In this document: piece by piece, positions 1 to 64,000 of the stretch
Numbering within the stretch: the first letter of the stretch is position 1
How the letters are laid out: the number at the start of each line of letters is the position of its first letter
Origin: an uncultured Anaerolineaceae bacterium
GTDB taxonomy: Bacteria; Chloroflexota; Limnocylindria; Limnocylindrales; CSP1-4
Direction of reading: 5' to 3'
Assembly (NCBI GenBank): GCA_964579825.1
Contig: CAZOHT010000010.1
Span: 36,624-100,623, forward strand
Length of the DNA: 64,000 bases
Made by a program: the position numbers and the translations under genes
Notes under the pieces: model-generated
Database searches by the model: none
What the model was told of the DNA's origin: nothing
What the model saw: only the letters and a program-made list of their open reading frames with translations

Positions 1-264
1 GGCATGCCCGGCCCGCACCCGACGTTCCTGCAATTCCCGGCCGATCCGTTGCTGCGCGGCCAGCGGGTCCTGATCGTCGACGAGGTCTGGGACAGCGGCA
101 CGACGATCGCCGCCGTGACCGAGCGGGTCCGCCAGGCCGGCGGGCTCCCGACGACCGCGGTCCTCCACTACAAGCCGGCCCGGTCCACGGTGCCCGGTCG
201 TCCGGACGTCTACGCGGTCGAGACCGATCGCTGGGTGGTCTACCCGTTCAAGGCGGGCGGCTGA
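1..264 (+). CDS. phosphoribosyltransferase, C-terminal fragment (5' end lies left of the window)
   Basis: Frame is open from base 1. PRPP-binding loop VLIVDEVWDSGTT is typical of type I purine/xanthine-guanine PRTases. Stop at 262-264. Confidence 0.75.
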   Translation, partial: GMPGPHPTFLQFPADPLLRGQRVLIVDEVWDSGTTIAAVTERVRQAGGLPTTAVLHYKPARSTVPGRPDVYAVETDRWVVYPFKAGG

Positions 265-585
265 CCGACCGCGCACGGGGCGAGAAGCGGCGGTAACGCC
301 CCCCTGCCCGTCCCCGAGGTCCGATCTCTCTGGCCCTCTCGTCAGATGCTGTCCAGGCCAGCACGTGCCGTGCGGTTCTCGTCAGCTGAAGGCCCAGCCC
401 GTCATGTGACTGGCACAGGGCGGTCGGGAACCTTGTCGGGGCACGCACAGGCCATCCCTGGGTCGTCGGGTGGTGGCCCCACCAGCATCTGACCGAAAAC
501 CGCGCGGGCGAGGAGCCGCGGGCCACCGCCCCCGCCGCAGCTGACCGGAACCGCGTGTCGCGAGGACGCAGGCCGGCGATCAAGC

Positions 586-2196
586 TCAGGTTCGGCGGCC
601 CAGGGCCGCTTCGAACGGATCGAACGCCTCGGTGCGATCGGCGACCGCGTCCGCCCCGAGGGGCCCGCGTGGCGCCGCCGCTGCCGGCTCGCCCCCGAGC
701 GCGGACCAGCCCCGATCCGCCAGGCGCTCCAGCGTCGCCTCCGCGACCGCCAGCATCCCTTGGGCATGTGCCAGCGCGAGCCCCTCGAGCGGGGCGGACG
801 CGATGGCCTCGCGGACCTCGGCCGCGACCAGGATCCCGGCGCGCGTCTGACGGGCCAGGGCACCCGGGTCGCGACTCGCGAGCCGCAAGACGATCGCCAT
901 GTCGCCGCCATGTGCGAGGACGGCGGCCAGGATGTGCGGCCAGCGGGCGAGCGCGCCCGGTTCATCGGCATGCGGTCCGGATGGTTCGGCGATGCCGAGG
1001 GCCAGGTCCGGGAAGAGCGCCCGGCGGACGACGACCTCGGCGATCGATCGGGCGGCCGGAGACGGCTCATCGGTGATCCAGGCGGGCATGGCGCCCGCGA
1101 CGATCTGGCTCGCCGGCACGCCGGCCGCCCGGGCCAGGGCCACGGAGATCGCCTGGAGCGCCAGTGCGCGGCCAGAGCGCGTGGCGGCATCCGAGGGCAC
1201 GCCCGCTCGGAGGTCCGGGCCGACCACCAGCGGCCCCGCCCCGATCGTGACCATCGTGCCGGCGCGGCCGTGCAGCCGATGAGCGAACGCGTGGTCGGCG
1301 AGCGCGCGGTCCGGGTCCACGCCGTCCACGACGATCTCCCCCATCGGGTCGGACTCGACGAGATCGATCCGCTCGAAGGCCGCCACGACGGCGCTCTCAG
1401 GCGCCCACAGGGCCGGCGCACCCGTCGCCAGGCGGACGTAGGCGCGGCGTTCGGCGGCAGCCTGGTCCACGGCGCGGCGGAGCTCGGACAGGGCGCGCTG
1501 ACTGCCGGTCGGGGCAGCCTCGACGGGCTCCCCGCGACCCGCGACCCCCGCACGGTCCGCTCGAGCACTGGGTCGCCATTCGGGCACCTCGACGCCCGCG
1601 TCGGTCAGCCGGTCCGCCAGTTCGCGGCCGATCGGCACCTCGACCCGCAGCAGGTCCATCCCGGCGGCGATCAGGTCGGGCGCCACCTCGAGGGCGTCCG
1701 CGACATCCGATTCCAGGACCGTCGTCCCGACCCACGGCCTCGCCGCGTCGCCAAGGACGCCGATCGTCTCGAGTCGGACGGTGCGCTCGGCATCGATGCG
1801 CTCCACGGCGGCGCTGGCGAGCCGCGTGGCCTCCGCCTCGGCGACGGCGCGCCGGTCGGGGCGCCGCAGGAGCTCAGCTTCGAGAGCCAGGTCGACCGCC
1901 CCGGAGCTGATGTCCTGCGCGAGCTGGACCGGATCGAGGTCGTACTCGAGGAGCGCCATCGCGAACGGCAGCGCGATCCCCCCACCGAGCCCCCCGGGCA
2001 GGGTCGCCAGCCAGCGGTCGACGGTCGAACCCGCGAGCGGTCGGCCGGCGCGGTCCAGGCCGCTCACCCCGAAGAGCCGAAGGATCGCCCGCTCCTGGCC
2101 GGCACTCGTGGTCGCCCGGGCGCGGGCGCCCCACGAGCCGGCGAGGGTCTCGGCCAGGCCCAGCAGTCGATCGGTCTCGCCAAGCGGGGTCGTCAC
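586..2196 (-). CDS. lysine 5,6-aminomutase alpha-subunit-like (KamD-like) TIM-barrel family protein; function uncertain
   Basis: Long ORF with normal residue composition. The N-terminal segment ERAILRLFGVSGLD...LAQDISSGAVDL resembles the KamD N-terminus as I recall it. The track start (2283) would overlap dppA by 65 nt, so GTG at 2196 is preferred (TTG at 2205 is an alternative). Confidence 0.5.
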   Translation of the reverse strand: MTTPLGETDRLLGLAETLAGSWGARARATTSAGQERAILRLFGVSGLDRAGRPLAGSTVDRWLATLPGGLGGGIALPFAMALLEYDLDPVQLAQDISSGAVDLALEAELLRRPDRRAVAEAEATRLASAAVERIDAERTVRLETIGVLGDAARPWVGTTVLESDVADALEVAPDLIAAGMDLLRVEVPIGRELADRLTDAGVEVPEWRPSARADRAGVAGRGEPVEAAPTGSQRALSELRRAVDQAAAERRAYVRLATGAPALWAPESAVVAAFERIDLVESDPMGEIVVDGVDPDRALADHAFAHRLHGRAGTMVTIGAGPLVVGPDLRAGVPSDAATRSGRALALQAISVALARAAGVPASQIVAGAMPAWITDEPSPAARSIAEVVVRRALFPDLALGIAEPSGPHADEPGALARWPHILAAVLAHGGDMAIVLRLASRDPGALARQTRAGILVAAEVREAIASAPLEGLALAHAQGMLAVAEATLERLADRGWSALGGEPAAAAPRGPLGADAVADRTEAFDPFEAALGRRT

Positions 2197-2218
2197 GGGG
2201 GCCAAGTATGGACCGCCC

Positions 2219-3046
2219 TCAGTCCACCGTTCCAGCCAGACGATTGCCGGCCAGGAACGCCCGATAGGCCAGGACCGGGTCATCGAAGGAGAACCGGACG
2301 GTCCGCTCCCCCACTCGCTCCGAGCCCGGGACGAGCGCCGCGTAGTCGGCGTGGATCCCGACGGCGTAGTCGACCTCGATGACGGCCGGCGGCCCGACGC
2401 GCAGGACGTCCAGCTCGCCCGCAGCCGCTCGACGGACGGCGCGCTCCGATGCCGCCCGGATCAGATCGCCGGCGACCGTCGGGTGGAGCGAGGCCGCGCC
2501 GTGGTTGCCGGCGGCGTCCTTGACGACGACCCGTTCCGCCCATGGCAGCCAGCCGGCGACCTCCTCGGCCAGGGCGTCGTCCCCCGCGACCAGGCCGACC
2601 GGCACGCCCCAGCCACCCAGCACGAGCGCATTGAGGCCGTACTCGCCGGTCGGGCGCCCGTCCAGGCGCGTCTCGACGGGCCGGCCTGAGTAGGTGTGGG
2701 CGATCGTCCCGGTCGGATGGCCGGCCCGGGCGTGGTAGCCGATGAACAGGGCGACGTCCACGCCGGCGTCCGGGCCGGCGCCCTGGACCATCGACCAGAC
2801 CTTCTGGCCCTGGATGACCCGCGCCGCCGGGTGGAGCGCAGCCGGCAGCAGGTTGAACATCGAGCCGTGGCTGTCGTTGACGACGACCTCGGTGGCGCCG
2901 CCGGCCAACACGCCCTCGATGGCCGCGTTCGTCTCGCCGACCATCAGGTCCACCATCGCCGGGTAGCGGGCGTGGCCGGAGCCGGTGGGACCCGGGTGGT
3001 TGACGCCGGCGATGCCCTCCATGTCGACGCTGATCCAGGCTTTCAT
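2219..3046 (-). CDS. dppA: D-aminopeptidase, peptidase family M55 (DppA-like)
   Basis: N-terminus MKAWISVDMEGIAGV and the later NDSHGSM segment are hallmark M55/DppA motifs. Length 275 aa fits the family. Confidence 0.8.
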   Translation of the reverse strand: MKAWISVDMEGIAGVNHPGPTGSGHARYPAMVDLMVGETNAAIEGVLAGGATEVVVNDSHGSMFNLLPAALHPAARVIQGQKVWSMVQGAGPDAGVDVALFIGYHARAGHPTGTIAHTYSGRPVETRLDGRPTGEYGLNALVLGGWGVPVGLVAGDDALAEEVAGWLPWAERVVVKDAAGNHGAASLHPTVAGDLIRAASERAVRRAAAGELDVLRVGPPAVIEVDYAVGIHADYAALVPGSERVGERTVRFSFDDPVLAYRAFLAGNRLAGTVD

Positions 3047-3879
3047 GCGTCCCCCTCGGTGGAGCTGGAGGTGGTGGTGGCACCCGATGGGTCGGCCGGG
3101 TCGGGGCCCGTCCGCGCCTGGTGGCCGATCCAGACATGGCCGTCGGCGAACCGCTCGGCCTTCCAGATCGGCGCTCGCGCCTTGGTCTCATCGATCGCGT
3201 ACCGGGCGGCGCGGAACGCGTCGTCCCGATGCGCGGCGACCGCGACCACCGCGATGGACGCCGCCCCGAGCGGAACGTCGCCGGTCCGATGGACGATCGC
3301 CAGGCGGGTCACCCCGAACCGGTCGGCGATCTCGGTCGCGATGTCGTCGAGGACGCGGATCGCCATCGTGTCGTGCGCCTCGTATTCGAGGGCATCCACC
3401 GAGCGCCCGGCATGGCGGGCGGCCTCCGCTTCCTGGCCTGGAGCCGGCGTCCCGGGGCTCGAGCGGGTCCGCCCGAGGAAGCCGACGATCGCGCCGTCGC
3501 CGTCGGTGGCGAGGCGGTCGCCCAGCTCCCCGAGGATCCCGGCACCGAACGGGGCCTCGCGCAGTTCGAGGATCCGGAGCGGGCTGGTCCCGTCGGGCGC
3601 ATCGGCCGTGGCGTCCCCCGCAGGATCCGTGCCCGAGCCGCCGGACACCGGCGGGATCACGGCCAGTTCGTCGCCGTCGGCGAGCGCGTCGGCGGGGTCG
3701 GCGTAGTCCCCGTTCCGGGCGAACCGGACCGAGTCGCGACCGGGTGCCAGGACCGGGAATCGAGCCACGAGCCCCGACCAGCCATCGGCGACGGTCGCGT
3801 CATCGGCCAGCTCCAGGTCGACATGACGCTCCCCCACTTGCTCACGTTGGATGGCGAACAGACGGACGCGGACGTGCAC
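3043..3879 (-). CDS. fused molybdopterin synthase: MoaD-like sulfur carrier plus MoaE catalytic subunit
   Basis: The N-terminal part VHVRVRLFA...DELAVIPPVSGG has MoaD/ThiS shape with a Gly-Gly end. A linker follows, then a MoaE-like part (GAIVGFLGRTR...YEAH...ETKARAPIWKAE). GTG at 3879 is chosen because the track start lies inside the upstream OMT gene; ATG at 3909 is an alternative. The stop overlaps the dppA start (ATGA). Confidence 0.8.
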   Translation of the reverse strand: MHVRVRLFAIQREQVGERHVDLELADDATVADGWSGLVARFPVLAPGRDSVRFARNGDYADPADALADGDELAVIPPVSGGSGTDPAGDATADAPDGTSPLRILELREAPFGAGILGELGDRLATDGDGAIVGFLGRTRSSPGTPAPGQEAEAARHAGRSVDALEYEAHDTMAIRVLDDIATEIADRFGVTRLAIVHRTGDVPLGAASIAVVAVAAHRDDAFRAARYAIDETKARAPIWKAERFADGHVWIGHQARTGPDPADPSGATTTSSSTEGDA

Positions 3880-3896
3880 GACGGCTTCCCTCGGGC

Positions 3897-4562
3897 TCAG
3901 CCGCGCCATACGGCGACGAGCAGCCCGTCCCCGACCGGCAGGATCGTGGCGGTCATCCGCGGGTCGTTCAGCATCCCCGCATCGAACACCCGCAGCGCGT
4001 TGGTGTCCACGTCGTCCGGTGACGTGGGACTCACACCCGACACGCGACCGCTCCACAGGACGTTGTCCGCGACGATCAACGCGCCGGGGACCAGCCGATC
4101 CGCGACCGCCTCGACGTAGGCGCCGTACTCGTGCTTGAGGGCATCGATGAAGACGAGGTCGAACGGCCCGGCGAGCGCGGGGTCGTCGGCCTCGAAGGCG
4201 GCCAGGGCCCGCTGGTTGACGACGACGATCCGCTCGTCGGCGATGCCGGCTTCCCGCCACCAGCCCCGAGCGAGGTCGGTTCGCGCGCGATCCGGGTCCA
4301 GCGTCACGATCGTCCCGTCCGCTGGCTGCCCGAGCGCCATCCATAGCGTCGAATAGCCGTAGGCCGTCCCGAACTCCAGGACGCGCCGTCGGCCGGATGC
4401 CAGGACGGTCAGGGCGCGACCCGCGTCGCGGTCCACGATCGGCACGCCGAGCGGCTCGGCCGCGGCTTCGATGGCCGCCAGGGCGGGGATGACGGGCGGG
4501 GAGATCGACTCGATCCAGTCGAGATCGGCCGGTGTCGGGTACCAGGCTCGGTCGGTCCTCAT
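3897..4562 (-). CDS. class I SAM-dependent O-methyltransferase (family 3, caffeoyl-CoA OMT-like)
   Basis: VLEFGTAYGYS (SAM motif I), FDLVFIDALK and ADNVLW are typical of the family. ATG at 4562 leaves a 7-nt gap to the upstream stop at 4570. Confidence 0.8.
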   Translation of the reverse strand: MRTDRAWYPTPADLDWIESISPPVIPALAAIEAAAEPLGVPIVDRDAGRALTVLASGRRRVLEFGTAYGYSTLWMALGQPADGTIVTLDPDRARTDLARGWWREAGIADERIVVVNQRALAAFEADDPALAGPFDLVFIDALKHEYGAYVEAVADRLVPGALIVADNVLWSGRVSGVSPTSPDDVDTNALRVFDAGMLNDPRMTATILPVGDGLLVAVWRG

Positions 4563-4569
4563 CGCTCCC

Positions 4570-5412
4570 TCATACCAGCAGGCCGGCACCGAAGTAGAGA
4601 CCGGCGGCCACGATCGTCCCGGCGAGGATCGTGCCGACGTTGATGTAGTGGAGGCCCGTCGCGGACTCCATCGAACGGGTCTTGGCCGTCTGGATGGCCG
4701 CCCACGACACGATCACCGGGAAGATGAGGCCGACGATCAGGCGCAGCCAGACGAACAACGCGTAGGGGCCGGTCAGCGCCGAGAACGGGGCGACGTCGGC
4801 CGGGCCCGCACCAGTCCCGACCCACACCCAGAACAGGACGATCTGGGCGGCCACGACCGCGAACAGGGCCCGCGACAACAGGATGAGCGGCGCCTCCGGC
4901 AGCTTGGGCGTGACCAGGTACCAGTGGCCGAGGATCATCGCAACGAACACGCCGCCGGCGGAGGCCGTCACGACCGCGAGCTGGACGAGCAGGCCGCCGA
5001 TGCCGATCAGCGTCGTACCACCCCACGACAGGGCCCCGAACACGAGGGCGAGCAGTCCCGTCGCCAGGGCCACGAGCTCCACCCAGGCGCCGGCGGCCGG
5101 GCGCGCGCGTCGGACCACCAGCGCGAGCGCGACCAGACCGCAGAACGCCAGTAGCGCCGCGGCTCTCGGGCCGGCCCAGGCCGGATCACTCGTGACCGGA
5201 GAGTCGACCACGGCGACCGGCAGCGCGCCGTCCGACAGCCACGCCAGCAGGCCGAAGACCAGGGCGCTGGTCGCCGTGAAGGCGAGGAAGCCGCTCGTCG
5301 CCGATGTCCGTCGTCGAAGGAGCACGACGGCCGCGTAACTGCCGACGGCAAGGCCCGTGAGCACCGTCCAGTTGACGAACGGCAGGTTCTGGGCGATCTG
5401 CGTGGAGGGCAC
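4570..5412 (-). CDS. polytopic integral membrane protein, unknown function
   Basis: About 8 hydrophobic segments (e.g. LVALATGLLALVFGAL, LFVWLRLIVGLIFPVIV). Coding-like composition. No recognisable family motif. Confidence 0.65.
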   Translation of the reverse strand: MPSTQIAQNLPFVNWTVLTGLAVGSYAAVVLLRRRTSATSGFLAFTATSALVFGLLAWLSDGALPVAVVDSPVTSDPAWAGPRAAALLAFCGLVALALVVRRARPAAGAWVELVALATGLLALVFGALSWGGTTLIGIGGLLVQLAVVTASAGGVFVAMILGHWYLVTPKLPEAPLILLSRALFAVVAAQIVLFWVWVGTGAGPADVAPFSALTGPYALFVWLRLIVGLIFPVIVSWAAIQTAKTRSMESATGLHYINVGTILAGTIVAAGLYFGAGLLV

Positions 5413-5462
5413 GTCCCGAGTGTACCGGCGTCGGACTACGATGAGCCGGAGGAGGTGCCGAG

Positions 5463-6194
5463 TTGGCCATCGATCGCGACACGACGTTCACCTGGTACGG
5501 CCACGCCTGCGTGGAGGCCCGCACACCGGGCGGCAAGATCGTGCTGATGGACCCTTGGTTCGGCAACCCCCTGAGCCCGCGGTCGGCGGACGCCGTGGAC
5601 CGCTGCGATGTCCTCCTCGTCACCCACGGTCATGGCGACCACATGGGCGACGCCGTCGCTCTGGCCAGTCGCCTCCGACCCGCCTGGCCGTGTATCCACG
5701 AGATGAGCCTGTGGCTGGGACGGACCCTGCCCGGCGGCGGCGACGCGACGATCGGCATGAACAAGGGCGGGACGGTCGACGTCGCCGGCCTGAAGGTCAC
5801 GATGGTGAGCGCGGACCACTCGGCCGGCGACTGGAACGCCGACGGCGGCGTGCCGCTCTACCTGGGTGAGCCGGCGGGCTTCGTGGTCGAAGTCGAGAAC
5901 GGCTTCCGCTTCTATCACGCGGGCGACACCGGGGCCTTCGGCGACATGCGCCTCATCGCGGACCTGTACGCCCCGGACCTGGCGATCCTGCCGATCGGCG
6001 GCCACTACACGATGGGACCGCGCGAGGCGGCGTATGCCGTGGGTCTCCTGGGCGTGAGCCACGTGATGCCGATCCACTACGGGACGTTCCCGGCGCTGGC
6101 CGGGACACCTGACCAACTGCGGTCCGAACTGGCCGCCAGCGGCCTGGGTCACGTGGAGGTCCACGCGCCCCCGCCGGGTGGGACGTTCGGCTGA
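5463..6194 (+). CDS. metal-dependent hydrolase, MBL fold (UPF0173-like)
   Basis: VLLVTHGHGDHMGD (HxHxDH motif), FYHAGDTG and PIHYGTF. TTG start preceded by GGAGGAGG. Confidence 0.85.
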   Translation: MAIDRDTTFTWYGHACVEARTPGGKIVLMDPWFGNPLSPRSADAVDRCDVLLVTHGHGDHMGDAVALASRLRPAWPCIHEMSLWLGRTLPGGGDATIGMNKGGTVDVAGLKVTMVSADHSAGDWNADGGVPLYLGEPAGFVVEVENGFRFYHAGDTGAFGDMRLIADLYAPDLAILPIGGHYTMGPREAAYAVGLLGVSHVMPIHYGTFPALAGTPDQLRSELAASGLGHVEVHAPPPGGTFG

Positions 6195-6461
6195 TCTCCC
6201 AGCTCCCCACCTGAGCCTTCCATACCCCTCCGGTCCCCACCCCGGACTGGTGCGCCTCCGCACCATCTGTCGCGGATCGGACTGGCGCGAATGACCCGGA
6301 AGTACTACCGTCTAGCTCTCGGCACGTAGTACCGATGGACCACCGGTGGACACGCTTATTTGTGCCCCACCGACCGGTCACGTTCATCCATTCCAGGTCT
6401 TATCTCGCAGCAGGACTATCCCTCGCTGCAGGCGACCCAGGGGGCACCATTGCGCGATCTG

Positions 6462-7646
6462 TTGGCATCGTCCACACATCTCGCCGGCATCGACTCGTCC
6501 AGCGCGATCGGCCCGGCGGGACGCCCGAGCGGGCGCGAATCGACCGTCCTCGTGGTCGGTGGCGCCGGGTATGTCGGGTCCATCCTCGTGGCCCGACTGC
6601 TGGACTCCGGGTACGACGTCCTCGTGCTCGATCCACTGCTGTACAGCGGCGACTCGTTGGCGGCGGTCCTGGGCCGACCGGGCTTCGAACTCCATGTCGG
6701 CGACAGCCGCGACGAGGCGATCGTCCGGTCGCTGCTGAGTCGAGCCGGATCCGTGGTTCACCTGGGGGAGATCGTCGGCGATCCGGCGTGCGAACTCGAC
6801 CCGACGGTGACCGTGGCGGTCAACTACACCGCGTCGATCCGCCTGGCGGAGCTGGCCCAGCAGGCGGGCGTCGAGCGCTTCATCTACCCATCGTCCTGCA
6901 GCGTCTACGGCGCCACCGACGTGGTCGTCGATGAGCTCGGCGCACACAACCCGGTCTCGCTCTATGGTCGAGTCAAGTCCGCCTCCGAGGAACACATCCT
7001 CGACCTCAGGACGGACCGCTTCCACCCGACCGTCTTCCGCCTGGCCACCGTCTACGGCCTGTCTCCGCGCCCGCGCTTCGATCTCGTGGTGAACGTCCTC
7101 GCCGGGCGCGCCGCCGCGGATCGACGGATCGTGGTCCAGGGCGGCGGGCAGTGGCGACCGTTCGTCCACGTCGCCGATGCGGCATCGGTCCTGGCCGCGA
7201 CCCTCACCATGCCGCTCGAGCAGGTCTCAGGCGAGATCTTCAACCTCGGCTCCAATCTCCAGAACCACACGATCGCCGGCGTCGCAGAGCTCGTCCGCAA
7301 GCACGTCCCGGATGTCGCGATCGAAGTCACCGAGAGTGTCGATCCGCGCAACTACCGGGTCGATTTCGACAAGCTTGCGACGGTCTTCGGCTTCCAGCCC
7401 TCCCGTACCGTCGATGACGGGATCGCGGAGATCGTGCGAGCCGTCGACGACCGGCACATCGTGGACATCCGGGATGCCTTCCACAGCAACGTCCGGGCCC
7501 TGGTGGAGACCGACGCCCGTCACCGCCTCTGGCGAGAGGACCTGGCGGGACGCCCCGCTGACGCCTTCCGACCGCGCGATGTCGAGGTGCTGCAGCGGGT
7601 GATGCCGACGCGTCGTCTTCCGCTCCTCGAGGACGCCGTCACCTAG
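6462..7646 (+). CDS. NAD-dependent epimerase/dehydratase (extended SDR)
   Basis: Rossmann motif VLVVGGAGYVGS and catalytic SSCSVYG...YGRVK (YxxxK). Start is uncertain: in-frame candidates are TTG 6360, TTG 6462 and GTG 6552. 6462 keeps the Rossmann beta1 strand without a long non-family N-extension. Confidence 0.75.
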   Translation: MASSTHLAGIDSSSAIGPAGRPSGRESTVLVVGGAGYVGSILVARLLDSGYDVLVLDPLLYSGDSLAAVLGRPGFELHVGDSRDEAIVRSLLSRAGSVVHLGEIVGDPACELDPTVTVAVNYTASIRLAELAQQAGVERFIYPSSCSVYGATDVVVDELGAHNPVSLYGRVKSASEEHILDLRTDRFHPTVFRLATVYGLSPRPRFDLVVNVLAGRAAADRRIVVQGGGQWRPFVHVADAASVLAATLTMPLEQVSGEIFNLGSNLQNHTIAGVAELVRKHVPDVAIEVTESVDPRNYRVDFDKLATVFGFQPSRTVDDGIAEIVRAVDDRHIVDIRDAFHSNVRALVETDARHRLWREDLAGRPADAFRPRDVEVLQRVMPTRRLPLLEDAVT

Positions 7647-7817
7647 GATGCCCGTCCGCGAGTCGGCGCGGACCGGCACGCACCTCGGGATGGCCGTTCG
7701 AACCGTCGAGATCACGGTTCCACCTGCCCGGGTGGACCCATGACCTCTGGCTGACTGGAGCGCACCCTCCGCTATCGTATGCTGCAAGACGCCTCGACCA
7801 CCGCACAAGGGACTGGG

Positions 7818-8087
7818 ATGACATCAGAGACCGCATCTACCACTCGTGATCGGATCCGGGGGGTCATCACGGCCCATGGGCATCTGCCCGTGGATGTGAC
7901 GACCCTGGCCGATGACGCCGACCTGTTCCAGGCCGGCATGACCTCGCACGCGAGCGTCAATCTCATGCTCGGACTCGAGGCGGAGTTCGACATCGAGTTC
8001 CCGGATGCGATGCTCAAGCGAAGCGTCTTCCAGAGCGTGTCGGCCATCGCCGCCGCACTCGCTGAGCTTGGTGTCGACGCCGCATGA
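7818..8087 (+). CDS. acyl/peptidyl carrier protein (cognate carrier of the adjacent aa:CP ligase)
   Basis: 89 aa. DLFQAGMTSHASVNLM matches the carrier-protein phosphopantetheine-Ser helix II region. ATG at 7818 is preceded by AAGGGA. The stop overlaps the next start (ATGA). Confidence 0.8.
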   Translation: MTSETASTTRDRIRGVITAHGHLPVDVTTLADDADLFQAGMTSHASVNLMLGLEAEFDIEFPDAMLKRSVFQSVSAIAAALAELGVDAA

Positions 8088-9259
8088 GCGCCGCCCTCGA
8101 TCGCGAGCAGGCGTTCCTGGCGACCATCCGTCGGATCGCGGACGAGGTCGCGGCACCCAACGCGGACGACGTGGACCGCAACGCCCGCTTCCCGCAGGAG
8201 ACGATCGACGCGCTGAAGGCCGAACGGGCCCTGTCGGCCTGCATCCCCGAGGCGTATGACGGGGGTGGGATCTCGCTCGAGACGATCGCCGCGGCCTGCT
8301 TCGAGCTTGGTCGCCGGTGCGGCGCGAGCGCCATGGTCTTCGCCATGCACAACATCAAGGTGGCGTCCATCGTGCGACACGTGGACGACTCACCAGCCTT
8401 CCAGGCGTACCTGCGCGACGTCTCGCGCGAGCAGCGCCTCGTGGCGTCGGTGACGTCGGAGATCGGGACGGGCGGCGACATGGGTCGCTCCATCGCGGCC
8501 GTCACGCCCGATGTCGAGGGGCGGGCCACGTTCGAGAAACAGGCCCCGACCGTTTCCTATGCGGCCTACGCGGACGACCTCCTGACGACCCTTCGCCGAG
8601 CGCCGGATGCCGAGCCCGGCGACCAGGTCCTCGTGCTGACCCGGCGCGGCGAGTTCACCCTCGAGCAGACCGGCACGTGGGATCCGATGGGCATGCGCGG
8701 CACCTGCTCACCCGGCTATATCGTCCGCGGCGACATCCCCGTGGAGAACGTCATGCCCGTGCCGTTCTCGACCATCGGCCCGGAGTCGATGGTGCCCATC
8801 TCGCACATCCTCTGGTCGCATCTCTGGCTGGGCATCGCGACCGACGCGTTCGATCGTGCCCGCGCGTTCGTCCGGGCCAGTGCGCGGAACCGGCCGGACG
8901 TGATCCCGCCGACCGCCGCGCGGCTGTCGCAGCTCATGAGCGAGTTGTCGCTCCTGCGCGCCGAGGTCTCGACCGGGCTCCGCGACTGGACGGACGCCAA
9001 CGCCGGCGGCGATCGGGAGTCGCTGACGACGATGGCGATGATCCTGCGCTTCAACAACCTGAAGATCGCGGCATCGGACCAGGCGCCGCGGGTGTGCCAG
9101 GGGGCGATGAGCGTGTGCGGCATCGTCGGCTACAAGAACGACACGCCATACAGCGTGGGCCGGCACCTGCGCGACAGCATGTCGGCGTGCCTCATGGTCG
9201 CCAACGAGCGGATCCACCAGACGAACGCCAGCCTGCTGTTGATCGCCAAGGACGTCTAA
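8084..9259 (+). CDS. acyl-CoA dehydrogenase family flavoprotein (probably acts on carrier-protein-bound substrate)
   Basis: ACAD-like layout over 391 aa (TSEIGTGGDM, WDPMGMRGT, C-terminal helical domain). Translationally coupled on both sides. Confidence 0.75.
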   Translation: MSAALDREQAFLATIRRIADEVAAPNADDVDRNARFPQETIDALKAERALSACIPEAYDGGGISLETIAAACFELGRRCGASAMVFAMHNIKVASIVRHVDDSPAFQAYLRDVSREQRLVASVTSEIGTGGDMGRSIAAVTPDVEGRATFEKQAPTVSYAAYADDLLTTLRRAPDAEPGDQVLVLTRRGEFTLEQTGTWDPMGMRGTCSPGYIVRGDIPVENVMPVPFSTIGPESMVPISHILWSHLWLGIATDAFDRARAFVRASARNRPDVIPPTAARLSQLMSELSLLRAEVSTGLRDWTDANAGGDRESLTTMAMILRFNNLKIAASDQAPRVCQGAMSVCGIVGYKNDTPYSVGRHLRDSMSACLMVANERIHQTNASLLLIAKDV

Positions 9260-10188
9260 TGACCGCGTACCGCGCGGCCACCGCCGAGCAGGCGGCCTTC
9301 CTCGCCGACCTGGTGGAGCACGGCCATCTCGTGGCGACCGGCGTCGACGGCATCTACGGCCACGGTCCCGACTTCGATCGCGTGAGGCTGGCCTTCAGCG
9401 AGGTGATCTGGCGCCTCTCGGCCCCAGACGCCCCGGAACAGATGCGCTTCCCTCCGCTGCTGCCGCGGCACGAGATCGAGACGAACGGCTACCTGGCCTC
9501 CTTCCCGCACCTCGCGGGCACGGTGTTCTCGTTCGACGGCGACGAGGCGGACGCGCTCGAGTTGGAGGCCGTCGCCGCCCGGCACGAGGACTGGAGCCGA
9601 TTCCAGTCGATGACCGACCTGGTCGTCCTCCCGGCCGCCTGCTATCCGGTCTACCCCCAGGTCGCCAAGCGCGGACCGCTCACGCTCGAGGGCGTGACCG
9701 TGGATACGGGTCCGGCCTGGGTCTTCCGCCGAGAGCCGTCGGGCGATCCGGCGCGCCTGCAGATGTTCCACATGCACGAGCTCGTCCGGATCGGCGATCC
9801 CGATGTGGTGGCGGCGTGGCGGGACACGTGGCTCGGCCGGGTCACGGACCTGTTCGCGCGCCTGGGCCTGCAGGCCTGGTCGGAGATCGCGAACGACCCC
9901 TTCTTCGGGCGAGCCGGACGGATGCTCGCCGCGAACCAGCGAGCCCAGGAGTTGAAGTTCGAGCTCGTCGCGCTCGTCGGCGGCCCGGAGCCGACGGCGA
10001 TCGCCTCGTTCAACTACCACCAGGACCACTTCACGGCCGCCTACGGGATCGGCCTGGAGGGGGGCGGCGTCGCCCACACCGGCTGCCTCGGGTTCGGGGT
10101 GGAACGGATCGCCCTCGCGATGTTCCGCGCGAACGGGCTGGACGTGGCCACGTGGCCGGCCGAGGTGCGCTCGGAGCTGTGGCCATGA
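9259..10188 (+). CDS. amino acid--[carrier protein] ligase, truncated seryl-tRNA-synthetase-like class II enzyme
   Basis: 309 aa with class II aaRS motif 2 (VFRREPSGDPARLQMFHMHE) and motif 3 (GCLGFGVERIALAM). There is no N-terminal tRNA-binding arm. TAATG overlap with the upstream gene. Confidence 0.8.
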   Translation: MTAYRAATAEQAAFLADLVEHGHLVATGVDGIYGHGPDFDRVRLAFSEVIWRLSAPDAPEQMRFPPLLPRHEIETNGYLASFPHLAGTVFSFDGDEADALELEAVAARHEDWSRFQSMTDLVVLPAACYPVYPQVAKRGPLTLEGVTVDTGPAWVFRREPSGDPARLQMFHMHELVRIGDPDVVAAWRDTWLGRVTDLFARLGLQAWSEIANDPFFGRAGRMLAANQRAQELKFELVALVGGPEPTAIASFNYHQDHFTAAYGIGLEGGGVAHTGCLGFGVERIALAMFRANGLDVATWPAEVRSELWP

Positions 10189-11150
10189 CCCGGGGCATGG
10201 TCAGCCTGTTCGGCCACGACCCGGCGACCTACACGCCGCACTGGCTGCATGGCGGCGACCGGACCTATCTCGAGACCGATTGCTTCACGGACATCGTCAT
10301 CGAGTTGCTGCACGCGCGCGGCGACGAGCCAGTAGCCGCCCTGGGGTCGTTCGTCCGGATGGACTTCGAGAACGACCAGTGGACGTTCTTCAAGCCACAC
10401 GCCGTGGACCTCGAGGTCCTGTACGGGATGGACATCCACGAGATGCAGCCCTTCCGCCCGATCCCGCAGCAGATCGAGGAACTGCTCGGGCTGGGACGGA
10501 CGATGACCGTCGAGCTCGACGCGTGGTACCTGCCGGACACGGCCGCGACGAGCTATGGCAACGCGCACGTCAAGACCGGCGTCATCGCCGAGTCGATCGA
10601 TCTCGCGGGCGAGCGGTTCCGCTACTTCCACAACGCCTCGCTGTACGAACTGGGCGGCGACGACTTCCGTGGGATCTTCCGCCAGGGGCCCGGCTGGTCC
10701 GAGGACGTACTGCCGCCCTATCTCGAACTGATCCGGTTCGACGCGGGTCCATCCCTTCACGGCGAGGACCTGCGGGCGGCGGCGCGTGGGCTGCTCCGCG
10801 GGCACCTGGACCGGATCGTGCCGGGCAACCCGTTCGAACGGTTCGACGATCGCCTCCAGGCCGACCTCCCGACGATCCTGGCCGGTGACGACAAGCTGTA
10901 CCACGCGTACACGTTCGCCACGTTCCGGATGGCCGGATCCGGGTTCGAACTCCTGGGATCGCACGTGGACTGGCTCCTCGGCGAGGCCGGCGCACCGGCC
11001 TCGGCCGCGATGGCGCGCATCGTCGATGGCTGCAAGCTGCTGGGCTTCAAGTTGGCGCGGCGCCGCCCGTTCGACCCGAGCGAGGCCATGGCCGGCCTGC
11101 GCGATTCGTGGACCGAGGCGATAGGGTCGCTCGACGACGCCGTACGCTAG
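10185..11150 (+). CDS. DUF1839-family protein (conserved partner of aa:CP ligases, function unknown)
   Basis: 321-aa ORF starting MTRGMVSLFGHDP at an ATGA overlap. Family assignment is from recollection of the cassette (TYLETDCFTD..., WYLPDTA...). Coding-like composition. Confidence 0.6.
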   Translation: MTRGMVSLFGHDPATYTPHWLHGGDRTYLETDCFTDIVIELLHARGDEPVAALGSFVRMDFENDQWTFFKPHAVDLEVLYGMDIHEMQPFRPIPQQIEELLGLGRTMTVELDAWYLPDTAATSYGNAHVKTGVIAESIDLAGERFRYFHNASLYELGGDDFRGIFRQGPGWSEDVLPPYLELIRFDAGPSLHGEDLRAAARGLLRGHLDRIVPGNPFERFDDRLQADLPTILAGDDKLYHAYTFATFRMAGSGFELLGSHVDWLLGEAGAPASAAMARIVDGCKLLGFKLARRRPFDPSEAMAGLRDSWTEAIGSLDDAVR

Positions 11151-11154
11151 GGGC

Positions 11155-13740
11155 ATGCGCGCCGCCATGACACCTGCCCGGACCCGGATCGACGGGCACG
11201 AGCACATCCCGATCGACTCTGGCTGGCAGGCCGCGTCCGCCACACCCGACACCCGACCCGACCCCGGGAGTCTCGAGGGCCTCGAGTGGCTGGAGACCCG
11301 TGTCCCCGGTACGGCGGCCGGCGCGATGCGCGAGGCGGGGCGCACGCTGGGCGACCTGGACGCCGCGGACTGGTGGTTCCGGGTGACGTTCGAGGCGATG
11401 CCGGCGACCAGCGCAGAGGAGGTCGTCCTGTGCTTCGGCGGGATCGCCACGCTGGCCGAGGTCTTCCTGAACGGCGAGTCCCTGCTGACGAGCGAGTCGA
11501 TGTTCGCGGACCACGCCGTGGACGTCGGGTCGCGCCTGCGCGGGACGAATGAGCTCCTCATCCGATGCCGGGCGCTGACCCCACAGGTGGCCGTCCAGCG
11601 CAAGCCTCGGGCCCGCTGGCGGACGCGGCTCGTGGCGGACAACAACCTGCGCTGGTTCCGGACGATGCTGCTCGGGCGGATCCCCGGTTTCGCCGCCGGA
11701 CCCGCGGCTGTCGGGCCGTGGCGACCGGTCTGGCTGGAGCGACGGCGCCGTGTCCAGATCGACGACCTGGCGTTGCGGCCCCGGCTCGACGGCGACGATG
11801 GGCTCCTCGTCATCGATGCCGCCGTGCGTGGGATCGGCGGTTTCGCGCCGGACGCCGTCGGCGTCGAGGTCTCGGGGCCGACCGGTGTCGTCCACGCGTC
11901 CCTCACCGTCTCCTCGAACGGGGACGCCGTCACCGCCCGGGGCACGGTCCGCGTGCCAGCGGTCCAGCGTTGGTGGCCGCACACCCACGGCGACCCCGTC
12001 ACCTACGCCGTCCGGCTCTTCGTCGAGTCTGGCGGGACGGCCACGTCCGTCGACGCCGGCCGGGTCGGCTTCCGCGACATCGCGCCTGGCCCCACGGCGG
12101 ATCACGACATCGATCGGGACGGACTGGACCTGCAGGTCAACGGGATCCCGATCTTCGTCCGTGGGGCGCTGTGGACCCCGCTCGATATCGTCGGGCTCGC
12201 GCCGTCGGTCGACGACCTGCGGACCGCCATCCTCGCGGTCCGTGACGCGGGCATGAACATGCTGCGGGTCCCGGGCGTCGGTGCCTACGAGCAGGCGGCG
12301 TTCCACGACCTGTGCGACGAACAGGGGATCCTCGTCTGGCAGGACCTGATGTACGCGAGCATGGATTACCCGTTCGTCGACGACCGGTTCCGGGCCGTCG
12401 CGGAAGCCGAGGCACGGGCGGTCGTCGCGCGGATCGGGGGCCGTCCCAGCACGGCCGTCGTCTGTGGAAGCAGCGAGATCGAACAGCAGGTGGCGATGCT
12501 CGGCCTGGACCTGGGCCTCGCCCGGATCCCGTTCTTCGACACAACCGTACCCGCGATCCTGGCCGCCGCCGACGTCGACGCCGTGTTCGTGCCGTCCACC
12601 CCGTTCGGCGGCGACCTCCCGATGCGCCCGGACCGCGGCGTGACCAACTACTACGGCGTCGGTGGGTACCGCGGTCCGCTCTCGGACGCCCGGACGAGCG
12701 GCCTCCGCTTCGCCGGGGAGTGCCTCGCGTTCGCCAACGTGCCCACGGAGGCGTCGCTCGCCGAGCTCATCGATGGCCTGCCCGACCAGGGCTACGTCAA
12801 CCACCCGATCTGGAAGCTCGGTGTCGCCAGGGATCCCGGTGCGGGCTGGGACTTCGACGACATGCGCGACCACTATCTGCGGACGGTGTTCGGGCTGGAT
12901 CCGATCCCGATCCGACGCGGCGACGGGGACCGCTATCTCGAACTCTCGCGTGCGGTGACGGGCGAGATCATGGCCTACGCCTTCGGCGAATGGCGGCGCA
13001 CCGGCTCGCCATGCCGTGGCGGGCTGATCCTGTGGCTGCGCGATCTCGTCGGAGGGGCCGGCTGGGGCGTCGTGGACCACCGTGGCGCCCCGAAGACGGC
13101 CTACCACCACCTCCGGCGGATCCTGGCCCCCACGGCCGTCTGGCTGACGGATGAAATGACGGGCGGTGTCGTCGCGCACGTCGCCAACGACGGACCGACG
13201 CCCCTGTCGGCCAGGCTGCGCGTCGGGCTCTACTCGGACCTCGAACTGCCGGTCGGCCGGGGAGAGACCGCCATCGAGCTGCCCGCCCACGGCGCGGTCC
13301 ACCACGACGTCGAGGCGGTCATCGGTCGATTCGTGGATGCCGCCTGGGCGTTCCGGTTCGGGCCCCCCGCCCAGGACGCCATCGTCGTCAGCCTGGAACG
13401 CGACGGTGCGCACGGCGTCGAGCTGCTGTCGCAGGCCTTCCACTTCCCGGCCGGTCGACCACTGACCCCGGAACGCGGTGACCGGCTCGGTCTGTCGGCC
13501 AGCGCGGAACGGCACGGCGACGGGACGATCCGGCTCACGGTCGCGAGCCGGCGCCTGGCGTACGGGGTGCGGATCCATGTGCCCGGCTTCGCGACCTCCG
13601 ACGATGCGTTCTCCGTGGAGCCGGGTGGGACCCGGACGGTCGCGCTGACGCCGCTGACCCCGGACGCCGCCTTCCCTGGTGGCAACGTGTCCGCCCTGAA
13701 CCTGCGGGGTCGCGTCACGATCGGCGAGCGCAGCCCGTGA
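11155..13740 (+). CDS. glycoside hydrolase family 2-like protein (beta-mannosidase-like architecture)
   Basis: 861 aa. WWFRVTF, LCFGGIATLAEVFLNG, VNGIPIFVRGALW and NMLRV...DEQGILVWQDLMYA resemble GH2 sugar-binding and TIM-barrel segments. Confidence 0.7.
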   Translation: MRAAMTPARTRIDGHEHIPIDSGWQAASATPDTRPDPGSLEGLEWLETRVPGTAAGAMREAGRTLGDLDAADWWFRVTFEAMPATSAEEVVLCFGGIATLAEVFLNGESLLTSESMFADHAVDVGSRLRGTNELLIRCRALTPQVAVQRKPRARWRTRLVADNNLRWFRTMLLGRIPGFAAGPAAVGPWRPVWLERRRRVQIDDLALRPRLDGDDGLLVIDAAVRGIGGFAPDAVGVEVSGPTGVVHASLTVSSNGDAVTARGTVRVPAVQRWWPHTHGDPVTYAVRLFVESGGTATSVDAGRVGFRDIAPGPTADHDIDRDGLDLQVNGIPIFVRGALWTPLDIVGLAPSVDDLRTAILAVRDAGMNMLRVPGVGAYEQAAFHDLCDEQGILVWQDLMYASMDYPFVDDRFRAVAEAEARAVVARIGGRPSTAVVCGSSEIEQQVAMLGLDLGLARIPFFDTTVPAILAAADVDAVFVPSTPFGGDLPMRPDRGVTNYYGVGGYRGPLSDARTSGLRFAGECLAFANVPTEASLAELIDGLPDQGYVNHPIWKLGVARDPGAGWDFDDMRDHYLRTVFGLDPIPIRRGDGDRYLELSRAVTGEIMAYAFGEWRRTGSPCRGGLILWLRDLVGGAGWGVVDHRGAPKTAYHHLRRILAPTAVWLTDEMTGGVVAHVANDGPTPLSARLRVGLYSDLELPVGRGETAIELPAHGAVHHDVEAVIGRFVDAAWAFRFGPPAQDAIVVSLERDGAHGVELLSQAFHFPAGRPLTPERGDRLGLSASAERHGDGTIRLTVASRRLAYGVRIHVPGFATSDDAFSVEPGGTRTVALTPLTPDAAFPGGNVSALNLRGRVTIGERSP

Positions 13741-15545
13741 CGAGCGCATCGGCGATCGCCGGCGTGCCGTCGTCCCGCCCGCTCTGGCTGGACGTCGCAC
13801 CGGACCCCGTGTTCGGTACCCACCATGCGCCCCGCCCGGAGACGGCCCAGCGGACGGCGGTCCTCATCCTGCCGCCCTGGGGCTGGGATGAGGTGACCTC
13901 GTATGCCGCTCGACGCGCGTGGGCCGAACGGCTCGCCGCCGACGGCCATCACGCGCTCAGGATCGACCTGCCCGGGACGGGGGACAGCGGTGGCTCGCCA
14001 TCCGACCCGGACCGCGTCCAGGCCTGGACGGATGCCGTCTCGTCGGCGGCCGCCTGGCTCCGCTCGCAACCCGGCGTCACGCGCGTGGCGGCCATCGGGC
14101 TCGGGCTCGGTGGCCTCGTCGCAAGCCGCTCGATCGCCCAGGGCGCCGCCATCGACGATCTCGTGCTGTGGAGCGCGCCCGTCCGCGGCCGCTCGTTCCT
14201 GCGAGAACTGCGGGCCTTCGCCGCGATGCAGAGCTCTCGGTACAGCCTGACCGGGGAGCCGGAACCCGAGCTGCTGCCGGAAGGCTGGCTGGAAGTGGGC
14301 GGATTCGTCCTGTCCGCGGAGACGGTGGCGGACCTCGGGCCGCTCGAGATGACCGACATCCCTCCGGGCCGCGTGCAGCGAGCGCTGCTTCTCGAGCGCG
14401 ACGGGATGGGCCACGACGCGGCCCTCGAGGCCGCCCTGGTCGACCGGGGCGTCACGGTCGACGCGGCGAAGGGCGACGGATGGACCGCGATGGTCTTCCA
14501 TCCGGAGCGGTACGCCCCGCCACTGGACGTCTTCGATCGAGTGGTCGCGTGGCTGGCCGACGCGCCGGCAGGTGGGGCACCGGCTCTTGCCCAGCCGACC
14601 CCGACAGCGCTCGACACCGTGACGCTCCAGCTCGAGGGCCGGTCAGTCCAGGAATCCGCCGTCCGGATCGACCAGCCGTTCGGTCGGCTGTTCGGGATCC
14701 TCGGCCGCCCCGTGGACGTGCCCGCCACGGACCTGTGCGCCGTGTTCCTGAATGCCGGCGCCGTCCGGCGGATCGGCCCGAACCGGCTTTGGGTGGAAGG
14801 CGCCCGGCGCTGGAATGCGCGGGGCATCCCGACCATCCGGATGGACCTCGAGGGCATCGGCGATGCCGACGGCGATCCGCGACGGTACCTGGATGTCGGC
14901 AACTACTACACACCGGAGTACGGCGCCGAGGTCGGCGCCACCCTCGACGAGCTGGGTCGACGCGGGTTCGGCCCGCGCTTCGTCGTCATCGGCCTGTGCG
15001 CCGGGGGCTATTGGGCCTTCCAGACAGCTGCCGACGATCGCCGGATCGTGGAGGCCATCATCCTGAACCCGCGGGCCATGATGTGGGATCCCGACCTCCT
15101 CACGCGTCGTGAGGCCCGTAAGGTCGAGCGCCTCCTGGAGCCAGGACTCTGGAACAGCATCATCCACGGCGAGATCCCTGCGTCGAGGATGCTGAGCGTA
15201 TCCAGGGCGGTCGCGCGGCGGTCCGCAGCGACGGCCTTCGGGGCCGTACGGAGACTCGGTGCGGGGCGACGTGACACCTCGACGCCGGGGGGCACGGTCG
15301 AGACACGCCTCGACGCCCTGCGCGAGCACGGGACGCGGACCATCCTGGCGTTCTCGGGCGATGAGCCGGTGTACGGAGAGCTCGAGGACGAGGGGCTCTT
15401 CACGCAGCTCGGACGCTGGCCGAACCTGAGCGTCGAACGACTCCCCGGGGTCGATCATACGGTCCGTCCGATCGCCGCCCAGCGTGCCGTCCACGAACTG
15501 CTCGGTCGCGAAGTCGAGCGCCTCCTTGGCGCCGGCCCGGGCTGA
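13737..15545 (+). CDS. tandem alpha/beta-hydrolase-fold protein (two fused domains)
   Basis: Two repeats of the pattern 'A(V/L)(I/F)L(P/N)...DLxGxGDSxG...nucleophile elbow'. The first elbow is AIGLGLGG (no Ser/Cys) and the second is VIGLCAGG (Cys). GTGA overlap with the GH2-like gene. Confidence 0.7.
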   Translation: MTSASAIAGVPSSRPLWLDVAPDPVFGTHHAPRPETAQRTAVLILPPWGWDEVTSYAARRAWAERLAADGHHALRIDLPGTGDSGGSPSDPDRVQAWTDAVSSAAAWLRSQPGVTRVAAIGLGLGGLVASRSIAQGAAIDDLVLWSAPVRGRSFLRELRAFAAMQSSRYSLTGEPEPELLPEGWLEVGGFVLSAETVADLGPLEMTDIPPGRVQRALLLERDGMGHDAALEAALVDRGVTVDAAKGDGWTAMVFHPERYAPPLDVFDRVVAWLADAPAGGAPALAQPTPTALDTVTLQLEGRSVQESAVRIDQPFGRLFGILGRPVDVPATDLCAVFLNAGAVRRIGPNRLWVEGARRWNARGIPTIRMDLEGIGDADGDPRRYLDVGNYYTPEYGAEVGATLDELGRRGFGPRFVVIGLCAGGYWAFQTAADDRRIVEAIILNPRAMMWDPDLLTRREARKVERLLEPGLWNSIIHGEIPASRMLSVSRAVARRSAATAFGAVRRLGAGRRDTSTPGGTVETRLDALREHGTRTILAFSGDEPVYGELEDEGLFTQLGRWPNLSVERLPGVDHTVRPIAAQRAVHELLGREVERLLGAGPG

Positions 15546-15585
15546 AGGTCGTGCTGGTGCCGGGGCCGATGGCGCGACCGTGCCC

Positions 15586-16386
15586 ATGACCGACCCTGGG
15601 CTCGACGCGCAGCAGCGTCGGGCGAACGACCGACTGTGGCGCCGTGGCCGGGATCTCGTGTCGGCCTACGCGACGCGTCTTCTGCGACCGGTCGAGGTGT
15701 TGCTGCTCGTCCGATATCGCGAGGCGCTGTCGGCGCGGACCCTGGAACTCGGCAGCGGGGCTGGAAGGCTGACCGGATACCTGATCGAGGTGGGATCCGA
15801 CGTCCACGGCATCGACATCTCGCCGGCGATGATCGCCTACTGCCGCAACCGCTATCCTCGCGGCACCTTCACCAGGGCGGATCTGCGGGCGGTCGACACG
15901 ATCCCAGGTGGACCGTTCGATGCGGTCTTCGCGCCCTTCAACGTCCTCGATGTACTGACCGACGGCGAACGCGGCGCGCTCCTCGACCGGATCGGCGCGG
16001 TCCTCGCCGACGACGGGCTGTTCATCATGTCGACGCACAATCGCGGATACGCGCCGCGCCTGGCCGACCCATTCGCCCTTCGTGGCAAGACCTTGCGCCG
16101 GATCGTCGAAACGGCGATCCATCTCCCAACCTGGTACCGGAACCGTAAGCGCGTCCTGCCGTTCGAGCACGAGGAGCCGGGCTACGCCGTCCTGAACGAC
16201 GTTTCGCACGACTTCAAGGCCCTGCATTACTACATCTCACGGGACGCGCAGGAGCAGCAGCTCGAGGCTCATGGGTTCGCATTCATCGAGTGCCTTGACC
16301 TCGACGGTCGCGAGGTGCCGCCCGGAGCCTTGGCCGAGGACTGCCCGGAACTCCACTACGTGGCACGACGAGCCCGGACGACCTGA
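15586..16386 (+). CDS. class I SAM-dependent methyltransferase
   Basis: Motif I LELGSGAGRLTGYL, then HGIDISPAMI and DAVFAPFNVL. ATG at 15586 lies 40 nt after the upstream stop. Confidence 0.8.
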   Translation: MTDPGLDAQQRRANDRLWRRGRDLVSAYATRLLRPVEVLLLVRYREALSARTLELGSGAGRLTGYLIEVGSDVHGIDISPAMIAYCRNRYPRGTFTRADLRAVDTIPGGPFDAVFAPFNVLDVLTDGERGALLDRIGAVLADDGLFIMSTHNRGYAPRLADPFALRGKTLRRIVETAIHLPTWYRNRKRVLPFEHEEPGYAVLNDVSHDFKALHYYISRDAQEQQLEAHGFAFIECLDLDGREVPPGALAEDCPELHYVARRARTT

Positions 16387-16388
16387 CC

Positions 16389-17819
16389 TCAGTCGTACGA
16401 CTCCAGACAGCGGCGGACATGGTCGCGTCCGACGTTCCAGTCGTAGGCGCGGAAGACGTGCAGATCTGCGATGTGCTGCGCGGCCGAGTAGAACATCTCG
16501 TACTGGAGCTGCCGTCCCGCGAACTCCGTGCCGACCAGGTCCCACATGAGCTTCAGGAGCTTGACCCGCTCGCGCGCCGACATCGTGGCGGAGCCGTAGT
16601 AGCGCTCGACGTCCTCGGCGGTCTCGGGGGCCTCGAAGCTCTCCTCGGACGGCATCGCGATGAAGCCGCCGCCGCCCAGTTCGCGCAGTGCCCGCATGAG
16701 GTCCACGACCCAGCGGCGCTGCAGGCTGATGCCGGCGTGGACGAATCGGGGCGCCGGGAGGGCCATGGCACCGCGCATCTCCGGCTTGGCCTCGGCCGCC
16801 AGGATGATCGCCTCGAGGGCCGAACAGAACGCTGCGATGTCGCCGCCCAGCTGCGCCTGGACCGGCGGGATCGCCGACAGGCCATGCGCATCCGCGAGCT
16901 CGATCGCCAGCCCGGACGCGAACTCCATCTTGACCAGGAACCGGATCAGACCCTGGTAGTTCGCCAGGAGGTGCGCGCCGGTCTCGTAGAACTGGGCGTT
17001 GACGAGCTTGATGTCGCGATGGACGAACACGTGCTCCCAGGGCACGAACACGTCGCGCATGACGACCAGGCTGTCCGACTCGTCGAAGCGGGAGGAGAGC
17101 GGGTAGTCGAACGTGCTGGTCGCGAGTGAGGCATACGGCCGTCGCGGGTAGACGCGCAGGCCCTCGCTGGCGAGGGGCATGACCACGGAGATCGCGTAGT
17201 CCTCGTCGCCCGGCTGCAGCGGTGTGATGTAGCTGAGGAACAGGTAGTCCGCGATGGCTGCGGACGTGCCGATCATCTGGGCGCCGCGGATGACGATCCC
17301 ATCGTCACGCTCCTCGACGATGCCCGGGTACAGGAATGGCTCCGGCTGGAGGTGGGCGGGCTTGGACCGGTCGACCTGGGGCGGTGTGATGGCGTAGGCC
17401 ACGTACCAGTCGTTGTCGCGGGCCTTTCGGTAGAAGTCGGCCACGTTGTCACCGAATCGCTTCCCACCGCGGTCGAACACCCCGCGCATCCCGAAGAAGG
17501 CGGTGATCATCGCGGCGGCGTGGTCCGGCGTCCGGCCCATCAACCCGAATCCGCCTTCGGCCCAGTGCCGATGCATGCGACGGCGCATCGTGAGGTCGGC
17601 CGCATCGCGTGGCGGAAGCCACATCGCGTCGTGTGTCGCACCATCCGCCTCGAAGCCGATGTCGCCGCGCTCGATCGCGCCGTCGTACAGGGACGCGGTC
17701 ACGCGCGCCGGACCGGCAAAGCCCGGGTGGGTCGTGACGTCGTCGACCAGCTCACCGTCCAGCAGGATGGTCCGGCCGTCGTGAGCGATCCCGGCGAGAT
17801 AGTCAGATCCGCGACGCAT
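16389..17819 (-). CDS. hpaB: 4-hydroxyphenylacetate 3-monooxygenase-family oxygenase component (HpaB/TC-FDM)
   Basis: 476 aa with HpaB-family segments (ITPPQVDRSK, IRGAQMIGT, FDYPLSSRFDE, YSAAQ). Substrate unknown. Confidence 0.75.
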   Translation of the reverse strand: MRRGSDYLAGIAHDGRTILLDGELVDDVTTHPGFAGPARVTASLYDGAIERGDIGFEADGATHDAMWLPPRDAADLTMRRRMHRHWAEGGFGLMGRTPDHAAAMITAFFGMRGVFDRGGKRFGDNVADFYRKARDNDWYVAYAITPPQVDRSKPAHLQPEPFLYPGIVEERDDGIVIRGAQMIGTSAAIADYLFLSYITPLQPGDEDYAISVVMPLASEGLRVYPRRPYASLATSTFDYPLSSRFDESDSLVVMRDVFVPWEHVFVHRDIKLVNAQFYETGAHLLANYQGLIRFLVKMEFASGLAIELADAHGLSAIPPVQAQLGGDIAAFCSALEAIILAAEAKPEMRGAMALPAPRFVHAGISLQRRWVVDLMRALRELGGGGFIAMPSEESFEAPETAEDVERYYGSATMSARERVKLLKLMWDLVGTEFAGRQLQYEMFYSAAQHIADLHVFRAYDWNVGRDHVRRCLESYD

Positions 17820-17955
17820 GCAGGGGTTGCCTCATCGTTCGATCGATCGAGCCCGGCGGTCCGGGGACGACGAGAGTATGGGATGGACGGCTCGGCCGAC
17901 CACAGGACGTTCGTCGGGGTGCGTGAACGCACCAGACGGCGCACGATACCGCGTG

Positions 17956-18489
17956 ATGAGCGACGCCGAACTCTTCCGCCAGGCTTTCAGGCGCTATGCG
18001 ACGACCGTCGCGGTCCTGACCTACCAGGATTCCTCTGACATCGCGTGCGGGATGACCGCCACGTCGATCTGCTCACTGTCGGCGTCGCCGCCGTCCTTGC
18101 TGGTGTGCATCAACAAGGAGGCGCGGGCCCACGCCGAGATCATCGGGCGGGGCTCGTTCGGGGTGAACCTCCTGTCGGTCGAGCAGCGGCCGATCGCCCT
18201 GCACTGCAGTCGCACCGGCGGGGACAAGCACCTCCGCACGGACTGGCTTTCGGAGGATGCGGCGGCCGGCGCGACGCCGCGGCTCATCGGTGCGCTGGCC
18301 CACCTCGAGCTGCAGATCGACCGGACGTACGAGGCGTACTCCCACACGATGTTCCTGGGCCTGATCCAGTCAGTCTGGCTCAACCCCGTGGACGCCCCGC
18401 CCCTGCTCTACCACGGCGGGACGTACGGTCAGCTGGAGACGGCGGCGGAACGGACCGAGCGATTCCACTGGGAACTGCACGCCGACTGA
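17956..18489 (+). CDS. NAD(P)H-flavin reductase (flavin reductase-like domain)
   Basis: FRQAFRRYATTVAVLT...GMTATSICSLSASPPSLLVCINK is the classic HpaC/Fre-type flavin reductase domain. Divergent from hpaB. Confidence 0.8.
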   Translation: MSDAELFRQAFRRYATTVAVLTYQDSSDIACGMTATSICSLSASPPSLLVCINKEARAHAEIIGRGSFGVNLLSVEQRPIALHCSRTGGDKHLRTDWLSEDAAAGATPRLIGALAHLELQIDRTYEAYSHTMFLGLIQSVWLNPVDAPPLLYHGGTYGQLETAAERTERFHWELHAD

Positions 18490-18492
18490 ACC

Positions 18493-19416
18493 TCAGCTCG
18501 CGACGCCCAACGCGCGAGTGATCCGGGCGGCGTCCGAGACCGCTCGGATCACCTGGTCGTCAGTGATGTCCTCGAGGCCGGCCCACCCGAGGACCGTCTG
18601 GGCTGCGACCGCGGAACGGATCCCGGTCGTCTCGATGAGGCCCTCGATGGTCAGGGCCTGTACGACGTCGGGCCCAGATCCGTCGGCGAAGGGATGCACC
18701 AGGGGTGCGCGTGGCGTCGGGACCACCAGCGTGTGGCCCCCCGGATCCCCGGCCGCTGCCGGCCCCATCTGCCATCGCTGCCCGGGCGAACGGTTCGTCT
18801 GTCCGGATGCCGGCGCTTCGACCACGAACCACCGGCCTTCGATCAGGACGTGGCGCTCAGGATGGAGGTAGATCGCCCGAACGGCTCTCGCGGCCGCGTC
18901 CGCGTCGGGTGAATCGGGATCCGGATCCATCGCGATGACGATCGGGCGGGCCAACGCCAGGAACGAGGCGACGACCGACTCGATCCACGTCGGATCGGGG
19001 GTCGCCGGGGCCGCGTCCAGCCAGGATGCCGACCACGCCCTCCAGCCGGCCATCGCGGGCCGGGCGTACCGGCTGGCCAACTGATGGTCCACCTTGCGCG
19101 GCGAAGCCGGGACAGCCGGGGCGGGCGCGATGAGCGTCGCCAAGGTGGGAGCAGCCACTGGCCTGGCAGCTTCAGCGCCTTGCCACGGGCCGATCGTCGC
19201 CGGGGCCTGGAGCGGCGCGACGACGACGACGGAGTCGGACTCCGTCGCCGCCGAGCGGACGGCCGGTTCCGGCACCGTCTGCCCGCGCGTCTGGCGTTCC
19301 GAGCGACGGATGAGCAGGATCCGGACGCCGAGGAAGAGCACCATGAACAGCAACGGCACCAGGGCCGCGAGGGCGATCGGCGCGAGTTGTGTCGGCATCG
19401 GCGTTGAGAGCCCCAT
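18493..19416 (-). CDS. membrane-anchored hypothetical protein
   Basis: One N-terminal TM segment (LAPIALAALVPLLFMVLFLGVRILLI), then an Ala/Pro-rich linker and a globular C-terminal part. No family recognised. Confidence 0.55.
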   Translation of the reverse strand: MGLSTPMPTQLAPIALAALVPLLFMVLFLGVRILLIRRSERQTRGQTVPEPAVRSAATESDSVVVVAPLQAPATIGPWQGAEAARPVAAPTLATLIAPAPAVPASPRKVDHQLASRYARPAMAGWRAWSASWLDAAPATPDPTWIESVVASFLALARPIVIAMDPDPDSPDADAAARAVRAIYLHPERHVLIEGRWFVVEAPASGQTNRSPGQRWQMGPAAAGDPGGHTLVVPTPRAPLVHPFADGSGPDVVQALTIEGLIETTGIRSAVAAQTVLGWAGLEDITDDQVIRAVSDAARITRALGVAS

Positions 19417-19578
19417 CGTGCGTGGCGGCTGCGACGCGACGACCTATGGTCGGGCGTCCCGTCATGGTAGGCACCAACCCGTCGGAATGCATCTTGGAGC
19501 CCATCGCGGTGCCGGAGGTCAACGGGTCAAGATGCGTCCCGGGCCGACATCCTGCCTGTACCCGATACCATTGGACCG

Positions 19579-20619
19579 GTGAACACCTCCTCCCGGACCG
19601 TGGCACGTCGAGCTGCGGGTTTGGCGCTCCTCGTGATCGTCATCGTCGGCGTCTCGGCAGCACCCGCCGCGATCACCCCCGTGCCCACGCCGCCCCCGAC
19701 GACCGTGCCGATCGCGGGCACCGCCGCGACCCGGGCCCCGACCGTACCGGAGGCCAAGACCGTCCGCGTCACGTCCATCAAAGCGCTGCTCAACGCGCTC
19801 GAGGACGACACGGTCGACGCGATCGTCGTCAAAGACGGCACCTACCGCATCAGCCCGTCGAATGAGCTCGCTGAAGACTCGCTGTGGATCGGTGCCCGCT
19901 TCGCTGACCGGACGAGGCCAGTCCTTGTCCGCGCGGAGACGCGCGGCGGTGTGACCTTCGAGGGGGATGGGCGGGGCGACTACGGGGCATTGAGCTTCGA
20001 GGACGGCGCTCACCATCAGACGTGGGACGGTTTCAACTTCACGAACATGGTCGCCGATCAGACCGGGGTCATCGAGGTCGGAGGATATGTCCCGAGGCGT
20101 ACGCCGCATCACATCACGGTGACGAACATCCGCATCGAGTCGAGTGTCAAGGGCCGCGCCACGACGATGGTTGGCCGCTCCTGGGACCATGGCATCTACA
20201 TCGCGCACGCGAAAGGCACCGGTCCCCATGACCTGGTCTTCGAAGACATCTACGTCGATGGTCGTGGCGGCCTCGCGAGCGCCGTCCACTTCGATCACGG
20301 CGACGAAGCGAATCCTGCCGCTCGTGACGTCACGGTCCGCCGACTCACCGTGGTCGGGACACAACAAGCCATCATCCTCTGGGAACCTACCCTGCACGAC
20401 ATCACATTCGACTCGGTCACGATCCGGGACGTGCTCCGATTCGGGATCCGTTTCGAATCGATCGGCGCCACAGGCATCACGTTCGCCAATATCACATCGA
20501 TCCGATCAGGCTGCCAGGGGTTCTTCAGCTCGGAGGGCGACGCGCCACCCGGGGTCACGTTCGTGAACGCCGACCTCGACCCCGCGCGAGACCCCGCAGC
20601 GGACGGTTGCCCCGACTGA
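19579..20619 (+). CDS. secreted right-handed beta-helix protein (pectate-lyase-fold, polysaccharide lyase/hydrolase-like); paralog A
   Basis: GTG start. Signal/anchor RRAAGLALLVIVIVGVSAAPA followed by a Pro/Thr linker. Repeating N-I-x-I/V turns (ITVTNIRI, DVTVRRLTV, ITFDSVTI, ITFANIT). Well over half of positions match 24086-25534 by eye. Confidence 0.7.
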   Translation: MNTSSRTVARRAAGLALLVIVIVGVSAAPAAITPVPTPPPTTVPIAGTAATRAPTVPEAKTVRVTSIKALLNALEDDTVDAIVVKDGTYRISPSNELAEDSLWIGARFADRTRPVLVRAETRGGVTFEGDGRGDYGALSFEDGAHHQTWDGFNFTNMVADQTGVIEVGGYVPRRTPHHITVTNIRIESSVKGRATTMVGRSWDHGIYIAHAKGTGPHDLVFEDIYVDGRGGLASAVHFDHGDEANPAARDVTVRRLTVVGTQQAIILWEPTLHDITFDSVTIRDVLRFGIRFESIGATGITFANITSIRSGCQGFFSSEGDAPPGVTFVNADLDPARDPAADGCPD

Positions 20620-20734
20620 CGGTCTCGGAGATCGCGTGGCGGGGGTGGTGGCGAAGCGCAACAGCCCGCGCCGGCATCGATTGACCGTCCAGACCGGACC
20701 ATCCATCATGGTGCACCCCGTTGGAGGACGATTC

Positions 20735-21418
20735 GTGGCTGAAACTCGTCGGTTCGCGACGACCCGGACCTGGTTGTGGTTCATCGCGCTCGCGACGATC
20801 GTCGGTGCGACCGTCGCGATCCTTGCAAGTCAACTCGTCGCCCCCACCTACGCGGGTCGCGCGACGATCCTCGTCTCGCCGATGCCGCGCGAGGCCCAGA
20901 TCACGAATGGCGATCTCGAGGTCACTCGGGTCGCGGCTGCCACGCTCGGCGAGCTGGCGACGACAGGCCCCGTCCTCGATCGAGCGATCGATTCCACAGA
21001 TGTCGCCACGAATGCGACGGCCCTCGCAAAGGTGGTCACGACGCGCGTGCCAGTCGGGACGAGCCTGCTCGAGATCACGGTCACTCAGTCCAACAAGGAC
21101 GCGGCTGCAGAGCTGGCCAACGCGATCGCCGCCGAACTGATCGACTATGCCGACCCGAACCGCTCCAACGGAGGGTCCGCCTGGCAGGTCGACGCGGCCG
21201 TGGTCGACCCCGCGATCCCGCCTACCCAGGCCGAGGGCTTCGGGACCGGGATGACCGTCGTCCTTGCTGCTCTTATCGCCATGGTCATCGCGGCGAGCCT
21301 CGCGTTCCTCGTTGAGAACATGCGGGCCAACCAACCCTTCTCCGACAAGGATCGGAGCGAAGGTCGACGCAGCGACTCGAACTTGGACCGTGGAGACTCC
21401 CGCCAGCCGATCGGCTAA
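20735..21418 (+). CDS. wzz: polysaccharide chain-length determinant (Wzz/PCP-like), no kinase domain
   Basis: TM1 (WLWFIALATIVGATVAILA), a periplasmic-type segment (PVLDRAI...TSLLEITVTQSNKDAAAELANAIA) and a C-terminal TM (MTVVLAALIAMVIAASLAFLV). GTG at 20735 lies 6 nt after GGAGGA. Confidence 0.7.
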   Translation: MAETRRFATTRTWLWFIALATIVGATVAILASQLVAPTYAGRATILVSPMPREAQITNGDLEVTRVAAATLGELATTGPVLDRAIDSTDVATNATALAKVVTTRVPVGTSLLEITVTQSNKDAAAELANAIAAELIDYADPNRSNGGSAWQVDAAVVDPAIPPTQAEGFGTGMTVVLAALIAMVIAASLAFLVENMRANQPFSDKDRSEGRRSDSNLDRGDSRQPIG

Positions 21419-21445
21419 CCGCTCGACCGCGATGGTGACCAACCC

Positions 21446-22813
21446 ATGAGAGCGGCTGCCCTCCGGATCTCGACCGTGACCGGCGTTGACGAGCGGGTCG
21501 CGCTTCGTCTTGCGATCCTCGGGATCCTCGCGTCGGGTGCGATCGTCGGAGCGGCCGTTCTGACACGTGGCCTGCTGCCCGCCGCGGGTCTGGCGGGGGC
21601 CCTGCTCGTCATCGTGGCGAGCCTCCGGTGGCCGCTGATGCTGCTCTACGTCTATGTGTTCCTGATCCCGCTCGAGGAACTCATCGTCCTGGGCCCGTTC
21701 GGGACCGTCACGCGCATCGCGGGCGTCCTGTTCATCGTGGCCTACGCACTGCCGCGGATCGGGCGCCTTCGACTGACGGCGATGCCGTCTGCTGCGTGGG
21801 CCTACCTCGGTTGGGCCATCCTGAGCATCGTGTGGGCGTTGGATCCGACCGTGGCCATGGCGGAGGCCGCCGTCCTCATCCTCCTGTTCGCCATCGGGAC
21901 CGTCATCGCCATCGTGGTCGTCGAGCGCCCGTCCGTCGTGGGCCCCCTCATGTGGACGTATAGCGTCTCCGCCACGATCATCGCCCTCTACGGGCTATTG
22001 CTGTTCCTGATGGGCCAGACGATCGATGGCAACCGGATCGCCGCGCTCCCCGGACAGGACCCGGCCTACTACGCGGCCCTGCTGCTCCCAGCCCTGGCCT
22101 TCAGCCTCGACCGTCTCGTCCAGGGCCGGGATCTCGCACCCAGCGCAGCGGTGGCCATCATCACGCTGACCGGCGTCGTGGTGTCCGGCACACGCGGCGC
22201 CTGGGTCAGCGCCGGCATCGTCATCCTGTTCTTCGTCCTGCCGCGGATCAGCACGCCGAAGCGGATCATCGCCGTCCTTGGGATGCTCATCGTGCTGCTT
22301 GGGAGCCTCCAGGTCCCGGCTGTCTCGTCGCTGCTCACCGAACGGACCGAGATCGCCGTGTCGAGCGGAGGCGCCGGACGGACGGACATCTGGACCGTCG
22401 GCATCGGGATCATCAAGCAGGCCCCGATCGTGGGCGTGGGTCTGGCGAACTTCCCGACCGCCTATACGGCCGAACTCGTGCGCGACTCCGACGTCGGTGT
22501 CTACTCGGCGGAAAACCCCGCCCACCGCAACTCGCACAGCATCATCATCGGGACGATGGGTGAGTTGGGCATCATCGGTTTCGCATTCCTGTGCCTCCTG
22601 ATCCTGCCGCTGGTGTTCCGACCCGGTTGGGGAGTCGATGCCGTGGCGATCCAGTCCGCCCTCGTGGCGCTCGTCATGAGCGCCCTGTTCCTCGACATCA
22701 TCAATCGCAAGCAGTTCTGGCTCATCGTCGGGCTTGCGTGTGGCCTGGCCTACGTCGCTCGTTCGGAACGTCTGCGCACGTTGGTCCGACCGTCGGCGCC
22801 CACGCCGAGCTGA
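21446..22813 (+). CDS. wzy: O-antigen ligase/polymerase-family membrane protein (Wzy-like)
   Basis: More than 10 TM segments and the Wzy_C-type loop (TRGAWVSAGIVILFF ... HRNSHSIIIGTMGELGIIG). Confidence 0.75.
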   Translation: MRAAALRISTVTGVDERVALRLAILGILASGAIVGAAVLTRGLLPAAGLAGALLVIVASLRWPLMLLYVYVFLIPLEELIVLGPFGTVTRIAGVLFIVAYALPRIGRLRLTAMPSAAWAYLGWAILSIVWALDPTVAMAEAAVLILLFAIGTVIAIVVVERPSVVGPLMWTYSVSATIIALYGLLLFLMGQTIDGNRIAALPGQDPAYYAALLLPALAFSLDRLVQGRDLAPSAAVAIITLTGVVVSGTRGAWVSAGIVILFFVLPRISTPKRIIAVLGMLIVLLGSLQVPAVSSLLTERTEIAVSSGGAGRTDIWTVGIGIIKQAPIVGVGLANFPTAYTAELVRDSDVGVYSAENPAHRNSHSIIIGTMGELGIIGFAFLCLLILPLVFRPGWGVDAVAIQSALVALVMSALFLDIINRKQFWLIVGLACGLAYVARSERLRTLVRPSAPTPS

Positions 22814-22814
22814 G

Positions 22815-23744
22815 GTGGCGCATCGTCCACCCCTCGCGGCGCCGGTCGCTCGTGCCGTCGTGACGGGCGGGGCCGGGTTCGTCGGAAGTCACCTCGTCGA
22901 TCGACTGACCCGCGACGGCGTTGCCGTCCTCGTCGTCGATGACCTGTCGACCGGGCGGATGGACAACCTGCCGTCCAGCGTGACCCTCGAGGAGGTCGAC
23001 ATCGCGACCGACGAACTCGAGGCCATGTTCCGCCGCTGGCGTCCGGACGTCGTCTTCCACCTGGCGGCGCAAGCCAGTGTCCCGCTCTCGCTGAAGGACC
23101 CGATGCGTGACCTGGCCGTCAACGTCGTCGGGACCCATCGCGTCGCCTCGTCGGCACGCCTGGCTGGCGCCGAACGACTCGTGTTCGTGTCGTCTGGTGG
23201 TGCCATCTACGGCGAGACGTCGCGACCAGCGACGGAACGAACGACCCCGAAGCCGTCCTCCTACTACGGGGTCCACAAGCTCGCCGCCGAGGGCCATGTC
23301 AGCCTGTGTGGGATCCCGTTCGCGATCGCGCGGCCGTCGAATATCTATGGGCCTATCCAGACCGGAGGTCTCGACGGGGCGGTCGTCGCAGCGTTCGTGG
23401 AGGCTGCGAGCTCCACGGGCTCGATCCGGATCGACGGCGATGGGTCGCAGACGCGCGACTTCGTCGACGCCCGCGATGCGGTCGAGGCATTACTCCTGCT
23501 CGCCGACCAGGACACGCCTGTCGGGACCTGGAACATCGCCTCCGGGCGGCGTGTCTCGATCACCGAGCTAGCCGACTTGGTGGAAGCGGCACTTGGCCGT
23601 CCGCTCATTCGCACGTCCTCGTCGAGCCGGCCCGGCGACGTCCAGCACTCGTCCGTCTCGAGTACGAAGCTTCGGCGGCTCGGCTGGCGGCCGCGGCGCG
23701 ACCTGGCCACCGGCGTGCGCGAACTGATCGCCCTTCGCGCCTGA
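22815..23744 (+). CDS. NAD-dependent sugar epimerase (UDP-glucose 4-epimerase-like SDR)
   Basis: VVTGGAGFVGSHLV, VFVSSGGAIYG and YYGVHK (YxxxK). GTG at 22815 follows the wzy stop directly. Confidence 0.8.
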   Translation: MAHRPPLAAPVARAVVTGGAGFVGSHLVDRLTRDGVAVLVVDDLSTGRMDNLPSSVTLEEVDIATDELEAMFRRWRPDVVFHLAAQASVPLSLKDPMRDLAVNVVGTHRVASSARLAGAERLVFVSSGGAIYGETSRPATERTTPKPSSYYGVHKLAAEGHVSLCGIPFAIARPSNIYGPIQTGGLDGAVVAAFVEAASSTGSIRIDGDGSQTRDFVDARDAVEALLLLADQDTPVGTWNIASGRRVSITELADLVEAALGRPLIRTSSSSRPGDVQHSSVSSTKLRRLGWRPRRDLATGVRELIALRA

Positions 23745-23993
23745 CCGATCCACACGGGACTGCCGCGTCCGCGACGTGATCCGCAGAGGCAGGCTACACT
23801 GGTGCCCGCAGGCATCACATTTGCCTCGCAGGGACCGGCCCCATCGGGACCCCACCCGATCGACGTCCCACGACCCCCAAGCCCCGCGTAGGTCCTGGCT
23901 CCGGCGAGGCTGCGACCTGCCCGAGGATCCTCGCACCCTGGCGCTCACCGCCACGGTCAAGACTCTGGGACCGGGCGTCGCCATGCGACACCA

Positions 23994-24085
23994 CCCGGCC
24001 CTCGAAGCACACCCGTCGCGAGGCGGGGCCGCAAAGCCACGGGACCCCCAGGGTCAGCCGGGCTGCCGGAAGGAGTACCGATCGC
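23994..24085 (+). promoter_or_regulatory. candidate c-di-GMP-I (GEMM-I)-like riboswitch leader, copy 1
   Basis: A-GCACA-[CCCGUC-GCGA-GGCGGG]-GCCGCAAAGCC...GGUCAGCCGGGCUGCCGGAAGGAG runs into the SD and the ATG at 24086. It aligns block-for-block with the Vc2 GEMM-I core as I recall it (GCAAA / GNRA hairpin / GACGCAAAGCC / AGCGGGGUUACCGA). A second copy lies at 38657-38750 (-). Confidence 0.6.
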
Positions 24086-25534
24086 ATGCATCGGGACACG
24101 TTCAACCGGGTCGACGAGACCCCCACGCCGCTCCCCACCCAGTCCGTTCGACGGCCCCGGCCGGTGCGTCGGCGGGCGATCGGCGTCGTCGCACTCGTGT
24201 TGCTGGCCCTCGTCGGATCGACCGTCGAAGTGTTCGCCGGTGCCGCCTCGGGCGGCCTGGTGAACCCGGAGACCACGACCCAGGAGGCTACGACGTCCGT
24301 CACGTCGTACCAGGAAGGCAGCGCCAGGATCACCTACAACGGTCGCTGGGCGAACGCGTCATACAGTGGCTACTCGGGCGGACTTGCCCGCGGTTCGATC
24401 CAGCGCAACGCCGGAGCGACGTTCGCGTTCACCGGCAAGAGCGTCTCCTGGGTCGGGCCGGTCGGTCCGACGCGAGGCGCGGCAAAGGTCTATGTCGACG
24501 GGACCTACGTCAAGACCGTCAGCACATACGCCAGCCGATTCGTCGCATCAAAGACCCTCTTCAGCAAGGCCTTCACGACGTCCGGGGCCCACACCCTGCG
24601 CATCGTCGTCGTGGCGACGACCGGTCACCCCCTGGTCGCCATCGACAAGTTCACCGTGAGCTCGACGAGCACCACAACGGCGCCGGTGGCTCCGACCACG
24701 ACCGGAACCACGGTCACGGTGACCTCGATCCCGGCCCTGCTGACCGCCCTGGATAACAACAACGTGGGCCAGATCATCGTGAAGAACGGGACCTATCGCA
24801 TCAGTCCGTCCAACCAGACCGCCTCGAACTCGCTATGGATCGGCGGGCGCTTCGCGGACCGGACCAGGCCGATCGTCGTTCGAGCGGAGACGCGCGGTGG
24901 CGTGATCTTCGATGGCGGGGGCGGATCGAGCTTCGGCGGTCTGAGCTTCGAGGATGGGGCCCATCATCAGACCTGGGATGGCTTCACATTCGCGAACATG
25001 GCGGCGACGGAGACCGGGATCATCGAGGTCGGCGGGTACGTGCCGCGCCGAGCGCCCCACAACATCATCGTGCGCAACATCGTGATCAAGAGCTCATGCA
25101 CGGGCCGGGCAACGACCTCGAGTGGGCGGAGCTGGGATCATGGGATCTACATCGCCCATGCGCTCAAGACAGGTCCGTATACCCTCCGATTCGAGAACAT
25201 CACGGTGGACGGGCGCGGCGGCCTCGCCAGTGCGGTCCACTTCTACCACAGCACGTCGGAGGCCCCGAACGCCTCCAGCGTCGTCGTCCGAGGACTGCAC
25301 GTGACGGGCACCCAGCAGGCCGTCATCCTGTGGGATTCGACCCTGCGGAACATCACGATCGACGACGTGGATGTCAACGGGGCCCTCGGCTACGCCATCC
25401 GCTACGAGGGGGCCGGATCATCCGGCATCATCCTGTCTAACATCACCACGAGGAACTCCGGCTACCAGGGGTTCTACAGCACGCAGGGCTCGAAGCCGGC
25501 CGGCGTCACGTTCATCAACAACAGCTTCAACTGA
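24086..25534 (+). CDS. membrane-anchored CBM-like beta-sandwich plus beta-helix protein; paralog B
   Basis: N-terminal tail with VDETP motif and a TM segment (AIGVVALVLLALVG). A carbohydrate-binding-module-like domain follows (YNGRW...GATFAFTGKSVSWVGPVGPTRGAAKVYVDG...HTLRIVV), then a Thr-rich linker and a beta-helix domain paralogous to 19579-20619. Confidence 0.7.
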   Translation: MHRDTFNRVDETPTPLPTQSVRRPRPVRRRAIGVVALVLLALVGSTVEVFAGAASGGLVNPETTTQEATTSVTSYQEGSARITYNGRWANASYSGYSGGLARGSIQRNAGATFAFTGKSVSWVGPVGPTRGAAKVYVDGTYVKTVSTYASRFVASKTLFSKAFTTSGAHTLRIVVVATTGHPLVAIDKFTVSSTSTTTAPVAPTTTGTTVTVTSIPALLTALDNNNVGQIIVKNGTYRISPSNQTASNSLWIGGRFADRTRPIVVRAETRGGVIFDGGGGSSFGGLSFEDGAHHQTWDGFTFANMAATETGIIEVGGYVPRRAPHNIIVRNIVIKSSCTGRATTSSGRSWDHGIYIAHALKTGPYTLRFENITVDGRGGLASAVHFYHSTSEAPNASSVVVRGLHVTGTQQAVILWDSTLRNITIDDVDVNGALGYAIRYEGAGSSGIILSNITTRNSGYQGFYSTQGSKPAGVTFINNSFN

Positions 25535-25628
25535 GAGTCGCCCAGGACTCTCAGCCAATATGCCCCGATGTGCCTTGCAGGCACGCCGGGGCAGGACTGG
25601 GGTCGGATTGGGTTCGCGCTCTGGACCG

Positions 25629-26873
25629 TTGATCGCCGATACGGAGCGGCCACGCCTCCGCATCGCCATGGCCCTCTATTCCACCCTCGACCATGACAGT
25701 CGGGTCCTGCGGGAGGCTGGCAGTCTGGCTGCGGCCGGCCACGACGTCACCGTCTACTGCCTCGCCTGGGCCGGCACCACCGAGGTCTCCTTCCGCGTCG
25801 TCACGCATCGACCGGATCGCTCAAGCGTCCTGCCGGATGCCAGCAGCTCGTTCCACCGTGGTGGTCGTGTCGGTCCGCTCCGCCGACTGACACGCCTGGC
25901 CGGATGGATGAGCGGCTACATCCGGAACATCCGGGCGTGGGGCAGCTGGATCGTCGAGGACGCCGGAGCCGTCGACGCCTGGCACGCGCATGACCTTCCA
26001 GGGCTGATCGCCATCGGACCTCGCGTCCGCTCCGGTGCGGCCCTCGTGTACGACAGCCACGAGATCTTCCTCGAGGCGGGCACGGCGACCCGCCTTCCGG
26101 GTCCGGTGCGTCGACTCCTGGCCGCGTACGAGCGACGACTCGTCCGCCGCGTCGATGCGATGGTGACTGTCAACGAGGCCTACGCCGGCGTCCTCGAGAA
26201 GCGGCTCGCCCCACGCCGCATGGTGATCGTTCGGAACTGCCCGCCGCGCTGGCAGCCGACGGCCGATGGCGCTCCTCGGCTGCGGGCATCGGCCGGGCTC
26301 GCCGACGATGTCCCGCTCATCCTGTACCACGGGTCCCTCGCGGCCGATCGCGGCATCGAGCAGTCGGTCGCCGCCCTGTCCGGACCTGGCATGGAGGATG
26401 TCCATCTGGCGTTACTGGGCTTTGGGAACGTCGACCGACTCGGCATCGATGGTGCTCCGGCGTCGGCTCGCGTCCATCGGGTCGAGGCCGTGTCGCCGGC
26501 GGAGTTGCTGGGGTGGGTCTCGGAAGCCGACGTCGATGTCATGCCCCTCCAGCGGTCCAGCCTCAATCATTGGCTATGCACGCCGAACAAGCTGTGGGAG
26601 AGCCTCGCAGCTGGAGTCCCCGTGGTGGTGAGCGACTTCCCCGTGATGCGCAGGATCGTCATGGACGACCCGGGGGGACCTCTGGGCGCCGTCTGCGATC
26701 CGGCCGACCCGGCGTCGCTCGCGGTCGCTGTCCGTTCGCTCCTCGACAGGCCGCCATCTGACCGTGCGGTGCTGCGGGCCCGGTGTCGCGCCGCTGCAGC
26801 CGAGCGCTGGAACTGGGAGACGGAGTCCGCTCGCCTGATCGACCTCTATGGCGACCTGGGCCGCACAGGGTAG
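25629..26873 (+). CDS. glycosyltransferase family 4
   Basis: LRIAMALYS N-terminus, a GT-B fold and the C-terminal EX7E-type region (CTPNKLWESLAAGVPVVVSD). Start is uncertain (TTG 25629, ATG 25560 or ATG 25668). Confidence 0.75.
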   Translation: MIADTERPRLRIAMALYSTLDHDSRVLREAGSLAAAGHDVTVYCLAWAGTTEVSFRVVTHRPDRSSVLPDASSSFHRGGRVGPLRRLTRLAGWMSGYIRNIRAWGSWIVEDAGAVDAWHAHDLPGLIAIGPRVRSGAALVYDSHEIFLEAGTATRLPGPVRRLLAAYERRLVRRVDAMVTVNEAYAGVLEKRLAPRRMVIVRNCPPRWQPTADGAPRLRASAGLADDVPLILYHGSLAADRGIEQSVAALSGPGMEDVHLALLGFGNVDRLGIDGAPASARVHRVEAVSPAELLGWVSEADVDVMPLQRSSLNHWLCTPNKLWESLAAGVPVVVSDFPVMRRIVMDDPGGPLGAVCDPADPASLAVAVRSLLDRPPSDRAVLRARCRAAAAERWNWETESARLIDLYGDLGRTG

Positions 26874-26915
26874 CGCCGTGCGTTCCGCCCATCGACGCGG
26901 TCCGCGCCTCCCGAG

Positions 26916-27722
26916 TCAGCCGCGCTTCGACATCCGATAGGCCACATCCTCACGGATCCGTGCGACGTCGTCGCGCAGATTGCCCATGCGATCCGCCTGC
27001 CACGACCGAGGGTGGATGAGGAGATAGACGACACGCTCCCCGCGATCGATGGCCGAGTACGGATCGCCATGCATCCACTGGTCGGGGTAGAGCAGGTCGC
27101 GATGGTAGCTGGTCACGGTCTGGAGGAACGACTCGTCATAGGTTTCGAGCCGCACGCCCATGCTGCCACGGAAGGCGGGGTCCGCCAGGATCTCGGTGTT
27201 CTTCACTTCGAGTCGCCGGTTCAGGAAGTCGCCGTGTGAGGCGACGACCGACATCGGGAGCCCGGTCACGCGCCTGAGCCGCGCGATGTTCACGGCGAAC
27301 CGTTCGCGCGCCTCCGGGATCAGGGCTCGGGCGGCCGCGGTGGTCCGCGGACGCCGGTCCTTGGCGACGGTGGCCAACTCCTCGTAGTGATAGCTCGCCT
27401 CTCCCCCTCGGGCGTCGATCGCCTGCATCAGACCCACATCCAGCGTGGAGAGCCGGAAGAAGAACGAGCCGCGGACACCGAGACGCGCCTCGATCTCCCA
27501 CATCGACCGCGCGGTCCCTGGGTCCGTATCGATGTCGTGGCGAAGCAGGAGGTAGCGCTGCCCAGGAACCCCGTCGCCCCGCGCGAGCTCCCAATACCGC
27601 CCGATCGGAACGATGGCGTACCCGTGATCGATCGCGTGTCGCAGCAGCGCCTCGTAGGCCTCGAGGCGGGACGCCATGAAGAAATCGGCCACGACCCGGT
27701 CACGCACCGTCCGGAGGTCCAT
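26916..27722 (-). CDS. polysaccharide deacetylase-like / carbohydrate esterase-like protein (tentative)
   Basis: 268 aa. LLLRHDIDTD and ASHGDF look like a metal-binding Asp/His pattern of deacetylase-type folds. Family assignment is weak. Confidence 0.45.
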   Translation of the reverse strand: MDLRTVRDRVVADFFMASRLEAYEALLRHAIDHGYAIVPIGRYWELARGDGVPGQRYLLLRHDIDTDPGTARSMWEIEARLGVRGSFFFRLSTLDVGLMQAIDARGGEASYHYEELATVAKDRRPRTTAAARALIPEARERFAVNIARLRRVTGLPMSVVASHGDFLNRRLEVKNTEILADPAFRGSMGVRLETYDESFLQTVTSYHRDLLYPDQWMHGDPYSAIDRGERVVYLLIHPRSWQADRMGNLRDDVARIREDVAYRMSKRG

Positions 27723-27728
27723 CGGTCC

Positions 27729-29291
27729 TCAGCCCCGACCGATCCGGCGCGTCACTGGTCGCGCTCGTCGTTCGATGCTTCGCTGGAGGGCTCCGGGTAC
27801 CAGGTGGCGTCGCTTTCCGTCGACGAGCGTGCGGGGGCCGGCGGCCGAGAGCGTGTGGAACCCGTCGGGTTGCGGGGACCCGGGCGGCGGCGGGATCGTC
27901 GCCACCGGTGTCTCCGAGAAGGATCGTGTCGTCAACGTGTCGACGCGGCAGATCGTCAACTGCGCGCCGTATCCACCGACGCAGTACTGGCTCGGACGGT
28001 ACAGGGTCCCATCGACGACGAATGGCGTACCGCCCGGACGCGCGGATCGAGCGTCCGTCTTGACCGGATTGAGTTCGTGGGGCTCCCAGGGCCCCGTGAG
28101 CGCGGGCGCGTGCCAGATGAACAGGTTGTGCGTCGGCCCGAGGTCGGCGCTCGTCGCGAACATCCACCAACGGTCGCCGACGCGCGTCACGGAGGCATCG
28201 ACCGCCGGGAAGTCCGGCAGCAGCGTGACCTCCGCCCGCCACCCGCGTGGCCAGTCACGGGCCCGGTAGAGGATGAGCTCGCGAGCGGCAGACGTCTCCG
28301 GGAGCATGAACGTCTCGCCCTGGTCCTCGATGAGGTAGGGATACGAGGCGTGGACGCCGACGTCGAGGACGGTCTCCGGCTCGGTCGACGTCCCATCGGG
28401 GCCGAACGCGACATGCGCGATGGTGCCTCGGCCCTCGCGCTGGTCGTAATCCTCGAAGAAGACGTGGAGGTCGTCGCCGACGTGCGCTCCGAACGGATCC
28501 GCTGCGAATCGGCCAGGGCGCAGTGGCAACCATGCGGTCGGCAATTCGGCGCGAGCGCGGACCACCGTCTCGATCGGCGCATCGATGACGCCCACGTTCC
28601 AGTCGTCATGCTCCAGGACAGCGCGGGGCATGTTCCAGAGACGTCGACCCACAGAGGCGATGCGCAGGACCGGCTCTGGGAGCGCATCAGCCCGCCCTGC
28701 GGGCTTCCCGTCACGCGATGACTCCGCAGGTGGCTGGCTCCCGTCGAGTCGTTTGAGCAGCTCACCGGCGGGCCAGCCGGCGGTGTCCAGGAGGAGTCGA
28801 TCGAGCTGGCTGCCACGGTGCCACGCAAGGAGTCCCTCGCGCAGCACGCGATCACCGGGAGCGGCGATGAGCGCGACGCGCATCGGCCGGTCCTGGACAT
28901 AGGCGACGCGGGCCACCCGCTCGGGCGCGCGTGACATCGCGTTCCCGAAGACGAAGGTCCAGGTCTCGCCGGCGGATCCGACCTCCTGGAGGTCCGAGCC
29001 CAGGCGCAGGTCCAGGGCGACATCCACCGGCACACCGGCGCGATCGCGGACCGCTGACAGCGAGTCAGGAACGGGCACCACCGCCATGGGTCCGGAGCCA
29101 CCGAGACCCGGGTCCGTCGCCGGACCGGGCAGCATCCGGTCCCATCGAGCGATCGCGACACCCTCGAGCGCTTCGACGGCGTCGATGACGGCGGTCTGCC
29201 AGGCCAGGATCGGCCCATCGGTGACGATGGCGGCCGACAGCTTCGCCGTCAGCAAGTGGTCAGTCACGGCCGGGTTCACGCTTGCGCCCAC
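27729..29291 (-). CDS. hypothetical EPS-locus protein; C-terminal half resembles the GH43-like beta-propeller 'glucosamine inositolphosphorylceramide transferase-family' bacterial proteins
   Basis: FAADPFGAHVGDDLHVFFEDYDQREGRGTIAHV...YPYLIEDQGETFMLPET...WWMFAT matches my recollection of that family. The N-terminal ~230 aa are unassigned. GTG start. Confidence 0.45.
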   Translation of the reverse strand: MGASVNPAVTDHLLTAKLSAAIVTDGPILAWQTAVIDAVEALEGVAIARWDRMLPGPATDPGLGGSGPMAVVPVPDSLSAVRDRAGVPVDVALDLRLGSDLQEVGSAGETWTFVFGNAMSRAPERVARVAYVQDRPMRVALIAAPGDRVLREGLLAWHRGSQLDRLLLDTAGWPAGELLKRLDGSQPPAESSRDGKPAGRADALPEPVLRIASVGRRLWNMPRAVLEHDDWNVGVIDAPIETVVRARAELPTAWLPLRPGRFAADPFGAHVGDDLHVFFEDYDQREGRGTIAHVAFGPDGTSTEPETVLDVGVHASYPYLIEDQGETFMLPETSAARELILYRARDWPRGWRAEVTLLPDFPAVDASVTRVGDRWWMFATSADLGPTHNLFIWHAPALTGPWEPHELNPVKTDARSARPGGTPFVVDGTLYRPSQYCVGGYGAQLTICRVDTLTTRSFSETPVATIPPPPGSPQPDGFHTLSAAGPRTLVDGKRRHLVPGALQRSIERRARPVTRRIGRG

Positions 29292-29408
29292 ACTATCCGA
29301 CTATATCCGACCGGACGAACCGCACCCGGACCGGGCCGCCCGCGCACGCTACGATCGGGGCCTGATGACACCGCTTTCGCCGACGCAGGCCGAAGTCGAC
29401 CACCCTGG

Positions 29409-30602
29409 ATGAGTGACATCCTCTGGGTCACGCCGACCTATCCGTGGCCCCAGGAGCCCTCGTTCGGCACCTTCTACCAGACCCAGGCGCAGGCGGTCCA
29501 CCGTCAGGGCGTGGAGCTCACGGTGGTCTGCCCGACGCCGTGGGCGCCGTGGCCGCTGCCCTACGCCAGCGCTCGCTGGCGCCGCTACGCGGATGCCCCG
29601 CGGACGGACCGTGACGGCTCCGTTCCGGTCATCCGGCCACCATATGTGAATGTGCCGGGTGAGCCAGGGTGGGCGCGTCCCGACCAGCGCATCGCGGGCG
29701 CGGTCTGGAGGGCACGTGCAGCGTGGTTCGGCGCCAAGGTGATCCACGGTCACTACGCGATCACCGGGCTGGCCGCCTGGCGCCTCGCCCGACGGACCGG
29801 CCTGCCGTTCGTGTTGACCTTCCACGGCAGCGACATGAACACCTGGCCCGACGAGCATCCCGATCGACTGCCCGACCTTCGCCGCGCGCTGCACGACGCC
29901 AGTGCCGTCTTCGCGGTCAGCCAGGCACTCGCCGATCGGGCGGCGTTCTTGACCGGCGTCGAGACCCAGCATCTGCCGCTCGGCTGTGACCACCGGGCGC
30001 TGGCGGCCGGGGCGCTCCCCAGGGACGTCGCGCGGACGGCCCTCGACCTCCCGAATGACCGCATCATCGTGTTGTTCGTCGGGCACCTCAAGCGCACGAA
30101 GGGCGTCCGTGAACTCGTGGAGGCCGTCCTCGAGGTCGGCGATCCATTCATGGCCGTGCTCGTTGGCGACGGCCCGGAGCGCGGGTACGGCACGTCGGAT
30201 CCGTTGGCGGATGGCCATGTCCTGTACCGCGGGGCGCTCCCCCACGATGACGTGACGGCGTACATGTGCGCCGCCGACGTGCTGGTCCTGCCGTCGTATG
30301 GTGAGGGACTTCCGACGGTCTTCGTGGAAGCCGGGTCCCTGCGGCTCCCGGTCATCGGCAGCCGAGTCGGCGGGATCCCGGAACTGCTCGAGCCTGACCG
30401 CGGCACGATCCTGGGCGATATCCAGCCCGCGACGATCGGGGCGGCCCTGCGGGCATTCCGTCAGGATCGTCCGGCTGCGGAGGCGGCGGCCGAACGCCTG
30501 CACGATCATGTCCTTCGCGAGTACGACATCGATCGCAACGCGGCGCGACTGGTCGACACCTACCGTCGGATCGCACCAACTGTCGGGAGCGGTCGGACGT
30601 GA
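29409..30602 (+). CDS. glycosyltransferase family 4
   Basis: ILWVTPTYPW N-terminus, FHGSDMN, and the C-terminal VLVLPSYGEGLPTVFVEAGSLRLPVIGSRVGGIPE (EX7E region). Confidence 0.85.
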   Translation: MSDILWVTPTYPWPQEPSFGTFYQTQAQAVHRQGVELTVVCPTPWAPWPLPYASARWRRYADAPRTDRDGSVPVIRPPYVNVPGEPGWARPDQRIAGAVWRARAAWFGAKVIHGHYAITGLAAWRLARRTGLPFVLTFHGSDMNTWPDEHPDRLPDLRRALHDASAVFAVSQALADRAAFLTGVETQHLPLGCDHRALAAGALPRDVARTALDLPNDRIIVLFVGHLKRTKGVRELVEAVLEVGDPFMAVLVGDGPERGYGTSDPLADGHVLYRGALPHDDVTAYMCAADVLVLPSYGEGLPTVFVEAGSLRLPVIGSRVGGIPELLEPDRGTILGDIQPATIGAALRAFRQDRPAAEAAAERLHDHVLREYDIDRNAARLVDTYRRIAPTVGSGRT

Positions 30603-31195
30603 CGGGATCGAAGCGCGCGATGGACTTGCTGCTTGGGTCGGTCGGTCTGATCGTCGCGATCCCGATGATGGGCCTCATCGCGTTGCTGATGCGACTGTCG
30701 GGCGACGATGGGCCGTTCCTGTACCGGGCGCCACGGATCGGCGAGGGCGGTCGGGTCATCACGGTCCTCAAGATCCGCACCATGCGCGAGGGAGCGACGG
30801 GATCTCGCCTGACCTCGACCAGTGACGCGCGGATCACCCGCGTCGGACGGCTGTTGCGACGGGTCCGCATCGATGAGCTGCCACAACTCATCAACGTCGT
30901 GCGGGGCGAGATGTCGCTGGTGGGTCCTCGCCCAGAGGACCCGATGTTCGTCGACTTCACCGACCCTCTCCACCGCAAGGTCTTCACGGCTCGGCCCGGC
31001 ATCACCGGCCTGGCGCAACTCGAGTTCCACGACGAGGCGAGGATCCTGGCCGGCGAGGATTCCGAGCGGCGGTATCGGGAGGTCGTCCTGCCGGCCAAGT
31101 TGCGGCTCGACGCCAAGTACCTTGACGAGCGGACGACGATGCTCGATCTCAAGATCCTGGCCAGGACCGTCGGAGCGGTCCTGGGAAGCGACTAG
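30599..31195 (+). CDS. undecaprenyl-phosphate sugar phosphotransferase (small monotopic 'bacterial sugar transferase', PglC/WbaP C-terminal type)
   Basis: KRAMDLLLGSVGLIVAIPMM re-entrant helix, then RIDELPQLINVVRGEMSLVGPRP and RPGITGLAQ. GTG start overlaps the upstream stop. Confidence 0.9.
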   Translation: MTGSKRAMDLLLGSVGLIVAIPMMGLIALLMRLSGDDGPFLYRAPRIGEGGRVITVLKIRTMREGATGSRLTSTSDARITRVGRLLRRVRIDELPQLINVVRGEMSLVGPRPEDPMFVDFTDPLHRKVFTARPGITGLAQLEFHDEARILAGEDSERRYREVVLPAKLRLDAKYLDERTTMLDLKILARTVGAVLGSD

Positions 31196-31233
31196 GTCGC
31201 TGAGCGCGGGGCGGGTCAGGTCACCCCGTCACG

Positions 31234-31776
31234 TCACGCGACCGGGGTCCCGTCGGTGCCACGAGAGTGGACATGGCCGGTCGCAACATGGATCACGGTA
31301 CCGATGGCCAGCCCGATGGTGAATCCGGTCAAGTTGTCGATCACATCGGCGCTCTGGCACTGCCGATCGAGGACGGTGACCACCAGTTGGACGGCTTCGA
31401 TCGCGAACGGGAACGCGATCCCCGCCAGGATCAAGCCCACCTTGGCCTTCGATCCGGGCATCAGTCCGATCGCCACGCCGAGTGGCATGAACAGCAGCAC
31501 GTTGAGCCCCGTCTCCCCGAACCGGAGGACCTCGCGGATCGGGGCCATGGAGAGACGGCTGAGATCGCAGGCGCCGCTGCCCTCCGCACCGGACCGGAAC
31601 ACGCCGCCACCTGGCGTCAGCGTCGCGGCGACGATGATCCCGACGCCGAAGACGAGCCCCCAGGCGATCACGTTCGACACGCGCAGCGTCCGACCGAGGC
31701 GCCCGGCGAGGGCGAACGCCAGGATCGCCGAGATCACGAGGCCCGGCAGGAACCCCGGATACTCTCGGAGCCTCAT
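31234..31776 (-). CDS. VanZ-like family membrane protein
   Basis: 180 aa with 4-5 TM segments. NVLLFMPLG and the C-terminal DVIDNLTGFTIG are VanZ-like. Confidence 0.65.
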   Translation of the reverse strand: MRLREYPGFLPGLVISAILAFALAGRLGRTLRVSNVIAWGLVFGVGIIVAATLTPGGGVFRSGAEGSGACDLSRLSMAPIREVLRFGETGLNVLLFMPLGVAIGLMPGSKAKVGLILAGIAFPFAIEAVQLVVTVLDRQCQSADVIDNLTGFTIGLAIGTVIHVATGHVHSRGTDGTPVA

Positions 31777-31828
31777 CGGTCGGCCAGCGCGTCAGGTGAG
31801 GGAGGCCGTCGAGCCCGGTCCGATCCGA

Positions 31829-33082
31829 TCAGCGTCGTGCCGATCCCAGGATCGCTTCGAGCCCGCCCACGACCCGATCGACATCCGTCGCCCGCAGGCC
31901 TGGCCAGATCGGCAGGGAGACGACCCGCTCGTACTCCCGCGTCGCGACCGGACAATCGGTCGCGACGTAGCCGCGCTCCGCGTAGTACGGGTGCAGGTGC
32001 AGCGGGATGAAGTGCACGCTGGTCCCGATCCCGAGGGCCTTGAGCCCGTCGATGACCCCGGCACGGTCGATCGTCAGCCTGTCGAGGTGCAACCGCACGA
32101 TGAACAGATGCCACGCATGCGATCCGTCCGGCGTATCGGCCGGGAGTTCCAGGAGGTCGGCCACGGGTCCGCCGCCGAGCCGCTCCGCGTACCCCGAGGC
32201 GAGCGCCCGGCGTGCGGCGAGCAGCTCCTCGGCCCGATCGAGCTGGACGAGGCCCAAGGCTGAGGCCATGTCGGTCATGTTGTACTTGTACCCGACGTCC
32301 TCGATCTCGTAGTACCAGGAGCCGGCCGCGGTATAGCGATTCCAGGCGTTGCGGCTGATCCCGTGGAGCGACATCAGGCGCGCCCGATCGGCCACGTCCG
32401 GGTCATCCGTGACGAGCATCCCGCCTTCGCCGGTCGTGATGGTCTTCGTCGCGTAGAACGAGTAGGCACCCGCCTTGCCGAAGGTCCCCGCGTACCGTCC
32501 CTGGGCGGATCCGACGCGCGACGGGAACGAGTGGGCGGCGTCCTCGAGAACCGGGATCCCGAGCGGGTCCAGCACCTCGAGGAGGCGAGCCATGTCCGCG
32601 GGATAGCCCGCCAGGTGGACGATCACGACGGCTCGCGTCCGCTCCGTGACCGCGGCGAGGATGGTCTCAGGCGTCGCATTCAGCGTGACCGGGTCGACAT
32701 CGACCAGGACGGCGCGGGCTCCCAGGTAGGCCACGACCTCCGCGCTGGACGCGAAGGTCCAGGTCGGCACGATGACCTCGTCGCCTGGGCCGACGCCGAA
32801 CGCCTCCAGGGCGAGGTGCAACGCGGCCGTGGCCGAATTCAGGGCGATCGCGAAGCGCCCACCGACCTTGGTCGCGAATGCCTCCTCGAACCGCTTGGTC
32901 CGGGCGCCGGTCGTCAGCCACCCTGAATCCAGGACCTCCATGACCGCATCCTTCTCGCGATCCGTGATCGACGGGAAGGCGAAGGGCAGGAACGGCTCGG
33001 TCACGGCCGTCCGGCCTGCCACTGACGGTGGATCGGACGGCGGAGTCGAGAGCCCAAGGTCGGATGGTGTGCTGGCTTCCAT
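31829..33082 (-). CDS. DegT/DnrJ/EryC1/StrS-family sugar aminotransferase (PLP)
   Basis: NSATAALHLAL, EVIVPTWTFASSA and SFYATKTITTGEGGML (PLP-Lys). ATG at 33082 is chosen; the rest of the 582-aa track ORF is Arg-rich shadow. Confidence 0.85.
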   Translation of the reverse strand: MEASTPSDLGLSTPPSDPPSVAGRTAVTEPFLPFAFPSITDREKDAVMEVLDSGWLTTGARTKRFEEAFATKVGGRFAIALNSATAALHLALEAFGVGPGDEVIVPTWTFASSAEVVAYLGARAVLVDVDPVTLNATPETILAAVTERTRAVVIVHLAGYPADMARLLEVLDPLGIPVLEDAAHSFPSRVGSAQGRYAGTFGKAGAYSFYATKTITTGEGGMLVTDDPDVADRARLMSLHGISRNAWNRYTAAGSWYYEIEDVGYKYNMTDMASALGLVQLDRAEELLAARRALASGYAERLGGGPVADLLELPADTPDGSHAWHLFIVRLHLDRLTIDRAGVIDGLKALGIGTSVHFIPLHLHPYYAERGYVATDCPVATREYERVVSLPIWPGLRATDVDRVVGGLEAILGSARR

Positions 33083-33162
33083 GCGCCCATGATAGGTGGC
33101 CGAGCCGTTCGGGAGCCGCTTCCATGTCAGGCACTGGTGCGGCCCGGCCACACCAGAGACGA

Positions 33163-34326
33163 TCAGTCGATCGACTCGAGGTGATCGGACAGGAACCCGA
33201 TGACGCGGTCGACCTCGGTGTCGCGCAGGGCCGGCGTGATCGGCAGGTTGACGATCCGGTGGCAGATCCCCTCGGCGATCGGGGCCTGTCCTGCGGCATA
33301 GCCCCACCGCTCGAGTCGGTCGACGACCGGATGGATCGGCGATACGAACCAGTCGCCGAGATCCACGCCGGCTTTCTCGCTTGCCGCGACGACGGTCGGG
33401 CGATCGGAGACGAGCAGCGGGTACCGAAGGAATGCGTGGACGATCCCTTCCGGTTCGGCTGGGACGGTTCGACCTCGATCGCGCAGCCAGGCGGAATACC
33501 GCCCCGCGATCGCTCGGCGCCGAGCCACCTCGGCGGCAAGATGCGGGACACGGTCCGCGCCGTATCCCGCCTGCCACGACGACAGGCCGGTGAGGAACCC
33601 GGCAGGCATCGTCGCCGTTTCGAGTTCATCCTGGCTCGACGAGCTGGGGACGAGTCCTCGCCGGCTGAGCGCTCGGTACGCGGAGCGACCGGTCCGGAAC
33701 AGGCGTCCGTGGCCGCCATGCCGCATCCCGAACACCAGGGTCCGCAACAGCGCGATCGAGGCCGACGAGGGAGCGGGCGCCTCCGCTTCGATCACCGCGA
33801 GGCGGGCCGCGATCGCCGGATCGGTGGCGACCGCGAACCCCCCGAGGCCGGTCGAGATCGTCTTGCTCCACTGGGTCGAGAAGAACGATGCCGGTGTGGA
33901 CGCGCCATTCGGACGATCACGGTAGGTGCCGCCCAGGCCATGCGTGCAATCGTCGATGACCCTGATATCGCGTGCCGCACCCAGGGACGTGAGGCTTGCG
34001 AGGTCGGCCGATAGCCCGAAGGTGTTCTGGGCGATGATCGCGCGGGTCCTCGGCCCGATGGCTGCCTCGACCGCGGCCGGATCGATCGTCAGGGTGGCCG
34101 GATCGATGTCGACATAGATCGGTGTCGCGCCGGTGTACAGGATCGCGTTGGGTACCGCGACACAGGTGAACGCCGGGAGGATGACCTCATCCCCGGGGCC
34201 GATGTCGCAGGCACGCAGGATCGCGTAAAGGGCCACGCGGCCCTTGGCGAACAGGAAGATCGATCCGGGCGGTACCCCGGTGACCTCGCCGACCCGCTCC
34301 CGGAACAGCGCCCGGCTATCGCTCAT
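33163..34326 (-). CDS. DegT-family aminotransferase-like protein (divergent second copy)
   Basis: GRVALYAILRA, EVILPAFTCVAV and FSTQWSKTISTGLGG (Lys in the PLP position). ATGA overlap with the upstream GT4. Confidence 0.7.
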   Translation of the reverse strand: MSDSRALFRERVGEVTGVPPGSIFLFAKGRVALYAILRACDIGPGDEVILPAFTCVAVPNAILYTGATPIYVDIDPATLTIDPAAVEAAIGPRTRAIIAQNTFGLSADLASLTSLGAARDIRVIDDCTHGLGGTYRDRPNGASTPASFFSTQWSKTISTGLGGFAVATDPAIAARLAVIEAEAPAPSSASIALLRTLVFGMRHGGHGRLFRTGRSAYRALSRRGLVPSSSSQDELETATMPAGFLTGLSSWQAGYGADRVPHLAAEVARRRAIAGRYSAWLRDRGRTVPAEPEGIVHAFLRYPLLVSDRPTVVAASEKAGVDLGDWFVSPIHPVVDRLERWGYAAGQAPIAEGICHRIVNLPITPALRDTEVDRVIGFLSDHLESID

Positions 34327-35612
34327 CGGCCGGCACCGAACAGCAGTGGGTCGTACTGACGGGCCAGCGTGGCATAGGACCGCTCACGCGCCACCCAGGT
34401 TCGCCCGTTCGACCCCATCGCCTGTCGCCGGTCTGTCGGTAGATCGCGCATCGACCGGATCGCGGCCGCCAGTGCAACAGCATCGTCCGGCGGGATCGTC
34501 AGCCCGCAGTCGGCCTCCTGGACCAGGTCGTTCGCTCCGTCCGCGGCGAGGATGATCGGGCGGGCGGCCGCCATGTAGTCATAGACCTTGTTCGGTGAGA
34601 TCCCGAATCGATACAGCGGACTCTTGTGATACCCGACGTAACAGACGTCGAATCCGCTCAGGGTAGACGGCACGTCGGCCTTCGGGATCGCGCCGACGAA
34701 CCGCACGGCCGGCAGGTCCGCCGCCAGCGACCGAAGGCGATCGCCCTCGGACCCCTGGCCGACGATGACGATCTCGATCCGCTCACCGTCGAGCAGCCGC
34801 GCCGCCTCGAGCAGGTTGTCGATCGCATTGGCGAGCGCCAGCGTCCCGACGAAGCCGACCCTGAAGGGCCGGTCCCCGTCTCCCGTCGTCGAAGGCGGCA
34901 CCGTTGCCGTCGTCGGCTCTGCCAGCACATCGGCACTGACACCGTTGGGGATGACGGTCAACTTGCCTGGATCGGCCCCGCGGTCGGCCAGGTGCGAGGC
35001 CAGAGCCGGCAAGACCGAGACGATCCGATCGGCGACCCGGTAGGCTCGATCCTCGAACCACTGCATCGTGAACACCAGCGGGTGCCGGGGCGACAGGCCA
35101 CCAAGCTCACGCAGGGTCAGCGGCCAGACGTCGCGGACCTCGAACAGCAGGCGACTGCCGAACCGTCGGGCCCAACGCGCTGCCGGGAGGATCGGGTACA
35201 AGGACGGCGACGACACGACGATCGCGTCAGGCTCCGGCAAGCGGCCCGTCGGCAGCCGGTACAGGCGCAACATGAACACGATCATGTTCCAGACTCGACC
35301 GATGCTGATCGCGCGCCGGTACGTCGGCACACGCACCCAGCAGTACGTGAGGCCATCCAGGGGCTCGACAGTGTAGGCTCCCGCAACGGCCGGTTGGCGG
35401 GCGAACAGATGGGAGTAGGACCCGGAGATGATGACGACGGTCGCGCCGAGCCGCACGAGCTCCCGCCCCAACTCGTAGTGGCGGAACTCCATCCCGTGGT
35501 CGGCGGACCCGGCGTACTGATTCACGAACCAGACCACACGCGGTCGCGGGTCATCTGGACCCGATGGGCGGACGTCGATCATCGGCGGGTCGCGAGCACC
35601 TCGGCGAGACAT
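34323..35612 (-). CDS. glycosyltransferase family 4 (WbuB-like)
   Basis: VVWFVNQYAG, FEVRDVWP, and the C-terminal GISPNKVYDYMAAARPIIL. ATG at 35582 is an alternative start. Confidence 0.8.
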   Translation of the reverse strand: MSRRGARDPPMIDVRPSGPDDPRPRVVWFVNQYAGSADHGMEFRHYELGRELVRLGATVVIISGSYSHLFARQPAVAGAYTVEPLDGLTYCWVRVPTYRRAISIGRVWNMIVFMLRLYRLPTGRLPEPDAIVVSSPSLYPILPAARWARRFGSRLLFEVRDVWPLTLRELGGLSPRHPLVFTMQWFEDRAYRVADRIVSVLPALASHLADRGADPGKLTVIPNGVSADVLAEPTTATVPPSTTGDGDRPFRVGFVGTLALANAIDNLLEAARLLDGERIEIVIVGQGSEGDRLRSLAADLPAVRFVGAIPKADVPSTLSGFDVCYVGYHKSPLYRFGISPNKVYDYMAAARPIILAADGANDLVQEADCGLTIPPDDAVALAAAIRSMRDLPTDRRQAMGSNGRTWVARERSYATLARQYDPLLFGAGR

Positions 35613-35712
35613 GGCAGCCTGGCGCTCAGGCGTACGCCAGCATGAAATGGTCGTCTCCGACTATACAGTCGGCCGATCGGATCGTTGACATGCTCCTTGA
35701 GGGGATCGATCT

Positions 35713-37086
35713 GTGACCGACGTCCGGACCGAGACCGAGGAACCGAACTCGGGTCAGGCCTTCTCCAACCGCGTCCTGATGTTGTTCGCCACCCAGGTCT
35801 TCACCGCGGGAATGGCCATCTTCAACGGCTTCCTCCTGGCCCGAGCCCTGGGTCCAAGCGCCAAGGGCGACTACTACCTGGTGACGCTGCTTCCTGCCAC
35901 CATCATGGTCTTCATCCAATTCGGTTTGCCGTCCGCCCTGAGCTTCTTCTCAGCACGGGGCCTCGTTGACCGGATCGTGTCCCGAACGCTGATCCTGACG
36001 GTCGCCCTCACGGGACCTGCCTTCGTGATCGTCATCGCGATCCTTCCGTTCCTCCAACAGACGATCGTCCAAGGACCCGACAGGTCGTTGATCCTGTTCT
36101 GTCTGCTGGCCCTGCCCTTGCTCCTGAACGCGACGTTCACGACCGCGGTGGTGATCGGGCGCCAAGCGGTGGGCTGGGCATCTGCTGTCTACGTCATCGT
36201 TGCCGCGAGTACGACAGCGCTGTTGGTCATCCTTGTCGTCATCTTGGATCTCGGACTGATGGGAGCCCTTGTGGCCTACCTACTCAACGCCGTGATCCTT
36301 GCAACCGGCTTCATCATCGGAGCCAAGCGGACGTCGGACCTTCCGCCTCGTACCGGCGTCGTCCGATACCGGGCGCTCTTCGGGTTCGGCCTGCGCCTGT
36401 ACCCCGGGAACCTCAGCCAGTTCCTGACGAATCGGGCCGACGTCTACCTCATCGCCTGGCTCATGGTGGCTCCATCCGCCCCGCTCGGCTACTACAGCAT
36501 GGGCGTCTCGATGGCAGAACTCGTCTTGTTCTTTCCGCGCGTCGTTTCGACCATCTTCTTCCCACACGTCTCACGCGCGACCAGGGAAGATGCCGATCGC
36601 CAAGTCCCTCGCGTCACACGGGTGACGTTGCTCCTGACGGCGTGCGTCGCGATCGCCATGGTTCCGACCGCGACGACCCTCATCCTGTGGCTGATCCCAG
36701 CGTTCACTCCCGCGCTCTCGGCCCTATATGTCCTCCTGCCCGGCGTCGCCGCCCTGAGCGTCTCCGAGGTGCTGAGTGGGTATGCGGCCGGCCTCGGACG
36801 AACCACCTTGACGTCCATGGTCAGCATCTCGGTGCTGATCGCGAACGTCGCCCTCAACATCGTGCTGATCCCGATCTACGGGATCGTCGGAGCGGCACTC
36901 GCGTCGCTGTTGACCTACACCTTCGCGGCCGTGACGTTCTCGGTGATCGCGTCTCGCCTAGCCGATACCCCGCTTCGGCGCTTCTGGATCCCACACATGG
37001 ACGACGTCCGATTCGTCGTGTCGACCTTGACGGCGCTGGGGCGACGGATAGCGGCTTCGCGGACCGGCGCCACCCGCACTGGGTGA
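35713..37086 (+). CDS. wzx: polysaccharide flippase, MOP superfamily (Wzx-like)
   Basis: 457 aa with about 12-14 TM segments and a typical Wzx N-terminus (NRVLMLFATQVFTAGMAIFNGFLLARALG). GTG start. GC content is visibly lower than in neighbouring genes. Confidence 0.8.
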   Translation: MTDVRTETEEPNSGQAFSNRVLMLFATQVFTAGMAIFNGFLLARALGPSAKGDYYLVTLLPATIMVFIQFGLPSALSFFSARGLVDRIVSRTLILTVALTGPAFVIVIAILPFLQQTIVQGPDRSLILFCLLALPLLLNATFTTAVVIGRQAVGWASAVYVIVAASTTALLVILVVILDLGLMGALVAYLLNAVILATGFIIGAKRTSDLPPRTGVVRYRALFGFGLRLYPGNLSQFLTNRADVYLIAWLMVAPSAPLGYYSMGVSMAELVLFFPRVVSTIFFPHVSRATREDADRQVPRVTRVTLLLTACVAIAMVPTATTLILWLIPAFTPALSALYVLLPGVAALSVSEVLSGYAAGLGRTTLTSMVSISVLIANVALNIVLIPIYGIVGAALASLLTYTFAAVTFSVIASRLADTPLRRFWIPHMDDVRFVVSTLTALGRRIAASRTGATRTG

Positions 37087-37120
37087 CGCCGGCGCCGCGT
37101 CTGGGATCGACCGGACAGCC

Positions 37121-38656
37121 CTACAGCCCCGAGTTTCCGCCCCCGTCGACCATGTTGCCGGTGTCGTACGGCAATCCCTCGGAGCCCGTGGCCTTGAGGT
37201 TCCGATACACCCCACTCGCCTGATGGAAGTTGACCGAGACGTCGCCCTGACCGCAGTTGGTGATCGTCCATCCATCGAGGATCAGATCCGTGGTCGGGAC
37301 ATCCTCGTAGAACGCGTAGGCCAGGTTGGACGCGACGATGTCGGTGATGTGGATGGACGTCTCCTTGACCGTGCTGGAGTCGATCTGGATCCCGGACCAC
37401 GTGCGACCGGATCCCGTGATGTTCCATCGACTCAAGGTCAGGTTCGTATTGCCGCGGCCGCCGGCCATCGAGATGTAGGCGCCGTAGGTCTTGTACGCCT
37501 TGTCGGACGTCGGACCACGGGTGATGTTCCGGATCTTGATGTCCGTGATCGTCACGTTCTTGCTGCTGCGGATCTCGAAGATGCCGGCCTGGTCCAGGAC
37601 GTAGCCGTCGAACGTGAAGCCCTGCATCGTGATATTGCTGGCCAGGCTGTTCAGACCGAAGTAGAACTGCCCCCATCGGGTGGAGTCGCCGTTCCCGGTG
37701 AAGGTGACCGTAGCCCCAGCTTCTGGCCTGATGACCAGTCGGCTGGACCGGGCGACGTCGATGTAGATGGCGGGCAGCTTGTAGGTCCCGGCCCTGAACT
37801 CGATGACATCGACGTTCTCGTCGGCGATCAGGGCCTTCAACTGCGACGCGGTGCCCGACGTCGTGAATGTCTTGACACCCGCAGATGGAGCGACGGTGGG
37901 GGCGGCGGTCGGGGCGGCGGTCGGTGCCGTCGTCGGAGCGCTCGTGGGGGCTGCGGTCGGGGCTGCGGTGGGCGCGCTCGTGGGGGCTGCGGTGGGGGCT
38001 GCGGTGGGCGCACTCGTCGTAGCGGCGGTCGGTGTCGCCGTCGGCGCGGGCACCTCAGCGGCCACTGGCTCGACCGCGACCTTGTTGTTCCCGCGGATGA
38101 TGAACTTGTCGACCGCCACCGTCGGGTGGCCGTTCGTCGCCAGGGAGACCATCTGGAAGGTGTGGGTGCCGTAGCCGCTGAACAGCTGCTGGAAGACCAC
38201 GGTCGAAGCCACATAGCGGCTGGCATACATGTCGACCGTGTTCACGTATGCGCCGTCGATGTAGATCTTGGCCTCACCACGCGTCGGCCCGACCGGGCCG
38301 ACCCAGGCGAACCCGGTGCCCTTGAACGTGACCGTGGCGCCCGCCCCGCGCTGGTCGGTGGAGCGCACTCGGCCACCGCTGTAGCTGCGGTAGGAAACGC
38401 GCGTCCAGTGCCCGTTCCAGTCCACGGACGCGCTGTTCTCCTGGTAGGTCGTGACCTTGTAGTTGGTCGACCAGGCGGCGACGGAGCCGCCTGAACCGGA
38501 ACCTGCGAACACACCGACGGTCGGGATGATCAATCCGACGAGGACAAGGCCCATGAGTCCGGTGGCCGCCCAATCGCGCGCACCGCGCTTGCGTGGGGCC
38601 AGGCTTGGGGTTGGCTTGGGGGTCTCGTCGACCCAGTTCGATCCATCCCAATACAT
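37121..38656 (-). CDS. membrane-anchored CBM-like beta-sandwich plus Pro/Thr repeat linker plus beta-helix protein; paralog C
   Basis: Same architecture as 24086-25534: an N-terminal tail with WVDETP, a TM segment, a CBM-like domain (WNGHW...GATVTFKGTGFAWVGPVGPTRGEAKIYIDG), an (APTAAPTAAPTS)n linker and a divergent beta-helix (ITMQGFTF, VTITDIKIRNIT). Confidence 0.7.
   Translation of the reverse strand: MYWDGSNWVDETPKPTPSLAPRKRGARDWAATGLMGLVLVGLIIPTVGVFAGSGSGGSVAAWSTNYKVTTYQENSASVDWNGHWTRVSYRSYSGGRVRSTDQRGAGATVTFKGTGFAWVGPVGPTRGEAKIYIDGAYVNTVDMYASRYVASTVVFQQLFSGYGTHTFQMVSLATNGHPTVAVDKFIIRGNNKVAVEPVAAEVPAPTATPTAATTSAPTAAPTAAPTSAPTAAPTAAPTSAPTTAPTAAPTAAPTVAPSAGVKTFTTSGTASQLKALIADENVDVIEFRAGTYKLPAIYIDVARSSRLVIRPEAGATVTFTGNGDSTRWGQFYFGLNSLASNITMQGFTFDGYVLDQAGIFEIRSSKNVTITDIKIRNITRGPTSDKAYKTYGAYISMAGGRGNTNLTLSRWNITGSGRTWSGIQIDSSTVKETSIHITDIVASNLAYAFYEDVPTTDLILDGWTITNCGQGDVSVNFHQASGVYRNLKATGSEGLPYDTGNMVDGGGNSGL
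37883..38050 (-). repeat. in-frame Pro/Thr/Ala tandem repeat (about 36-nt period) encoding the interdomain linker
   Basis: The protein reads PAPTATPTAATTSAPTAAPTAAPTSAPTAAPTAAPTSAPTTAPTAAPTAAPTVAPS. On the plus strand this appears as repeated gggctgcggtsgg units. Confidence 0.85.
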
Positions 38657-38750
38657 CCGATCGGTGCTCCCTTCGGCAACCCGGCTGACCTCGTGGGCCC
38701 CGTGGCTTTGCGGCCCCGCCTCGCGACGGGTGTGCTATTTCGTGGGTTCG
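38657..38750 (-). promoter_or_regulatory. candidate c-di-GMP-I (GEMM-I)-like riboswitch leader, copy 2
   Basis: The reverse complement reads AUAGCACACCCGUCGCGAGGCGGGGCCGCAAAGCCACGGGGCCCACGAGGUCAGCCGGGUUGCCGAAGGGAGCACCGAUCGGAUG. In a hand alignment 73 of 82 nt are identical to copy 1. Differences fall in a loop or keep pairing (A-U to G-U). Confidence 0.6.
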
Positions 38751-39046
38751 ATCCCCGGGGTGAGCCCGGGACCGGTCCGCTAGTCTCCCCGCTGAGCCCG
38801 CCGAGCGCCATGGCGGGATGGTCCCGAGCGACCGGCAGCGAGCACGACCGAGAGGCTCGGACACCGATGTCCGCTCTGGTGCGGTCCGGACGGGTCCGGA
38901 CGCCGCAGTCACGGTCAGTAGTCCTACGCGCCGGCGGCACGGCTGACCGCTGTGGTCCGGTGCGTGTGCGCACACCGACTGCCATGCCGCCTCGCGAGCG
39001 TGGCCCGGGGCTCGCCGGCGTGGGCGCGGCCAGGCATCGGTGAGCG

Positions 39047-40324
39047 ATGATTGGCGGCGTGACCACCCTCCATGCGAACGCTGGGTCCAGCCCGGACCTC
39101 CCGCCCGCCCTCTCGCTGCCCGCGCGTGCCGACATCGCGATCATCGGGGCCGGGATCCTCGGACTCGCGGTCGCGCGCGAGTTGCTCGCGAGGCATCCGG
39201 ATGCACGGATCGCCGTCCTCGAACGCGAACGCAGGCTGGCCGCCCACCAGACCGGGCGCAACAGCGGCGTGCTGCATGCCGGCCTGTACTACACGCCCGG
39301 ATCGCTCAAGGCCCGCCTCACCCGCCAGGGTCAGGTCGCGCTCGAGCGATATGCCACCGAGCGCGGGATCGCCTTCGAGCGCTGCGGCAAGCTGGTGGTG
39401 GCGCTGGACGCGTCGGAGCTCGGCGCACTCGACGCCCTGCGACGGCGCGCAGAGGCGAACCAGGTCCCCGGGCTGGAGTCCGTCGATCGGGATCGGATCC
39501 GCGAGATCGAGCCGCACGCCGAAGGCATCCGCGGCCTGTGGAGCCCGGGCACGGGGATCATCGACTATGCCGCGGTGGCCGCGGCATTCGCCGACGACGT
39601 GCGCGCCGCGGGCGGCACGATCCACCTGGACCATGAGGTCACCACGATCACGCAGTCGCCCGAGGGCCTGCTGCTGGCAACCAGGCAGGGCGAGATCCTT
39701 GCCGGCCGGGTCATCGCGTGCGCCGGGCTGTGGTCGGATCGCGTCGCGGCGATGAGCGGGACGGGCGGGCAGGAACGGATCATCCCGTTCCGCGGCGACT
39801 ACTACACGCTCACGCCGACCGCCCGATCGCTCGTTCGCGGCCTGATCTACCCGGTCCCCGATCCACGCTTTCCGTTCCTCGGGGTCCACTTCACCCGGCG
39901 GATCGACGGCGAGGTCTGGGCCGGCCCGAACGCCGTCCTGGCGTTCGCTCGAACCGGGTATCGACGCCGCGACGTCGACCTGCGCGACCTGGCGGGCATC
40001 GCGTCCAGTCGCGGGTTCCTGCGCCTGGCGCGACGCTTCTGGCGCATGGGAGCCGCGGAGATGTGGCGCGACTGGTCCAGGACGGCGTTCCTGCGTGAAC
40101 TGCAGCGCTTCGTCCCGGCCATCCAGGCCGAAGACCTCACGTTCGGCCCGTCCGGCATCCGCGCCCAGGCCGTGGACCTGGACGGCACGCTGGTCGACGA
40201 CTTCCGGTTCCGAGGCACGGACCGGATCCTGCACGTCGTCAACGCCCCATCACCCGCCGCCACCGCCTCGATGGCCATCGCCGAGGAGATCGCCGACCGC
40301 GCCGACGACCGCTTCGGCCTCTGA
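39047..40324 (+). CDS. lhgO: L-2-hydroxyglutarate oxidase/dehydrogenase (LhgO family FAD enzyme)
   Basis: DIAIIGAGILGLAVAREL, AHQTGRNSGVLHAGLYY, IIPFRGDYY and NAPSPAATAS match LhgO-family hallmarks. The N-terminal 27 aa may be over-extended. Confidence 0.8.
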   Translation: MIGGVTTLHANAGSSPDLPPALSLPARADIAIIGAGILGLAVARELLARHPDARIAVLERERRLAAHQTGRNSGVLHAGLYYTPGSLKARLTRQGQVALERYATERGIAFERCGKLVVALDASELGALDALRRRAEANQVPGLESVDRDRIREIEPHAEGIRGLWSPGTGIIDYAAVAAAFADDVRAAGGTIHLDHEVTTITQSPEGLLLATRQGEILAGRVIACAGLWSDRVAAMSGTGGQERIIPFRGDYYTLTPTARSLVRGLIYPVPDPRFPFLGVHFTRRIDGEVWAGPNAVLAFARTGYRRRDVDLRDLAGIASSRGFLRLARRFWRMGAAEMWRDWSRTAFLRELQRFVPAIQAEDLTFGPSGIRAQAVDLDGTLVDDFRFRGTDRILHVVNAPSPAATASMAIAEEIADRADDRFGL

Positions 40325-40338
40325 TCGGGACCCACAGG

Positions 40339-41067
40339 TCAGCCGGCGGAGACCGTCCTGACCTCGTTGCCGACGATCACGCACACCTCGTCGACGTCGT
40401 CCAGACGCGCCGTGATGAAGTCGTAGTCGCGCATCTGGTCCGTTCGACGCAGGTAGGCCACGCTGTTGCCGCCGGCGATGGCGCCGACCGGCTGGTGCTC
40501 CCAGCGCGCCGCGATCTCTGCCGACGCCGCGTCCGCCGCACGGAATCCGGACTGCATGAGCCGGGCCGCGAGCCACGCACAGCCGAGCTGATCCTCCTCC
40601 CGGAACTCTCCGCGGCTGCCGGCACCGATGATGGCGACGCGATCGTGGCGCGCAGCGACGTGGCGCGCTGTCGCCGACACGTTCCTCAGGCACGCGGCGT
40701 AGGCCGCTTCGGCCGGCGCCGACGCCAGCATCAGCTCCGTCCCCGAGGTCGACAGCATCACCAGCGGGCGCTCGACGTCCTGGCGCTCGGTCAGGTCCGC
40801 CGGGCTGTTGTTCATGTCGAACCCGTACGGCATGTGACCACCCAGCTCGCCGGCGAGGATCGAGTCCGGATGGGCGTCACGCAGTCGCACGGCGTCGTCG
40901 AGATCGGCCGCGATCAGGCAGCGACGCCCGGACACCGCGGCCGTCACGGCCAGGGTCGTCGCCCGGATCACATCGATCGCCACGATGGCGTGGTCGTCCC
41001 GGTAGCGAGTCGCCGATGCCGGGAAGCAGTCGATGACGAAGATCCGATCCCGTGCCGAGGCCGCCAC
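40339..41067 (-). CDS. comB: 2-phosphosulfolactate phosphatase (ComB family)
   Basis: VAIDVIRATT...AGELGG...GFDMNNSP...ST(S)GT are ComB-family motifs. GTG at 41067 lies 11 nt after the comA stop. Confidence 0.75.
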   Translation of the reverse strand: MAASARDRIFVIDCFPASATRYRDDHAIVAIDVIRATTLAVTAAVSGRRCLIAADLDDAVRLRDAHPDSILAGELGGHMPYGFDMNNSPADLTERQDVERPLVMLSTSGTELMLASAPAEAAYAACLRNVSATARHVAARHDRVAIIGAGSRGEFREEDQLGCAWLAARLMQSGFRAADAASAEIAARWEHQPVGAIAGGNSVAYLRRTDQMRDYDFITARLDDVDEVCVIVGNEVRTVSAG

Positions 41068-41078
41068 GTCGTTCGGCC

Positions 41079-41915
41079 TCAACCCGGCCGGCGGGGCCGG
41101 AGGTTGTCGTGCGCGAAGGCGTCGGAGTGGAGACCACGTCGATAGATCTCCACGCGGAGGATCTCCTCGAGCCGGATATTGCACAGGTGCACGTCCGGCC
41201 CGAAGTGGTTCAACAGGGCGAACTGGCTGGCCTTGTTGGGGGCCTCGAAGAGCGCGGTGTCGAGTCCGAAGGCCTCCGCGAAACGATCGGCCGTCGCCGG
41301 AACGAAGTCGCCACGCTCATCAAAGCAGCCGATGCCGACCGCGCTCTCCCGGGCTTCGATGATGACCTGGCGGGCACCGGCGTCGAGCCACTGGCGCCCC
41401 TGGGCGATCAGGCCCGACACGACGTCCGAGCTGAAGGCACCGTCGTGCTTCTTCCCGAGCTCGAACTGCACCTGCAGGCCCCGGTCCCGCGCCAGGCGCA
41501 TCACGTCGGCGGGTGCGAGCGGCATGTCGGTGAACCCCTCACCGGCCTCGATGCCGGTGAACCCGATGTCGGCGACGAGGTCGAGGTAGAACGGGAGCTC
41601 GCCTTGCTGGACCGCGATCTCGAACGGTCCGCCGCCGGTGACCGTCGGCACGCCGAACGCCCGGCACGCGGCGACCTTCCAGCGGGTGACCCGCTCGTCG
41701 CCGATCTGCCAACCGGCCATGGAGATCTTCATGGTCTCCATCAGGTGACGGCTCTGCACCAGGTGACCGTGGAACGTGTACGGGTCGTAGCCGGGATCGA
41801 ACGGGCACGTCGCCGGGCGCAGGTCCGGCACGCCGATACGCTCGAGATAGTCCCGGGTGTGGACGGTCCCGACCGGGACATCCATGGGAGGCAGTGCGTC
41901 GATCCGGTCATCCAT
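41079..41915 (-). CDS. comA: phosphosulfolactate synthase (ComA family)
   Basis: 278 aa. MKISMAGWQI, PTVTGGGPFE, GFTGIEAGEGF and IIEARES resemble (2R)-phospho-3-sulfolactate synthase. The start shares 1 nt with the upstream stop. Confidence 0.75.
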   Translation of the reverse strand: MDDRIDALPPMDVPVGTVHTRDYLERIGVPDLRPATCPFDPGYDPYTFHGHLVQSRHLMETMKISMAGWQIGDERVTRWKVAACRAFGVPTVTGGGPFEIAVQQGELPFYLDLVADIGFTGIEAGEGFTDMPLAPADVMRLARDRGLQVQFELGKKHDGAFSSDVVSGLIAQGRQWLDAGARQVIIEARESAVGIGCFDERGDFVPATADRFAEAFGLDTALFEAPNKASQFALLNHFGPDVHLCNIRLEEILRVEIYRRGLHSDAFAHDNLRPRRPG

Positions 41916-43117
41916 CAGGCGATCCCTCCGCTGGACTTTCGCTGCACGAAGCCACGCATGGCGACCCGGAACGGCGCGAGGTCGTCGCGGGCGAAGTAGG
42001 CGGTCTCACGGACACCGAGGAGCGACGTGGCCCAGTCGCGGATCGTCAGCTTGCCATCCCGCCGGTACTGCAGCGCCGAGTCGACGTCCGCACCCTCCAC
42101 CATCCACCGTCGTCCCTCCATCGGCTCGGCCTCCGGCACGGGCTGGCCGGTCAGGTCCAGGTACATGGCGCGCGCGACGTCGAGGCCACCCTTCGAGACG
42201 AACAGGCGGAAGGTCGCACCGATCCTGGGGTTGGCATCGAGGACCTTGTACTGACCGTCACGGGCATCGAACCGGTATCCGATGTCCAGGATCCCTCGAT
42301 AGCCGATCGCCTTCATCCACTTGACCGTCGTGTCGCGGACCGCGTCGTTCGCCTGGCACACCCCTAGGCTCGTCACGCCGGTGTAGACCGGCGACTGCCG
42401 CAGCTTCCGACCTGTGAAGCCCATGCGCGCATCCGACGCCTCGTCGAAGTAGCCGTTGAACATCCAGACATCGTGTTCTCCGCCCGGGATGAACTCCTGC
42501 AGCATCAGATTCGGCTCGTCGGGATCCTCCATGGCCACGTAGCGTCGGACGAGTTCGTCCGGGTCGTCGACGATGACCATCTTGAGTCCGGTCCGAAGCT
42601 TGAGCCGGTTGCCGTCGATCCCCTTCAACATGACCGGAAACTCGGCGGTGGCCGCGAATCGGGTCACGTCGTCAACGTCCTTGGGGAAGACGACATCGGG
42701 CGTCGGTACGCCATGCTCACGCGCCAGGAAGTGCATCGAACGCTTGTCGGCCAGGGCCGCGGCCAGTCCGGCTGGCTGTCTCGGAAAGAGGTACCACTCC
42801 CCCAACACATCGGCGTACGCCGACACCAGGAGGGAGGTCTGGTCCCACGTCGGGATCAGGATGGTCCCTCCACCGAGCTGGCGACCCAGGTCGAGGAGGT
42901 AGTCGACGGTGGCCTCAGGTGCGGCCGCAGCCAGGTCGAACACGTGACGTCGCGCGAGGTAGCGCGAGCGCGCAGCCGCACGGGGCGGGTTCGCATCGAC
43001 GGCGTGGACGGGGATCCCAAGCCGTCCCAGGCTGCGGATGATCCCGAGGCAGCCGTAGTTCTGCGCGCTGAGCACCAGCACGGGCGTGGTGGTATCGAGA
43101 GGCGGATATGGAGGCAT
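41915..43117 (-). CDS. ATP-grasp carboxylate-amine/thiol ligase (COG3919-like)
   Basis: VLVLSAQNYGCLGIIRSLG N-terminus, FPVMLKG, LMLQEFIPGG and KVLDANPRIG are ATP-grasp P-loop and Mg-site-like segments. ATG at 43117. Confidence 0.75.
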   Translation of the reverse strand: MPPYPPLDTTTPVLVLSAQNYGCLGIIRSLGRLGIPVHAVDANPPRAAARSRYLARRHVFDLAAAAPEATVDYLLDLGRQLGGGTILIPTWDQTSLLVSAYADVLGEWYLFPRQPAGLAAALADKRSMHFLAREHGVPTPDVVFPKDVDDVTRFAATAEFPVMLKGIDGNRLKLRTGLKMVIVDDPDELVRRYVAMEDPDEPNLMLQEFIPGGEHDVWMFNGYFDEASDARMGFTGRKLRQSPVYTGVTSLGVCQANDAVRDTTVKWMKAIGYRGILDIGYRFDARDGQYKVLDANPRIGATFRLFVSKGGLDVARAMYLDLTGQPVPEAEPMEGRRWMVEGADVDSALQYRRDGKLTIRDWATSLLGVRETAYFARDDLAPFRVAMRGFVQRKSSGGIA

Positions 43118-43181
43118 CGCTAGTACGGTAACGGTTGGTTCGCTGTGTGGTGATGGACCACGGTGTCTGCACGCAACGACA

Positions 43182-44522
43182 TCACTCGAAGACCTGGAGC
43201 GGAGCGCACGGGTAGACGACCACCGACAGGTCGTCGCGCCCGTCCTGTTGCCTCCGAACGAGGTCGACGACCTCGGCCCAGTTGGGCACGATCTGCATGC
43301 CCGGGAGGCCATCCGGGAGGGGGCGTTCCAGGTGGACGGTCTGGTACATGAGGATCGGCAGTGCGGGCCCCGACGCAACGGCACGACGTCGGCGAGGCCG
43401 GAGGCGCCTGAGACCGGACGCCCCAAGGCCCACCAGTCCGACCTGACCCTGCGCCCACGCGACCTCGATCCGGCGACGGACCCGTGCGATCCCGGTGAGC
43501 GGTGCGAGCGGATACAGGCCGTGGTGACCGATCCCCTCTGGACACGCGGCGATGAGGATCCGCGACGCGGATCGACTGGCGTGCTGGAGGGGGATGATCC
43601 CCTTGCTACGCATGAACGTGGCTGAGATGTCCATGGGATACGCATTCGCGATCACGACATCTGCGTTCGCCGGCATCGCGGCCGCGTACGCCGACCTCGA
43701 GTAGGCGGATGCCTCCGCGTAGGCGACAGCCGGATCACCAGCCACGATCCGGACGATCCGGCGCTGGCCGTCGACGTGCGCCATGACCATCCAGCGCAGA
43801 CCGACCAAACGGGCGATCTCATCCAGGTCGGCGCGAAAGTCGTTGGCTACGTCGTACCGACCGCCGGCGCCGGCACGGCCGAAATGCAGCCGAGCGATCG
43901 ACCGCCGGCCGAGGATCCCAAGGGCGAGCTTGCTTCCACCGCCGAAGCCGGCCGTGTGCTGGGGATACACGCCGCCGATGCCGATGACCAGGTCGGCAGC
44001 CGCGGCCGCGCGGTTGACGACCACGGGCGTCCCCATCCGGCTGACCCCGATCTTCACGCAATCGCCCTGGTCGTCATGCGAGATGACTCGACAGCCGACG
44101 TCAGCGCCCACCTTGCGCGTGAGTCGCTCCCGGGACAACGGGCCGTGGGTGCCTGTCGCGACGAGGACGGTCACCTGGGATCGTGCGACGCCCGCTGCGT
44201 CCAACTCAGCGAGCAGGGCCCCGAGGATCGTCTCGACCGGTGTCGGACGGGTCAGATCGTCGACCACGATGACGACGGTTCGCGCTCCGTGGGCGATGGC
44301 GGCGAGCGGCTCGGCACCGACGGGGGCACGCACGGCGGCGACGATCTCGTCGAGCTCGAGCGGGCGCGGGAGCTCCGGGGCATGGACGGTCACCTGCCAG
44401 CCCGCCGGAAACGGAAGGTCGACCATGTCATCGCCGTACCAGGCGGCCGTCCTGATCGCGACCGACGACCCCGGGCGCGCCGGACCGACCGGCGTCAGGA
44501 GCGCGGTGTCCTTCAGGTTCAT
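43182..44522 (-). CDS. LarA-like (lactate racemase N-terminal domain/DUF2088) nickel-pincer-dependent 2-hydroxyacid racemase/epimerase homolog
   Basis: VVIVVDDLTRPTP, VLVATGTHG and VYPQHTAGFGGGSKLALG match LarA-family segments carrying the catalytic His and cofactor-tethering Lys, as I recall them. ATGA overlap with the upstream ATP-grasp. Confidence 0.7.
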   Translation of the reverse strand: MNLKDTALLTPVGPARPGSSVAIRTAAWYGDDMVDLPFPAGWQVTVHAPELPRPLELDEIVAAVRAPVGAEPLAAIAHGARTVVIVVDDLTRPTPVETILGALLAELDAAGVARSQVTVLVATGTHGPLSRERLTRKVGADVGCRVISHDDQGDCVKIGVSRMGTPVVVNRAAAAADLVIGIGGVYPQHTAGFGGGSKLALGILGRRSIARLHFGRAGAGGRYDVANDFRADLDEIARLVGLRWMVMAHVDGQRRIVRIVAGDPAVAYAEASAYSRSAYAAAMPANADVVIANAYPMDISATFMRSKGIIPLQHASRSASRILIAACPEGIGHHGLYPLAPLTGIARVRRRIEVAWAQGQVGLVGLGASGLRRLRPRRRRAVASGPALPILMYQTVHLERPLPDGLPGMQIVPNWAEVVDLVRRQQDGRDDLSVVVYPCAPLQVFE

Positions 44523-45628
44523 GCCTTCTGGACGCCGAGGAGCGCTCGCAGGACAGTCTCTGCCACGGCGCATGATCCACCATTCGCTGGCCGGCAATGG
44601 TGGTGCAGGCCGGGCGTGGTGTTGACCTCGAGAAAGACCCCGCCCGATCCCGCAAGGGATCGTGTCGGATCATTCGTCAGCACGTCGACGCCGGCGAAGC
44701 GCGTCCCGATCGCGGTCACGAGCGGCGCGACCTCATCGATCAGATCCCGTCCGACGAGCGCGGTGACGTCCTCGTCGTAGATCGTGCGCTGTTCGTGGCT
44801 CGAGACGGTGTCCGGGCGGACCCACCTGGCCACGATCGAGTCACCGGCTGGCACGATGTCCTCAGTCGACAGCCCCTGACCAGCGAGGGTCTGCTCGATG
44901 CGCCGATCCACCGACACGCCCTTGGCGGTCAGTAGCTCGATGATCGAGGAGGTCCCGTCCCCGACGATCCGGATCCCGGAGCGCCGGACGGCATGGATCA
45001 TCTGCCCATCGAGGAACAGCAATCGGACCGATTCCGCGGGGACCATCCGCTCCACGACGACCCGGTTCGCGAACAGGGAGGCGAGGGCCAGCGCGTCTGC
45101 GAGCGCGTAGCGCGAGCGGACATCGATGGAGACCCCGATGCCCGATCCCGTGCCCTCGGCCGGCTTGACGACCAGCGGGGCTTCGTCGACGGATAGGGTG
45201 CGCCAGATCCGACCCAGGTCCGCCCGATCGAACGTTCGCGGCCCAGGGATCGGGATCCCGAGGCGGCTGGCCACGTCGTAGCAGAACGACTTGTCCCCGG
45301 CCAGACCCAGCACGACCGGGTCATCGAACTGGACCAGGTAGGTCATGACGCGAGTCTTCCGGCCCCCGAGCGTGATCTCGCAGACCTCCTGCGACAGCGG
45401 ACCGCACGTGGCACCGATCGCGGTGGCGGCACCCTGCCACATGGCCATGTACTCCTCGCGTCGGTCCTGCACGTAGATCGTCCGGCTGCGACCGGTCGCG
45501 ATGGCGAGGCTGCGGCGGACGCGCGCTGACCAGCGCAGACCCCTGAAGATCATGCCCGACGCGATCGAATGTGGGGCCTTGACTCGGATCCGACGAACGC
45601 GATGGTCTGGGGACATGGGCTCGAGCAT
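44519..45628 (-). CDS. ATP-grasp ligase (cyanophycin-synthetase/RimK-like stand-alone domain)
   Basis: LVVKPAEGTGSGIGV and GVFLEVNTTPGLHHH are ATP-grasp signatures. The start is taken at ATG 45628 (or 45616), downstream of the stop at 45652. GAGGG lies 5 nt upstream. Confidence 0.7.
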   Translation of the reverse strand: MLEPMSPDHRVRRIRVKAPHSIASGMIFRGLRWSARVRRSLAIATGRSRTIYVQDRREEYMAMWQGAATAIGATCGPLSQEVCEITLGGRKTRVMTYLVQFDDPVVLGLAGDKSFCYDVASRLGIPIPGPRTFDRADLGRIWRTLSVDEAPLVVKPAEGTGSGIGVSIDVRSRYALADALALASLFANRVVVERMVPAESVRLLFLDGQMIHAVRRSGIRIVGDGTSSIIELLTAKGVSVDRRIEQTLAGQGLSTEDIVPAGDSIVARWVRPDTVSSHEQRTIYDEDVTALVGRDLIDEVAPLVTAIGTRFAGVDVLTNDPTRSLAGSGGVFLEVNTTPGLHHHCRPANGGSCAVAETVLRALLGVQKA

Positions 45629-45651
45629 ACCGACCCTCGCCCCCAGGCGTG

Positions 45652-46632
45652 CTACGGGGCGTACGTGACGCTGACCGCCAGGTAGTCGAGCGAGAAGTCG
45701 CGGTTGGCGTTCGTGGACGCATCGATGATCCGGACTCGGAAGTTGGTCGTGCTCAACTCGGAGAGCGTCCAGGATCGGCCCCAGGTGTCGTTCGTGGCGC
45801 CGAACACGTAGCTGACCTCGTTGGCGACCGTGATCGCCTGCGTCTTGATCGTCGTCCACGTGGCGCCGCCGTCCCACGACAGCTGGGCACACAACGTGTT
45901 CGTGCTGCTCGCGACCGAGTCGAGCTTGAGGTCCGCCTGGACGCGGATGCCGTCGACGTCCGCGATCGTTCCCGGCAGACCGAAGGCGAAGCCCCAGAAG
46001 CGGTGGCGATCCTTGGTCGTTCCCGGGACCGCGCCCGTGCCGCAGGCTGCCAACGTGCCGGTGCCCGTATTCGTGTCCACGGCGAACCGGTTGTCGCTGA
46101 CGCAGGCACGGGTCGGATTCGTCTGGTAGCCGTTGTTGTCGCCGGCGCCGGTCGTATCCGCTGCCTGGTTGACGCACGGCGCGAAGGTCGTCGACGTGGC
46201 CGTGACCACGGCCGTCGCCTGGTTGCTGACCGCGCTGGTCCAGCTGGCGTAGGTCGTGCGCACCACGTAATACCAGGTGCCCGCACCAGGGCTGTCGGTG
46301 GCGGTCGTGGCCGAACCGGGGGTGACGGTCGAGACGAGCGTGTAGCCGCTGCCGCTGGTCGCGGATCGATAGATGCCGTAGCCGGTGGCATAGGCATCCG
46401 CACTCGGCGTCCAGGTCAAGGTCACGGTCGCACCGCCCGTCGCGGCGACGCCGGTCGGCGGCGCGAGGGTGTCGGCGGCGAATGAGGCGGTGGACGTCGC
46501 GGTGTCCGTGAAGCGCGCAAGGGTCCTGGTCGCCGGGATCCCGACGACCAGGAGGAGCGCGACAGCGATCAGGAACGGGCCGCGACGGCGCACGCGTTCA
46601 GGCCCCCAGCCGAGGGGGCCGCGACGGCGCAC
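45652..46632 (-). CDS. secreted protein with SipW-type signal peptide, FN3-like domain and unknown C-terminal domain
   Basis: The N-terminus ...FLIAVALLLVVGIPATRTLARFTDTATSTASFAADTL has the A-x-F-(T/N)-D...F..(G/D)T(L/V) pattern of TasA/camelysin-type signals. An FN3-like segment follows (TVTLTWTPSADAYATGYGIYRS). The 39-bp duplication creates an equivalent alternative start at GTG 46593. Confidence 0.7.
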   Translation of the reverse strand: MRRRGPLGWGPERVRRRGPFLIAVALLLVVGIPATRTLARFTDTATSTASFAADTLAPPTGVAATGGATVTLTWTPSADAYATGYGIYRSATSGSGYTLVSTVTPGSATTATDSPGAGTWYYVVRTTYASWTSAVSNQATAVVTATSTTFAPCVNQAADTTGAGDNNGYQTNPTRACVSDNRFAVDTNTGTGTLAACGTGAVPGTTKDRHRFWGFAFGLPGTIADVDGIRVQADLKLDSVASSTNTLCAQLSWDGGATWTTIKTQAITVANEVSYVFGATNDTWGRSWTLSELSTTNFRVRIIDASTNANRDFSLDYLAVSVTYAP

Positions 46633-46662
46633 GCGTTCAGGCCCCCAGCCGAGGGGGCCGCG
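46577..46662. repeat. perfect 39-bp tandem duplication (about 2.2 copies) across the sipW stop / downstream start junction
   Basis: Positions 46577-46623 are identical to 46616-46662 (offset 39, hand-checked base by base). The unit contains the last sipW codons, TGA, a 4-nt spacer and GTG CGC CGT CGC. Confidence 0.9.
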
Positions 46663-47338
46663 GATCCTCGGTCGCCCAGCGACGCTGGCGCATCCGCCGT
46701 TCGCGCGAGGCGCGCACGACCTCCCGGGCCGTGGCGCGTTCGTAGACGTACGCGATCGTCGGCGCGGGCGGCACGTCCGGCGGTCGGTCGGCCGGCACGG
46801 GCGTCGCGACGAGCGAGGCCCGCGGCTCCAGCAGGACGCCGAGCAGCAACAACACGAGGCCGAACGAGATGACGAACAGGATGCCGCTCGGCGCGGAGTA
46901 CAGGGTCAGGAGGTAGCCGGCGAACGGGATGCCGACGGCCACCCGACCGATGACGGCCACGGCCGGCGTCAGCGATGGATCCGGGGTCGCGTTGGCGTCA
47001 CCCTGCGTCTCGAGCCAGAGCCCGCCGTCGCGTTCGGCGAGCCGGATGATCCGGTGCGTGAAGACGGCGCGGTCGGGCCCGCTGCGCAGGCTGACCACGT
47101 CACCGACGGCCAGGTCCGCCGGGGCGACCTGGTCGAGGACCACAGCCGCGCCGATGGGGATCGACGGCTCCATGGACGGCCCCGCGACCACGAGGGTCGG
47201 GTGGCCGGTCAGGGGCAGGACGCGACCAAGCACGAGGACCCCCAGCGACACCACGACGAGCGCCAGCAGGAGCCCATCGAGGAGTCGCCGGAGGACGGTG
47301 ACCGAGCGGTCGCGGACCGCGCGGTTCGCGCTCGTCAT
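46637..47338 (-). CDS. sipW: signal peptidase I, SipW (archaeal/ER) type
   Basis: VVAGPSMEPSIPIGA (catalytic Ser box), FTHRII (His box) and TQGDANATPD (GDxN box). An N-terminal TM segment and a C-terminal TM segment are present. Confidence 0.85.
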   Translation of the reverse strand: MTSANRAVRDRSVTVLRRLLDGLLLALVVVSLGVLVLGRVLPLTGHPTLVVAGPSMEPSIPIGAAVVLDQVAPADLAVGDVVSLRSGPDRAVFTHRIIRLAERDGGLWLETQGDANATPDPSLTPAVAVIGRVAVGIPFAGYLLTLYSAPSGILFVISFGLVLLLLGVLLEPRASLVATPVPADRPPDVPPAPTIAYVYERATAREVVRASRERRMRQRRWATEDPRPPRLGA

Positions 47339-47350
47339 CGTGATCCCGGG

Positions 47351-47941
47351 TTACGGGTTGTTGGCGGTCTGCTCGGCAGCGAAGGTGAACGTCACCGCGG
47401 AGGTGATCCCCTGCAGGGCGTCCCCGGTGGCCAGCGGCAGATCGACCCGGAAGCACAGGACCTCGTTGGCCAGTCCGGCCAGCGTGCGGTCGCCCGCCTG
47501 GGCACCCTGGGTCGCACTGCCGATGGCCGCACCGTTCAACGCGGTCGTGGCGACCACGATCGTGCCGTCGAACGTCGCGCAGCTCGTGCCGAGCGTTCGG
47601 ACCGTCAGGGTCAGGGCGGTCCCGAGGGTGTTGGTCGCCGTCGTGCTCATGGCATACCGGAACGTCGCCGTTCCCGCGTTCGCGATCGTCATCGCCTGGG
47701 TGTTCGTGTCGCCGGGCATCATGCCGGTCACCGTGAACGCGACGGTCGGGCTGGACGTGATGTCGACGGTGCCAGCGGCGAACGTCCCCGTGGACGCGGC
47801 GGTATCGGTGAAGATGGCCAGCGACATGGCCCCCGCTCCGGCGCTGAGCACGGAGAGGCCGAGGATCGCGGCGAGGATCCGCCGTCGATGGGCCCCGGGC
47901 CGGGCAGGCTGAACCAGATGCGCGCGCTCGGTTTCGGACAA
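47351..47941 (-). CDS. TasA/camelysin-family (peptidase M73-like) secreted fibre protein
   Basis: The signal ...LSAGAGAMSLAIFTDTAASTGTFAAGTVDI parallels B. subtilis TasA (GGTWAAFNDIKSKDATFASGTLDL). The mature part is beta-rich and Thr/Ala-rich. TTG start follows GAAGGAGA. Confidence 0.75.
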   Translation of the reverse strand: MSETERAHLVQPARPGAHRRRILAAILGLSVLSAGAGAMSLAIFTDTAASTGTFAAGTVDITSSPTVAFTVTGMMPGDTNTQAMTIANAGTATFRYAMSTTATNTLGTALTLTVRTLGTSCATFDGTIVVATTALNGAAIGSATQGAQAGDRTLAGLANEVLCFRVDLPLATGDALQGITSAVTFTFAAEQTANNP

Positions 47942-48183
47942 CGGAGACTCTCCTTCGACATGCAGCGGGACGCTGGATCCCCCGACGCCGATCGATGGGT
48001 TCGTGGTTCTCGCCAGCCCGGTCTCGTGCGTCTGCCGCCAGTGAACCGGACGGGAGCCCTCGTCGTCAGGGGACGCAGGGACTACCGGGGGCGGTACCTT
48101 GGTCCCGCGAATCGGCTCGCCTGATGCGACACCGGCGCGACCCTGGCCGGATCGGTGCGTCGGCGCGCTGGGCCATTGGTCCT

Positions 48184-48203
48184 GCCCGCCTCGACGGGCG
48201 GGC
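48184..48203 (-). terminator. possible GC hairpin terminator after the enoyl-CoA hydratase gene
   Basis: GCCCGCC-tcgacg-GGCGGGC lies 8 nt downstream of the stop at 48212. No U-tract. Confidence 0.3.
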
Positions 48204-48211
48204 CCCCGCGG

Positions 48212-49063
48212 TCACGCGGTCGGCGTTTCTCCGAGCCCGCTCTCGGCGAGGCGCTCGTCGTAGCGTCGGTCGCGCCAGGCGAGGGCCGCCTTCAGCCCGT
48301 CGCGCTTGACGATGGTGTCCCATTCGCGCTGCTCGGGCGTGTCGGCGGCATTGATGATCGCGCCGAGGTCCAGCCCGGCCTGGACGGCCAGCCGGAACCC
48401 GGCCGCGTCCATCGCCCGGTTGAGCATCGCCTTCGTCGGGCCCATGACCTCGGGCGGCGTCCGTGCCAGGCGATCGGCCAGGGCGTCCACCTCGGCGTCG
48501 AGCCGATCGGCCGGCACGACCCGGTTGATGAGGCCGATCCGCTCGGCTTCGACGGCGTCGATGAGGTCCCCCGTCAGCAGCAGCTCGCGGGTCTTCTTCT
48601 GGCCGATGAGATAGGGCATCAGCAGGGTCACCGGCGCGGAGCCGTAGCGGATCTCCGGCTCGCCGAGCTTCGTGCCCTCGGCCGCGACCACCAGGTCGCA
48701 CGCCATGGCCAGTTCGAGCCCCCCGGCGAGGGCGTAGCCGTGGATCTGGGCGATGACCGGCTTCGGCGAATCGAGGATGCGGAGCGTCGCCGCGACATCC
48801 ACGGCCAGCGCCGAGCGCCAGCCGACCGGGCCGCCCATCCCCCCGTCGACCTCCTCGGCGAGGTCGTAGCCCGCCGAGAAGGCCCGGCCCGCACCGGCGA
48901 TGACGATGACCCGGACCTCCGGATCGGCATCGGCCGCCTCCACCGCGGCGACGAGCTGCTCGACGAGCTCCCCGGACAGGGCGTTGAGCTTGGCCGGCCG
49001 GTTCAGCGTGAGCCGGACGCCCCACGGGGTCGACGCCGACAGGACCAGCGCGTCGTCAATCAT
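48212..49063 (-). CDS. enoyl-CoA hydratase/isomerase (crotonase family)
   Basis: LNRPAKLNAL, AGAGRAFSAGYDL and IHGYALAGGLELAMACD (oxyanion-hole motifs). ATG at 49063. Confidence 0.85.
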   Translation of the reverse strand: MIDDALVLSASTPWGVRLTLNRPAKLNALSGELVEQLVAAVEAADADPEVRVIVIAGAGRAFSAGYDLAEEVDGGMGGPVGWRSALAVDVAATLRILDSPKPVIAQIHGYALAGGLELAMACDLVVAAEGTKLGEPEIRYGSAPVTLLMPYLIGQKKTRELLLTGDLIDAVEAERIGLINRVVPADRLDAEVDALADRLARTPPEVMGPTKAMLNRAMDAAGFRLAVQAGLDLGAIINAADTPEQREWDTIVKRDGLKAALAWRDRRYDERLAESGLGETPTA

Positions 49064-51269
49064 CGAACGCCTCCAGGACGACCAGGGCATCGACCGCGAC
49101 GGCACCGGCGGCCGTCGCGATGACCGGGTTGAGGTCCACCTCCACGATGTCGGAGCGCTCGCTGGCCAGGCGCGACAGCCCGACGATGAGGTCCGCGACC
49201 GCCGCACGGTCGACGGCGGCGCCGCCGCGGATCCCCTCCAGGAGCCGACGCCCACGGAGCTCGTCCAGCATCGTCAGCGCCGTCGCGTGACCGACCGGCG
49301 CGAGCCGGATCGCGACGTCGTCGAGGACCTCGGTGAAGATGCCGCCGAGCCCGACGACGACGGCCAGCCCGAACTGGGCATCCCGGCGCAGCCCGACGAT
49401 GAGCTCGACGCCGTCGGCGGCCATCGGTTCGACGAGGAGGCCACGCACGCCAAGGTCGTGCTGGCGCGCGATCTCGAACAGGCGCGCCGCCGCCGCGCGG
49501 ATGGACTCGGCATCGGCGAGCCCCAGGCTGACGAGCCCGAGATCGCTCTTGTGAGCCAGGTCCTCGGCGTCGACCTTGAGGGCGATCGGTCCGGCCAGTG
49601 CCCGAGCGGCCTCGACAGCCGCTTCGGCATCGGCGACCGGGATCGCCCGCGTCACCGATAGACCGGCCCCAGCCAGGAACGCCAGGCTCTCGCGCTCGGA
49701 CAGCGTCCGCGTGACCACGCTGGTCGCGGTGGCGTGCCCCTGGGCCGCCTCGTCCTGTCCGAACGACGTCCGATCGGCCGCGAGTGCGGGCCACTCCGCG
49801 CGCCAGGGTCGACCATCCGGCGCGCCGCGAGCCTCGCGTCGACCCTGCCAGCGCGCGACCGACGCGATGGCGCTGAAGGCCTCGACCGCACCGCGCAGCA
49901 ATGGGGCGCCGTCGCCGTGCTCGTCGAGCAGGGCCTTGATCTCTGGCGGATGCTCGCCCGAGGTGAGCGAGACGTAGACCGGCAGGATCGCGGGCCGGTC
50001 GCGGGTCGCCGCCAGCAACGGCCGCGTCACGTCGAGGGCCGTCTCCACCTCCGCCGGCATGGACCGGTAGGGGAAGTCGTGCACGAGCACCAGCACGTCA
50101 TAGGCGCCCGAGGCGGCCATCGCCTCGAAGCAGGCGCCGTACGCCGCCGTCGGCTCGTCGGCGCCCCAGGGATCGAGCGGGTTGCCGATGTAGCCCATGG
50201 TCGGGAGGCGCTCGAGGATGGCCGCCCGGGCCGGCTCGGGGATCGGCGGCAGGTCCAGCCCGGTCGTCGGCACCAGATCGGCGACGAGCGAGGCCTCGCC
50301 GGTCGACACGGTCACGACCCCCGTCCGGCCGCGACCGACACCGCGGCCACTGCGGCGGACTCCCTCCACGAGCTCGGCGGTCTCGAGCAGCTCATCCAGG
50401 TCGCGGCAGCGGATCACGCCCGCCGCGTCGAGCGCGGCGTCGGTGACGCGAGTCTCGCCCGCGAGCGAGCCCGAGTGCGCGACCGCGGCGGCCTGGGCCT
50501 GGTCGCTCCGGCCGACCTTGACAACCATGATCGGCTTGCCGAGCTGGAGCGCCCGGTCGGCCAGCGCCAGGAACCGCTCCGGACGCTTGAACCCCTCGAC
50601 GAACAGGATGACCGAGTGCGTCTCGGGGTCGTCCAGGCAGTACGCGAGGTAGTCGCAGACGTCGAGGACCACTTCCGAGCCGCAGCTGATGATCCGGCTG
50701 AACCCGACCCTCGATCCGGCCTGGATGAACGCGTCCGTGACCGATCCGGACTGGGCGATCCCGGCCACGCCACCCAGCGGCTGGTACGGCGACACGTCGC
50801 CGATGTACGAGGCGCTGTTGGCGGTGAGGTCCACGACGCCCATGCAGTTGGGACCGACCAGGGCGATCCCGTGCCGACGGGCGATCTCGGCGACCTCGTC
50901 CTGCATCGCGGCGGCCGCGGCACCCCCCTCCACGACACCGCCGCCCGGGATGATGACCGCGGGCACCCCGGCGGCGGCCGCATCGCGGGTGACCATCGCG
51001 GCCCGGAGCGGGTTGAGCGCGACGACCGCGACGTCCGGCCGTTCGGGCAGGTCGGCGAGGCTGGAGTAGCAGGGCTGGCCGAGCAGCTCGGTGTAGTTCG
51101 GGTTCACGAAGTGGCAGCGGGTCGCGCTGCCCATCACGCGGAGGTTGTCGCGCACGGTCTCCGCGATCCCCGTCCGCGGCGACGCCCCCACGACCGCCAC
51201 GGACCTGGGCGCGAAGAGCGGCCGCAGGTCGATGGCGCCCGTGGTCGTGCTCGCGTCGGGGGCCGTCAT
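49056..51269 (-). CDS. acyl-CoA synthetase (NDP-forming), fused CoA-binding/ligase plus ATP-grasp domains
   Basis: SVAVVGAS, GPNCMG and the phosphohistidine region AVAHSGSLAG, with a C-terminal ATP-grasp (IALKV...LVEPM). ATGA overlap with the upstream ACAD. Confidence 0.85.
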   Translation of the reverse strand: MTAPDASTTTGAIDLRPLFAPRSVAVVGASPRTGIAETVRDNLRVMGSATRCHFVNPNYTELLGQPCYSSLADLPERPDVAVVALNPLRAAMVTRDAAAAGVPAVIIPGGGVVEGGAAAAAMQDEVAEIARRHGIALVGPNCMGVVDLTANSASYIGDVSPYQPLGGVAGIAQSGSVTDAFIQAGSRVGFSRIISCGSEVVLDVCDYLAYCLDDPETHSVILFVEGFKRPERFLALADRALQLGKPIMVVKVGRSDQAQAAAVAHSGSLAGETRVTDAALDAAGVIRCRDLDELLETAELVEGVRRSGRGVGRGRTGVVTVSTGEASLVADLVPTTGLDLPPIPEPARAAILERLPTMGYIGNPLDPWGADEPTAAYGACFEAMAASGAYDVLVLVHDFPYRSMPAEVETALDVTRPLLAATRDRPAILPVYVSLTSGEHPPEIKALLDEHGDGAPLLRGAVEAFSAIASVARWQGRREARGAPDGRPWRAEWPALAADRTSFGQDEAAQGHATATSVVTRTLSERESLAFLAGAGLSVTRAIPVADAEAAVEAARALAGPIALKVDAEDLAHKSDLGLVSLGLADAESIRAAAARLFEIARQHDLGVRGLLVEPMAADGVELIVGLRRDAQFGLAVVVGLGGIFTEVLDDVAIRLAPVGHATALTMLDELRGRRLLEGIRGGAAVDRAAVADLIVGLSRLASERSDIVEVDLNPVIATAAGAVAVDALVVLEAFDD

Positions 51270-52441
51270 CCCACGACGCGGCTGACGCCGCGCTTCTCGA
51301 GGGCGCGTGCCACCACGAGTCGCTGGATCTCGGACGTGCCCTCCCAGATGCGATCCACGCGCAGTTCGCGGAAGAACCGCTCGGCCGGGAACTCGCGCAT
51401 GTAGCCCCGACCACCGAACACCTGGACGACCCGGTCCGCGCAGCGGAAGGCCGCCTCGGACGCGAACAGCTTGGCGAGGGACGCCTTGGCGTGGATGACC
51501 TTCGGGTCCGCGCCGGTGTCGACGAGCCACGCGCACTCGCGGGTCAGCAGGCGGGCCGCCGAGGCATCGGCCGCGGAGTCCGCCAGCGGGAACGACACGC
51601 CCTGGAAGTCGTAGATCCGTTCGCCGAACTGGATCCGTTCCGTGGCCCACTCGACGGCCAGCGTCAGCAGGCGTTCCATCGCCCCGCTGCAACGCGCGCC
51701 GATGTGGATGCGCTCCTCGACGAACCACTCGTTGGTCATCTCGTCGGCGGCACCGATCTCGCCCAGGATGGCCGACGCCGGGACTCGCACGTCGTCCAGC
51801 ACGAACTGCGGGTGTCGGTCGGCGAACGTGTGCATGTAGTCCGGGTCGTGCTTGATCCGGACGCCGGGCGTGTCGTAATCCACGAGGAACAGGGTCGGCA
51901 GGCGGCGTTCGCCATCGATGACGTTCGCGTGGAAGATCATGAAGTCGGTGTCGTCCGGGCCGGTCACGAACCACTTCTCGCCGTTCAGCCGGTAGTCGCC
52001 GGTCGCCGCGTCACGGACCGCGGTCGCCTGGAGGGTCCGGGGATCGGACCCCGCGCCGTCCTCGGTGATCGCGTAGCTGCCGGATCGCTCACCCCGGTTG
52101 CACGGGTCCAGGTAGCGGACGCGCTGCTCCGGATCGCAGTGGATCAGGACGTTGTAGGCGCCCGGGATGTAGGACCAGAGGCCGCCGGTGACCTGCCCGA
52201 GTTGCTCGTGGACCAGGACCTGCTCCATGGCCGTCCAGCCCTGGCCGCCGAACTCGACCGGCAGCGAGCCCCCGTTCAGGCGAGCTTCGATGGCCGCCGT
52301 GCGAGCCGCGTTGCCGAAGTCGCGCGGGACGCGCCCGCCGAGACGCTCGAATTCGGCCTCGAGCGGCTGCAGGACGTCGGTGACGTAGGCGCGGGCGCGG
52401 GCCTGGAGCTCGAGCTGGGCCGGCGTGAGGGTCAGGTCCAT
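51266..52441 (-). CDS. acyl-CoA dehydrogenase
   Basis: YAITEDGAGSD, KWFVTG and the C-terminal RIWEGTSEIQ are canonical ACAD motifs. Confidence 0.85.
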   Translation of the reverse strand: MDLTLTPAQLELQARARAYVTDVLQPLEAEFERLGGRVPRDFGNAARTAAIEARLNGGSLPVEFGGQGWTAMEQVLVHEQLGQVTGGLWSYIPGAYNVLIHCDPEQRVRYLDPCNRGERSGSYAITEDGAGSDPRTLQATAVRDAATGDYRLNGEKWFVTGPDDTDFMIFHANVIDGERRLPTLFLVDYDTPGVRIKHDPDYMHTFADRHPQFVLDDVRVPASAILGEIGAADEMTNEWFVEERIHIGARCSGAMERLLTLAVEWATERIQFGERIYDFQGVSFPLADSAADASAARLLTRECAWLVDTGADPKVIHAKASLAKLFASEAAFRCADRVVQVFGGRGYMREFPAERFFRELRVDRIWEGTSEIQRLVVARALEKRGVSRVVG

Positions 52442-52546
52442 GGCGCCAAGGATGCGGCACCCGGTGGGACGCCTCGTCCGTCGTCGCGGGCGGCGGGACG
52501 GGCGGGAACGGGACGGACCGCCGGAGCCGCCACGCGACTCGCCCGA

Positions 52547-53992
52547 CTACTGGGGCTGGGCCAGCACCATGATCCGGAGCTCGGTCATGTCGTCGATCGC
52601 CCAGCGCAGGCCCTCGCGTCCCAACCCCGAATCCTTCACACCGCCGTAGGGCATGTGGTCGATCCGGTAGGTCGGGATGTCGTTGACGATGACGCCGCCG
52701 ACCTCCAGCTCCCCGAACGCCCGCCAGGCGCCGGCGAGGTCGTTCGTGAAGACGCCGGTCTGCAGGCCGAACATGCTGTCGTTGACCTGCGCGATCGCCT
52801 CGTCCAGGTCGCGGAACGGGAACGCCACGACGAGTGGCGCGAAGGCTTCGTTGGAGCACACCTGGGCGGTCGTCGGGACGCCGGTGAGGATCGTCGGCGG
52901 GAAGAAGTTGCCGTCAGCCTGGCCGCCGGCGAGGAGCGTGCCGCCGAGCGCGACCGCCTCGTCGACCCAGCGCTGGGTTCGGCTGGCCTGGTTCGCGTCC
53001 ACCATCGGACCGACGTCCGTCGTGGGGTCGAGCGGGTCGCCGACCTTGAGCGCCGCGGCGCCCGCGACGAACCTGGCCATGAACTCGTCCCACACGGACT
53101 CGTGGACGAACATCCGCTGGACGCTGATGCAGACCTGGCCGGCATAGGCGAACGCCCCGATCAGGCAGCGCTTGACCGCCCAGTCGAGGTTCGCGGACGC
53201 ATCGACGATGACCCCGGCGTTGCCACCGAGTTCGAGCACGACCTTCTTCTTGCCCGCCCGCTCCTTCATGCGCCAGCCGACGCTCGGGCTGCCGGTGAAG
53301 GTGAGGAGCTTGAAGCGCTCGTCGGCGACCATCCGGTCACCGACCTCGCGCGTCATCGGCAGGATCGACACGGAGCCTGCTGGCGGCCCGGCGGCCTCGA
53401 TGATCTCGGCGATCGTGAGCATCGTCAGCGGATCCGCCGACGGTGGCTTGAGCACGATCGGGTTGCCACTGGCGATCGCCGGCGCGACCTTGTGGGCGGC
53501 CAGGTTCAGCGGGAAGTTGAAGGGGCTGATCCCGGCGATCGGGCCGATCGGGAAGCGGCGGGTGATGCCGATGCGGTCCTTCGACGACGGCAGCAGGTCC
53601 AGCGGGATGACCTCGCCGACCATCCGTTCGGCTTCCTCGGCACCGAGTCGGAAGGTCAACGAGGCACGATCCACCTCGACGAGCGCGTCACGGATCGGCT
53701 TGCCCGCCTCGAGGGCGATGAGCCGACCGAGTTCCTCGCGCCGCTCACGGATCCCGGCGCTGATCTCGCGCAGGATGCGGCCGCGCTCGTAGGCGGGCAG
53801 GGTCCGAGTGACCTCGAACGCGGCGACCGCGGCCTGGACGGCTTCCTCGTACTGCTCGGGGGTGGCGTTGAACGTCGAGCCGGCCGGCGCCGTCGGATCG
53901 GCCGGGTTGAGGACGGTCAGGACGTCCGGCGACTCCACCCAGCGGCCGGCCAGGAAGATCGGATGCGGTTTCGTGGCGGCGGCGACGGCCAT
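52547..53992 (-). CDS. NAD(P)-dependent aldehyde dehydrogenase
   Basis: FNFPLNL, VVLELGGNA (catalytic Glu) and AGQVCISVQR (catalytic Cys). ATG at 53992. Confidence 0.85.
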   Translation of the reverse strand: MAVAAATKPHPIFLAGRWVESPDVLTVLNPADPTAPAGSTFNATPEQYEEAVQAAVAAFEVTRTLPAYERGRILREISAGIRERREELGRLIALEAGKPIRDALVEVDRASLTFRLGAEEAERMVGEVIPLDLLPSSKDRIGITRRFPIGPIAGISPFNFPLNLAAHKVAPAIASGNPIVLKPPSADPLTMLTIAEIIEAAGPPAGSVSILPMTREVGDRMVADERFKLLTFTGSPSVGWRMKERAGKKKVVLELGGNAGVIVDASANLDWAVKRCLIGAFAYAGQVCISVQRMFVHESVWDEFMARFVAGAAALKVGDPLDPTTDVGPMVDANQASRTQRWVDEAVALGGTLLAGGQADGNFFPPTILTGVPTTAQVCSNEAFAPLVVAFPFRDLDEAIAQVNDSMFGLQTGVFTNDLAGAWRAFGELEVGGVIVNDIPTYRIDHMPYGGVKDSGLGREGLRWAIDDMTELRIMVLAQPQ

Positions 53993-54113
53993 GTGGTCTG
54001 TTCTCCTGCTCGTGCGGTACGGTGCATCATACGACCGCCCTCCCGGGACCTCGTCGCCTCGACGTTCGCGGCGACCTCCCAGCCGCTCACGCCAGAATCG
54101 AAAGGATCCCGCC

Positions 54114-54932
54114 ATGGCGAACCCCAGGGACCTCCGCGACGCGCTCCTGGTCAAGCCCGGCCACTCGGTCCGGCTGAGCAAGCTGGACCCAGGTGCCACC
54201 CATGGCTTCGACAAGGAATCGGCGGCGCCGGTCCTCGAGCGCCAGATGGCCCGCCTCACGGAGCTCCAGGATCGGCTGTGGGCGGAGTCGAAGCGATCCG
54301 TGCTGGTCGTGCTGCAGGGCATCGACGCGGCCGGCAAGGACGGGACGATCCAGAAGGTCATGGAAGCGTTCAATCCCCAGGGCTGCGTCGTGTCGAGCTT
54401 CAAGGTCCCATCCGTCGAGGAGCTGGCCCACGACTACCTGTGGCGCGTCCACAAGCGCGTTCCCGGCAAGGGCGAGATCGGCATCTTCAACCGGTCCCAC
54501 TACGAGGAGGTCCTCATCGTGCGGGTCCACGAGCTCGTGCCGAAGGCGGTCTGGAAGACGCGCTACGACCAGATCAACGCCTTCGAGGCGCATCTCGCCG
54601 CGAACGGGACCACGATCGTCAAGTTCTTCCTGTCCATCGATCGGGATGAGCAGCGCCAGCGGTTCCAGGCGCGCTACGACGACCCGACCCGCCGCTGGAA
54701 GTTCTCGATGGGCGATCTCGAGGAGCGCAAGCGCTGGGACGATTACCAGGCCGCGTTCGACGAAGCCCTCACGCGCACGTCCACGAAGCACGCCCCGTGG
54801 TACGTCATCCCCGCCAACAAGAAGTGGTTCCGCAACGTCGCCGTCGCCAGCATCCTGGCCGACACGCTGGCCGCGATGCGCCCGCAGTACCCCGCCGCCG
54901 AGGAGCTCCCCCCGAACCTCGTCATCGAGTAG
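54114..54932 (+). CDS. ppk2: polyphosphate kinase 2 family (single-domain PPK2)
   Basis: VVLQGIDAAGKDG (Walker A), NRSHYEEV, and WKFSMGDLEERKRW...APWYVIPANKKW. Confidence 0.9.
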   Translation: MANPRDLRDALLVKPGHSVRLSKLDPGATHGFDKESAAPVLERQMARLTELQDRLWAESKRSVLVVLQGIDAAGKDGTIQKVMEAFNPQGCVVSSFKVPSVEELAHDYLWRVHKRVPGKGEIGIFNRSHYEEVLIVRVHELVPKAVWKTRYDQINAFEAHLAANGTTIVKFFLSIDRDEQRQRFQARYDDPTRRWKFSMGDLEERKRWDDYQAAFDEALTRTSTKHAPWYVIPANKKWFRNVAVASILADTLAAMRPQYPAAEELPPNLVIE

Positions 54933-55176
54933 CGGGCGGGCGAGGTGGCCTGATTTGCCGGCCGGGGGTACGATCGACACACCTTCGCATCGCCGTCGGA
55001 CATCGCCCGTTCCCCGAACTGTCCGGTGATTCCCCGCCGATCGGCCGCGAACGTCGTCTGCCGGCCGAACCGGTCGCGCTGTATCCCCGGTCCGCTCGAA
55101 GGCCGCAGGTGGGTGTCCACGATCGACATCGGACCCGGCAGTCGGCGACGTGGATCTCGAGTAGGAGGCAGGACTC

Positions 55177-56199
55177 TTGTCGGTCTTGAACGGCGTCCAA
55201 CGGACGCCTCGTCACATCCCATCCCACCGAAGGACCCGGATCGCGGCGATCGCGCTCCTGGTCGGTGTCGCACTCGCAGGGTCGCTACCCGCCGCGACAC
55301 CAGCAGCCGCTTCGACCTCTGTCGAAGCCGGACCCTCGATCGTGATCGGTCGGGGTGTGCGCACATCGACCACGATCGGCGTGCCGCCATCCATCGACCC
55401 CACCCAGCCCGCCGCCAAGACGATCTCGGTCGGCCGCGGCAAGGTCGGCGTGACCGTCCGCACCAGCAACGTGACGTTGGACGGCTACCGCATCACCGGC
55501 CCCCAGTACAGCCGATACGACAGCCGCGAGATCGGCATCCTCGTCGCCGGGACCGCGTCGGCACCCTTGCGCAACGTCACGATCCGGAACTGCACGATCA
55601 CGCGGTTCGGGTACGCCGCGATCGTGATCCGGTACGTCGAGAACTTCCGGATCGAGAACTGCCACATCCGGAACGCCGTGTACGCGGGGATCATGGTCAT
55701 CTCGGGAACGACCGGGCTGATCCAGGACAACCTCGTCCAGCGCATCGGCGTGGTCGGGTATCAGACGATGAACATGAACTCGTACGGCATCGCCCTCACC
55801 GATGCGGGCGGAACGGTGTCCCGCAACATCTCCGTCATCTCCAACACCGTCGAAGACGTCCCGCAGTGGCACGGCATCGACACCCATGGCGGACGAGACA
55901 TCGAGATCGTGGCCAACACGATCCGGCGAACGAATCGGGCCATCTTCATCACGACGACGACCGGCGGCCGTCGGGCTGCCGACATCGTGGTGAGCAGGAA
56001 CTGGATGAGTCAGCCGACCCGCCGCGTGGATGTCCGCTACCGATACCCGTACAACCAGTTCGGGATCACCGTGTACCGGGCGGATCGGGTCACGGGGACG
56101 CTCAACGGGTTCGACGGGTGGCCTCGAGGGAACCACCTGAATGTCTCCGGCAGCACCGGCGTGTCGATCACGTCGCACCGGTTGTATCGCCCGACCTGA
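55177..56199 (+). CDS. secreted right-handed beta-helix repeat protein (PbH1-type); paralog D (distant)
   Basis: TTG start 8 nt after AGGAGG. Signal RIAAIALLVGVALAGSLPAATPAAAS. Repeats NVTLDGYRI, NVTIRNCTI, FRIENCHI and ISVISNTV. Confidence 0.7.
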   Translation: MSVLNGVQRTPRHIPSHRRTRIAAIALLVGVALAGSLPAATPAAASTSVEAGPSIVIGRGVRTSTTIGVPPSIDPTQPAAKTISVGRGKVGVTVRTSNVTLDGYRITGPQYSRYDSREIGILVAGTASAPLRNVTIRNCTITRFGYAAIVIRYVENFRIENCHIRNAVYAGIMVISGTTGLIQDNLVQRIGVVGYQTMNMNSYGIALTDAGGTVSRNISVISNTVEDVPQWHGIDTHGGRDIEIVANTIRRTNRAIFITTTTGGRRAADIVVSRNWMSQPTRRVDVRYRYPYNQFGITVYRADRVTGTLNGFDGWPRGNHLNVSGSTGVSITSHRLYRPT

Positions 56200-56206
56200 C
56201 GTTAGG

Positions 56207-57871
56207 TCACCTGCCCCTGCCGCCCCCGAACAAGGTCCCGAAGATGCCGCGGATGAGGTCCTGACCCGCGCGCGAGCTGACCACCTTGCCGCCGGTCCGG
56301 ATGGCCGAGTCGATCGATCGCTGCCGGGCGCGGTCGGCGTCCGCCTGGGCCTTGGCCTGGGCCTTTCGCTCGCGTTCGGCGGCCTTCTGCGCGGCGGCGA
56401 TGTCCCTGGCCTGGCGCGCGATCTCGCGCTGCTGCTGGGCCGGTGTCATCGTGTTCATGCCGGTCGCGGTCGTCGGGTCCACGCCGGCCCGCATCGCGGC
56501 ATCGGCCGCCGCCGCCCGGGCGGCGGCGATCCGGCCGTTGATGATCTCGTAGGCGCTCGAGCGGTCCACGGTCGCGCCGTACTTCGATGAGAACATGCTG
56601 CCGACGAGGGCCGCCTGGAATGCCTCCGGCGCGATCGGCGCCATCAGCGAGTCCGGCGCCAGCAGCCGGGTGGCAGCCAACGGTGTGGGGACGCCCCGGG
56701 GCGACAGGACCGTCACCAGCGCCTCGCCCGTCCCGAGTGAGGTGATCGTCTTCTCGACGTCGTAGAACTCGGTCGTCGGGAAGGTCCGGGCCGTCTTGCG
56801 CAGGGCATCGGCGTCGTCCGGCGTGAAGGCGCGGAGGGCGTGCTGGACGCGATTGCCCAGCTGGGCGAGGACCGCGGACGGCACGTCGGTGGGCGCCTGG
56901 GTCACGAAGTAGATCCCGACACCCTTGGATCGGATGAGCCGGGCGGTCCGCTCGACCTGGTCCATCAGCGCCTCGGACGCATCGTCGAACAGCAGGTGCG
57001 CCTCATCGAAGAAGAAGCACAGCTTCGGCTTGGGCAGGTCGCCGGCCTCGGGCAGGCTCTCGTACAGCTGGGCCAGCATCCACAACATGAAGGTGCTGAA
57101 CAGCCGGGGCTGGTCCATCACGTCCGACAGCTCCAGGACGCTGATGATCCCATGCCCATCCGCCGTGGTCCGCAGCAGGTCGTCGACATCGAACTCGGGC
57201 TCCCCGAAGAAGACGTCCGCGCCCTCCTGTTCGAGCACGACGATCGAGCGGAGGAGCACGCCGACCGACGCGCTGGACATCCCGCCGTAGTCGGCCAGGA
57301 TCGGCTTGCCCTCGTCGGACGAGAGGAACTTGAGCGTCGCGGCGAGGTCCTTCAGGTCAAGGAGCGGCAGGTCGTTGTCGTCGCAGTACTTGAAGATCAG
57401 GGCCAGGATGGACGTCTGCGTGTCGTTGAGGTCCAGGACCTTGCCCATCAACAGCGGCCCGAATGAGTGGACGGTCGCGCGGACCTGCGCGCCGAGCTTG
57501 CCCGACAGGGACAGGAACTCGACGGGATGCCCCGAGGCCTGGTAGTCCCAGGCCAGCGACGTGACGCGCTCCTGGAGCTTCGCGTTCGTCGCATCGCCGG
57601 GAGCGGCGAGGCCGGTCAGGTCGCCCTTGATGTCGGCCACGAACACGGGTACGCCCGCCTTCGACAGCTGCCCGGCCAGGAGCTGCAGGGTCTTCGTCTT
57701 GCCGGTCCCGGTGGCTCCGGCGATGAGGCCGTGGCGGTTCAGCATGGACAGGGCGACCTGGACCCTCGCGTCGTTGAAGACCTCACCCGCATGCATCGGA
57801 CTGCCGATGACGAGGCCCGGTTCGGACAGGGCGTAGCCGGTGGTCATCGCCTCGCGAAATGCCTGGTCCAT
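56207..57871 (-). CDS. HerA-like helicase-domain ATPase (DUF853/YjgR family)
   Basis: LNRHGLIAGATGTGKT (Walker A), CFFFDEAHLLF (Walker B), YFVTQ, and a C-terminal Ala/Lys/Arg low-complexity tail. Confidence 0.8.
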   Translation of the reverse strand: MDQAFREAMTTGYALSEPGLVIGSPMHAGEVFNDARVQVALSMLNRHGLIAGATGTGKTKTLQLLAGQLSKAGVPVFVADIKGDLTGLAAPGDATNAKLQERVTSLAWDYQASGHPVEFLSLSGKLGAQVRATVHSFGPLLMGKVLDLNDTQTSILALIFKYCDDNDLPLLDLKDLAATLKFLSSDEGKPILADYGGMSSASVGVLLRSIVVLEQEGADVFFGEPEFDVDDLLRTTADGHGIISVLELSDVMDQPRLFSTFMLWMLAQLYESLPEAGDLPKPKLCFFFDEAHLLFDDASEALMDQVERTARLIRSKGVGIYFVTQAPTDVPSAVLAQLGNRVQHALRAFTPDDADALRKTARTFPTTEFYDVEKTITSLGTGEALVTVLSPRGVPTPLAATRLLAPDSLMAPIAPEAFQAALVGSMFSSKYGATVDRSSAYEIINGRIAAARAAAADAAMRAGVDPTTATGMNTMTPAQQQREIARQARDIAAAQKAAERERKAQAKAQADADRARQRSIDSAIRTGGKVVSSRAGQDLIRGIFGTLFGGGRGR

Positions 57872-57973
57872 GTGCCCTCCGGGGACGCGGGGTGGGTGAT
57901 CCGACGGGGAGTCGCAAGGGTATCATCGGCTTGACCCACGACAGGTACCCACAGGACACCGCAGGAGGCTGGG

Positions 57974-58378
57974 ATGAAGCTGGAAGAGGTCGAAGGCATC
58001 GGTCCGATCGAGGCCGAGAAGTTCACCCTGGCGGGTGTCGCGACGGGCGACGCCCTGCTGGAGCAGGGCGCGACACCGGGCGGCCGAGCGGCGCTCGAAA
58101 AGGCCACCGGGATCAGCGGCACACTCATCCTCAAGTGGGTGAACCGCCTCGATCTCATGCGCGTCAAGGGCGTCGGTTCCGAGTACTCGGACCTGCTCGA
58201 AGTCGCCGGCGTGGACTCGCCGGCCGAGCTGGCCCAGCGGAACGCCGCCAACCTCGCGACGACGTTCGAGGAGGTCGTGGCCGCCCGTCCGGGCACGGTC
58301 CGTCGGATCCCGACCGAGGCCGAGGTCGCCGGCTGGATCGCCGAGGCCAAGGACCTGCCGAAGGTGGTCGAGCACTGA
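57974..58378 (+). CDS. DUF4332 domain protein (helix-hairpin-helix)
   Basis: Two HhH-like units (VEGIGPIEAEKF; VKGVGSEYSDLLEVAGV). ATG follows AGGAGG. Confidence 0.65.
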   Translation: MKLEEVEGIGPIEAEKFTLAGVATGDALLEQGATPGGRAALEKATGISGTLILKWVNRLDLMRVKGVGSEYSDLLEVAGVDSPAELAQRNAANLATTFEEVVAARPGTVRRIPTEAEVAGWIAEAKDLPKVVEH

Positions 58379-58392
58379 CGCAGGGGGCCAGC

Positions 58393-58767
58393 ATGGGCGG
58401 CTTCAAGGCCTTCCTGACCAAGTCCAATGCGCTGGCGCTAGCCGTCGGCGTCATCGTCGGCGTGGCGCTCGGCGCGGTGGTCAACTCGCTCGTCAACGAC
58501 GTGATCATGCCGCCGATCGGCTACGTCCTTGGCGACGTCGACTTCGCGGCGATGAAGACCGTCCTCAAGCCCGCGACCGACAGCACCGAGGAGATCTCGA
58601 TCGGGTGGGGCCTGTTCATCAACTCCGTGATCGTGTTCGTCATCGTGATGCTGGTCGTCTACGTCATCAGCAAGCTCTTCATCAAGGAGGCGCCGCCCCC
58701 CGGCCCGTCCGCCGAGGAGATGCTCCTGACCGAGATCCGCGACGAACTACGGAAGCGCTCGGCCTGA
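58393..58767 (+). CDS. mscL: large-conductance mechanosensitive channel
   Basis: GFKAFLTKSNALALAVGVIVGVALGAVVNSLVNDVIMPPIG is the canonical MscL TM1 and periplasmic-loop start. Confidence 0.9.
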   Translation: MGGFKAFLTKSNALALAVGVIVGVALGAVVNSLVNDVIMPPIGYVLGDVDFAAMKTVLKPATDSTEEISIGWGLFINSVIVFVIVMLVVYVISKLFIKEAPPPGPSAEEMLLTEIRDELRKRSA

Positions 58768-58791
58768 CGGCCCGACCGACACCGCGCCAAG

Positions 58792-58819
58792 GAAGACCCG
58801 CCGGGAACGGCGGGTCTTC
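58792..58819. terminator. bidirectional hairpin terminator between convergent mscL and pheA
   Basis: Perfect 12-bp stem GAAGACCCGCCG-ggaa-CGGCGGGTCTTC. It lies 24 nt after the mscL stop and 3 nt before the pheA stop. Confidence 0.7.
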
Positions 58820-58822
58820 GCA

Positions 58823-59725
58823 TCAGGGGGCGGGTTCGTCCCTGGCTCGCGGATAGCTGCCGAGCACGCGGACCATCGTCGTCACCGCCCGGAGCCCGTC
58901 GAGCGCACGCTGCGTGGCGGGTGCGTCCAGATCGGCGTCGAGTTCCACCCAGAACACGTACTCCCAGGCCCGCTCACGGCTGGGTCGTGACTCGAGTTCA
59001 CTCATGTTCAGTCCGTGCTCGGCGAAGACGCGGAGCGCGGCGAGGAGCGTGCCGGGTTCGTTCTTGACCGCCATCACCAGGGTGGTCCGCATGGGAGCGT
59101 CCGCCGCCTCCTCGACCGACGGCGGGACGGGCGCACCGACCGCACCGGGCGCCCCGGACGCACCGATGACCAGGAAGCGCGTCCGATTGCCCGGCAGGTC
59201 CCCCACCTCGTCGACCAGGATCTCGAGGCCGAACAGGGCCGCCGCCCGCGGCGAGAGCACGGCGGCCGCTCCCCGCTCACCGCGGTCCGCGATCGCCTTG
59301 CCCGCACCGGCCGTGTTGTAGGTCGACAGCAGCTGCCACGGCCGAGTCCGCAGGAAGGCCTCCGCCTGCCCAAGGGCCTGGAGATGCGAGTAGACCCGCT
59401 CGATGTCTGCGAGGCGCTGTCCGGGCAGCGCGGCGAGGCAGAGCCGAACGGGGACGACGACCTCGCCGTGGATCCCCAGGTCGTATTCGAGCAACAGGTC
59501 GTAGTTCTCGCGGACGGTGCCGTGGACGACGTTCTCGATGGGCAGGACCCCGGCGCTCGACTCGCCGGCGCCGACGGCCTCGAAGACCCGACGGAACGAG
59601 GGATGACCCACGCGCTCCGGACCGGGGCCGAAGTACGCCAGGACGGCATCCTCGGCAAAGGCGCCCGGCTCGCCGGCGTAGGCGACGGTCGGCTGGTTGG
59701 TCACGCTCGCGAGTCTAGCGGGCAT
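58823..59725 (-). CDS. pheA: prephenate dehydratase
   Basis: VAYAGEPGAFAE, LPIENVVHGTV, NRTRFLVI and ESRPS (ACT domain) motifs. GTG at 59704 is an alternative start. Confidence 0.85.
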   Translation of the reverse strand: MPARLASVTNQPTVAYAGEPGAFAEDAVLAYFGPGPERVGHPSFRRVFEAVGAGESSAGVLPIENVVHGTVRENYDLLLEYDLGIHGEVVVPVRLCLAALPGQRLADIERVYSHLQALGQAEAFLRTRPWQLLSTYNTAGAGKAIADRGERGAAAVLSPRAAALFGLEILVDEVGDLPGNRTRFLVIGASGAPGAVGAPVPPSVEEAADAPMRTTLVMAVKNEPGTLLAALRVFAEHGLNMSELESRPSRERAWEYVFWVELDADLDAPATQRALDGLRAVTTMVRVLGSYPRARDEPAP

Positions 59726-59745
59726 GGCGCGAGGCAGCCGGCACG

Positions 59746-60903
59746 ATGCGGTACCGTGCCCGCATGTCGTCGACGAACCGGCCGAACTCCATCTGGGACG
59801 TGGTCTCCCGACGCGAGGCAAGGCTGATCTTCTGGCTGGCGCTGATCGCGCTGTTCGGCCTCGTCATGAGCCTCCTGCGCGACCTGTTCACCGCCCTGGC
59901 CGGCCCCGCGATCATCCTCTTCGTGGCCTGGCTGATGTCGTACGTCCTGGAGCCGCCCGTCTCCTGGCTCAGGCGTCACCTGCCGACCAAGGGTCGCGGC
60001 GTCCCGGTCGCCATCACCTACGTCATCACCGGCGTGACCGCGTTCGTCGTCATCGGCGCGGCGATCGTGGCCGTGGTCAACGCCGCCGTGGCCTTCGTGG
60101 ATGCCCTCCCGACGCTCATCCCGAAGATCGGCGACGCCCTCGAGCCACTGTTCACCCTGCTCGGGATCTCGATGCCGAGCGGTGGGTCCGTGGTCACGGC
60201 GCTGCAGACGTGGCTGGCCGAGAACGCGGCTGGACTGACCGAGACGCTCAGGTCGATCGTCCTGGGTGGGGTGACGATCGTGATCGGCCTCATCACCGCG
60301 GTCTTCATCTCGATGGGCCTCGCGGTCGGCCAGGTCTCGCTGCTGGGATGGCTGCGTCGGTTCCTGCCGTCGAGCACCTATCGGGACCTGACCGAGCTCG
60401 AATCGGCCATCGCCGTGTCATTCGGTGGGTTCGTTCGCGGGCGACTCGTCATCGGCGCGATCTTCGGCGGGATCATCGGTGTCGCCGCGTTCGTGTTCGA
60501 CGTCCCGTTCGCGCCACTCATCGCGTTCGTTGCCGGTCTGATCGTGTTCATCCCGTGGATCGGCCCGCTGATCGGCTGGGCGGTCCTGCCGGCGTTCGCG
60601 TTCATCCTCCAGCCGACGGTCGTGCTCCAGTGCGCCATCGTGAGCATCGTCGCGGCGGTCGCGGTCCAGCTGCTCGTCACCCAGTTCGTCATGGGCGCGG
60701 CCGTGAAGATGAGCCCGGTGGCGGTGTTCGTCGTGGTGATCATCGGCACGGCGTTGGCCGGCGTCCTCGGGGCCATCTTCGCGATCCCGACCGCGGCGGC
60801 GATCCTGGCCGTGACCGACTACCTCAAGGAGCGGGACGTCCTCCTGCGCGCCGCGGATGTCTCCGATGCGCCGACAACAGCCGTCGGAGACGCGACGGCC
60901 TGA
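59746..60903 (+). CDS. AI-2E family transporter (UPF0118/PerM-like)
   Basis: About 8 TM segments. The characteristic IPWIGPLIG and C-terminal VFVVVIIGTALAGVLGAIFAIP are present. ATG at 59764 is an alternative start. Confidence 0.8.
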   Translation: MRYRARMSSTNRPNSIWDVVSRREARLIFWLALIALFGLVMSLLRDLFTALAGPAIILFVAWLMSYVLEPPVSWLRRHLPTKGRGVPVAITYVITGVTAFVVIGAAIVAVVNAAVAFVDALPTLIPKIGDALEPLFTLLGISMPSGGSVVTALQTWLAENAAGLTETLRSIVLGGVTIVIGLITAVFISMGLAVGQVSLLGWLRRFLPSSTYRDLTELESAIAVSFGGFVRGRLVIGAIFGGIIGVAAFVFDVPFAPLIAFVAGLIVFIPWIGPLIGWAVLPAFAFILQPTVVLQCAIVSIVAAVAVQLLVTQFVMGAAVKMSPVAVFVVVIIGTALAGVLGAIFAIPTAAAILAVTDYLKERDVLLRAADVSDAPTTAVGDATA

Positions 60904-61179
60904 TCGCCGCTCGCGGCGTGCGTGGCGGTCGCGGGCGCGGTGCGGCCGACCTTCTCATCCAGCCACCGGGTGACTCGTAACCACGAACTTGCGCCTCGCC
61001 GGACGAGCGATCTGGAGCGTTCGAGCATGACTCACGCTCAACGAGTGCCCGACCGACCGCCGTCCAGAACCGATCGCGGCCGTACCAGCCGTGTGGTGGC
61101 TGGACGCGAGGGTGGCGGGCCTGCCAGGCGACTACCAGCCATGTGGTGGATTGATGCGACGGCCGCGATCGAGCCCCGG

Positions 61180-61211
61180 CCGGCCGCGGTCGAGCCCCGA
61201 CCCGCGGCCGG
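61180..61211 (-). terminator. possible GC hairpin terminator after the leuB-cimA operon
   Basis: CCGGCCGCGG-12 nt-CCGCGGCCGG (10-bp perfect stem) begins 7 nt downstream of the stop at 61218. No U-tract. Confidence 0.35.
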
Positions 61212-61217
61212 GACCCG

Positions 61218-61759
61218 CTACCGCTCGAACCAGGCCGTCGTGTCGTGCTCGCCCTCGCCCTCGTCGAGGTCGGCGCGCCGCTCGCGGGCGGCCCCGGCCG
61301 ACACCGGGGCGACCGCTCCGGCTGGGCTGGACGCCACCTTCGTCGCGGCATCCGCGGCCGCACCGGACCAGTGGGCTTCACCGAGCATCGCGTCGAGCGC
61401 CCCGATGTACGCCTCGATGCTGGCGGCGATGATGTTCGTGCTGCTCGCCTCGCCCAGGTACTCGCCGGCCCCGCGGTCCCCCTCGCCGGCCGGTGGCGCG
61501 ATCCGCACAGTCACCGCCCCGACCGCATCCGGACCTTCGCCCAGCGCGTGGATGTCGTACGCCAGCAGGCGCGGGTGCCCGCCCAGCACGGCGACCAGCG
61601 CCTTGTCGACCGCGGCGTAGAGGGCGTCGATCGGGCCGTTTCCCTGGGCGGACGCGCGCCAGTGCCGCTCCCCCGCTGCCAGCACGACCGCGCCGCGGCT
61701 CTGGCTGTTGCTGCCGGAGGTGACGGTCCAGCGGTCCAGGTGCAGGGCGGTCCCCTCGG

Positions 61760-61763
<4 letters not shown>
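61218..61763 (-). CDS. stand-alone LeuA/CimA C-terminal regulatory (LeuA_dimer-like) domain protein
   Basis: GNGPIDALYAAVDKAL and SSTNIIAASIEAYIGAL parallel CimA's own C-terminal GNGPVNALDAALRKAL and DTNIIAASAGALADSL. ATGA overlap with the cimA stop. The rest of the 746-aa track ORF is shadow. Confidence 0.65.

Positions 61764-64000
<2,237 letters not shown>

Follow-up and report, generated by a model that had tools for sequence, protein, structure and literature searches.

Organization of the locus

The window, a 64,000-nt stretch of a contig from an uncultured Anaerolineaceae bacterium, contains a run of overlapping plus-strand genes that opens with a carrier protein gene. The genes of this operon and its surroundings are as follows.

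6360–7646, +: NAD-dependent sugar epimerase/dehydratase, directly upstream (context); PF01370 136 bits; true start probably ~6540
7818–8087, +: carrier protein, 89 aa; phosphopantetheine site Ser43 (GMTSHASV)
8084–9259, +: ACAD-fold flavoprotein, 391 aa; lacks the canonical catalytic Glu
9259–10188, +: amino acid:[carrier protein] ligase, 309 aa; SerRS-derived class II aaRS catalytic core without a tRNA-binding domain
10185–11150, +: DUF1839 protein, 321 aa; papain-fold Cys/His enzyme, predicted carrier-protein-dependent transacylase
11155–13740, +: GH2-like glycosidase, 861 aa; β-mannosidase-related, cytoplasmic
13737–15545, +: double α/β-hydrolase, 602 aa; N lobe without nucleophile (G123), C lobe with Cys421-His574
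15586–16386, +: class I SAM methyltransferase, frequent accessory neighbour; start inferred, longest ORF from 15484
17818–18489, +: flavin reductase, possible accessory partner of the ACAD-fold protein; PF01613 102 bits
20636–37086, no strand assigned: Wzx/Wzy-type polysaccharide locus (context), with chain-length determinant, Wzy_C, glycosyltransferases, DegT aminotransferase and flippase

A reading of the DNA from sequence only had placed four coupled genes at 7818–11150. All four lie there on the plus strand, with the three overlaps exactly as claimed (ATGA at 8084–8087, TAATG at 9257–9261 and ATGA at 10185–10188), and their content and order stand. The 3′ boundary does not, because the coupled unit runs on through the GH2-like gene and the double α/β-hydrolase gene, whose stop and start overlap as GTGA. 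Six genes instead of four make up the functional unit, which is translationally coupled from 7818 to 15545 and whose products are all cytoplasmic, with no signal peptide or transmembrane segment in any of the six.

The operon is real and widely conserved. The order carrier protein, ACAD, ligase and DUF1839 was found again in 57 of the 64 judgeable loci of related genomes, a recurrence far beyond chance, and the full order, including the GH2-like protein and the double α/β-hydrolase, in 44; the GH2-like gene is present in 54/64. Genomes with the six-gene order belong to Chloroflexota, Actinomycetota, Acidobacteriota and Alphaproteobacteria, and annotated copies of the operon also exist in Azospirillum brasilense Sp7 and Mycetohabitans rhizoxinica. 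In addition, ORFs are known that fuse the ligase to DUF1839 or DUF1839 to GH2, and a minimal variant comprises carrier protein, ligase and hydrolase genes, with neither ACAD nor DUF1839 (loci L012, L025, L057 and L074).

The ligase and its carrier protein

The ligase scores 379 bits against the NCBIfam model NF005479, 'amino acid--[acyl-carrier-protein] ligase', above the equivalog cut-off of 357, and matches Bll0957 in the PDB (3mey, 4h2w) with an E-value of 2e-70 and an identity of ~50% over the aligned core. As the sequence-only reading had described, it is a class II aaRS core of exactly 309 aa with motifs 2 (F156-R157-x-E159) and 3 (G-F279-G280-V-E-R283) intact; both motifs are invariant, as are the zinc ligands C128, E174 and C276. 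That reading had also recognized a cassette of the Bradyrhizobium and Agrobacterium type, and the profile search it had recommended for the ligase family and DUF1839 recovered both, the latter as PF08893 with 275 bits. An 'acd' gene (bll0958) adjoins that of Bll0957. Both Bll0957 and Atu2573 attach Gly or Ala to carrier proteins, with no charging of tRNA (PMC5370406; PMC9437257). Judged by the profile matches and motifs, the cassette and the Bradyrhizobium/Agrobacterium amino acid:[carrier protein] ligase system are orthologous. The loading step has been shown only for relatives, by analogy with which the substrate would be glycine or alanine.

Homologues of the ligase are named 'seryl-tRNA synthetase' by JGI pipelines, and archaeal-type SerRS models match it weakly. 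The idea that it serves as a seryl-tRNA synthetase paralogue, ordinary or auxiliary, which charges tRNA next to unrelated genes, nevertheless carries almost no weight: these models cover only the C-terminal catalytic core of SerRS (56 bits, cut-off 611), the protein has only 309 aa, it passes the carrier protein ligase equivalog cut-off, its characterized relatives spare tRNA, and its order with the carrier protein gene is fixed across phyla.

The carrier protein matches PF00550 (29.7 bits, cut-off 20.8) and NF005480/PRK07081 (105 bits, cut-off 72) and, weakly, DltC models (E 8.6e-6). The modifiable serine on which a carrier function depends is present as Ser43 and is kept in 76 orthologues, as is an acidic patch that follows it (E53, D57, E59 and D62). 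Furthermore, few families occur in the flanks more often than AcpS-type PPTases, with 9 ORFs across the 17 loci of a census, and in several cases the PPTase gene directly precedes that of the carrier protein.

The ACAD-fold flavoprotein

The second protein matches Acyl-CoA_dh_N with 56 bits, while its C-terminal domain is weakly matched. The MCAD-type position of the catalytic Glu is Val or Ile in all orthologues (V372 in the window), and the IVD-type position is Ser or Thr (S240), beside an invariant H241. In a PDB profile search, ACADs (E 2e-20), with true short-chain ACADs on top, are followed by the N-oxygenases KijD3 (E 2e-19) and DnmZ (E 1e-18), and DszC-type oxygenases are about as near as dehydrogenases.

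The sequence-only reading had envisaged a four-gene unit in which this protein carries out a classical α,β- or prolyl-type dehydrogenation, as for prolyl-S-PCP, before DUF1839 acts. Its fold and best PDB matches fit that scheme, as do the invariable position of its gene, overlapping and directly after the carrier protein gene, and a conserved acidic E/D375 three residues past the canonical base position. The findings on the other side make the scheme distinctly unlikely: no orthologue has Glu at either canonical position, the PigA model gives 17.9 bits where its cut-off is 500, Bll0957 acts on glycine, which lacks a β-carbon, and the unit has six genes. In the clade of the window, moreover, a flavin reductase gene lies behind the operon, and one follows without an HpaB gene in L004, L005, L024, L037, L040, L046, L050 and L090. 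Because the protein lacks the catalytic Glu and is as close to N-oxygenases as to dehydrogenases, dehydrogenation is unproven; for the same lack of Glu, we consider α,β-dehydrogenation less likely than a reaction, be it oxidation or oxygenation, at either the amino group or the Cα–N bond.

DUF1839 and the proposed transfer step

In the AF2 model of the DUF1839 protein (pLDDT 80), a papain-like N domain is joined to a helical C domain, and C33 lies at a helix N-terminus. C33, H128, H149, T131 and L290-A-R-R-R294 are invariant. The top 19 Foldseek matches, the only significant ones in the PDB, are all AziU3/U2, CtaG or CcbD (E 2e-7 to 6e-4, TM 0.52–0.65), a moderate fold match with an rmsd of 5–7 Å and 10–17% identity; matches to cathepsins and phytochelatin synthase all have E >0.2. 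No sequence similarity was detectable between DUF1839 and CcbD/LmbD, CtaG, BtrH or AsbE, and BtrH_N matches one DUF1839 orthologue with an E-value of 0.049. Through its Cys, CcbD transfers proline from a carrier protein to the amine of an amino sugar (PMC12945683), and CtaG works by a ping-pong mechanism between carrier proteins (PMC12865890). Of the "transfer or transform" first proposed for DUF1839, the transfer gains support, because the significant neighbours of the model include these carrier-protein-dependent transacylases. We predict from the model that DUF1839 is a carrier-protein-dependent transacylase of the CcbD/CtaG/BtrH kind, and gene set and predicted fold together suggest that the amino acid is handed to a sugar amine.

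The glycosidase and the double α/β-hydrolase

The GH2-like protein aligns end to end with the Xanthomonas β-mannosidase 6bye (E 1e-43). Catalytic E441 and E522 are kept, while WDW is replaced by F179-A180-A181 and NE by S440-E441. The AF2 model of the hydrolase (pLDDT 86) has two lobes, of which the N half resembles TIGR03101 hydr2_PEP (83 bits, cut-off 203) and the C half TIGR03100 hydr1_PEP (61 bits, cut-off 168). G-L-C421-x-G and D573-H574 are invariant; dienelactone hydrolase and PHA synthase typically have a Cys at such a GxCxG elbow. The methyltransferase behind the operon matches Methyltransf_25/11/12 and, weakly, the NF041820 amine N-methyltransferase model (56 bits), and its homologues adjoin the operon in many loci.

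The minimal variant has no DUF1839, and the α/β-hydrolase may therefore be the primary transferase. The Cys421-His574 enzyme would then be the real aminoacyl transferase, and DUF1839 a papain-like hydrolase with a thioesterase role in editing or off-loading, which would rid wrongly loaded carrier protein of its cargo. Besides its place as the sole partner left in the minimal variant, the invariant nucleophile elbow and H574 speak for this arrangement, as does the fact that papain-fold enzymes are mostly hydrolases. We consider it unlikely, given that the significant neighbours of DUF1839 include two transferases (CcbD and CtaG) and no hydrolase, that DUF1839 is fused to the ligase or to GH2 in some ORFs, and that Foldseek matches the hydrolase to generic esterases only.

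Genomic neighbourhood and proposed pathway

The flanking families are mostly glycosyltransferases, Wzy_C, Bac_transf, DegT and Polysacc_synt. In the window, the epimerase lies upstream of the operon and the Wzx/Wzy locus downstream; L001, L088 and L090 likewise have epimerase or CapD-like genes beside the cassette, and the Tsukamurella ligase lies within an EPS cluster.

In the pathway that we propose, a PPTase encoded elsewhere in the genome would modify Ser43 and so yield the holo-carrier protein. The zinc-dependent SerRS-derived ligase would activate a small amino acid with ATP and then esterify it to the carrier thiol, and the ACAD-fold flavoprotein would modify the tethered aminoacyl group. 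Cys33 of DUF1839, as we infer from its modelled fold, would take the acyl group and form an amide by passing it to an amine, whose most likely bearer is an amino sugar or glycan precursor. The GH2-like glycosidase and the Cys-type double hydrolase may act on the sugar acceptor or product, or may off-load the thioester. The end product is likely an amino-acid-derived N-acyl decoration of a cell-surface polysaccharide. As a whole, a six-gene operon for aminoacyl decoration of an amino sugar or glycan is the best explanation, to which we assign a probability of about 0.5. Several observations weigh against it: glycan association is not universal (homologues of the glycan genes of the window in 12/51 loci by tblastn, at low sensitivity; a Rhizobium copy flanked by IS elements; an Azospirillum copy flanked by tail-fibre and autotransporter genes and also a GT9 glycosyltransferase), it is not obvious what a cytoplasmic GH2 that keeps both catalytic Glu would do in such a pathway, a published analysis reports a rearranged C-(T/S)-H triad for DUF1839 (PMC10318531), whose fold match is moderate, and the minimal variant dispenses with DUF1839.

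Alternatively, the operon might be a self-contained NRPS-independent thiotemplated pathway with a small, soluble product, for example an aminoacyl or oxidized-glycyl glycoside or a short oligo-Gly/Ala chain made by CtaG-like distal elongation, with no polysaccharide decoration and with incidental glycan neighbours. The structural relatives of DUF1839 all come from antibiotic or siderophore pathways, the operon moves as a compact six-gene unit on plasmids and beside IS elements, methyltransferase, HpaB-family oxygenase and flavin reductase genes are frequent neighbours, and the cytoplasmic location of every operon protein and the low count of glycan-gene homologues point the same way. This alternative is tentative and clearly less probable than decoration, since the conserved unit contains no exporter, regulator or resistance gene, glycosyltransferases, Wzy, flippase, priming transferase and DegT prevail in the flanks, a Tsukamurella relative sits in an EPS cluster, and the hydrolase halves resemble an exosortase-A EPS-associated pair. 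The ligase family was already known; the larger six-gene set and the DUF1839 fold match bear on its biological role, which a 2022 review called unknown (PMC9437257).

Comparison with known systems

The window ligase shares family, zinc ligands, motifs, truncated architecture and an adjoining carrier protein gene with Bll0957 and Bll6282 of Bradyrhizobium (Gly) and Atu2573 of Agrobacterium (Ala). In the Bradyrhizobium cassette an ACAD gene likewise lies next door, whereas the carrier-protein-binding helix of the window ligase is nearer to the engineered variant 4h2w than to wild-type Bll0957. The window copy differs from them in coming from a high-GC genome of Chloroflexota- or Actinomycetota-like character. 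These three ligases were reportedly described in papers by Mocibob et al. of 2010 and 2013.

The ACAD-fold amine N-oxygenases (KijD3, DnmZ and ORF36) and the two-component oxygenases (DszC and MsuC) lie near true ACADs in the profile search (E 2e-19 to 1e-15) and, like the window protein, lack the catalytic Glu; the adjoining flavin reductase in the clade of the window extends the N-oxygenase parallel. The window protein differs in that it passes no family model and in that its substrate is presumably carrier-tethered.

Exosortase-A (PEP-CTERM) EPS loci contain a module of AMP-forming ligase, ACP, hydrolase 1 and hydrolase 2 (TIGR03098-03101), itself uncharacterized. Module and operon both join a carrier protein, a loading ligase and two α/β-hydrolases in polysaccharide loci, and the 602-aa protein is a fusion of hydr2_PEP-like and hydr1_PEP-like halves in that order. 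In the window, however, the hydrolases are fused, the ligase belongs to another superfamily, and the scores are well under the equivalog cut-offs.

DltABCD performs D-alanylation of teichoic acids, and Vibrio cholerae AlmEFG places glycine on lipid A. The proposed pathway would share their logic, in which a dedicated ligase charges a small carrier with a small amino acid destined for a surface glycopolymer. Those systems use ANL-type adenylating ligases and membrane transferases (MBOAT or LpxL-type), whereas the window ligase is a class II aaRS core, the window proteins are all soluble, and an ACAD-fold enzyme, GH2 and DUF1839 are added.

For the transfer step, the predicted fold of DUF1839 resembles that of the papain-like thiotemplated ligases CcbD/LmbD, CtaG, BtrH and AsbE: the N domain is papain-like, the Cys stands at the N-terminus of a helix, and the C domain is helical. 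Unlike in this group, the triad of DUF1839 is reported as rearranged, and an aaRS-type ligase, not an adenylation domain, would load the donor in the window. As in the window, the partner of CcbD/CtaG-type enzymes is a stand-alone carrier protein bearing an aminoacyl or acyl thioester, and the amino-sugar acceptor of CcbD parallels the acceptor proposed here.

A six-gene operon conserved across bacterial phyla

The sequence-only reading had placed a four-gene cassette at 7818-11150, and our analysis shows that this cassette is real and was correctly identified. [quoted passage not shown] The genes stand as described, but the extent of the unit does not: it is a six-gene operon that also includes a GH2-like protein and a double alpha/beta-hydrolase.

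Genes added to the cassette
11155-13740, plus strand: GH2-like protein, 861 aa, start four bases past the DUF1839 stop
13737-15545, plus strand: double alpha/beta-hydrolase, 602 aa, start overlapping the GH2 stop as GTGA

We scanned one genome per GTDB species for relatives of the ligase, obtained at least 592 loci, fetched the 80 closest, and read gene order by tblastn with the window's proteins in the 64 loci whose length allowed a verdict. Of these 64, 44 show the order CP, ACAD, ligase, DUF1839, GH2, hydrolase, 57 have the four-gene core, and 54 include GH2. The operon occurs in Chloroflexota/Limnocylindria, which supply the nearest loci (68-72% identity), and in Solirubrobacterales, Gaiellales, Acidobacteriota, Bryobacteraceae and Alphaproteobacteria. 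All six genes are annotated on a plasmid of Azospirillum brasilense Sp7 and on the megaplasmid of Mycetohabitans rhizoxinica, while a Rhizobium leguminosarum plasmid carries genes one to four, with an IS5 element after them. In Bradyrhizobium, bll0958, which adjoins the characterised bll0957, is the 'acd' gene, so the biochemically studied ligase belongs to the same kind of cassette. Members of the ligase family are encoded in at least 592 of the GTDB species representatives and form more than 7000 protein clusters.

A minimal variant, consisting of CP, ligase and double hydrolase without ACAD, DUF1839 and GH2, is found at loci L012, L025, L057 and L074 (also L008 and L076). Close inspection of L012 and L057 revealed, nearby, either a DAO-type oxidase with GT4 and DUF2334 or a divergent ACAD with an ATP-grasp protein.

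None of the six operon proteins has a signal peptide or transmembrane segment. No riboswitch or leader was found 5′ of the CP gene, and no sigma-70-like promoters or terminators beyond shuffled expectation were found over 6-19 kb. The sole expression clue that we found for the cassette is the roughly 3-fold higher abundance of the bll0957 and bll0958 products in a B. diazoefficiens mutant of phaR, a PHA regulator, under microaerobic conditions (PMC10888616). We also considered anti-phage defence; PADLOC gave no match apart from a generic GH2 domain, and this reading was dropped for that reason.

The ligase and its carrier protein

The ligase scores 379.1 bits against the NF005479 equivalog (cut-off 357) over residues 6-308, and matches the crystal structures of the Bradyrhizobium aa:CP ligase Bll0957 at E 2e-70. 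When it is compared with Bll0957 and metagenomic relatives, F156-R157-x-E159 and G-F279-G280-V-E-R283 are invariant, in agreement with the proposed SerRS-like core with motifs 2 and 3 intact; this class II aaRS core derives from SerRS of the methanogen type. The zinc ligands C128 (AACYP), E174 (HMHEL) and C276 (HTGC) are likewise invariant and align with the Cys-Glu-Cys zinc site of Bll0957 (C131, E176 and C279; numbering compared with the tagged PDB chain). The suggested lack of a tRNA-binding arm is borne out by the length of the protein, 309 aa, and by the 518-position SerRS models, which match at positions 309-503 only. Furthermore, the match to archaeal-type SerRS models is confined to their C-terminal catalytic part, and that to SerRS structures 2cim and 3w3s is limited to the catalytic parts.

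The CP, encoded two genes upstream of the ligase gene, is 89 aa long, passes PF00550, and scores 105 bits against NF005480/PRK07081 (cut-off 72). Its modifiable serine, Ser43, is conserved, and the acidic residues that follow it are retained in orthologues. Loading of the phosphopantetheine thiol, not of tRNA, has been shown for Bll0957, Bll6282 and the Agrobacterium enzyme Atu2573 only (PMC9437257, PMC5370406), and glycine is the substrate of Bll0957 (PMC5370406, PMC9437257).

The predicted CP-binding helix of the ligase (GRAGRMLAANQRAQELKFEL, residues ~208-235, window 9880-9960) is nearer to that of engineered Bll0957 (4h2w-4h2y) than to that of the wild type (3mey), a match that suggests CP recognition of the other, Agrobacterium-like type.

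On relatives' contigs an AcpS-type PPTase adjoins the CP gene, in several cases directly 5′ of it, and with 9 ORFs this family is among the commonest in a 17-locus flanking census. Within the window, no significant PPTase match came from a motif scan or from searches with E. coli AcpS and nine AcpS queries of the cluster type.

The ACAD-fold flavoprotein

For the ACAD-like protein, the sequence-only reading had drawn an analogy to the dehydrogenation of prolyl-S-PCP. The protein (391 aa) matches the ACAD N-terminal domain with 56 bits, the middle and C-terminal Pfam domains being sub-threshold, and aligns over its full length with the short-chain acyl-CoA dehydrogenases 7p98 and 2vig. We located the MCAD-type base position by counting from the invariant R363-D364. 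This position, a Glu in the MCAD-type YEG motif, is V372, and is Val or Ile in all orthologues, while the IVD-type Glu position is S240, beside the invariant H241; the catalytic Glu is absent from both. Three residues past the MCAD-type position, orthologues retain an acidic residue, E/D375.

A profile built from 16 orthologues matches true ACADs at E 2e-20 and, nearly equally well, three amino-sugar N-oxygenases, KijD3, DnmZ and ORF36, and two oxygenases, DszC and MsuC (E 2e-19 to 1e-15). The prolyl-carrier dehydrogenase model, NF053553 PigA, gives 17.9 bits against a cut-off of 500. In addition, a flavin reductase gene lies 3′ of the operon in the Chloroflexota-type loci nearest the window: eight loci have it without an HpaB gene, and the window and three other loci have both.

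Oxygenase and reductase genes 3′ of the operon
16389-17819, minus strand: HpaB-family two-component oxygenase (TIGR02309 277 bits, below cut-off)
17818-18489, plus strand: flavin reductase, back to back with the HpaB-family gene, past the operon and a methyltransferase

Dehydrogenation by analogy with prolyl-S-PCP is possible yet unsupported, given the missing Glu, the PigA score, the nearness of the N-oxygenases, the flavin reductase, and the fact that glycine has no beta-carbon. The ACAD-fold protein would be at least as likely to carry out oxidation or oxygenation at nitrogen, and the label "dehydrogenase" is doubtful.

DUF1839 resembles papain-like acyltransferases in its predicted fold

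The assignment of the fourth protein to DUF1839 was upheld by a profile match over the full length of the 321-aa protein (275 bits). Sequence searches of the PDB with this protein, single and profile, gave no match, and a BtrH_N match (E 0.049) was seen in one orthologue only. The AlphaFold2 model, built from 37 sequences (mean pLDDT 80, pTM 0.79), is bipartite, with residues 33-186 forming an alpha/beta part and residues 193-320 an all-helical one. A Foldseek search of the PDB with the model returned 19 significant matches (E 2e-7 to 6e-4, probability 1.0, TM 0.52-0.65), every one of them to one of three proteins (AziU3/U2, CtaG or CcbD); phytochelatin synthase and cathepsins come next, with E >0.2.

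In the model, the invariant C33 is positioned at the N-terminus of helix 33-44; a Cys at a helix N-terminus is a papain hallmark. The orthologue alignment shows that H128, H149, T131 and N150 are also invariant, as is L290-A-R-R-R294 in the helical domain. Our literature search met DUF1839 in a single paper only, an independent survey that places it among papain-like proteins and assigns it a C-(T/S)-H triad (PMC10318531).

CcbD is a lincosamide condensation enzyme on whose arginine-rich C-terminal surface the CP docks (PMC12945683). CtaG, a papain-like ligase, acts between two carrier proteins in ping-pong fashion, and its bipartite architecture is the same as that of the DUF1839 model; BtrH and AsbE have been placed in its class (PMC12865890). 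On the evidence of the modelled fold, DUF1839 most likely works like CcbD or CtaG, and would catalyse acyl transfer from a CP thioester to an amine. We say "works like" and not "family member" because CcbD/LmbD, CtaG, BtrH and AsbE have no detectable sequence homology to the DUF1839 protein.

The DUF1839 family comprises 959 clusters at 50% identity. Six metagenomic ORFs (P0495, P0517, P0473, P0506, P0411 and P0530) are fusions of ligase and DUF1839, of ligase, DUF1839 and GH2, or of DUF1839 and GH2. They may be genuine Rosetta-stone fusions, or frameshifts where stop and start codons overlap may have produced them artificially, and this second possibility makes them weak evidence.

The GH2-like protein and the double hydrolase

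The GH2-like protein aligns end to end with a Xanthomonas beta-mannosidase (E 1e-43). Specifically, E441 (acid/base) and E522 (nucleophile), each at least 95% conserved, align with the Xanthomonas Man2A sites that are mutated in 6byi and 6byg. The −1 subsite signature is missing, with GWDWGP replaced by G-F179-A-A-G-P and N-E by S440-E441. The protein is probably not a beta-mannosidase, and is probably active as a glycosidase or transglycosidase on a different sugar.

The model of the double hydrolase (pLDDT 86) consists of two alpha/beta-hydrolase lobes. In the N lobe, Gly123 occupies the nucleophile elbow and D222 and H255 are kept; in the C lobe, the elbow G-L-C421-x-G is invariant and is accompanied by D573-H574. 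The two halves match exosortase-A hydrolase 2 (TIGR03101, 83 bits, cut-off 203) and hydrolase 1 (TIGR03100, 61 bits, cut-off 168), scores that mark them as relatives, not members, of these families. Exosortase-A EPS loci also carry a carrier protein and a loading ligase. A Foldseek search with the double hydrolase returned generic esterases, lipases and thioesterases only, and gave no functional clue.

Glycan genes around the cassette

In the window, a sugar epimerase/dehydratase gene lies immediately 5′ of the operon, and a Wzx/Wzy-type polysaccharide locus is present at 20636-37086.

Genes of the polysaccharide locus
20636-21418: chain-length determinant
21446-22813: Wzy_C
22857-23729: epimerase
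27729-29291, minus strand: GINT1_N-like protein
29256-30602: GT4
33163-34326, minus strand: DegT aminotransferase
34323-35612, minus strand: second GT4
35713-37086: flippase

A 511-aa ORF beside the flippase gene (37121-38656, minus strand) matches the PT disordered-repeat PF04886 with 25.1 bits, just below the cut-off, and may encode a surface or secreted protein. Three other genes of the window have no evident link to the cassette: an L-2-hydroxyglutarate oxidase (39047-40324, plus strand; NF008726 524 bits), a ComA-type phosphosulfolactate synthase (41079-41915, minus strand) and an M55 D-aminopeptidase (2219-3046, minus strand).

By tblastn with the window's own proteins, an insensitive method, homologues of the window's glycan genes were found in 12 of 51 loci. 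Because of this insensitivity, we used instead a Pfam census of the 133 ORFs flanking the cassette at 17 loci.

Families in the flanking census
Group-1 glycosyltransferases: 9 ORFs
ACPS: 9 ORFs
Glyco_transf_4: 6 ORFs
Wzy_C: 5 ORFs
Bac_transf: 4 ORFs
GFO_IDH_MocA: 4 ORFs
DegT: 3 ORFs

The Pfam-annotated contigs of relatives carry flippase, GT2/GT4, CapD-like and deacetylase genes round the cassette, and in Tsukamurella the ligase, CP and PPTase lie within an EPS cluster. The plasmid copies lie among IS or unrelated genes, and the association of the cassette with glycan genes is not universal.

A distant ligase relative (32% identity) lies in a different cassette on plasmid pTM2 of Tistrella mobilis (locus L087, 6730-11040), made up of a diiron oxygenase, an 84-aa ORF, an aaRS-related protein, a nitronate monooxygenase and a methyltransferase. 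It suggests a wider theme in which oxidative tailoring comes after aaRS-like loading.

Discussion

aa:CP ligases are a textbook example of how ribosomal amino-acid activation connects with its non-ribosomal counterpart. What they do biologically has been unknown since 2010, as a 2022 review still states (PMC9437257), and our literature search found no work characterising the pathway. The cassette described here is a further member of this known family. What is new is the definition of the six-gene operon, the fold-based role for DUF1839, the doubt cast on the "dehydrogenase", and the pointer to sugar or glycan acceptors.

The best-supported scheme is loading, flavin-dependent tailoring, and DUF1839-mediated transfer to an amine. 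The ligase would load Gly or Ala, by analogy with characterised relatives, onto the holo-CP; the CP-bound aminoacyl group would then undergo flavin-dependent tailoring; and DUF1839 would transfer the acyl group, on the cytoplasmic side, through Cys33 to an amine that probably belongs to an amino sugar or glycan precursor. GH2 and the Cys-hydrolase may handle the sugar partner or off-loading. In a more specific and rather speculative version, to which we give a probability of about 0.15, the Glu-less ACAD-fold protein would be an N- or C-alpha-N oxidase supplied with reduced flavin, the ligase and this oxidase would together make an oxidised glycyl- or alanyl-CP, and DUF1839 would link the oxidised unit through an amide bond to an amino sugar of a surface polysaccharide. 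Candidates for the oxidised unit are N-hydroxy, nitroso and glyoxylyl forms.

If the glycan model is true, bacteria of soil and plants would prove to modify their surface polysaccharides in a new way, and carrier-protein-dependent amide formation would gain a new enzyme family. If the oxidised unit is also real, hundreds of soil and plant-associated species would share a glycan decoration not described before, and aa:CP ligases would gain the role missing since 2010. The operon is present in cultivable, genetically tractable hosts, Azospirillum brasilense Sp7 and Mycetohabitans; Rhizobium has a four-gene copy, and Bradyrhizobium also carries the ligase and the neighbouring acd gene. The role of aa:CP ligases is therefore directly open to experiment.

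The six-gene operon follows a logic similar to that generally known for DltABCD and AlmEFG, and its likeness to CcbD lies at the transfer step. It differs in that its ligase is aaRS-derived, it relies on soluble enzymes throughout, and it contains an extra ACAD-fold protein and a GH2.

Follow-up and report, generated by a model that had tools for sequence, protein, structure and literature searches.

Type II class I c-di-GMP riboswitch aptamers, probably acting as translational OFF switches, precede genes for predicted beta-helix surface proteins in a polysaccharide locus of a probable Limnocylindrales bacterium

In Vc2, the class I c-di-GMP (GEMM-I) aptamer found upstream of tfoY in Vibrio cholerae (RF01051), A47 is an adenine stacked between the two ligand bases. 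The role of C92 is to form a Watson-Crick pair with one ligand guanine (PMC5888326, PMC6140456), and by NMR of Vc2 the P1a helix becomes complete only when ligand is bound, stable binding depending on how long this helix is (PMC11705072). An off-switch mode of action is reported for Vc2 (bioRxiv 10.1101/617340). An A at the G20 position enables cGAMP recognition, as seen for Geobacter aptamers and for Vc2 G20A (PMC6140456, PMC5888326); the affinities of Vc2 G20A are 53 nM for c-di-GMP and 120 nM for cGAMP, some natural aptamers with A20 are bispecific, and selectivity between the dinucleotides depends in part on P1 stability (PMC6140456). A 'type II' form of class I has a GYRA tetraloop on P2 and lacks the tetraloop receptor (PMC11218506), and the usual docking partner of a GYRA loop is a plain helix (PMC7913685). 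The c-di-GMP-I-GGC variant has a family of its own, RF03167, whose consensus reads G at the A47 position (GCGAAgCc), which we take to be the feature that names it. The GEMM-Ib aptamers of Geobacter (Gs1761, Gm0970) exert transcriptional control over extracellular electron-transfer genes, and the class I switches of Clostridioides difficile work mainly by transcription termination, with flagella, a protease and adhesins among their targets. The Geobacter aptamers form a consistent A-type class, reported to be up to ~1600-fold selective for cGAMP (PMC8835794), and in C. difficile c-di-GMP reshapes the cell surface through direct RNA-level control (PMC6200980).

The DNA analysed here (the window) is a 64-kb stretch with a G+C content of 69.6%. 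A scan with Rfam 15 at the gathering threshold gave two RF01051 (c-di-GMP-I) matches in the window, and no other Rfam family was matched. RS1 matched the full model at 24000-24070 on the + strand (47.6 bits, E 3.3e-6) and RS2 at 38672-38746 on the - strand (55.9 bits, E 3.1e-8). RS1, the lower-scoring of the two copies, is 12 bits over the RF01051 gathering score of 35 bits, and nine relatives of these leaders, scoring 43-60 bits, all pass it. A sequence-only reading of this DNA had proposed a GEMM-I-like aptamer at RS1 and called for a cmsearch with RF01051, and the score bears the proposal out; the leader letters it quoted were confirmed on the sequence. The signal from RS1 is far above chance. 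Leaders of related genomes, 36 in all, contain this element again, with covariation (described below). We conclude that the leader at 24000-24073 (+) is a genuine class I c-di-GMP (GEMM-I) riboswitch aptamer, and that the leader at 38669-38746 (-) is one likewise. The P2 loop is GCGA in both copies (GCAA or GUGA in relatives), and the 11-nt tetraloop receptor is absent from RS1 and RS2, with the CUAAg...uAuG receptor columns deleted in the cmscan alignment. Both copies are therefore assigned to the type II form; the element belongs to RF01051 in this form, as a new instance of an already known class.

In RS1 (+ strand), the P1 5' strand is CCUCG at 24000..24004, in the register set by 36 aligned leaders. 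Its pairing partners are G24073, G24072 and A24071, followed by G24068 and C24067 beyond a G24069-A24070 bulge. J1/2 consists of A24005 alone and is followed by A24006 at the position of Vc2 G20 (24005..24006). P2 (24007..24032) opens with the pairs G24007-C24032 and C24008-G24031, as placed by the cmscan alignment, and these enclose a 6-bp hairpin (24012-24017/24022-24027) capped by the GCGA (GYRA) tetraloop at 24018-24021. The A47 equivalent, A24033, aligns to the first A of GCAAAgCc in RF01051 and is invariant in all aligned leaders. The P3 hairpin (24035..24064) has an AG bulge at 24056-24057, a 3-nt loop and no 11-nt tetraloop receptor. The C92 equivalent, C24066, lies within GCC and aligns to gCCgaa of RF01051. 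The P1 3' strand (C24067, G24068 and A24071-G24073, within 24067..24075) overlaps the Shine-Dalgarno (SD) sequence GGAG at 24072-24075, and the AUG follows at 24086. All of the Vc2-like blocks picked out in the sequence-only reading are present: the GC pair, the 6-bp GCGA-capped hairpin, GCAAAGCC, the second hairpin, GCC, GGAG and AUG.

RS2 has the same layout by sequence and alignment. Its leader spans 38652..38755 on the - strand and scores 102.6 bits with R1, our own covariance model of the whole leader, which includes P1 and the SD. The P1 5' strand lies at 38745-38741, position 20 is A38736, the A47 and C92 equivalents are A38709 and C38676, and the SD, GGGAG, lies at 38671-38667 ahead of the AUG at 38656-38654. 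Each aptamer stops 16-18 nt short of the AUG of the downstream ORF, on the same strand. Position 20 is thus A in both copies (A24006 and A38736), as the earlier reading had also claimed, and both keep the A47 and C92 equivalents. For RS2, cmscan itself places A38736 at model position 11; for RS1, model positions 8-11 are deleted and the call of A24006 rests on adjacency. We take model position 11 to be Vc2 G20, and the first A after the GC pair to be A47, from a count on the published Vc2 sequence. This mapping fits what PMC5888326 and PMC6140456 say on the roles of these residues.

Compared with Vc2, the window copies have the same junction, the counterparts of the G21-C46 and C22-G45 pairs, a GNRA-capped P2, A47, C92 and P3, and also the same P1 design, in which CG is followed by one or more bulged A residues and three more pairs. 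They differ in having a GCGA loop, no 11-nt receptor (PMC11218506), a much shorter P3, A20 rather than G20, and an SD directly in P1, ~20 nt from the aptamer. J1/2 is 5 nt in Vc2, 4 nt in the relatives found here and 1 nt in RS1. The A at the G20 equivalent and the overall fold are shared with the Geobacter GEMM-Ib aptamers; here, in contrast, close relatives differ in having A, G or C, and a translational platform stands before polysaccharide-surface genes. With RF03167 our leaders have in common a GC-rich P2, the 3' junction and a P1 with an AA bulge, the same P1 that is shown in the annotation of that family. However, where the RF03167 consensus has G at A47, every leader here reads GCAAAGCC, and both window copies score best on RF01051. 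Membership of the GGC variant was therefore rejected, as the A47 position is A, not G, in all leaders. Three G20-type relatives (L020, L021 and L017) do reach 62-63 bits with RF03167, against its gathering score of 59 and slightly above their RF01051 score, which we ascribe to overall sequence similarity only. The C. difficile regulon resembles the present one in that several paralogous copies per genome stand before genes for cell-surface or secreted proteins (PMC6200980). It differs in that control here is translational and nearly all of the targets come from a single beta-helix family, whose members share an N-terminal motif. The mode of action is likened to that of other translational riboswitches in which P1 and the SD overlap.

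Related leaders were sought in 54 genome loci encoding relatives, nearly all of them from 'Candidatus Limnocylindrales' or 'uncultured Chloroflexia' soil MAGs, and the window most likely derives from a Limnocylindrales-type Chloroflexota bacterium as well. A search with R1 found 36 strong copies (56-116 bits) in 30 relative-encoding loci plus the window, and two more that were degenerate. The 36-nt aptamer core also has exact matches in at least 120 metagenome contigs, a sample chosen without regard to the downstream gene, and an ORF starting M-[FY]-W-[DN]-G lies directly 3' of 81 of the 116 unique leaders. On the 36-leader alignment, base pairing filled 90.7% of the structure cells, compared to 28-46% when the partners were slid by 1-3 columns; this alignment was fitted to our own model, which biases it toward the structure, and a MAFFT alignment gives the same picture. 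Three P3 pairs covaried across the 36 leaders (G-C 28 / C-G 5; A-U 22 / G-C 12; U-A 32 / C-G 4), as did one pair in P1 (columns 13/94; A-U 14, U-A 11). The P2 helix is constant in this set except for one U-G to C-G change, and is hence uninformative on covariation. The A47 and C92 equivalents are invariant among the aligned leaders. The three-way junction, with P3 and the GNRA-capped P2, is backed by compensatory changes in P3 and P1. Within the library searched, no paper connects this lineage with riboswitches or c-di-GMP. Here the class occurs in an uncultured, unstudied lineage, with a regulon dedicated to one protein family. The leaders make cyclic-dinucleotide signalling directly accessible to study in Limnocylindrales, which are abundant soil Chloroflexota represented here by metagenome assemblies alone.

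The two window leaders precede paralogous genes, whose products are predicted to be secreted or anchored in the membrane. Gene 1 (24086..25534, + strand; 482 aa), downstream of RS1, is predicted to encode a disordered N-terminus with a hydrophobic anchor (residues ~1-67), a CBM6/35/36-like beta-sandwich (~68-198) and a right-handed beta-helix (~208-482). Gene 2 (37121..38656, - strand; 511 aa), downstream of RS2, starts MYWDGSNW and has a predicted anchor, a CBM-like domain, a Pro/Thr/Ala linker and a divergent beta-helix. The two proteins are 48% identical over the N-terminal 200 aa and 25% identical over the beta-helix and remainder. An AlphaFold model of the gene 1 protein, built from a 15-sequence alignment, has a mean pLDDT of 78, with most 10-residue blocks of 208-482 at 75-95; residues 1-67 are unstructured in the model and include a hydrophobic stretch in the sequence. 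Foldseek against the PDB placed GH87 alpha-1,3-glucanase catalytic domains at the top (E 6e-11). It matched the sandwich to CBM6/35/36 modules (target-normalised TM-score 0.55-0.64) and the beta-helix to PL6, PL3, PL1, GH28, AlgE4 and phage-depolymerase structures. Pfam gave sub-threshold matches only for both window proteins (Pectate_lyase_5, Beta_helix), Beta_helix/NosD was above threshold in relatives, and a protein profile searched against PDB sequences gave no meaningful match. By its predicted structure, the gene 1 protein is a parallel beta-helix of the pectate-lyase-like/CASH superfamily type, and the model and the Foldseek matches support the CBM plus beta-helix architecture that the sequence-only reading had assigned to this gene. 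Residues D298, D351-H352 and Y355 are conserved. A catalytic role for the beta-helix protein seems plausible. Gene 1 homologues are annotated as unnamed or 'hypothetical protein'. The proteins encoded after the core-matched metagenome leaders are again anchored and CBM-like (some with FN3), with Beta_helix/NosD.

Both riboswitch genes lie inside a Wzx/Wzy-type polysaccharide locus (19471..38656), recognised from Pfam scans. It contains a Wzy_C ligase/polymerase gene, an epimerase gene, three GT4 genes and a GINT1_N-like gene, together with a Bac_transf priming transferase, a DegT aminotransferase and a Polysacc_synt flippase. One of the GT4 glycosyltransferase genes (25560..26873, + strand; Pfam, and a gene call on identical metagenome contigs) starts 25 nt past the gene 1 stop, so it is probably carried on the same transcript as gene 1. 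A single compact riboswitch design appears to govern the anchored beta-helix proteins, an expanded family whose genes lie in and around polysaccharide loci; this points to control of matrix remodelling at the RNA level.

How might these leaders act on their genes? No terminator-like site was seen between the aptamer and the start codon in either leader, and transcriptional attenuation was dropped as an explanation, as neither an intrinsic terminator nor a sigma-70 promoter was found near either leader on the riboswitch strand. The sequence-only reading had noted that the 3' strand of the RS1 aptamer runs into the SD and had suggested translational control; both points hold up, since the terminator is missing and, in 29-35 of the 36 related leaders, the first half of the SD belongs to the P1 3' strand. 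The P1 3' strand and the AUG are most often 19 nt apart. P1 follows the plan CC-W-CG with CG-(2 nt)-W'-GG, where GGAG begins with the final GG. In the 76 leaders that keep the standard register, both CC/GG pairs, which involve the first two SD bases, are formed in 69. The next U-A pair is formed in 44 of these leaders and the next C-G pair in 40, and the entire GGAG lies opposite CUCC in 25. The W/W' pair is A-U in 38, U-A in 11, G-C in 1 and U-G in 2 of the same 76. Because the P1 3' strand doubles as the start of the SD and there is no terminator, we call the element a translational OFF switch, a polarity that is probable. Ligand bound at the three-way junction would stabilise P1, and the stabilised P1 would hold the SD GGAG, 9-10 nt 5' of the AUG, against the 5' strand CCWCG, which is often extended to CUCC. 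A high level of cyclic dinucleotide would then reduce 30S binding and translation of the beta-helix protein, so that a cell with high c-di-GMP would halt production of a polysaccharide-active surface enzyme or binding protein. As a whole, the data are probably best explained by type II GEMM-I aptamers that form OFF switches through the P1/SD overlap, with c-di-GMP as the likeliest ligand.

The polarity could be the reverse. The same aptamer would act as a translational ON switch if the SD of the apo RNA were trapped in an alternative pairing and freed by ligand-induced folding. c-di-GMP is usually an activator of matrix and adhesion genes, and an ON switch would fit the biology better if the beta-helix protein were an adhesin or a partner in polysaccharide biosynthesis. 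Candidate pairings can also be found: many P3 loops contain CUCC (e.g. GGGACUCCCUGAGUC), a sequence that can pair with GGAG and that P3 folding would bury, and in about 13 of 28 leaders P1 is immediately preceded by CCGGC, a possible partner for the GCCGG of the P3 3' strand in the apo RNA. However, the P3-loop CUCC and the upstream CCGGC are missing from many leaders, RS2 included. There is also no conserved hairpin that would sequester the start codon; one made from the linker and codons 3-6 (UGGGAUGG) was rejected, as 83 leaders had folding energies no better than those given by shuffled linkers (mean z 0.04). Conservation and covariation point to a single partner of the SD, the P1 5' strand, and it is P1 that ligand stabilises (PMC11705072), so we consider an ON switch rather unlikely. 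Counting against the OFF polarity, the minimum-free-energy folds of several leaders pair the SD without any ligand term. Complementarity of the 5' flank to the SD and the SD-to-AUG linker beyond the P1 core is weakly above that of shuffled controls (mean z -0.47), and with so weak an enrichment it was set aside as evidence. A separate concern is that RS1 may have decayed or been re-purposed, and so lost its response to cyclic dinucleotides. Its J1/2 is 3 nt shorter than in relatives (CG-A-A20-GC compared to CG-AAAU-R20-GC), and its Rfam score is the lower of the two. Its minimum-free-energy fold has an alternative P1, in which CCGGC at 23995-23999 pairs with GCCGG at 24065-24069 and would occupy the C92 equivalent, and the N-terminus of gene 1 reads MHRDTFNR where that of gene 2 reads MYWDGSNW, with both tryptophans replaced by arginine. 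The shortened J1/2 and the alternative P1 over the C92 equivalent may change ligand binding by RS1, and its affinity could be altered. On the other hand, RS1 is well clear of the gathering score, with A47, C92 and all helices intact. Four orthologous loci with proteins of 66-91% identity keep its leader, including ~45 nt 5' of the aptamer, nearly unchanged, and the short J1/2 persists in the orthologous leaders L003, L179 and L180. The few substitutions among RS1-type leaders preserve structure, changing the GNRA loop from GCGA to GCAA, or a P3 A-U pair to G-C or G-U. Near-invariance combined with structure-keeping changes argues for function over decay, and we regard the loss of response in RS1 as very doubtful.

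The ligand has to be weighed in the same way. The A20 of both window copies had led the sequence-only reading to point to the GEMM-Ib signature and to c-di-GMP, 3'3'-cGAMP or both as the ligand; its caution over the ligand was warranted, and our data speak rather against a dedicated cGAMP class. We split 116 unique leaders by their downstream gene. The 81 leaders that precede MFWDG-type genes comprise 55 with A at position 20, 22 with G and 4 with C; in other downstream contexts (n=35), the base is G in 27, A in 7 and U in 1. If the A20 copies, both window copies among them, were GEMM-Ib-like, their physiological ligand would be 3'3'-cGAMP or both dinucleotides, and the G20 copies would respond to c-di-GMP only, the lineage thereby making use of two signals. 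The enrichment of A in the gene-family leaders, and the cGAMP recognition that an A at this position permits in the Geobacter aptamers and in Vc2 G20A (PMC6140456, PMC5888326), both favour this. However, A and G (and C in four cases) alternate between near-identical leaders, and the closest relative of five A20 leaders is a G20 leader, which implies at least three independent A/G changes. No second change in the pocket accompanies A20: A47 and C92 are fixed, and GGUUGCC is the dominant 3' junction in the A20 and G20 groups. This alternation without any other pocket change indicates that A20 alone does not make a cGAMP class, in keeping with Vc2, where G20A alone gives dual binding and no selectivity for cGAMP (PMC6140456). 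The downstream polysaccharide-surface genes are also unlike the Geobacter regulon, and no cGAMP synthase was seen in the ~0.7 Mb scanned. Neither the window nor 58 loci, within that ~0.7 Mb, contained an ORF with a GG[DE]EF motif, and no GGDEF, EAL or cGAMP-synthase genes were present among the window ORFs or the fetched loci. A GEMM-Ib-like split between A20 and G20 copies is therefore unlikely. We infer that c-di-GMP is the likelier ligand, with dual specificity that includes 3'3'-cGAMP possible. A20 is best read as tuning (weaker, broader, perhaps dual binding) rather than as the mark of a dedicated cGAMP class, and weaker binding would suit a translational switch under thermodynamic control. 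A more elaborate reading, in which the Limnocylindrales leaders are a GEMM-I subclass with position 20 deliberately varied (A, G or C) so that paralogous surface-protein genes differ in ligand threshold or in ligand (c-di-GMP or 3'3'-cGAMP), and with the strictly co-inherited N-terminal MFWDGxxW peptide as a second control part at the protein level, is distinctly improbable. If true, cGAMP or dual-dinucleotide signalling by riboswitches would reach into Chloroflexota and into exopolysaccharide remodelling. At the G20 position, aptamers that are otherwise identical form a natural A/G/C series, a ready set for studies of how this base tunes affinity and specificity.

Some minor observations concern the surroundings of the leaders. 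A further helix around RS1, CAUGCGA at 23984-23990 with UCGCAUG at 24082-24088, was rejected: it is absent from the minimum-free-energy and centroid folds, and one orthologue has an uncompensated mismatch in it, with no covariation. Whole-leader folding z-scores were -1.05 and +1.50, values that are uninformative in sequence of ~70% G+C. The shortening of J1/2 and the lineage context of RS1 had not featured in the earlier reading. A gene 1 protein identical to that of the window, with the same synteny, occurs in four metagenome assemblies.

Nearly all ORFs behind riboswitches of the RS1/RS2 type, in the window, in the genome loci (L003-L054) and in the metagenome contigs that carry the 36-nt aptamer core (L059-L178), begin with the motif M(x0-2)-[FY]-W-[DN]-G-x-x-W-[VIL]-x-[DE], and continue with a tail rich in Pro and Arg, then 'RDWLAT' and a membrane helix. 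The riboswitch lay directly 5' of the motif in 27 of its 28 occurrences in the genome loci, and the motif was found downstream of the leader in 81 of 116 unique leaders. In the window the motif region spans 38656-38630 (-) in gene 2 and 24086-24124 (+) in gene 1, where it takes the degenerate form MHRDTFNRVDETP.

The motif Asp/Asn codon (codon 4; for example, window 38647-38645 (-)) ended in U in 60/82 leaders, giving a GC3 of 0.27, compared to 0.54-0.87 for the codons that flank it. With U as its last base, this codon gives rise to an AUG in another reading frame (G-AUG-G). Leader folding energies, compared with those of shuffled linkers, did not support a hairpin at the start codon.

The 36-nt core also occurred with a different platform in seven metagenome contigs among the matches listed (L064, L081, L113, L127, L142, L170 and L178). 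These leaders read CCCUC[UC]CGAUAAAG on the 5' side and CGAAGGAGGGCGG..CCCCUCCC on the 3' side, and the 3' strand of helix P1 has two possible partners, the 5' strand or a downstream CCCUCC. No MFWDG ORF was found downstream of these seven leaders.

Partial or degenerate leader copies scored 25-62 bits with our covariance model R1 (L030 6271-6372, L049 212-294, L020 5721-5822 and L041 5810-5912). Some lack P2, and the set is likely to represent riboswitches decaying beside intact ones. Three G20-type relatives (L020 11547-11621, L021 7234-7308 and L017 7475-7553) exceeded the gathering score of RF03167 (c-di-GMP-I-GGC), but have A where its consensus has G, and automatic annotation would wrongly label them as that variant.

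Conservation in four orthologous loci extends about 45 nt 5' of the RS1 aptamer (window 23960-23999 (+)), at a level equal to that of the aptamer itself, with the pattern AGACUCUGGGACCGG..CGCCAUGCGA.ACCA.CCGGCC. Possible roles for this stretch are that of a promoter or transcription start region and that of a further RNA element.

A third beta-helix ORF of the window, at 55165-56199 (+), matches Pfam Beta_helix (3e-14) and NosD, and its upstream region gave no riboswitch hit. Just past RS2, adjoining the polysaccharide locus, are ComB-like (2-phosphosulfolactate phosphatase), ComA-like (phosphosulfolactate synthase) and LarA_N-like genes (window 40339-41915 (-) and 43182-44669 (-)).

Follow-up and report, generated by a model that had tools for sequence, protein, structure and literature searches.

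The two leaders that precede a pair of paralogous genes in the stretch of DNA analyzed here (64,000 nt, hereafter the window) are class I c-di-GMP riboswitches (GEMM-I, RF01051). As such, they are members of a long-known RNA family and represent no new RNA class; what is new is the presence of two GEMM-I members in an uncultured soil Chloroflexota of the class Candidatus Limnocylindria. Overall, the observations are best explained by paired GEMM-I leaders acting as translational OFF switches, with c-di-GMP as the most likely signal and a glycanase-like gene under control, a reading that we consider likely.

The whole window was scanned with Rfam 15 at gathering thresholds, and exactly two matches were obtained, both of them to RF01051, the family that the original prediction had put forward for testing. 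Copy 2, located on the minus strand (aptamer plus P1 flanks, 38666..38752), matched at 38746..38672 with 55.9 bits (E = 3.1e-08), and copy 1, located on the plus strand (aptamer, 23994..24076), matched at 24000..24070 with 47.6 bits (E = 3.3e-06), the gathering score of the family being 35 bits. Single-sequence minimum free energy folding of the leaders was uninformative, with z-scores of −1.35 and +1.22.

We then compared both copies with each other. The identity at 73 of 82 positions that had been proposed for the reverse complement of 38654-38735 and 24007-24088, without gaps, was reproduced exactly by script, and so was the complete identity of the first 37 nt. When this 37-mer was searched with up to three mismatches, two sites were present in the window, 24007-24043 (+) and 38699-38735 (−), and no match appeared in 100 dinucleotide-preserving shuffles. 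The nine differences between the copies fall into four places, and those in P3 fit the GEMM-I structure. Three of them, i.e., the apical loop of P3, a P3 pair that changes from A-U to G-U and the tail proximal to the Shine-Dalgarno (SD) sequence, were as described originally, while the fourth is the second P3 pair, which changes from G-C to G-U (GGGCU/GGGUU).

As had also been anticipated, the coding sequences have diverged more than the leaders, with approximately 65% identity over their first 600 nt (409/631 alignment columns) compared to 89% in the leader; the 107 nt upstream of the leaders are approximately 57% identical. These values bear on the explanation that the block is just a remnant of a recently duplicated gene, or else a protein-binding or translated leader devoid of ligand sensing. 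Both genes are indeed paralogs, and the reading frame of the copy 2 gene is open upstream to about position 38734, yet a leader that is more conserved than both of its flanks is not what a recent duplication would leave behind. With regard to translation, the block is untranslated, since the conserved N-terminus (MFWDG or MYWDG) starts exactly at the ATG that follows the SD sequence by 10 nt. The peptide HPSRGGAAKPR is present in both copies but out of frame with the gene, in agreement with the view that it is simply the RNA read in a non-coding frame.

Further evidence came from related genomes. A search with the N-terminal module of the controlled proteins against one genome per GTDB species returned 80 loci, nearly all from Chloroflexota metagenome-assembled genomes (Candidatus Limnocylindrales or 'uncultured Chloroflexia'), of which the closest, L001, was 94% identical. 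We built a covariance model, R1, from the two window copies, which themselves scored 112.8 bits (copy 2) and 100 bits (copy 1), and found 40 strong matches (57–114 bits) that correspond to 39 distinct leaders. Of the 30 loci encoding the full N-terminal module, 28 carried the leader just upstream of the homologous gene, and in most of these the R1 match stops some 10 nt short of the start codon. When 17 of the loci were scanned independently with Rfam, 19 above-gathering matches were obtained within the same clan, 13 to RF01051 (50.8–60.4 bits) and 6 to RF03167. The RNA has been kept in front of genes whose N-terminal module is, in most loci, only 36–48% identical to the query, and this retention, together with the compensatory changes and the matches to a curated Rfam family, argues against a mere leftover. 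That explanation, the translated-leader version included, is already contradicted by the data, and we regard it as extremely improbable.

A role of the block as a functional, structured RNA is supported both by the RF01051 matches and by helices that carry compensatory changes in the 40 homologous leaders. In copy 2, P2 is formed by CCCGUC-GCGA-GGCGGG and P3 by AGCC-A-CGGGGC...GUC-AG-CCGGGUU. Rather than being broken in relatives, the helices are preserved: 96.5% of 892 pair cells were standard pairs in a model-based alignment of the 39 distinct leaders, with double-sided changes in five pairs. Neither the observed pairing nor the covariation score was reached in any of 500 column shuffles, and pairing fell to 22–46% when the 3′ partners were slid by one to three columns. 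Conservation of the core is so high that variation is absent from most pairs. Among those that are informative, one P3 pair occurs as AU (27), GC (5), GU (4) and CG (3), and two P2 pairs each show a single double-sided change, from CG to GC and from CG to UA, respectively.

By contrast, the P1 helix as first drawn (GGCCC/GGGCU in copy 1 versus AACCC/GGGUU in copy 2) had to be discarded. Across the 39 distinct leaders, 80.1% of its cells were paired compared to a mean of 79.1% in shuffled columns, with 105 of 500 shuffles equaling or exceeding the observed value; one of its pairs was unpaired in 18 sequences, and the GGGYU segment is in fact the 3′ strand of P3. The real P1 consists of 5′-CCWCG pairing with CG-(2-nt bulge)-WGG-3′. 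In copy 2, where it was placed by homology (columns 9–13 of the A6 alignment for the 5′ strand), the 5′ strand (38741..38746, −) comprises CCC (38746-38744), an unpaired A and CG (38742-38741), and the 3′ strand (38667..38675, −) comprises CG (38675-38674), an AA bulge and GGG (38671-38669). In copy 1, CCUCG (24000..24004, +) faces CG (24067-24068), a GA bulge and AGG (24071-24073), within 24067..24075 (+). Column 11 of this P1 covaries with column 102 (AU 17, UA 10, CG 2), while its CG/CG pairs are invariant. The same P1, with CG/CG and an AA bulge, is annotated in the RF03167 consensus, and it agrees with the published layout of Gs1761, namely P1, a 6-nt J1/2, P2, J2/3, P3 and a 2-nt J1/3 (PMC6274999).

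Several additional features of the helical core were observed. In nearly all leaders, the two sides of the P2 internal loop are ACA/GCC or ACA/GUC; those of L031, L035 and L053 instead have AAA/GAC, like Vc2 and the Rfam consensus. Columns 23 and 42 of the A6 alignment (window positions 38730 and 38711 in copy 2; 24010 and 24029 in copy 1) change jointly, which suggests a non-canonical contact. In the leaders L017:3906-3991 and L011:3907-3992, C faces A in place of the P2 U-G wobble, possibly as a protonated A-C wobble isosteric with it.

Next to the aptamer core, the SD sequence occupies a position that is informative about the mode of control. Between the end of each aptamer and the start codon lie 10–12 nt, and the WGG in the P1 3′ strand doubles as the first half of the SD sequence, which is GGGAG in copy 2 (38671-38667, −; 10 nt before the ATG at 38656-38654) and AAGGAG in copy 1 (24070-24075, +; ATG at 24086-24088). 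This overlap of P1 with the SD sequence is shown by covariation, as the pair that covaries in P1 lies immediately beside the GG of the SD; P1 covers only three of the five to six SD nucleotides. A scan for intrinsic terminators detected no terminator-like site downstream of either aptamer; the one terminator-like match that it gave corresponds to the P2 hairpin read on the opposite strand. When 36 leaders were folded as ensembles with no constraints, the SD was approximately 42% unpaired on average, and no conserved SD partner besides P1 was found. By itself, P1 adds −0.9 and −2.5 kcal/mol in the two copies, a weak contribution which implies that the helix needs ligand. The lack of a terminator and of any other SD partner, the weak P1 and the covarying pair beside the GG of the SD all argue for translational control, and the location of the P1 3′ strand within the SD, with no terminator following it, points to an OFF switch, a direction to which we would assign a reasonable likelihood.

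The opposite logic, in which ligand binding opens a ligand-free structure that hides the ribosome-binding site and thereby switches expression ON, or control at the level of transcription or mRNA stability, was also considered. ON-type GEMM-I switches exist, and c-di-GMP commonly activates polysaccharide genes, both of which count in favor of activation. Furthermore, individual outer helices with upstream sequence are possible in each leader, and copy 1 can fold a competing CCGGC/GCCGG helix that sequesters C92 and is incompatible with the ligand. In that fold, however, the SD is free and not masked, so that this helix is consistent with an OFF logic, albeit specific to copy 1. No conserved anti-SD partner outside P1 was found, the covarying P1 pair directly involves the SD, and the scan showed no intrinsic terminator, all of which speak against these alternatives. 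They appear unlikely in comparison with translational repression.

Other pairings of the SD region were evaluated too. In many leaders, the 5′ flank is complementary over 5–7 bp to the spacer that separates the SD from the AUG, often by means of a shared palindrome, CGAUCG, and in copy 1, CAUGCGA can pair with UCGCAUG, start codon included. In a permutation of own versus cross duplexes, this outer helix was not significant (p ~0.1–0.14), and an extended outer helix is therefore regarded only as a possibility. Pairing of the P3 apical loop (CUCC) with the SD was dropped, given that the loop is constant while the SD varies. The upstream AGACU, tried as an anti-SD element, is complementary in few leaders only and is better understood as a −10-like hexamer.

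Regarding the upstream flanks, a box of approximately 17 nt, GGGACCWTCNNNNCCATNG, is present in 19 of the 40 leaders at a fixed distance, about 70 nt upstream of the aptamer, and is followed some 20 nt further on by a −10-like hexamer, NA(G/T/C)ACT. The corresponding promoter-like regions in the window, both tentative, extend over 38782..38824 (−) for copy 2, with the box GGACCATCCCGCCATGG at 38824-38808 and GAGACT at 38787-38782, and over 23925..23964 (+) for copy 1, with the box GGATCCTCGCACCCTGG at 23925-23941 and AAGACT at 23959-23964. A promoter scan detected no sigma-70 consensus match upstream of either copy. The box GGGACCWTCNNNNCCATNG is probably a promoter or operator shared by the regulon.

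Copy 1 has a peculiarity of its own in the J1/2 linker, from which 4 nt are missing (CCUCGA-AGC versus CCACGAAAUAGC); J1/2 measures 5 nt in copy 2 against an unusually short 2 nt in copy 1. The same 4-nt deletion is present in the ortholog of copy 1, L001:1998-2080, in which one P3 pair is G-C instead of the A-U of copy 1, and this pair change suggests that the short-J1/2 variant is under selection. Given both the short J1/2 and the competing CCGGC/GCCGG helix, the behavior of copy 1 may differ.

The arrangement of the leaders varies among loci. In L001, two riboswitch-controlled paralogs are found in tandem on one strand, with leaders 1.9 kb apart (1998-2080 and 3905-3991), whereas the window copies are 14.6 kb apart and convergent, with genes for a glycosyltransferase, a flippase and an aminotransferase between them, which indicates that the cluster has been rearranged. 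L003 carries two identical leaders on one strand, 729 nt apart (3175-3262 and 3904-3991), and since the first of them precedes an ORF of 121 aa only, this looks like a recent partial duplication. In a distant relative, L202, the protein is 45% identical and its surroundings are again a polysaccharide cluster of this kind. Metagenomes scanned by pattern yielded many more aptamers of this sequence type among the matches listed. Within this material, the contigs L108, L121, L127, L100 and L116, probably from other taxa, contain two or three such GEMM-I aptamers within 1–1.2 kb, and those of L108 are arranged in tandem, 160 nt apart.

We next examined the nucleotides that contact the ligand. Vc2 numbering can be transferred directly, because nt 20 and A47 are separated by as many nucleotides as in Vc2, and it places A20, A47 and C92 at 38736, 38709 and 38676 in copy 2, and at 24006, 24033 and 24066 in copy 1. 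In this family, A47 intercalates, C92 forms a Watson-Crick contact with one guanine of the ligand, and G20 makes a Hoogsteen contact with the other. C92 is a C in 40 of 40 leaders, and A47 is invariant; the GCAAAG motif that holds it is present in all leaders but L034 (GCAACG) and L053 (GCAAAA), both of which keep A47. Nucleotide 20 was variable, with 19 A, 18 G and 2 C among the 39 distinct leaders. Thus, the G20 that goes with c-di-GMP selectivity in GEMM-I is replaced by A in both window copies, which instead display the combination of A20 with a retained C92 that characterizes GEMM-Ib. Given that A20 members constitute the GEMM-Ib subclass (PMC6456294), this nucleotide bears on selectivity and not on membership in RF01051.

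The resemblance to characterized systems is close. Like Vc2 of Vibrio cholerae, an example of RF01051, the window leaders have a three-way junction, an equally long segment between nt 20 and A47, and the A47 and C92 residues; like the family in general, they possess a GNRA tetraloop on P2 (here GCGA), a conserved AG bulge in P3 and a P1 whose closing CG/CG pair has a bulged purine after it. They differ from Vc2 in having A20 in place of G20, ACA/GCC in place of AAA/GAC in the internal loop of P2, and an uncultured Chloroflexota class as host, and from the Rfam RF01051 consensus in having a short P3 that lacks the tetraloop-receptor positions. With the GEMM-Ib riboswitches of Geobacter (Gs1761/pgcA and Gmet_0970), they share the fold, the A at nt 20 (A14 in Gs1761), the C at the Watson-Crick position and a location upstream of cell-surface or polysaccharide genes (PMC6456294, PMC6140456). 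However, the Geobacter GEMM-Ib RNAs are transcriptional ON switches with terminators that are served by a dedicated synthase, GacA (PMC6456294), whereas the platform in the window appears to be translational and A20 is not conserved among orthologs.

The leaders are also very close in sequence to the c-di-GMP-I-GGC variant (RF03167). Six homologous leaders (in L002, L008, L012, L013, L015 and L016, at about 3912-3988) scored 59.8–63.9 bits with RF03167, whose gathering score is 59. Nevertheless, all six read GCAAAG, with A47, in the alignment of the leaders, and L008, whose match to RF03167 was inspected, has A in place of the G47 of the variant consensus (GCGAAG). They are consequently ordinary class I aptamers, which automatic annotation would mislabel despite their A47. 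Membership in RF03167 was likewise rejected for the leaders of the window on the basis of the A at position 47, and their best match within the clan was RF01051.

The variation at nt 20 was mapped onto a neighbor-joining tree of 35 downstream proteins, on which this position has undergone no fewer than 12 changes (among A, G and C). The sister leaders L031/L035, L004/L013 and L014/L012 differ essentially only at nt 19–20, and L032 contains one A20 and one G20 leader. C at this position was found in L019:3903-3989 and L020:3898-3994. Such lability suggests that A and G are interchangeable for one shared ligand, most likely c-di-GMP. In line with this, aptamers with A20 bind c-di-GMP with K_D values of 53 nM (Vc2 G20A) and 30 nM (Cbe 1-2) (PMC6140456). 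Judging from the sequence comparison, c-di-GMP would be the in vivo ligand of both copies despite their A20, an assignment that we favor with somewhat guarded confidence.

A different assignment would be that the window copies are of the GEMM-Ib type, with 3′,3′-cGAMP, or both cGAMP and c-di-GMP, as the physiological ligand. G20 makes an aptamer selective for c-di-GMP, and natural A20 aptamers extend from Gs1761, which is selective for cGAMP, to the bispecific Cbe 1-2, while Vc2 G20A acquires binding of cGAMP with a KD of 120 nM (PMC6140456). In Geobacter, selectivity for cGAMP depends mainly on nt 20, and the A20G exchange turns Gmet_0970 c-di-GMP-selective (PMC6456294). The occurrence of A20 in both copies and in about half of the leaders, always with A47 and C92 kept, fits such an assignment, as does the coexistence of both leader types in L032. 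Moreover, a sample of 84 pattern-selected metagenomic aptamers among the matches listed comprised 73 with G20 and 9 with A20, and 6 of these 9 precede MFWDG-type genes (five according to an automatic test, plus L131, whose N-terminal peptide reads MAFWDG).

Against this, the recurrent flips of nt 20 among the 35 orthologous leaders are unlike what would be expected of a maintained second signaling channel, and A20 aptamers also bind c-di-GMP well (PMC6140456). The 64-kb window contains no gene for a Hypr GGDEF or CD-NTase enzyme and, more generally, encodes no synthase or hydrolase of either c-di-GMP or cGAMP. We know of no cGAMP synthase in this lineage, and our literature search found no work linking Hypr GGDEF enzymes or c-di-GMP riboswitches specifically to Chloroflexota. 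We thus consider cGAMP, alone or alongside c-di-GMP, an improbable physiological ligand of the window copies, and it is similarly doubtful that the A20 leaders of the Limnocylindria regulon, these two included, sense 3′,3′-cGAMP preferentially or equally.

With c-di-GMP retained as the preferred ligand, we turned to the genes under control. The gene downstream of copy 2 (37121..38656, −) encodes a protein of 511 aa for which Pfam reports a PT repeat. From its N-terminus, this protein comprises a cytoplasmic MYWDGSNW motif, one transmembrane helix, a CBM6/35-like β-sandwich, a Pro/Thr linker and a right-handed β-helix (AlphaFold2 model, mean pLDDT 81.6). In Foldseek comparisons with the PDB, the β-helix matched catalytic domains of GH87 α-1,3-glucanases (E = 1.9e-10) and, more weakly, polygalacturonase and iota-carrageenase, with a GH28-type resemblance, and the N-terminal domain matched CBM35, CBM6 and CBM36 modules (E ~1e-4). 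Based on the predicted structure, the protein is probably membrane-anchored, outward-facing and polysaccharide-binding, with a presumed polysaccharide-cutting activity.

The gene downstream of copy 1 (24086..25534, +) encodes a paralog of 482 aa with the same anchor and CBM module and a β-helix C-terminal domain (BLASTP, 48% identity over 203 aa at the N-terminus, E = 4e-56), in which Pfam detected weak Pectate_lyase_5 and Beta_helix matches; it is followed by an ORF for a GT4 glycosyltransferase (25371-26873). Homologs have in common the MFWDGxRW N-terminus, one transmembrane helix and a β-sandwich of about 140 aa (WIGPVGPTRG...GHPTVAVD), while their C-terminal domain varies between β-helix, GH16 and alginate-lyase-like. 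The cytoplasmic MFWDGxRW(V/L) motif opens all the controlled proteins, ahead of the anchor (window positions 24086-24110 and 38632-38656), and since synonymous sites vary, it is conserved at the protein level. A name for this protein family was found in no source searched.

Both controlled genes are situated at opposite ends of a Wzx/Wzy-type polysaccharide cluster that includes a weak Wzz-like match, a Wzy_C protein, an epimerase, three GT4 glycosyltransferases, a GINT1_N-like protein, a DegT aminotransferase and a Polysacc_synt flippase. A third right-handed β-helix protein is encoded about 16 kb from the cluster (55165-56199, +; Pfam Beta_helix, E = 3e-14), and the Rfam scan of the window showed no riboswitch match upstream of its gene.

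In the mechanism that we propose, the second messenger would bind the pocket formed by nt 20, A47 and C92 and lock both the junction and P1. The locked P1 would occlude the ribosome-binding site, and translation of the membrane-anchored CBM and β-helix glycanase-like protein would drop. High c-di-GMP, i.e., the matrix-building state, would in this way hold down an enzyme that cuts or trims surface polysaccharide. It is plausible that such repression would protect the matrix.

The leaders described here would correspond to a compact translational version of GEMM-I in which the SD is part of P1, and the approximately 40 natural, near-isogenic aptamers that differ at nt 20 offer a handy set for studying how discrimination between c-di-GMP and cGAMP evolves. 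The A/G/C polymorphism at this specificity nucleotide is the sole element that specialists might find notable. If the cGAMP reading were true, it would imply riboswitch-read cGAMP signaling in Chloroflexota, in control of surface polysaccharide enzymes, and the A, G and C variants of nt 20 would be a natural series of single-nucleotide specificity switches upstream of one gene family. For the organism and its relatives, a regulator and a signal can be assigned to an unnamed, widespread soil family of membrane-anchored CBM and glycanase proteins in the polysaccharide clusters of Limnocylindria.

Follow-up and report, generated by a model that had tools for sequence, protein, structure and literature searches.

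Three-gene operons combining a matrix fibre with its own signal peptidase are known from Bacillus, as tapA-sipW-tasA in B. subtilis and sipW-tasA-calY in B. cereus. The 64-kb stretch of DNA analysed here (the window) carries a trio that likewise has three genes with a dedicated ER/archaeal-type signal peptidase; its sipW, too, is flanked by two secreted proteins sharing an unusual N-terminal signal, and, like tapA-sipW-tasA, it adjoins exopolysaccharide genes in a probable matrix region. The genes here run tasA-like, sipW, accessory, where B. subtilis has tapA, sipW, tasA. The accessory protein (Fn3 plus beta-sandwich) has no similarity to TapA; the subunit, at 196 aa, is shorter than TasA, which it matches only in the N-terminal strand and a C-terminal motif; and the host of this candidate fibre is a Chloroflexota lineage rather than a Bacillus.

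Five further genes follow on the same strand. The two families of archaeal coenzyme M biosynthesis and of Bacillus YitD/YitC, ComA and ComB, have (R)-sulfolactate as their predicted product in the window but, unlike in the archaeal pathway, occur without the downstream coenzyme M enzymes and are coupled to a racemase and ligases. The LarA-like protein shares the Lar_N domain, catalytic His, Lys and Ni-binding His of LarA, Mar2 and LarA_Ip, but differs from the LarA superfamily groups in its C-terminal region, which is subfamily-specific from about residue 340. The two ATP-grasp proteins, which stand alone (369 and 400 aa), share the fold and nucleotide-binding region of the cyanophycin synthetase G-domain, the D-Ala-D-Ala and D-Ala-D-lactate ligases and RimK/LysX, and acyl-phosphate ligation is expected of them from family membership. 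No description of this five-gene cassette was found in the literature, and two surveys of the LarA superfamily make no mention of a ComA/ComB context for LarA homologues. The eight-gene run is two units with independent evolutionary histories, touching only in this lineage; the best explanation of the whole, and on balance a probable one, is that they have been juxtaposed and that the cassette feeds sulfolactate to a surface glycan. The features are as follows.

48212-54403, minus strand: acyl-CoA metabolism block, a fixed neighbour of the trio (Pfam)
47351-47941, minus strand: candidate TasA/camelysin-like secreted fibre subunit, 196 aa, TTG start (PF12389)
46637-47338, minus strand: SipW-type (archaeal/ER-type) signal peptidase I with invariant Ser, His and Asp residues (TIGR02228)
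45652-46632, minus strand: third gene, second SipW-type substrate, from the N-terminus shared with the TasA-like protein and an AlphaFold model
45629-45651, minus strand: module boundary, a 23-nt spacer between trio and cassette with no hairpin; loci L092, L093 and L166 have lhgO here
44519-45628, minus strand: ATP-grasp ligase 1, cyanophycin synthetase G-domain-like, overlapping the LarA-like gene by 4 nt
43182-44522, minus strand: LarA-like nickel-pincer-nucleotide 2-hydroxyacid racemase of an uncharacterised subfamily (Lar_N)
41915-43117, minus strand: ATP-grasp ligase 2, PRK12767-like (CPSase_L_D2), overlapping comA by 1 nt
41079-41915, minus strand: ComA-family phosphosulfolactate synthase (PF02679, 140.5 bits)
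40339-41067, minus strand: ComB-family 2-phosphosulfolactate phosphatase (PF04029, 123.5 bits)
39047-40324, plus strand: lhgO, L-2-hydroxyglutarate oxidase, convergent and outside both modules (NF008726, 524 bits)
19579-38656, no single strand given: Wzx/Wzy-type polysaccharide locus beyond lhgO

All eight ORFs between 47941 and 40339 were confirmed on the minus strand, and the packing, families and gaps described in an earlier sequence-only reading agree with the ORFs, GC3 values and family profiles. GC3 is 0.84-0.92 across the eight (0.90 in the tasA-like gene), a third-position bias typical of real genes in this genome of about 70% GC, and the cassette products (369, 446, 400, 278 and 242 aa) are the same in independent gene calls on identical metagenome contigs. 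From the tasA-like gene to comB the gaps are 12, 4, 23, -4, 64, -1 and 11 nt; for the third gene the gene caller gives 313 aa against 326 aa in the earlier reading, and with the 313-aa start the preceding gap is 43 nt. The same reading saw no hairpin terminator within the block, and none that convinces was detected in the terminator scan, where three terminator-like sites were observed against 1.5 expected and the sole minus-strand match falls inside ATP-grasp 1; the junctions fold no better than shuffled sequence (z = +0.5, +0.7 and -0.3), and an Rfam scan of 39000-49500 returned nothing of note. The block does end, as had been claimed, against the convergent lhgO.

The tasA-like product matches Peptidase_M73/camelysin at 47.8 bits (cut-off 22.5) over its N-terminal part only, and a profile of 20 family members matches the B. 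subtilis TasA structures 8aur (E 4.4e-4) and 5of1; its long TTG start is supported because the N-terminal extension is kept in relatives. The sipW product scores 83 bits against TIGR02228 (cut-off 51.85), the Bacillus SipW model being a weaker match, and its Ser55 (GPSM), His95 (FTHR) and Asp114/120 are invariant over 26 homologues; it would cleave the unusual signal of the TasA-like subunit. The third gene belongs to no Pfam or NCBIfam family. Its N-terminus and the one of the TasA-like protein share 47% identity over 47 aa and the motif LA-x-FTDTA-x-ST, and since this signal is common to both, its earlier designation as a second SipW-type substrate is upheld. In the AlphaFold model (pLDDT 80.6) a signal/donor-strand-like N-terminus is followed by an Fn3 domain, matching 3mpc (TM 0.79), and a C-terminal beta-sandwich, and there is a weak CBM22-like match; the protein is probably an accessory or anchoring one. 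The trio (47941-45652) is a fibre/secretion unit conserved in a soil Chloroflexota clade, the relatives being labelled Limnocylindrales-type: metagenome loci anchored on SipW keep a single gene order, the tasA-like gene preceding sipW in 74 of 74 and the third gene following it in 43 of 43. On one side stands the acyl-CoA block (enoyl-CoA hydratase, ADP-forming acyl-CoA synthetase, acyl-CoA dehydrogenase and aldehyde dehydrogenase), whose synteny with the trio extends to at least 12 metagenome loci as well as L166 and L167, while the other side faces a hypervariable region, usually with surface-glycan genes.

Within the cassette, ATP-grasp 1 matches the NCBIfam cyanophycin synthetase model over region 187-473 (E 1.2e-35), Dala_Dala_lig_C, and PDB 7lgm (E 9e-22); ATP-grasp 2 has a weak CPSase_L_D2 match (27 bits) and marginal similarity to solved structures (E 1.4e-3). 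The LarA-like protein scores 146.5 bits for Lar_N, falls short of all curated LarAH equivalog cut-offs, and aligns with Mar2 (6d6z, E 5e-41), retaining both catalytic His, the tethering Lys and the Ni-ligand His; H126, H189, K198 and H213 are invariant or nearly so among 35 subfamily members. In the LarA superfamily the two residues after the second catalytic His contact the C-alpha substituent of the substrate (10.1101/2024.11.28.625916); in the window's subfamily these are Ser/Thr-Thr/Ala, and the superfamily's YQxxK helix motif reads F-M-R-S-K in the window protein. ComA aligns over its full length with its M. jannaschii counterpart (1qwg, E 6e-29) and retains the GKK and E-x-RES motifs, and ComB matches 1vr0 (E 4.5e-15). 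Because ComA scores 147.8 against an NCBIfam equivalog cut-off of 280, and ComB is likewise under its own, an altered substrate is possible for both.

Taken together, these families suggest that the cassette probably supplies (R)-sulfolactate, racemises it and ligates it into the side chain of a surface glycan. ComA would join sulfite and PEP to (2R)-phospho-3-sulfolactate, from which ComB would remove the phosphate to give (R)-3-sulfolactate; the LarA-like enzyme would then invert C2, using a nickel-pincer nucleotide cofactor presumably made elsewhere in the genome (no larB, larC or larE lies within the 64-kb window). The two ATP-grasp ligases could join sulfolactate into a larger molecule via acyl-phosphate chemistry, either as an amide formed at its carboxylate or as an ester formed at its 2-OH, in the manner of the D-Ala-D-lactate ligases. 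The most likely target would be a side chain borne by an amino-sugar-containing repeat unit in the adjoining Wzx/Wzy polysaccharide. That the LarA-like enzyme racemises sulfolactate, what the ATP-grasp ligases act on and that a glycan is the target are all inferred, the ligase substrates purely so.

The cassette (45628-40339) is a cohesive five-gene unit in the linkage of its genes to each other. The LarA-like gene was followed through 39 GTDB species loci, of which 22 species-representative loci have at least 5 kb on both flanks; in these, ComA and ComB are each present in 19, ATP-grasp 2 in 18 and ATP-grasp 1 in nine (15 of all 39), making ATP-grasp 2 the most constant ligase partner. None of the partners from cassette or trio occurs at 41 loci of more distant LarA homologues. 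The cassette recurs in at least six phyla, with its order reshuffled between phyla but its genes staying together, and in seven loci LarB, LarC or LarE stands beside the LarA-like gene. Phosphonolactate is isosteric with sulfolactate. A single locus, L003, has a PEP mutase and a 2-hydroxyacid dehydrogenase in place of ComA and ComB, beside LarA-like and ATP-grasp genes; such a pair is a known route to phosphonolactate (PMC8942020), and the locus carries genes analogous to that branch of valinophos-type clusters (Ppm plus a VlpB-like dehydrogenase). L003 and the phosphonolactate clusters have a common logic, a C3 2-hydroxy acid with an anionic C3 substituent and then ATP-grasp ligation, though in the window cassette the substituent would come from sulfite addition by ComA, unlike the P-C bond formation of the phosphonolactate branch.

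As to the glycan, two or more glycan-type genes are present in at least 13 of 24 cassette loci, and one or more in about 17, counting Wzx, Wzy, GT4, GT2, GT9, DegT, Bac_transf, FemAB-like, polysaccharide deacetylase and acyltransferase-3 genes. The cassette most likely belongs with the polysaccharide locus in the window, which encodes Wzy_C, a sugar epimerase, GINT1_N, two GT4, Bac_transf, VanZ, two DegT and Wzx, along with a secreted protein with a PT-rich linker. In GC content, too, the cassette (68.3%) is close to this locus (67.7%), with 71.0% in the trio and 71.7% in lhgO. A search of the literature found no sulfolactate-bearing glycan, 'sulfolactyl' giving no matches. An alternative, which we hold to be clearly less likely but still worth weighing, is that the units are independent and the cassette's product is a sulfonated metabolite, soluble or lipid-linked (an osmolyte, antimetabolite or sulfonolipid head group), its placement by glycan genes being incidental. 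Eight cassette loci (L008-L011, L013, L014, L022 and L023) have no recognisable glycan gene within 10 kb, and L008-L011 have two sulfotransferases beside the housekeeping genes dnaX, recR, ask and asd; L003, with its PEP mutase, resembles phosphonate clusters whose ATP-grasp ligases build small peptides, and ATP-grasp 1 also resembles the N-acetylglutaminylglutamine amide (osmolyte) ligase TIGR03103 (E 7.6e-25). Against this, loci from Nitrospirota, Zixibacteria and Desulfobacterota have Wzx, Wzy, GT4, FemAB-like, acyltransferase-3 and deacetylase genes interspersed among those of the cassette, which goes beyond mere nearness; in L002 the window's GT4/DegT/VanZ/Bac_transf set directly abuts ATP-grasp 1 and LarA, with cassette genes next to the priming sugar transferase; and no exporter or regulator typical of small-molecule clusters was seen. 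Delivery to a glycan is thus preferred, and the earlier proposal of decoration with a sulfonated hydroxy-acid can be kept if altered, the likely target being the polysaccharide and not the fibre.

That the eight genes form one functional system, as an operon selected as a unit, in which the cassette puts sulfolactate on the TasA-like fibre or the third protein or makes a small molecule needed in fibre assembly, is improbable. It would fit the tight packing and the 23-nt junction, where a Shine-Dalgarno-like GGGGGCGAGGG and no terminator lie between the third gene and ATP-grasp 1; the colinear arrangement is kept in one related MAG at 87-90% nucleotide identity, and both products would finish in the extracellular matrix. 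That close relative is, however, the only one with the junction. SipW, TasA and the third gene are found in none of the 22 fully flanked LarA-like loci, and phmmer searches of six-frame ORFs found trio homologues near cassettes nowhere outside L001 and L006, the cassette thus being present in phyla with no trio homologue nearby. Conversely, no cassette gene occurs in 80 SipW-anchored metagenome loci, 17 of which have enough downstream sequence to reveal one, or in three further long contigs (0/20 informative loci together). In genus-level relatives no cassette follows the trio, which runs into lhgO or polysaccharide genes: convergent lhgO comes directly after it in L092, L093 and L166 (79-81% identity), and in L166 a Bac_transf/GT4/GINT1_N locus lies beyond, the layout of the window but for the missing cassette. 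Identity of the flanking housekeeping proteins is 88-95% in L089, L166 and L167, all without the cassette, and 94-95% in L001, the only compared locus that carries it. ATP-grasp ligases are moreover cytoplasmic, whereas TasA-type proteins are exported unfolded via Sec and processed outside.

The sequence-only reading was right in geometry and gene identities, while the coupling it proposed between the TasA/SipW genes and the sulfolactate, LarA and ATP-grasp enzymes fails on conserved adjacency, a check which that reading had itself put forward. Among the three readings it offered, the one best supported on evolutionary grounds is that of two operons which simply adjoin each other; no support was found for the internal promoter it placed in the 64-nt gap, which would part LarA from ATP-grasp 2, the real boundary being 45629-45651. 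With two juxtaposed units, the cassette would sit at the edge of the polysaccharide locus, between trio and lhgO, producing the eight-gene run, possibly with read-through transcription. Since the 23-nt junction is free of hairpins, the units may be co-expressed here and a lineage-specific functional link may exist; trio and cassette are possibly co-transcribed in this organism. A role of ComA and ComB in coenzyme M biosynthesis or general sulfolactate metabolism, with the LarA-like and ATP-grasp genes as unrelated neighbours, can be set aside as highly improbable: by family annotation they are the first two enzymes of the archaeal pathway, but no ComC, ComDE or bacterial Xcb gene was seen at about 13.7-49.3 kb of the window or at cassette loci, and ComA and ComB track the LarA-like subfamily and ATP-grasp 2 across phyla while being absent from the 41 other LarA homologue loci.

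All eight of the minus-strand open reading frames described in the sequence-only reading are present in the window, with coding-like GC3 values of 0.84-0.92 throughout, the range expected for true genes in such a high-GC genome (the window is about 70% GC). The coordinates of the five enzyme genes are the same in gene calls from identical metagenome contigs, and the family identities assigned to the eight are borne out by Pfam and NCBIfam. The genes, together with the convergent gene adjoining them, are:

47351-47941 (-), tasA-like gene, first of the trio
46637-47338 (-), sipW
45652-46632 (-), third gene of the trio
44519-45628 (-), ATP-grasp 1, first of the cassette
43182-44522 (-), LarA-like gene
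41915-43117 (-), ATP-grasp 2
41079-41915 (-), comA
40339-41067 (-), comB, last of the cassette
39047-40324 (+), lhgO, L-2-hydroxyglutarate oxidase gene

The eight-gene run is real, but only in this lineage do its two units lie side by side: a conserved TasA-like/SipW fibre trio and an accessory sulfolactate cassette at the margin of a variable polysaccharide locus. Reciprocal neighbourhood surveys show that this juxtaposition is recent. The single conserved fibre-plus-enzyme system that had been proposed does not survive these surveys: the adjacency occurs only in the window and in one MAG at 87-90% nucleotide identity, and is absent from the 22 enzyme-anchored and 20 fibre-anchored informative loci.

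The fibre-anchored survey, a metagenome scan with the SipW alignment, gave 80 loci. The tasA-like gene lies directly upstream of sipW on the same strand in 74 of the 74 that reach far enough, and the third gene, where found, lies downstream of sipW (43 of 43). Eight loci with room for it, having more than 1.2 kb 3' of sipW (L087, L109, L110, L114, L115, L129, L142 and L145), have no homologue, so this accessory protein is not universal in the family. The upstream side of the trio is fixed, with the same block of enoyl-CoA hydratase, acyl-CoA synthetase, acyl-CoA dehydrogenase and aldehyde dehydrogenase genes as in the window, while the downstream side is variable; TasA/SipW-type trios of this kind occur widely, and at a fixed position, in one Chloroflexota clade. 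(At 49056-51974 (-) in the window, a mechanical 972-AA ORF, a typical high-GC artefact, far overextends the true ADP-forming acyl-CoA synthetase, which has 737 AA on an identical contig.) Cassette genes are found in none of the 80 SipW-anchored loci. L092 and L093 each have convergent lhgO as the next gene after the trio, at a distance of about 35-40 nt, and on the 256-kb contig L166 the trio and lhgO are followed by a Bac_transf/GT4/methyltransferase/GINT1_N polysaccharide locus, which is the layout of the window minus the five cassette genes. The trio also leads into polysaccharide-type genes in L089, L101, L109, L167 and L168. At 88-95% identity to those of the window, the housekeeping proteins in the flanks of L089, L166 and L167 fall hardly below those of the cassette-bearing relative; since relatives with near-equal flank identity have no cassette, the cassette was gained or lost within a genus-level clade. 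Membership of lhgO in the cassette was rejected, as it adjoins the trio in relatives without the cassette. An AbiEii-type toxin gene downstream of the trio in another locus (L107:8092-9198) fits the post-trio region being a variable, insertion-prone spot.

For the enzyme-anchored survey, the LarA-like subfamily alignment was scanned against one genome per GTDB species, and the resulting 80 loci were searched with all eight window proteins. A LarA-like protein with 39% or more identity to that of the window is encoded at 39 of them, and of these 25 have ComA, 26 ComB, 24 ATP-grasp 2 and 15 ATP-grasp 1; for the 22 whose flanks extend 5 kb or more in each direction, the corresponding counts are 19, 19, 18 and 9. 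Cassette partners are absent from all 41 loci where the LarA homologue is more distant. The cassette loci come from MAGs labelled Actinomycetota, Chloroflexota, Nitrospirota, Zixibacteria, Desulfobacterota and Chromatiales, and the genes remain together despite differing gene order between groups. Homologues of SipW, the TasA-like protein and the third protein were found at one enzyme-anchored locus only, that of the closest relative's MAG, which is colinear with the window and the sole sharer of the trio-cassette junction. The assembly of this relative (MFD04651.bin.2.158; loci L001/L006) contains several frameshifts, with ATP-grasp 1, LarA and the third gene split over frames and ATP-grasp 2 and ComA called as a 679-AA fusion; long-read indel errors, not pseudogenes, are the probable explanation.

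No credible terminator or structured RNA was detected at any junction by terminator scan, Rfam scan or folding, in agreement with the earlier statement that the block has no internal hairpin terminator. Three junction RNAs showed no excess structure when folded against shuffles, and the Rfam scan of 39000-49500 gave one sub-threshold sRNA match and nothing else. A sigma-70 promoter scan gave no match, the sigma-70 model being uninformative for this high-GC lineage. The suggestion that two operons meet in the 64-nt gap between the LarA-like gene and ATP-grasp 2 was rejected, as both genes are members of a single conserved cassette and folding showed nothing significant in the gap. Co-transcription of trio and cassette is possible in the window's organism, while a dedicated system decorating the fibre is unlikely. 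The case is a cautionary one: eight genes packed tightly and without terminators are no proof of a functional system.

The TasA-like protein matches PF12389 (Peptidase_M73/camelysin) with 47.8 bits against a curated threshold of 22.5, though over profile positions 10-81 of 196 only; the Pfam match to camelysin/TasA is thus restricted to the N-terminal part. Since it scores 18 bits on the NCBIfam TasA equivalog, where the cut-off is 450, it is not an orthologue of B. subtilis TasA. In a profile of 20 members, the segment FTD-x-A-STG-x-F-x-x-GT-x-D aligns to residues 2-54 of TasA 8aur (E 4.4e-4), and the same profile also aligns with 5of1; the family combines a SipW-dependent N-terminal signal with similarity to the mature TasA N-terminal (donor) strand. 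A single-sequence AlphaFold model is all-beta, but its pLDDT of only 47.7 is too poor for use. The family (47351-47941 in the window, alignment A3) has an invariant C-terminal tail, AEQTANNP, and two invariant cysteines, C121 and C163. Its members are 39-87% identical, diverging faster than the adjacent housekeeping genes, and SipW identity is just 66-69% where the flanks are at about 90%, as expected for surface-exposed proteins.

SipW matches TIGR02228, the archaeal/ER-type signal peptidase I family, with 83 bits (cut-off 51.85), and Ser55, His95, Asp114 and Asp120 are invariant in 26 homologues. Against the Bacillus SipW equivalog it scores 57.7 versus 190; judged by sequence, it is of the same type as Bacillus SipW, but not an orthologue. 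The third protein, of 326 AA, belongs to no Pfam or NCBIfam family. It had been put forward as a second SipW-type substrate, and the N-terminal signal that it has in common with the TasA-like protein (47% identity over 47 residues) makes this a reasonable assignment. Its alignment-based AlphaFold model (pLDDT 80.6) has an Fn3 domain and a C-terminal beta-sandwich; carbohydrate binding is not claimed, the matches of the C-terminal domain to CBM-like folds being only weak.

Among the cassette proteins, ComA matches PF02679 with 140.5 bits and aligns over its full length to the M. jannaschii enzyme 1qwg (residues 15-249), keeping the GKK and E-x-RES motifs. It scores below the NCBIfam equivalog cut-off; family and active-site motifs together mark it as a putative phosphosulfolactate synthase. 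ComB, with 123.5 bits against PF04029 and an E-value of 4.5e-15 against PDB 1vr0, likewise scores below the NCBIfam equivalog cut-offs. Both ligases contain an ATP-grasp domain: ATP-grasp 1 matches PF07478 (32.7 bits, threshold 24) and resembles the G-domain of cyanophycin synthetase (region match E 1e-35), and the more divergent ATP-grasp 2 matches PF02786 (27 bits, threshold 19.8). In the established chemistry of their families, ComA and ComB convert PEP and sulfite to (R)-3-sulfolactate, and the pair encoded here would do the same. A role in coenzyme M biosynthesis was rejected, as the downstream enzymes are missing: there is no ComC, ComDE or bacterial XcbB-E among the annotated genes at about 13.7-49.3 kb of the window, nor any CoM downstream enzyme among the recurrent neighbours of the cassette. 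The cassette points to a function for bacterial ComA/ComB beyond coenzyme M.

Enzymes of the LarA superfamily invert C2 of 2-hydroxy acids through hydride transfer to a nickel-pincer cofactor. The LarA-like protein has a Lar_N domain in which H126, H189, K198 and H213 are invariant or nearly so in the subfamily alignment, so that the two catalytic histidines, the cofactor-tethering lysine and the nickel-binding histidine are kept; the C-terminal region is specific to its own subfamily. Its best score for a curated group is to the LarAH6 malate racemase (204 bits, cut-off 500), and since it falls below every curated LarAH equivalog cut-off, it represents an uncharacterised group. None of larB, larC and larE is present in the 64-kb window, though one or another adjoins the LarA-like gene in seven related loci. 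Sulfolactate is the obvious candidate substrate, since the subfamily is linked exclusively to ComA/ComB and since larB, larC or larE is adjacent in those seven relatives; the enzyme would invert its C2 with the nickel-pincer cofactor. According to published structures, the pocket that receives the C-alpha substituent is shaped by the two residues after the second catalytic histidine and by two C-terminal helices (10.1101/2024.11.28.625916). This subfamily has Ser/Thr-Thr/Ala at those two positions and F-M-R-S-K as its helix motif, with an arginine that is nearly invariant; the combination is compatible with binding of an anionic sulfonate but is only a lead.

One relative differs. At L003:7014-18169, the LarA-like gene (54% identical) is flanked on one side by divergent larE-larC-larB; on the other, ComA/ComB give way to genes for a 2-hydroxyacid dehydrogenase and a PEP mutase, accompanied by an ATP-grasp 2-like gene, with Wzy, GT4 and polysaccharide-lyase genes in the surroundings. 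PEP mutase and 2-hydroxyacid dehydrogenase form the known route to phosphonolactate (PMC8942020), and this locus may be a phosphonolactate version of the cassette. The swap fits a racemase/ligase core acting on C3 hydroxy acids with an anionic substituent.

When cassette neighbours were clustered and annotated with Pfam, the recurrent ones proved to be Wzx flippases, Wzy polymerases, GT4/GT2/GT9 glycosyltransferases, DegT aminotransferases and priming sugar transferases, along with FemAB-like acyltransferases, polysaccharide deacetylases and acyltransferase-3 proteins. At least two glycan-type genes are present at at least 13 of 24 cassette loci and at least one at about 17, and in Nitrospirota and Zixibacteria the cassette genes are interleaved with them. 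The exceptions are eight mainly actinobacterial loci, in four of which two sulfotransferases lie by housekeeping genes. These four Actinomycetota MAG loci (L008-L011; e.g. L010:9758-16605) lack ATP-grasp 1, carry the two sulfotransferases (PF13469 and PF00685), adjoin dnaX, recR, a class I aldolase, aspartokinase and asd, with a GGDEF/EAL protein downstream, and have no glycan genes within 10 kb. In the window, the Wzx/Wzy locus lies at about 19.6-38.7 kb, just past lhgO; in a related MAG (L002), the same GT4/DegT/VanZ/Bac_transf set directly abuts ATP-grasp 1 and LarA. The GC content of the cassette (68.3%) is closer to that of the polysaccharide locus (67.7%) than to that of the trio (71.0%) or lhgO (71.7%).

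The ATP-grasp ligases would presumably couple the acid to an amine or, like the D-Ala-D-lactate ligases, act through its hydroxyl; our preferred guess for the acceptor is an amino sugar of the neighbouring glycan. A broader reading, which we consider speculative and on balance doubtful, would make the cassette a horizontally mobile, multi-phylum module that puts sulfolactate on surface glycans, with a phosphonolactate sister and the first nickel-pincer sulfolactate racemase, fused here into a TasA-type fibre transcription unit as one matrix programme with a sulfonated polysaccharide. Searches of the open-access literature turned up neither the cassette nor a sulfolactyl-glycan, a scope that makes this no proof of absence; "sulfolactyl" gives no match there, and the two LarA-superfamily surveys and their supplements do not mention the cassette. 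Its enzyme families are known, but their combination, which is present in several phyla, appears not to have been described before. Substrate discovery is an active problem in the LarA superfamily, and a new, uncharacterised group of homologues here gains a testable candidate in sulfolactate. Sulfonate-bearing surface polymers, made without PAPS-dependent sulfation, are predicted for some soil and aquatic Nitrospirota, Zixibacteria, Desulfobacterota, Actinomycetota and Chloroflexota, and would have consequences for the charge of the cell surface, the properties of the matrix and the cycling of organosulfur.

Within the polysaccharide locus of the window lie three paralogues:

37121-38656 (-), paralogue with a long Pro/Thr/Ala-rich linker
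24086-25534 (+), second paralogue
19579-20619 (+), third paralogue

All three match a single gene of L089, where it is located directly after the trio, and they may be secreted glycan-processing or surface proteins. For the copy at 37121-38656, Pfam gave a PT repeat only, and we suspect from its sequence a beta-helix in the C-terminal part. At the far edge of the polysaccharide region, 16389-18489 holds a gene pair for a 4-hydroxyphenylacetate 3-hydroxylase (HpaB) and a flavin reductase.
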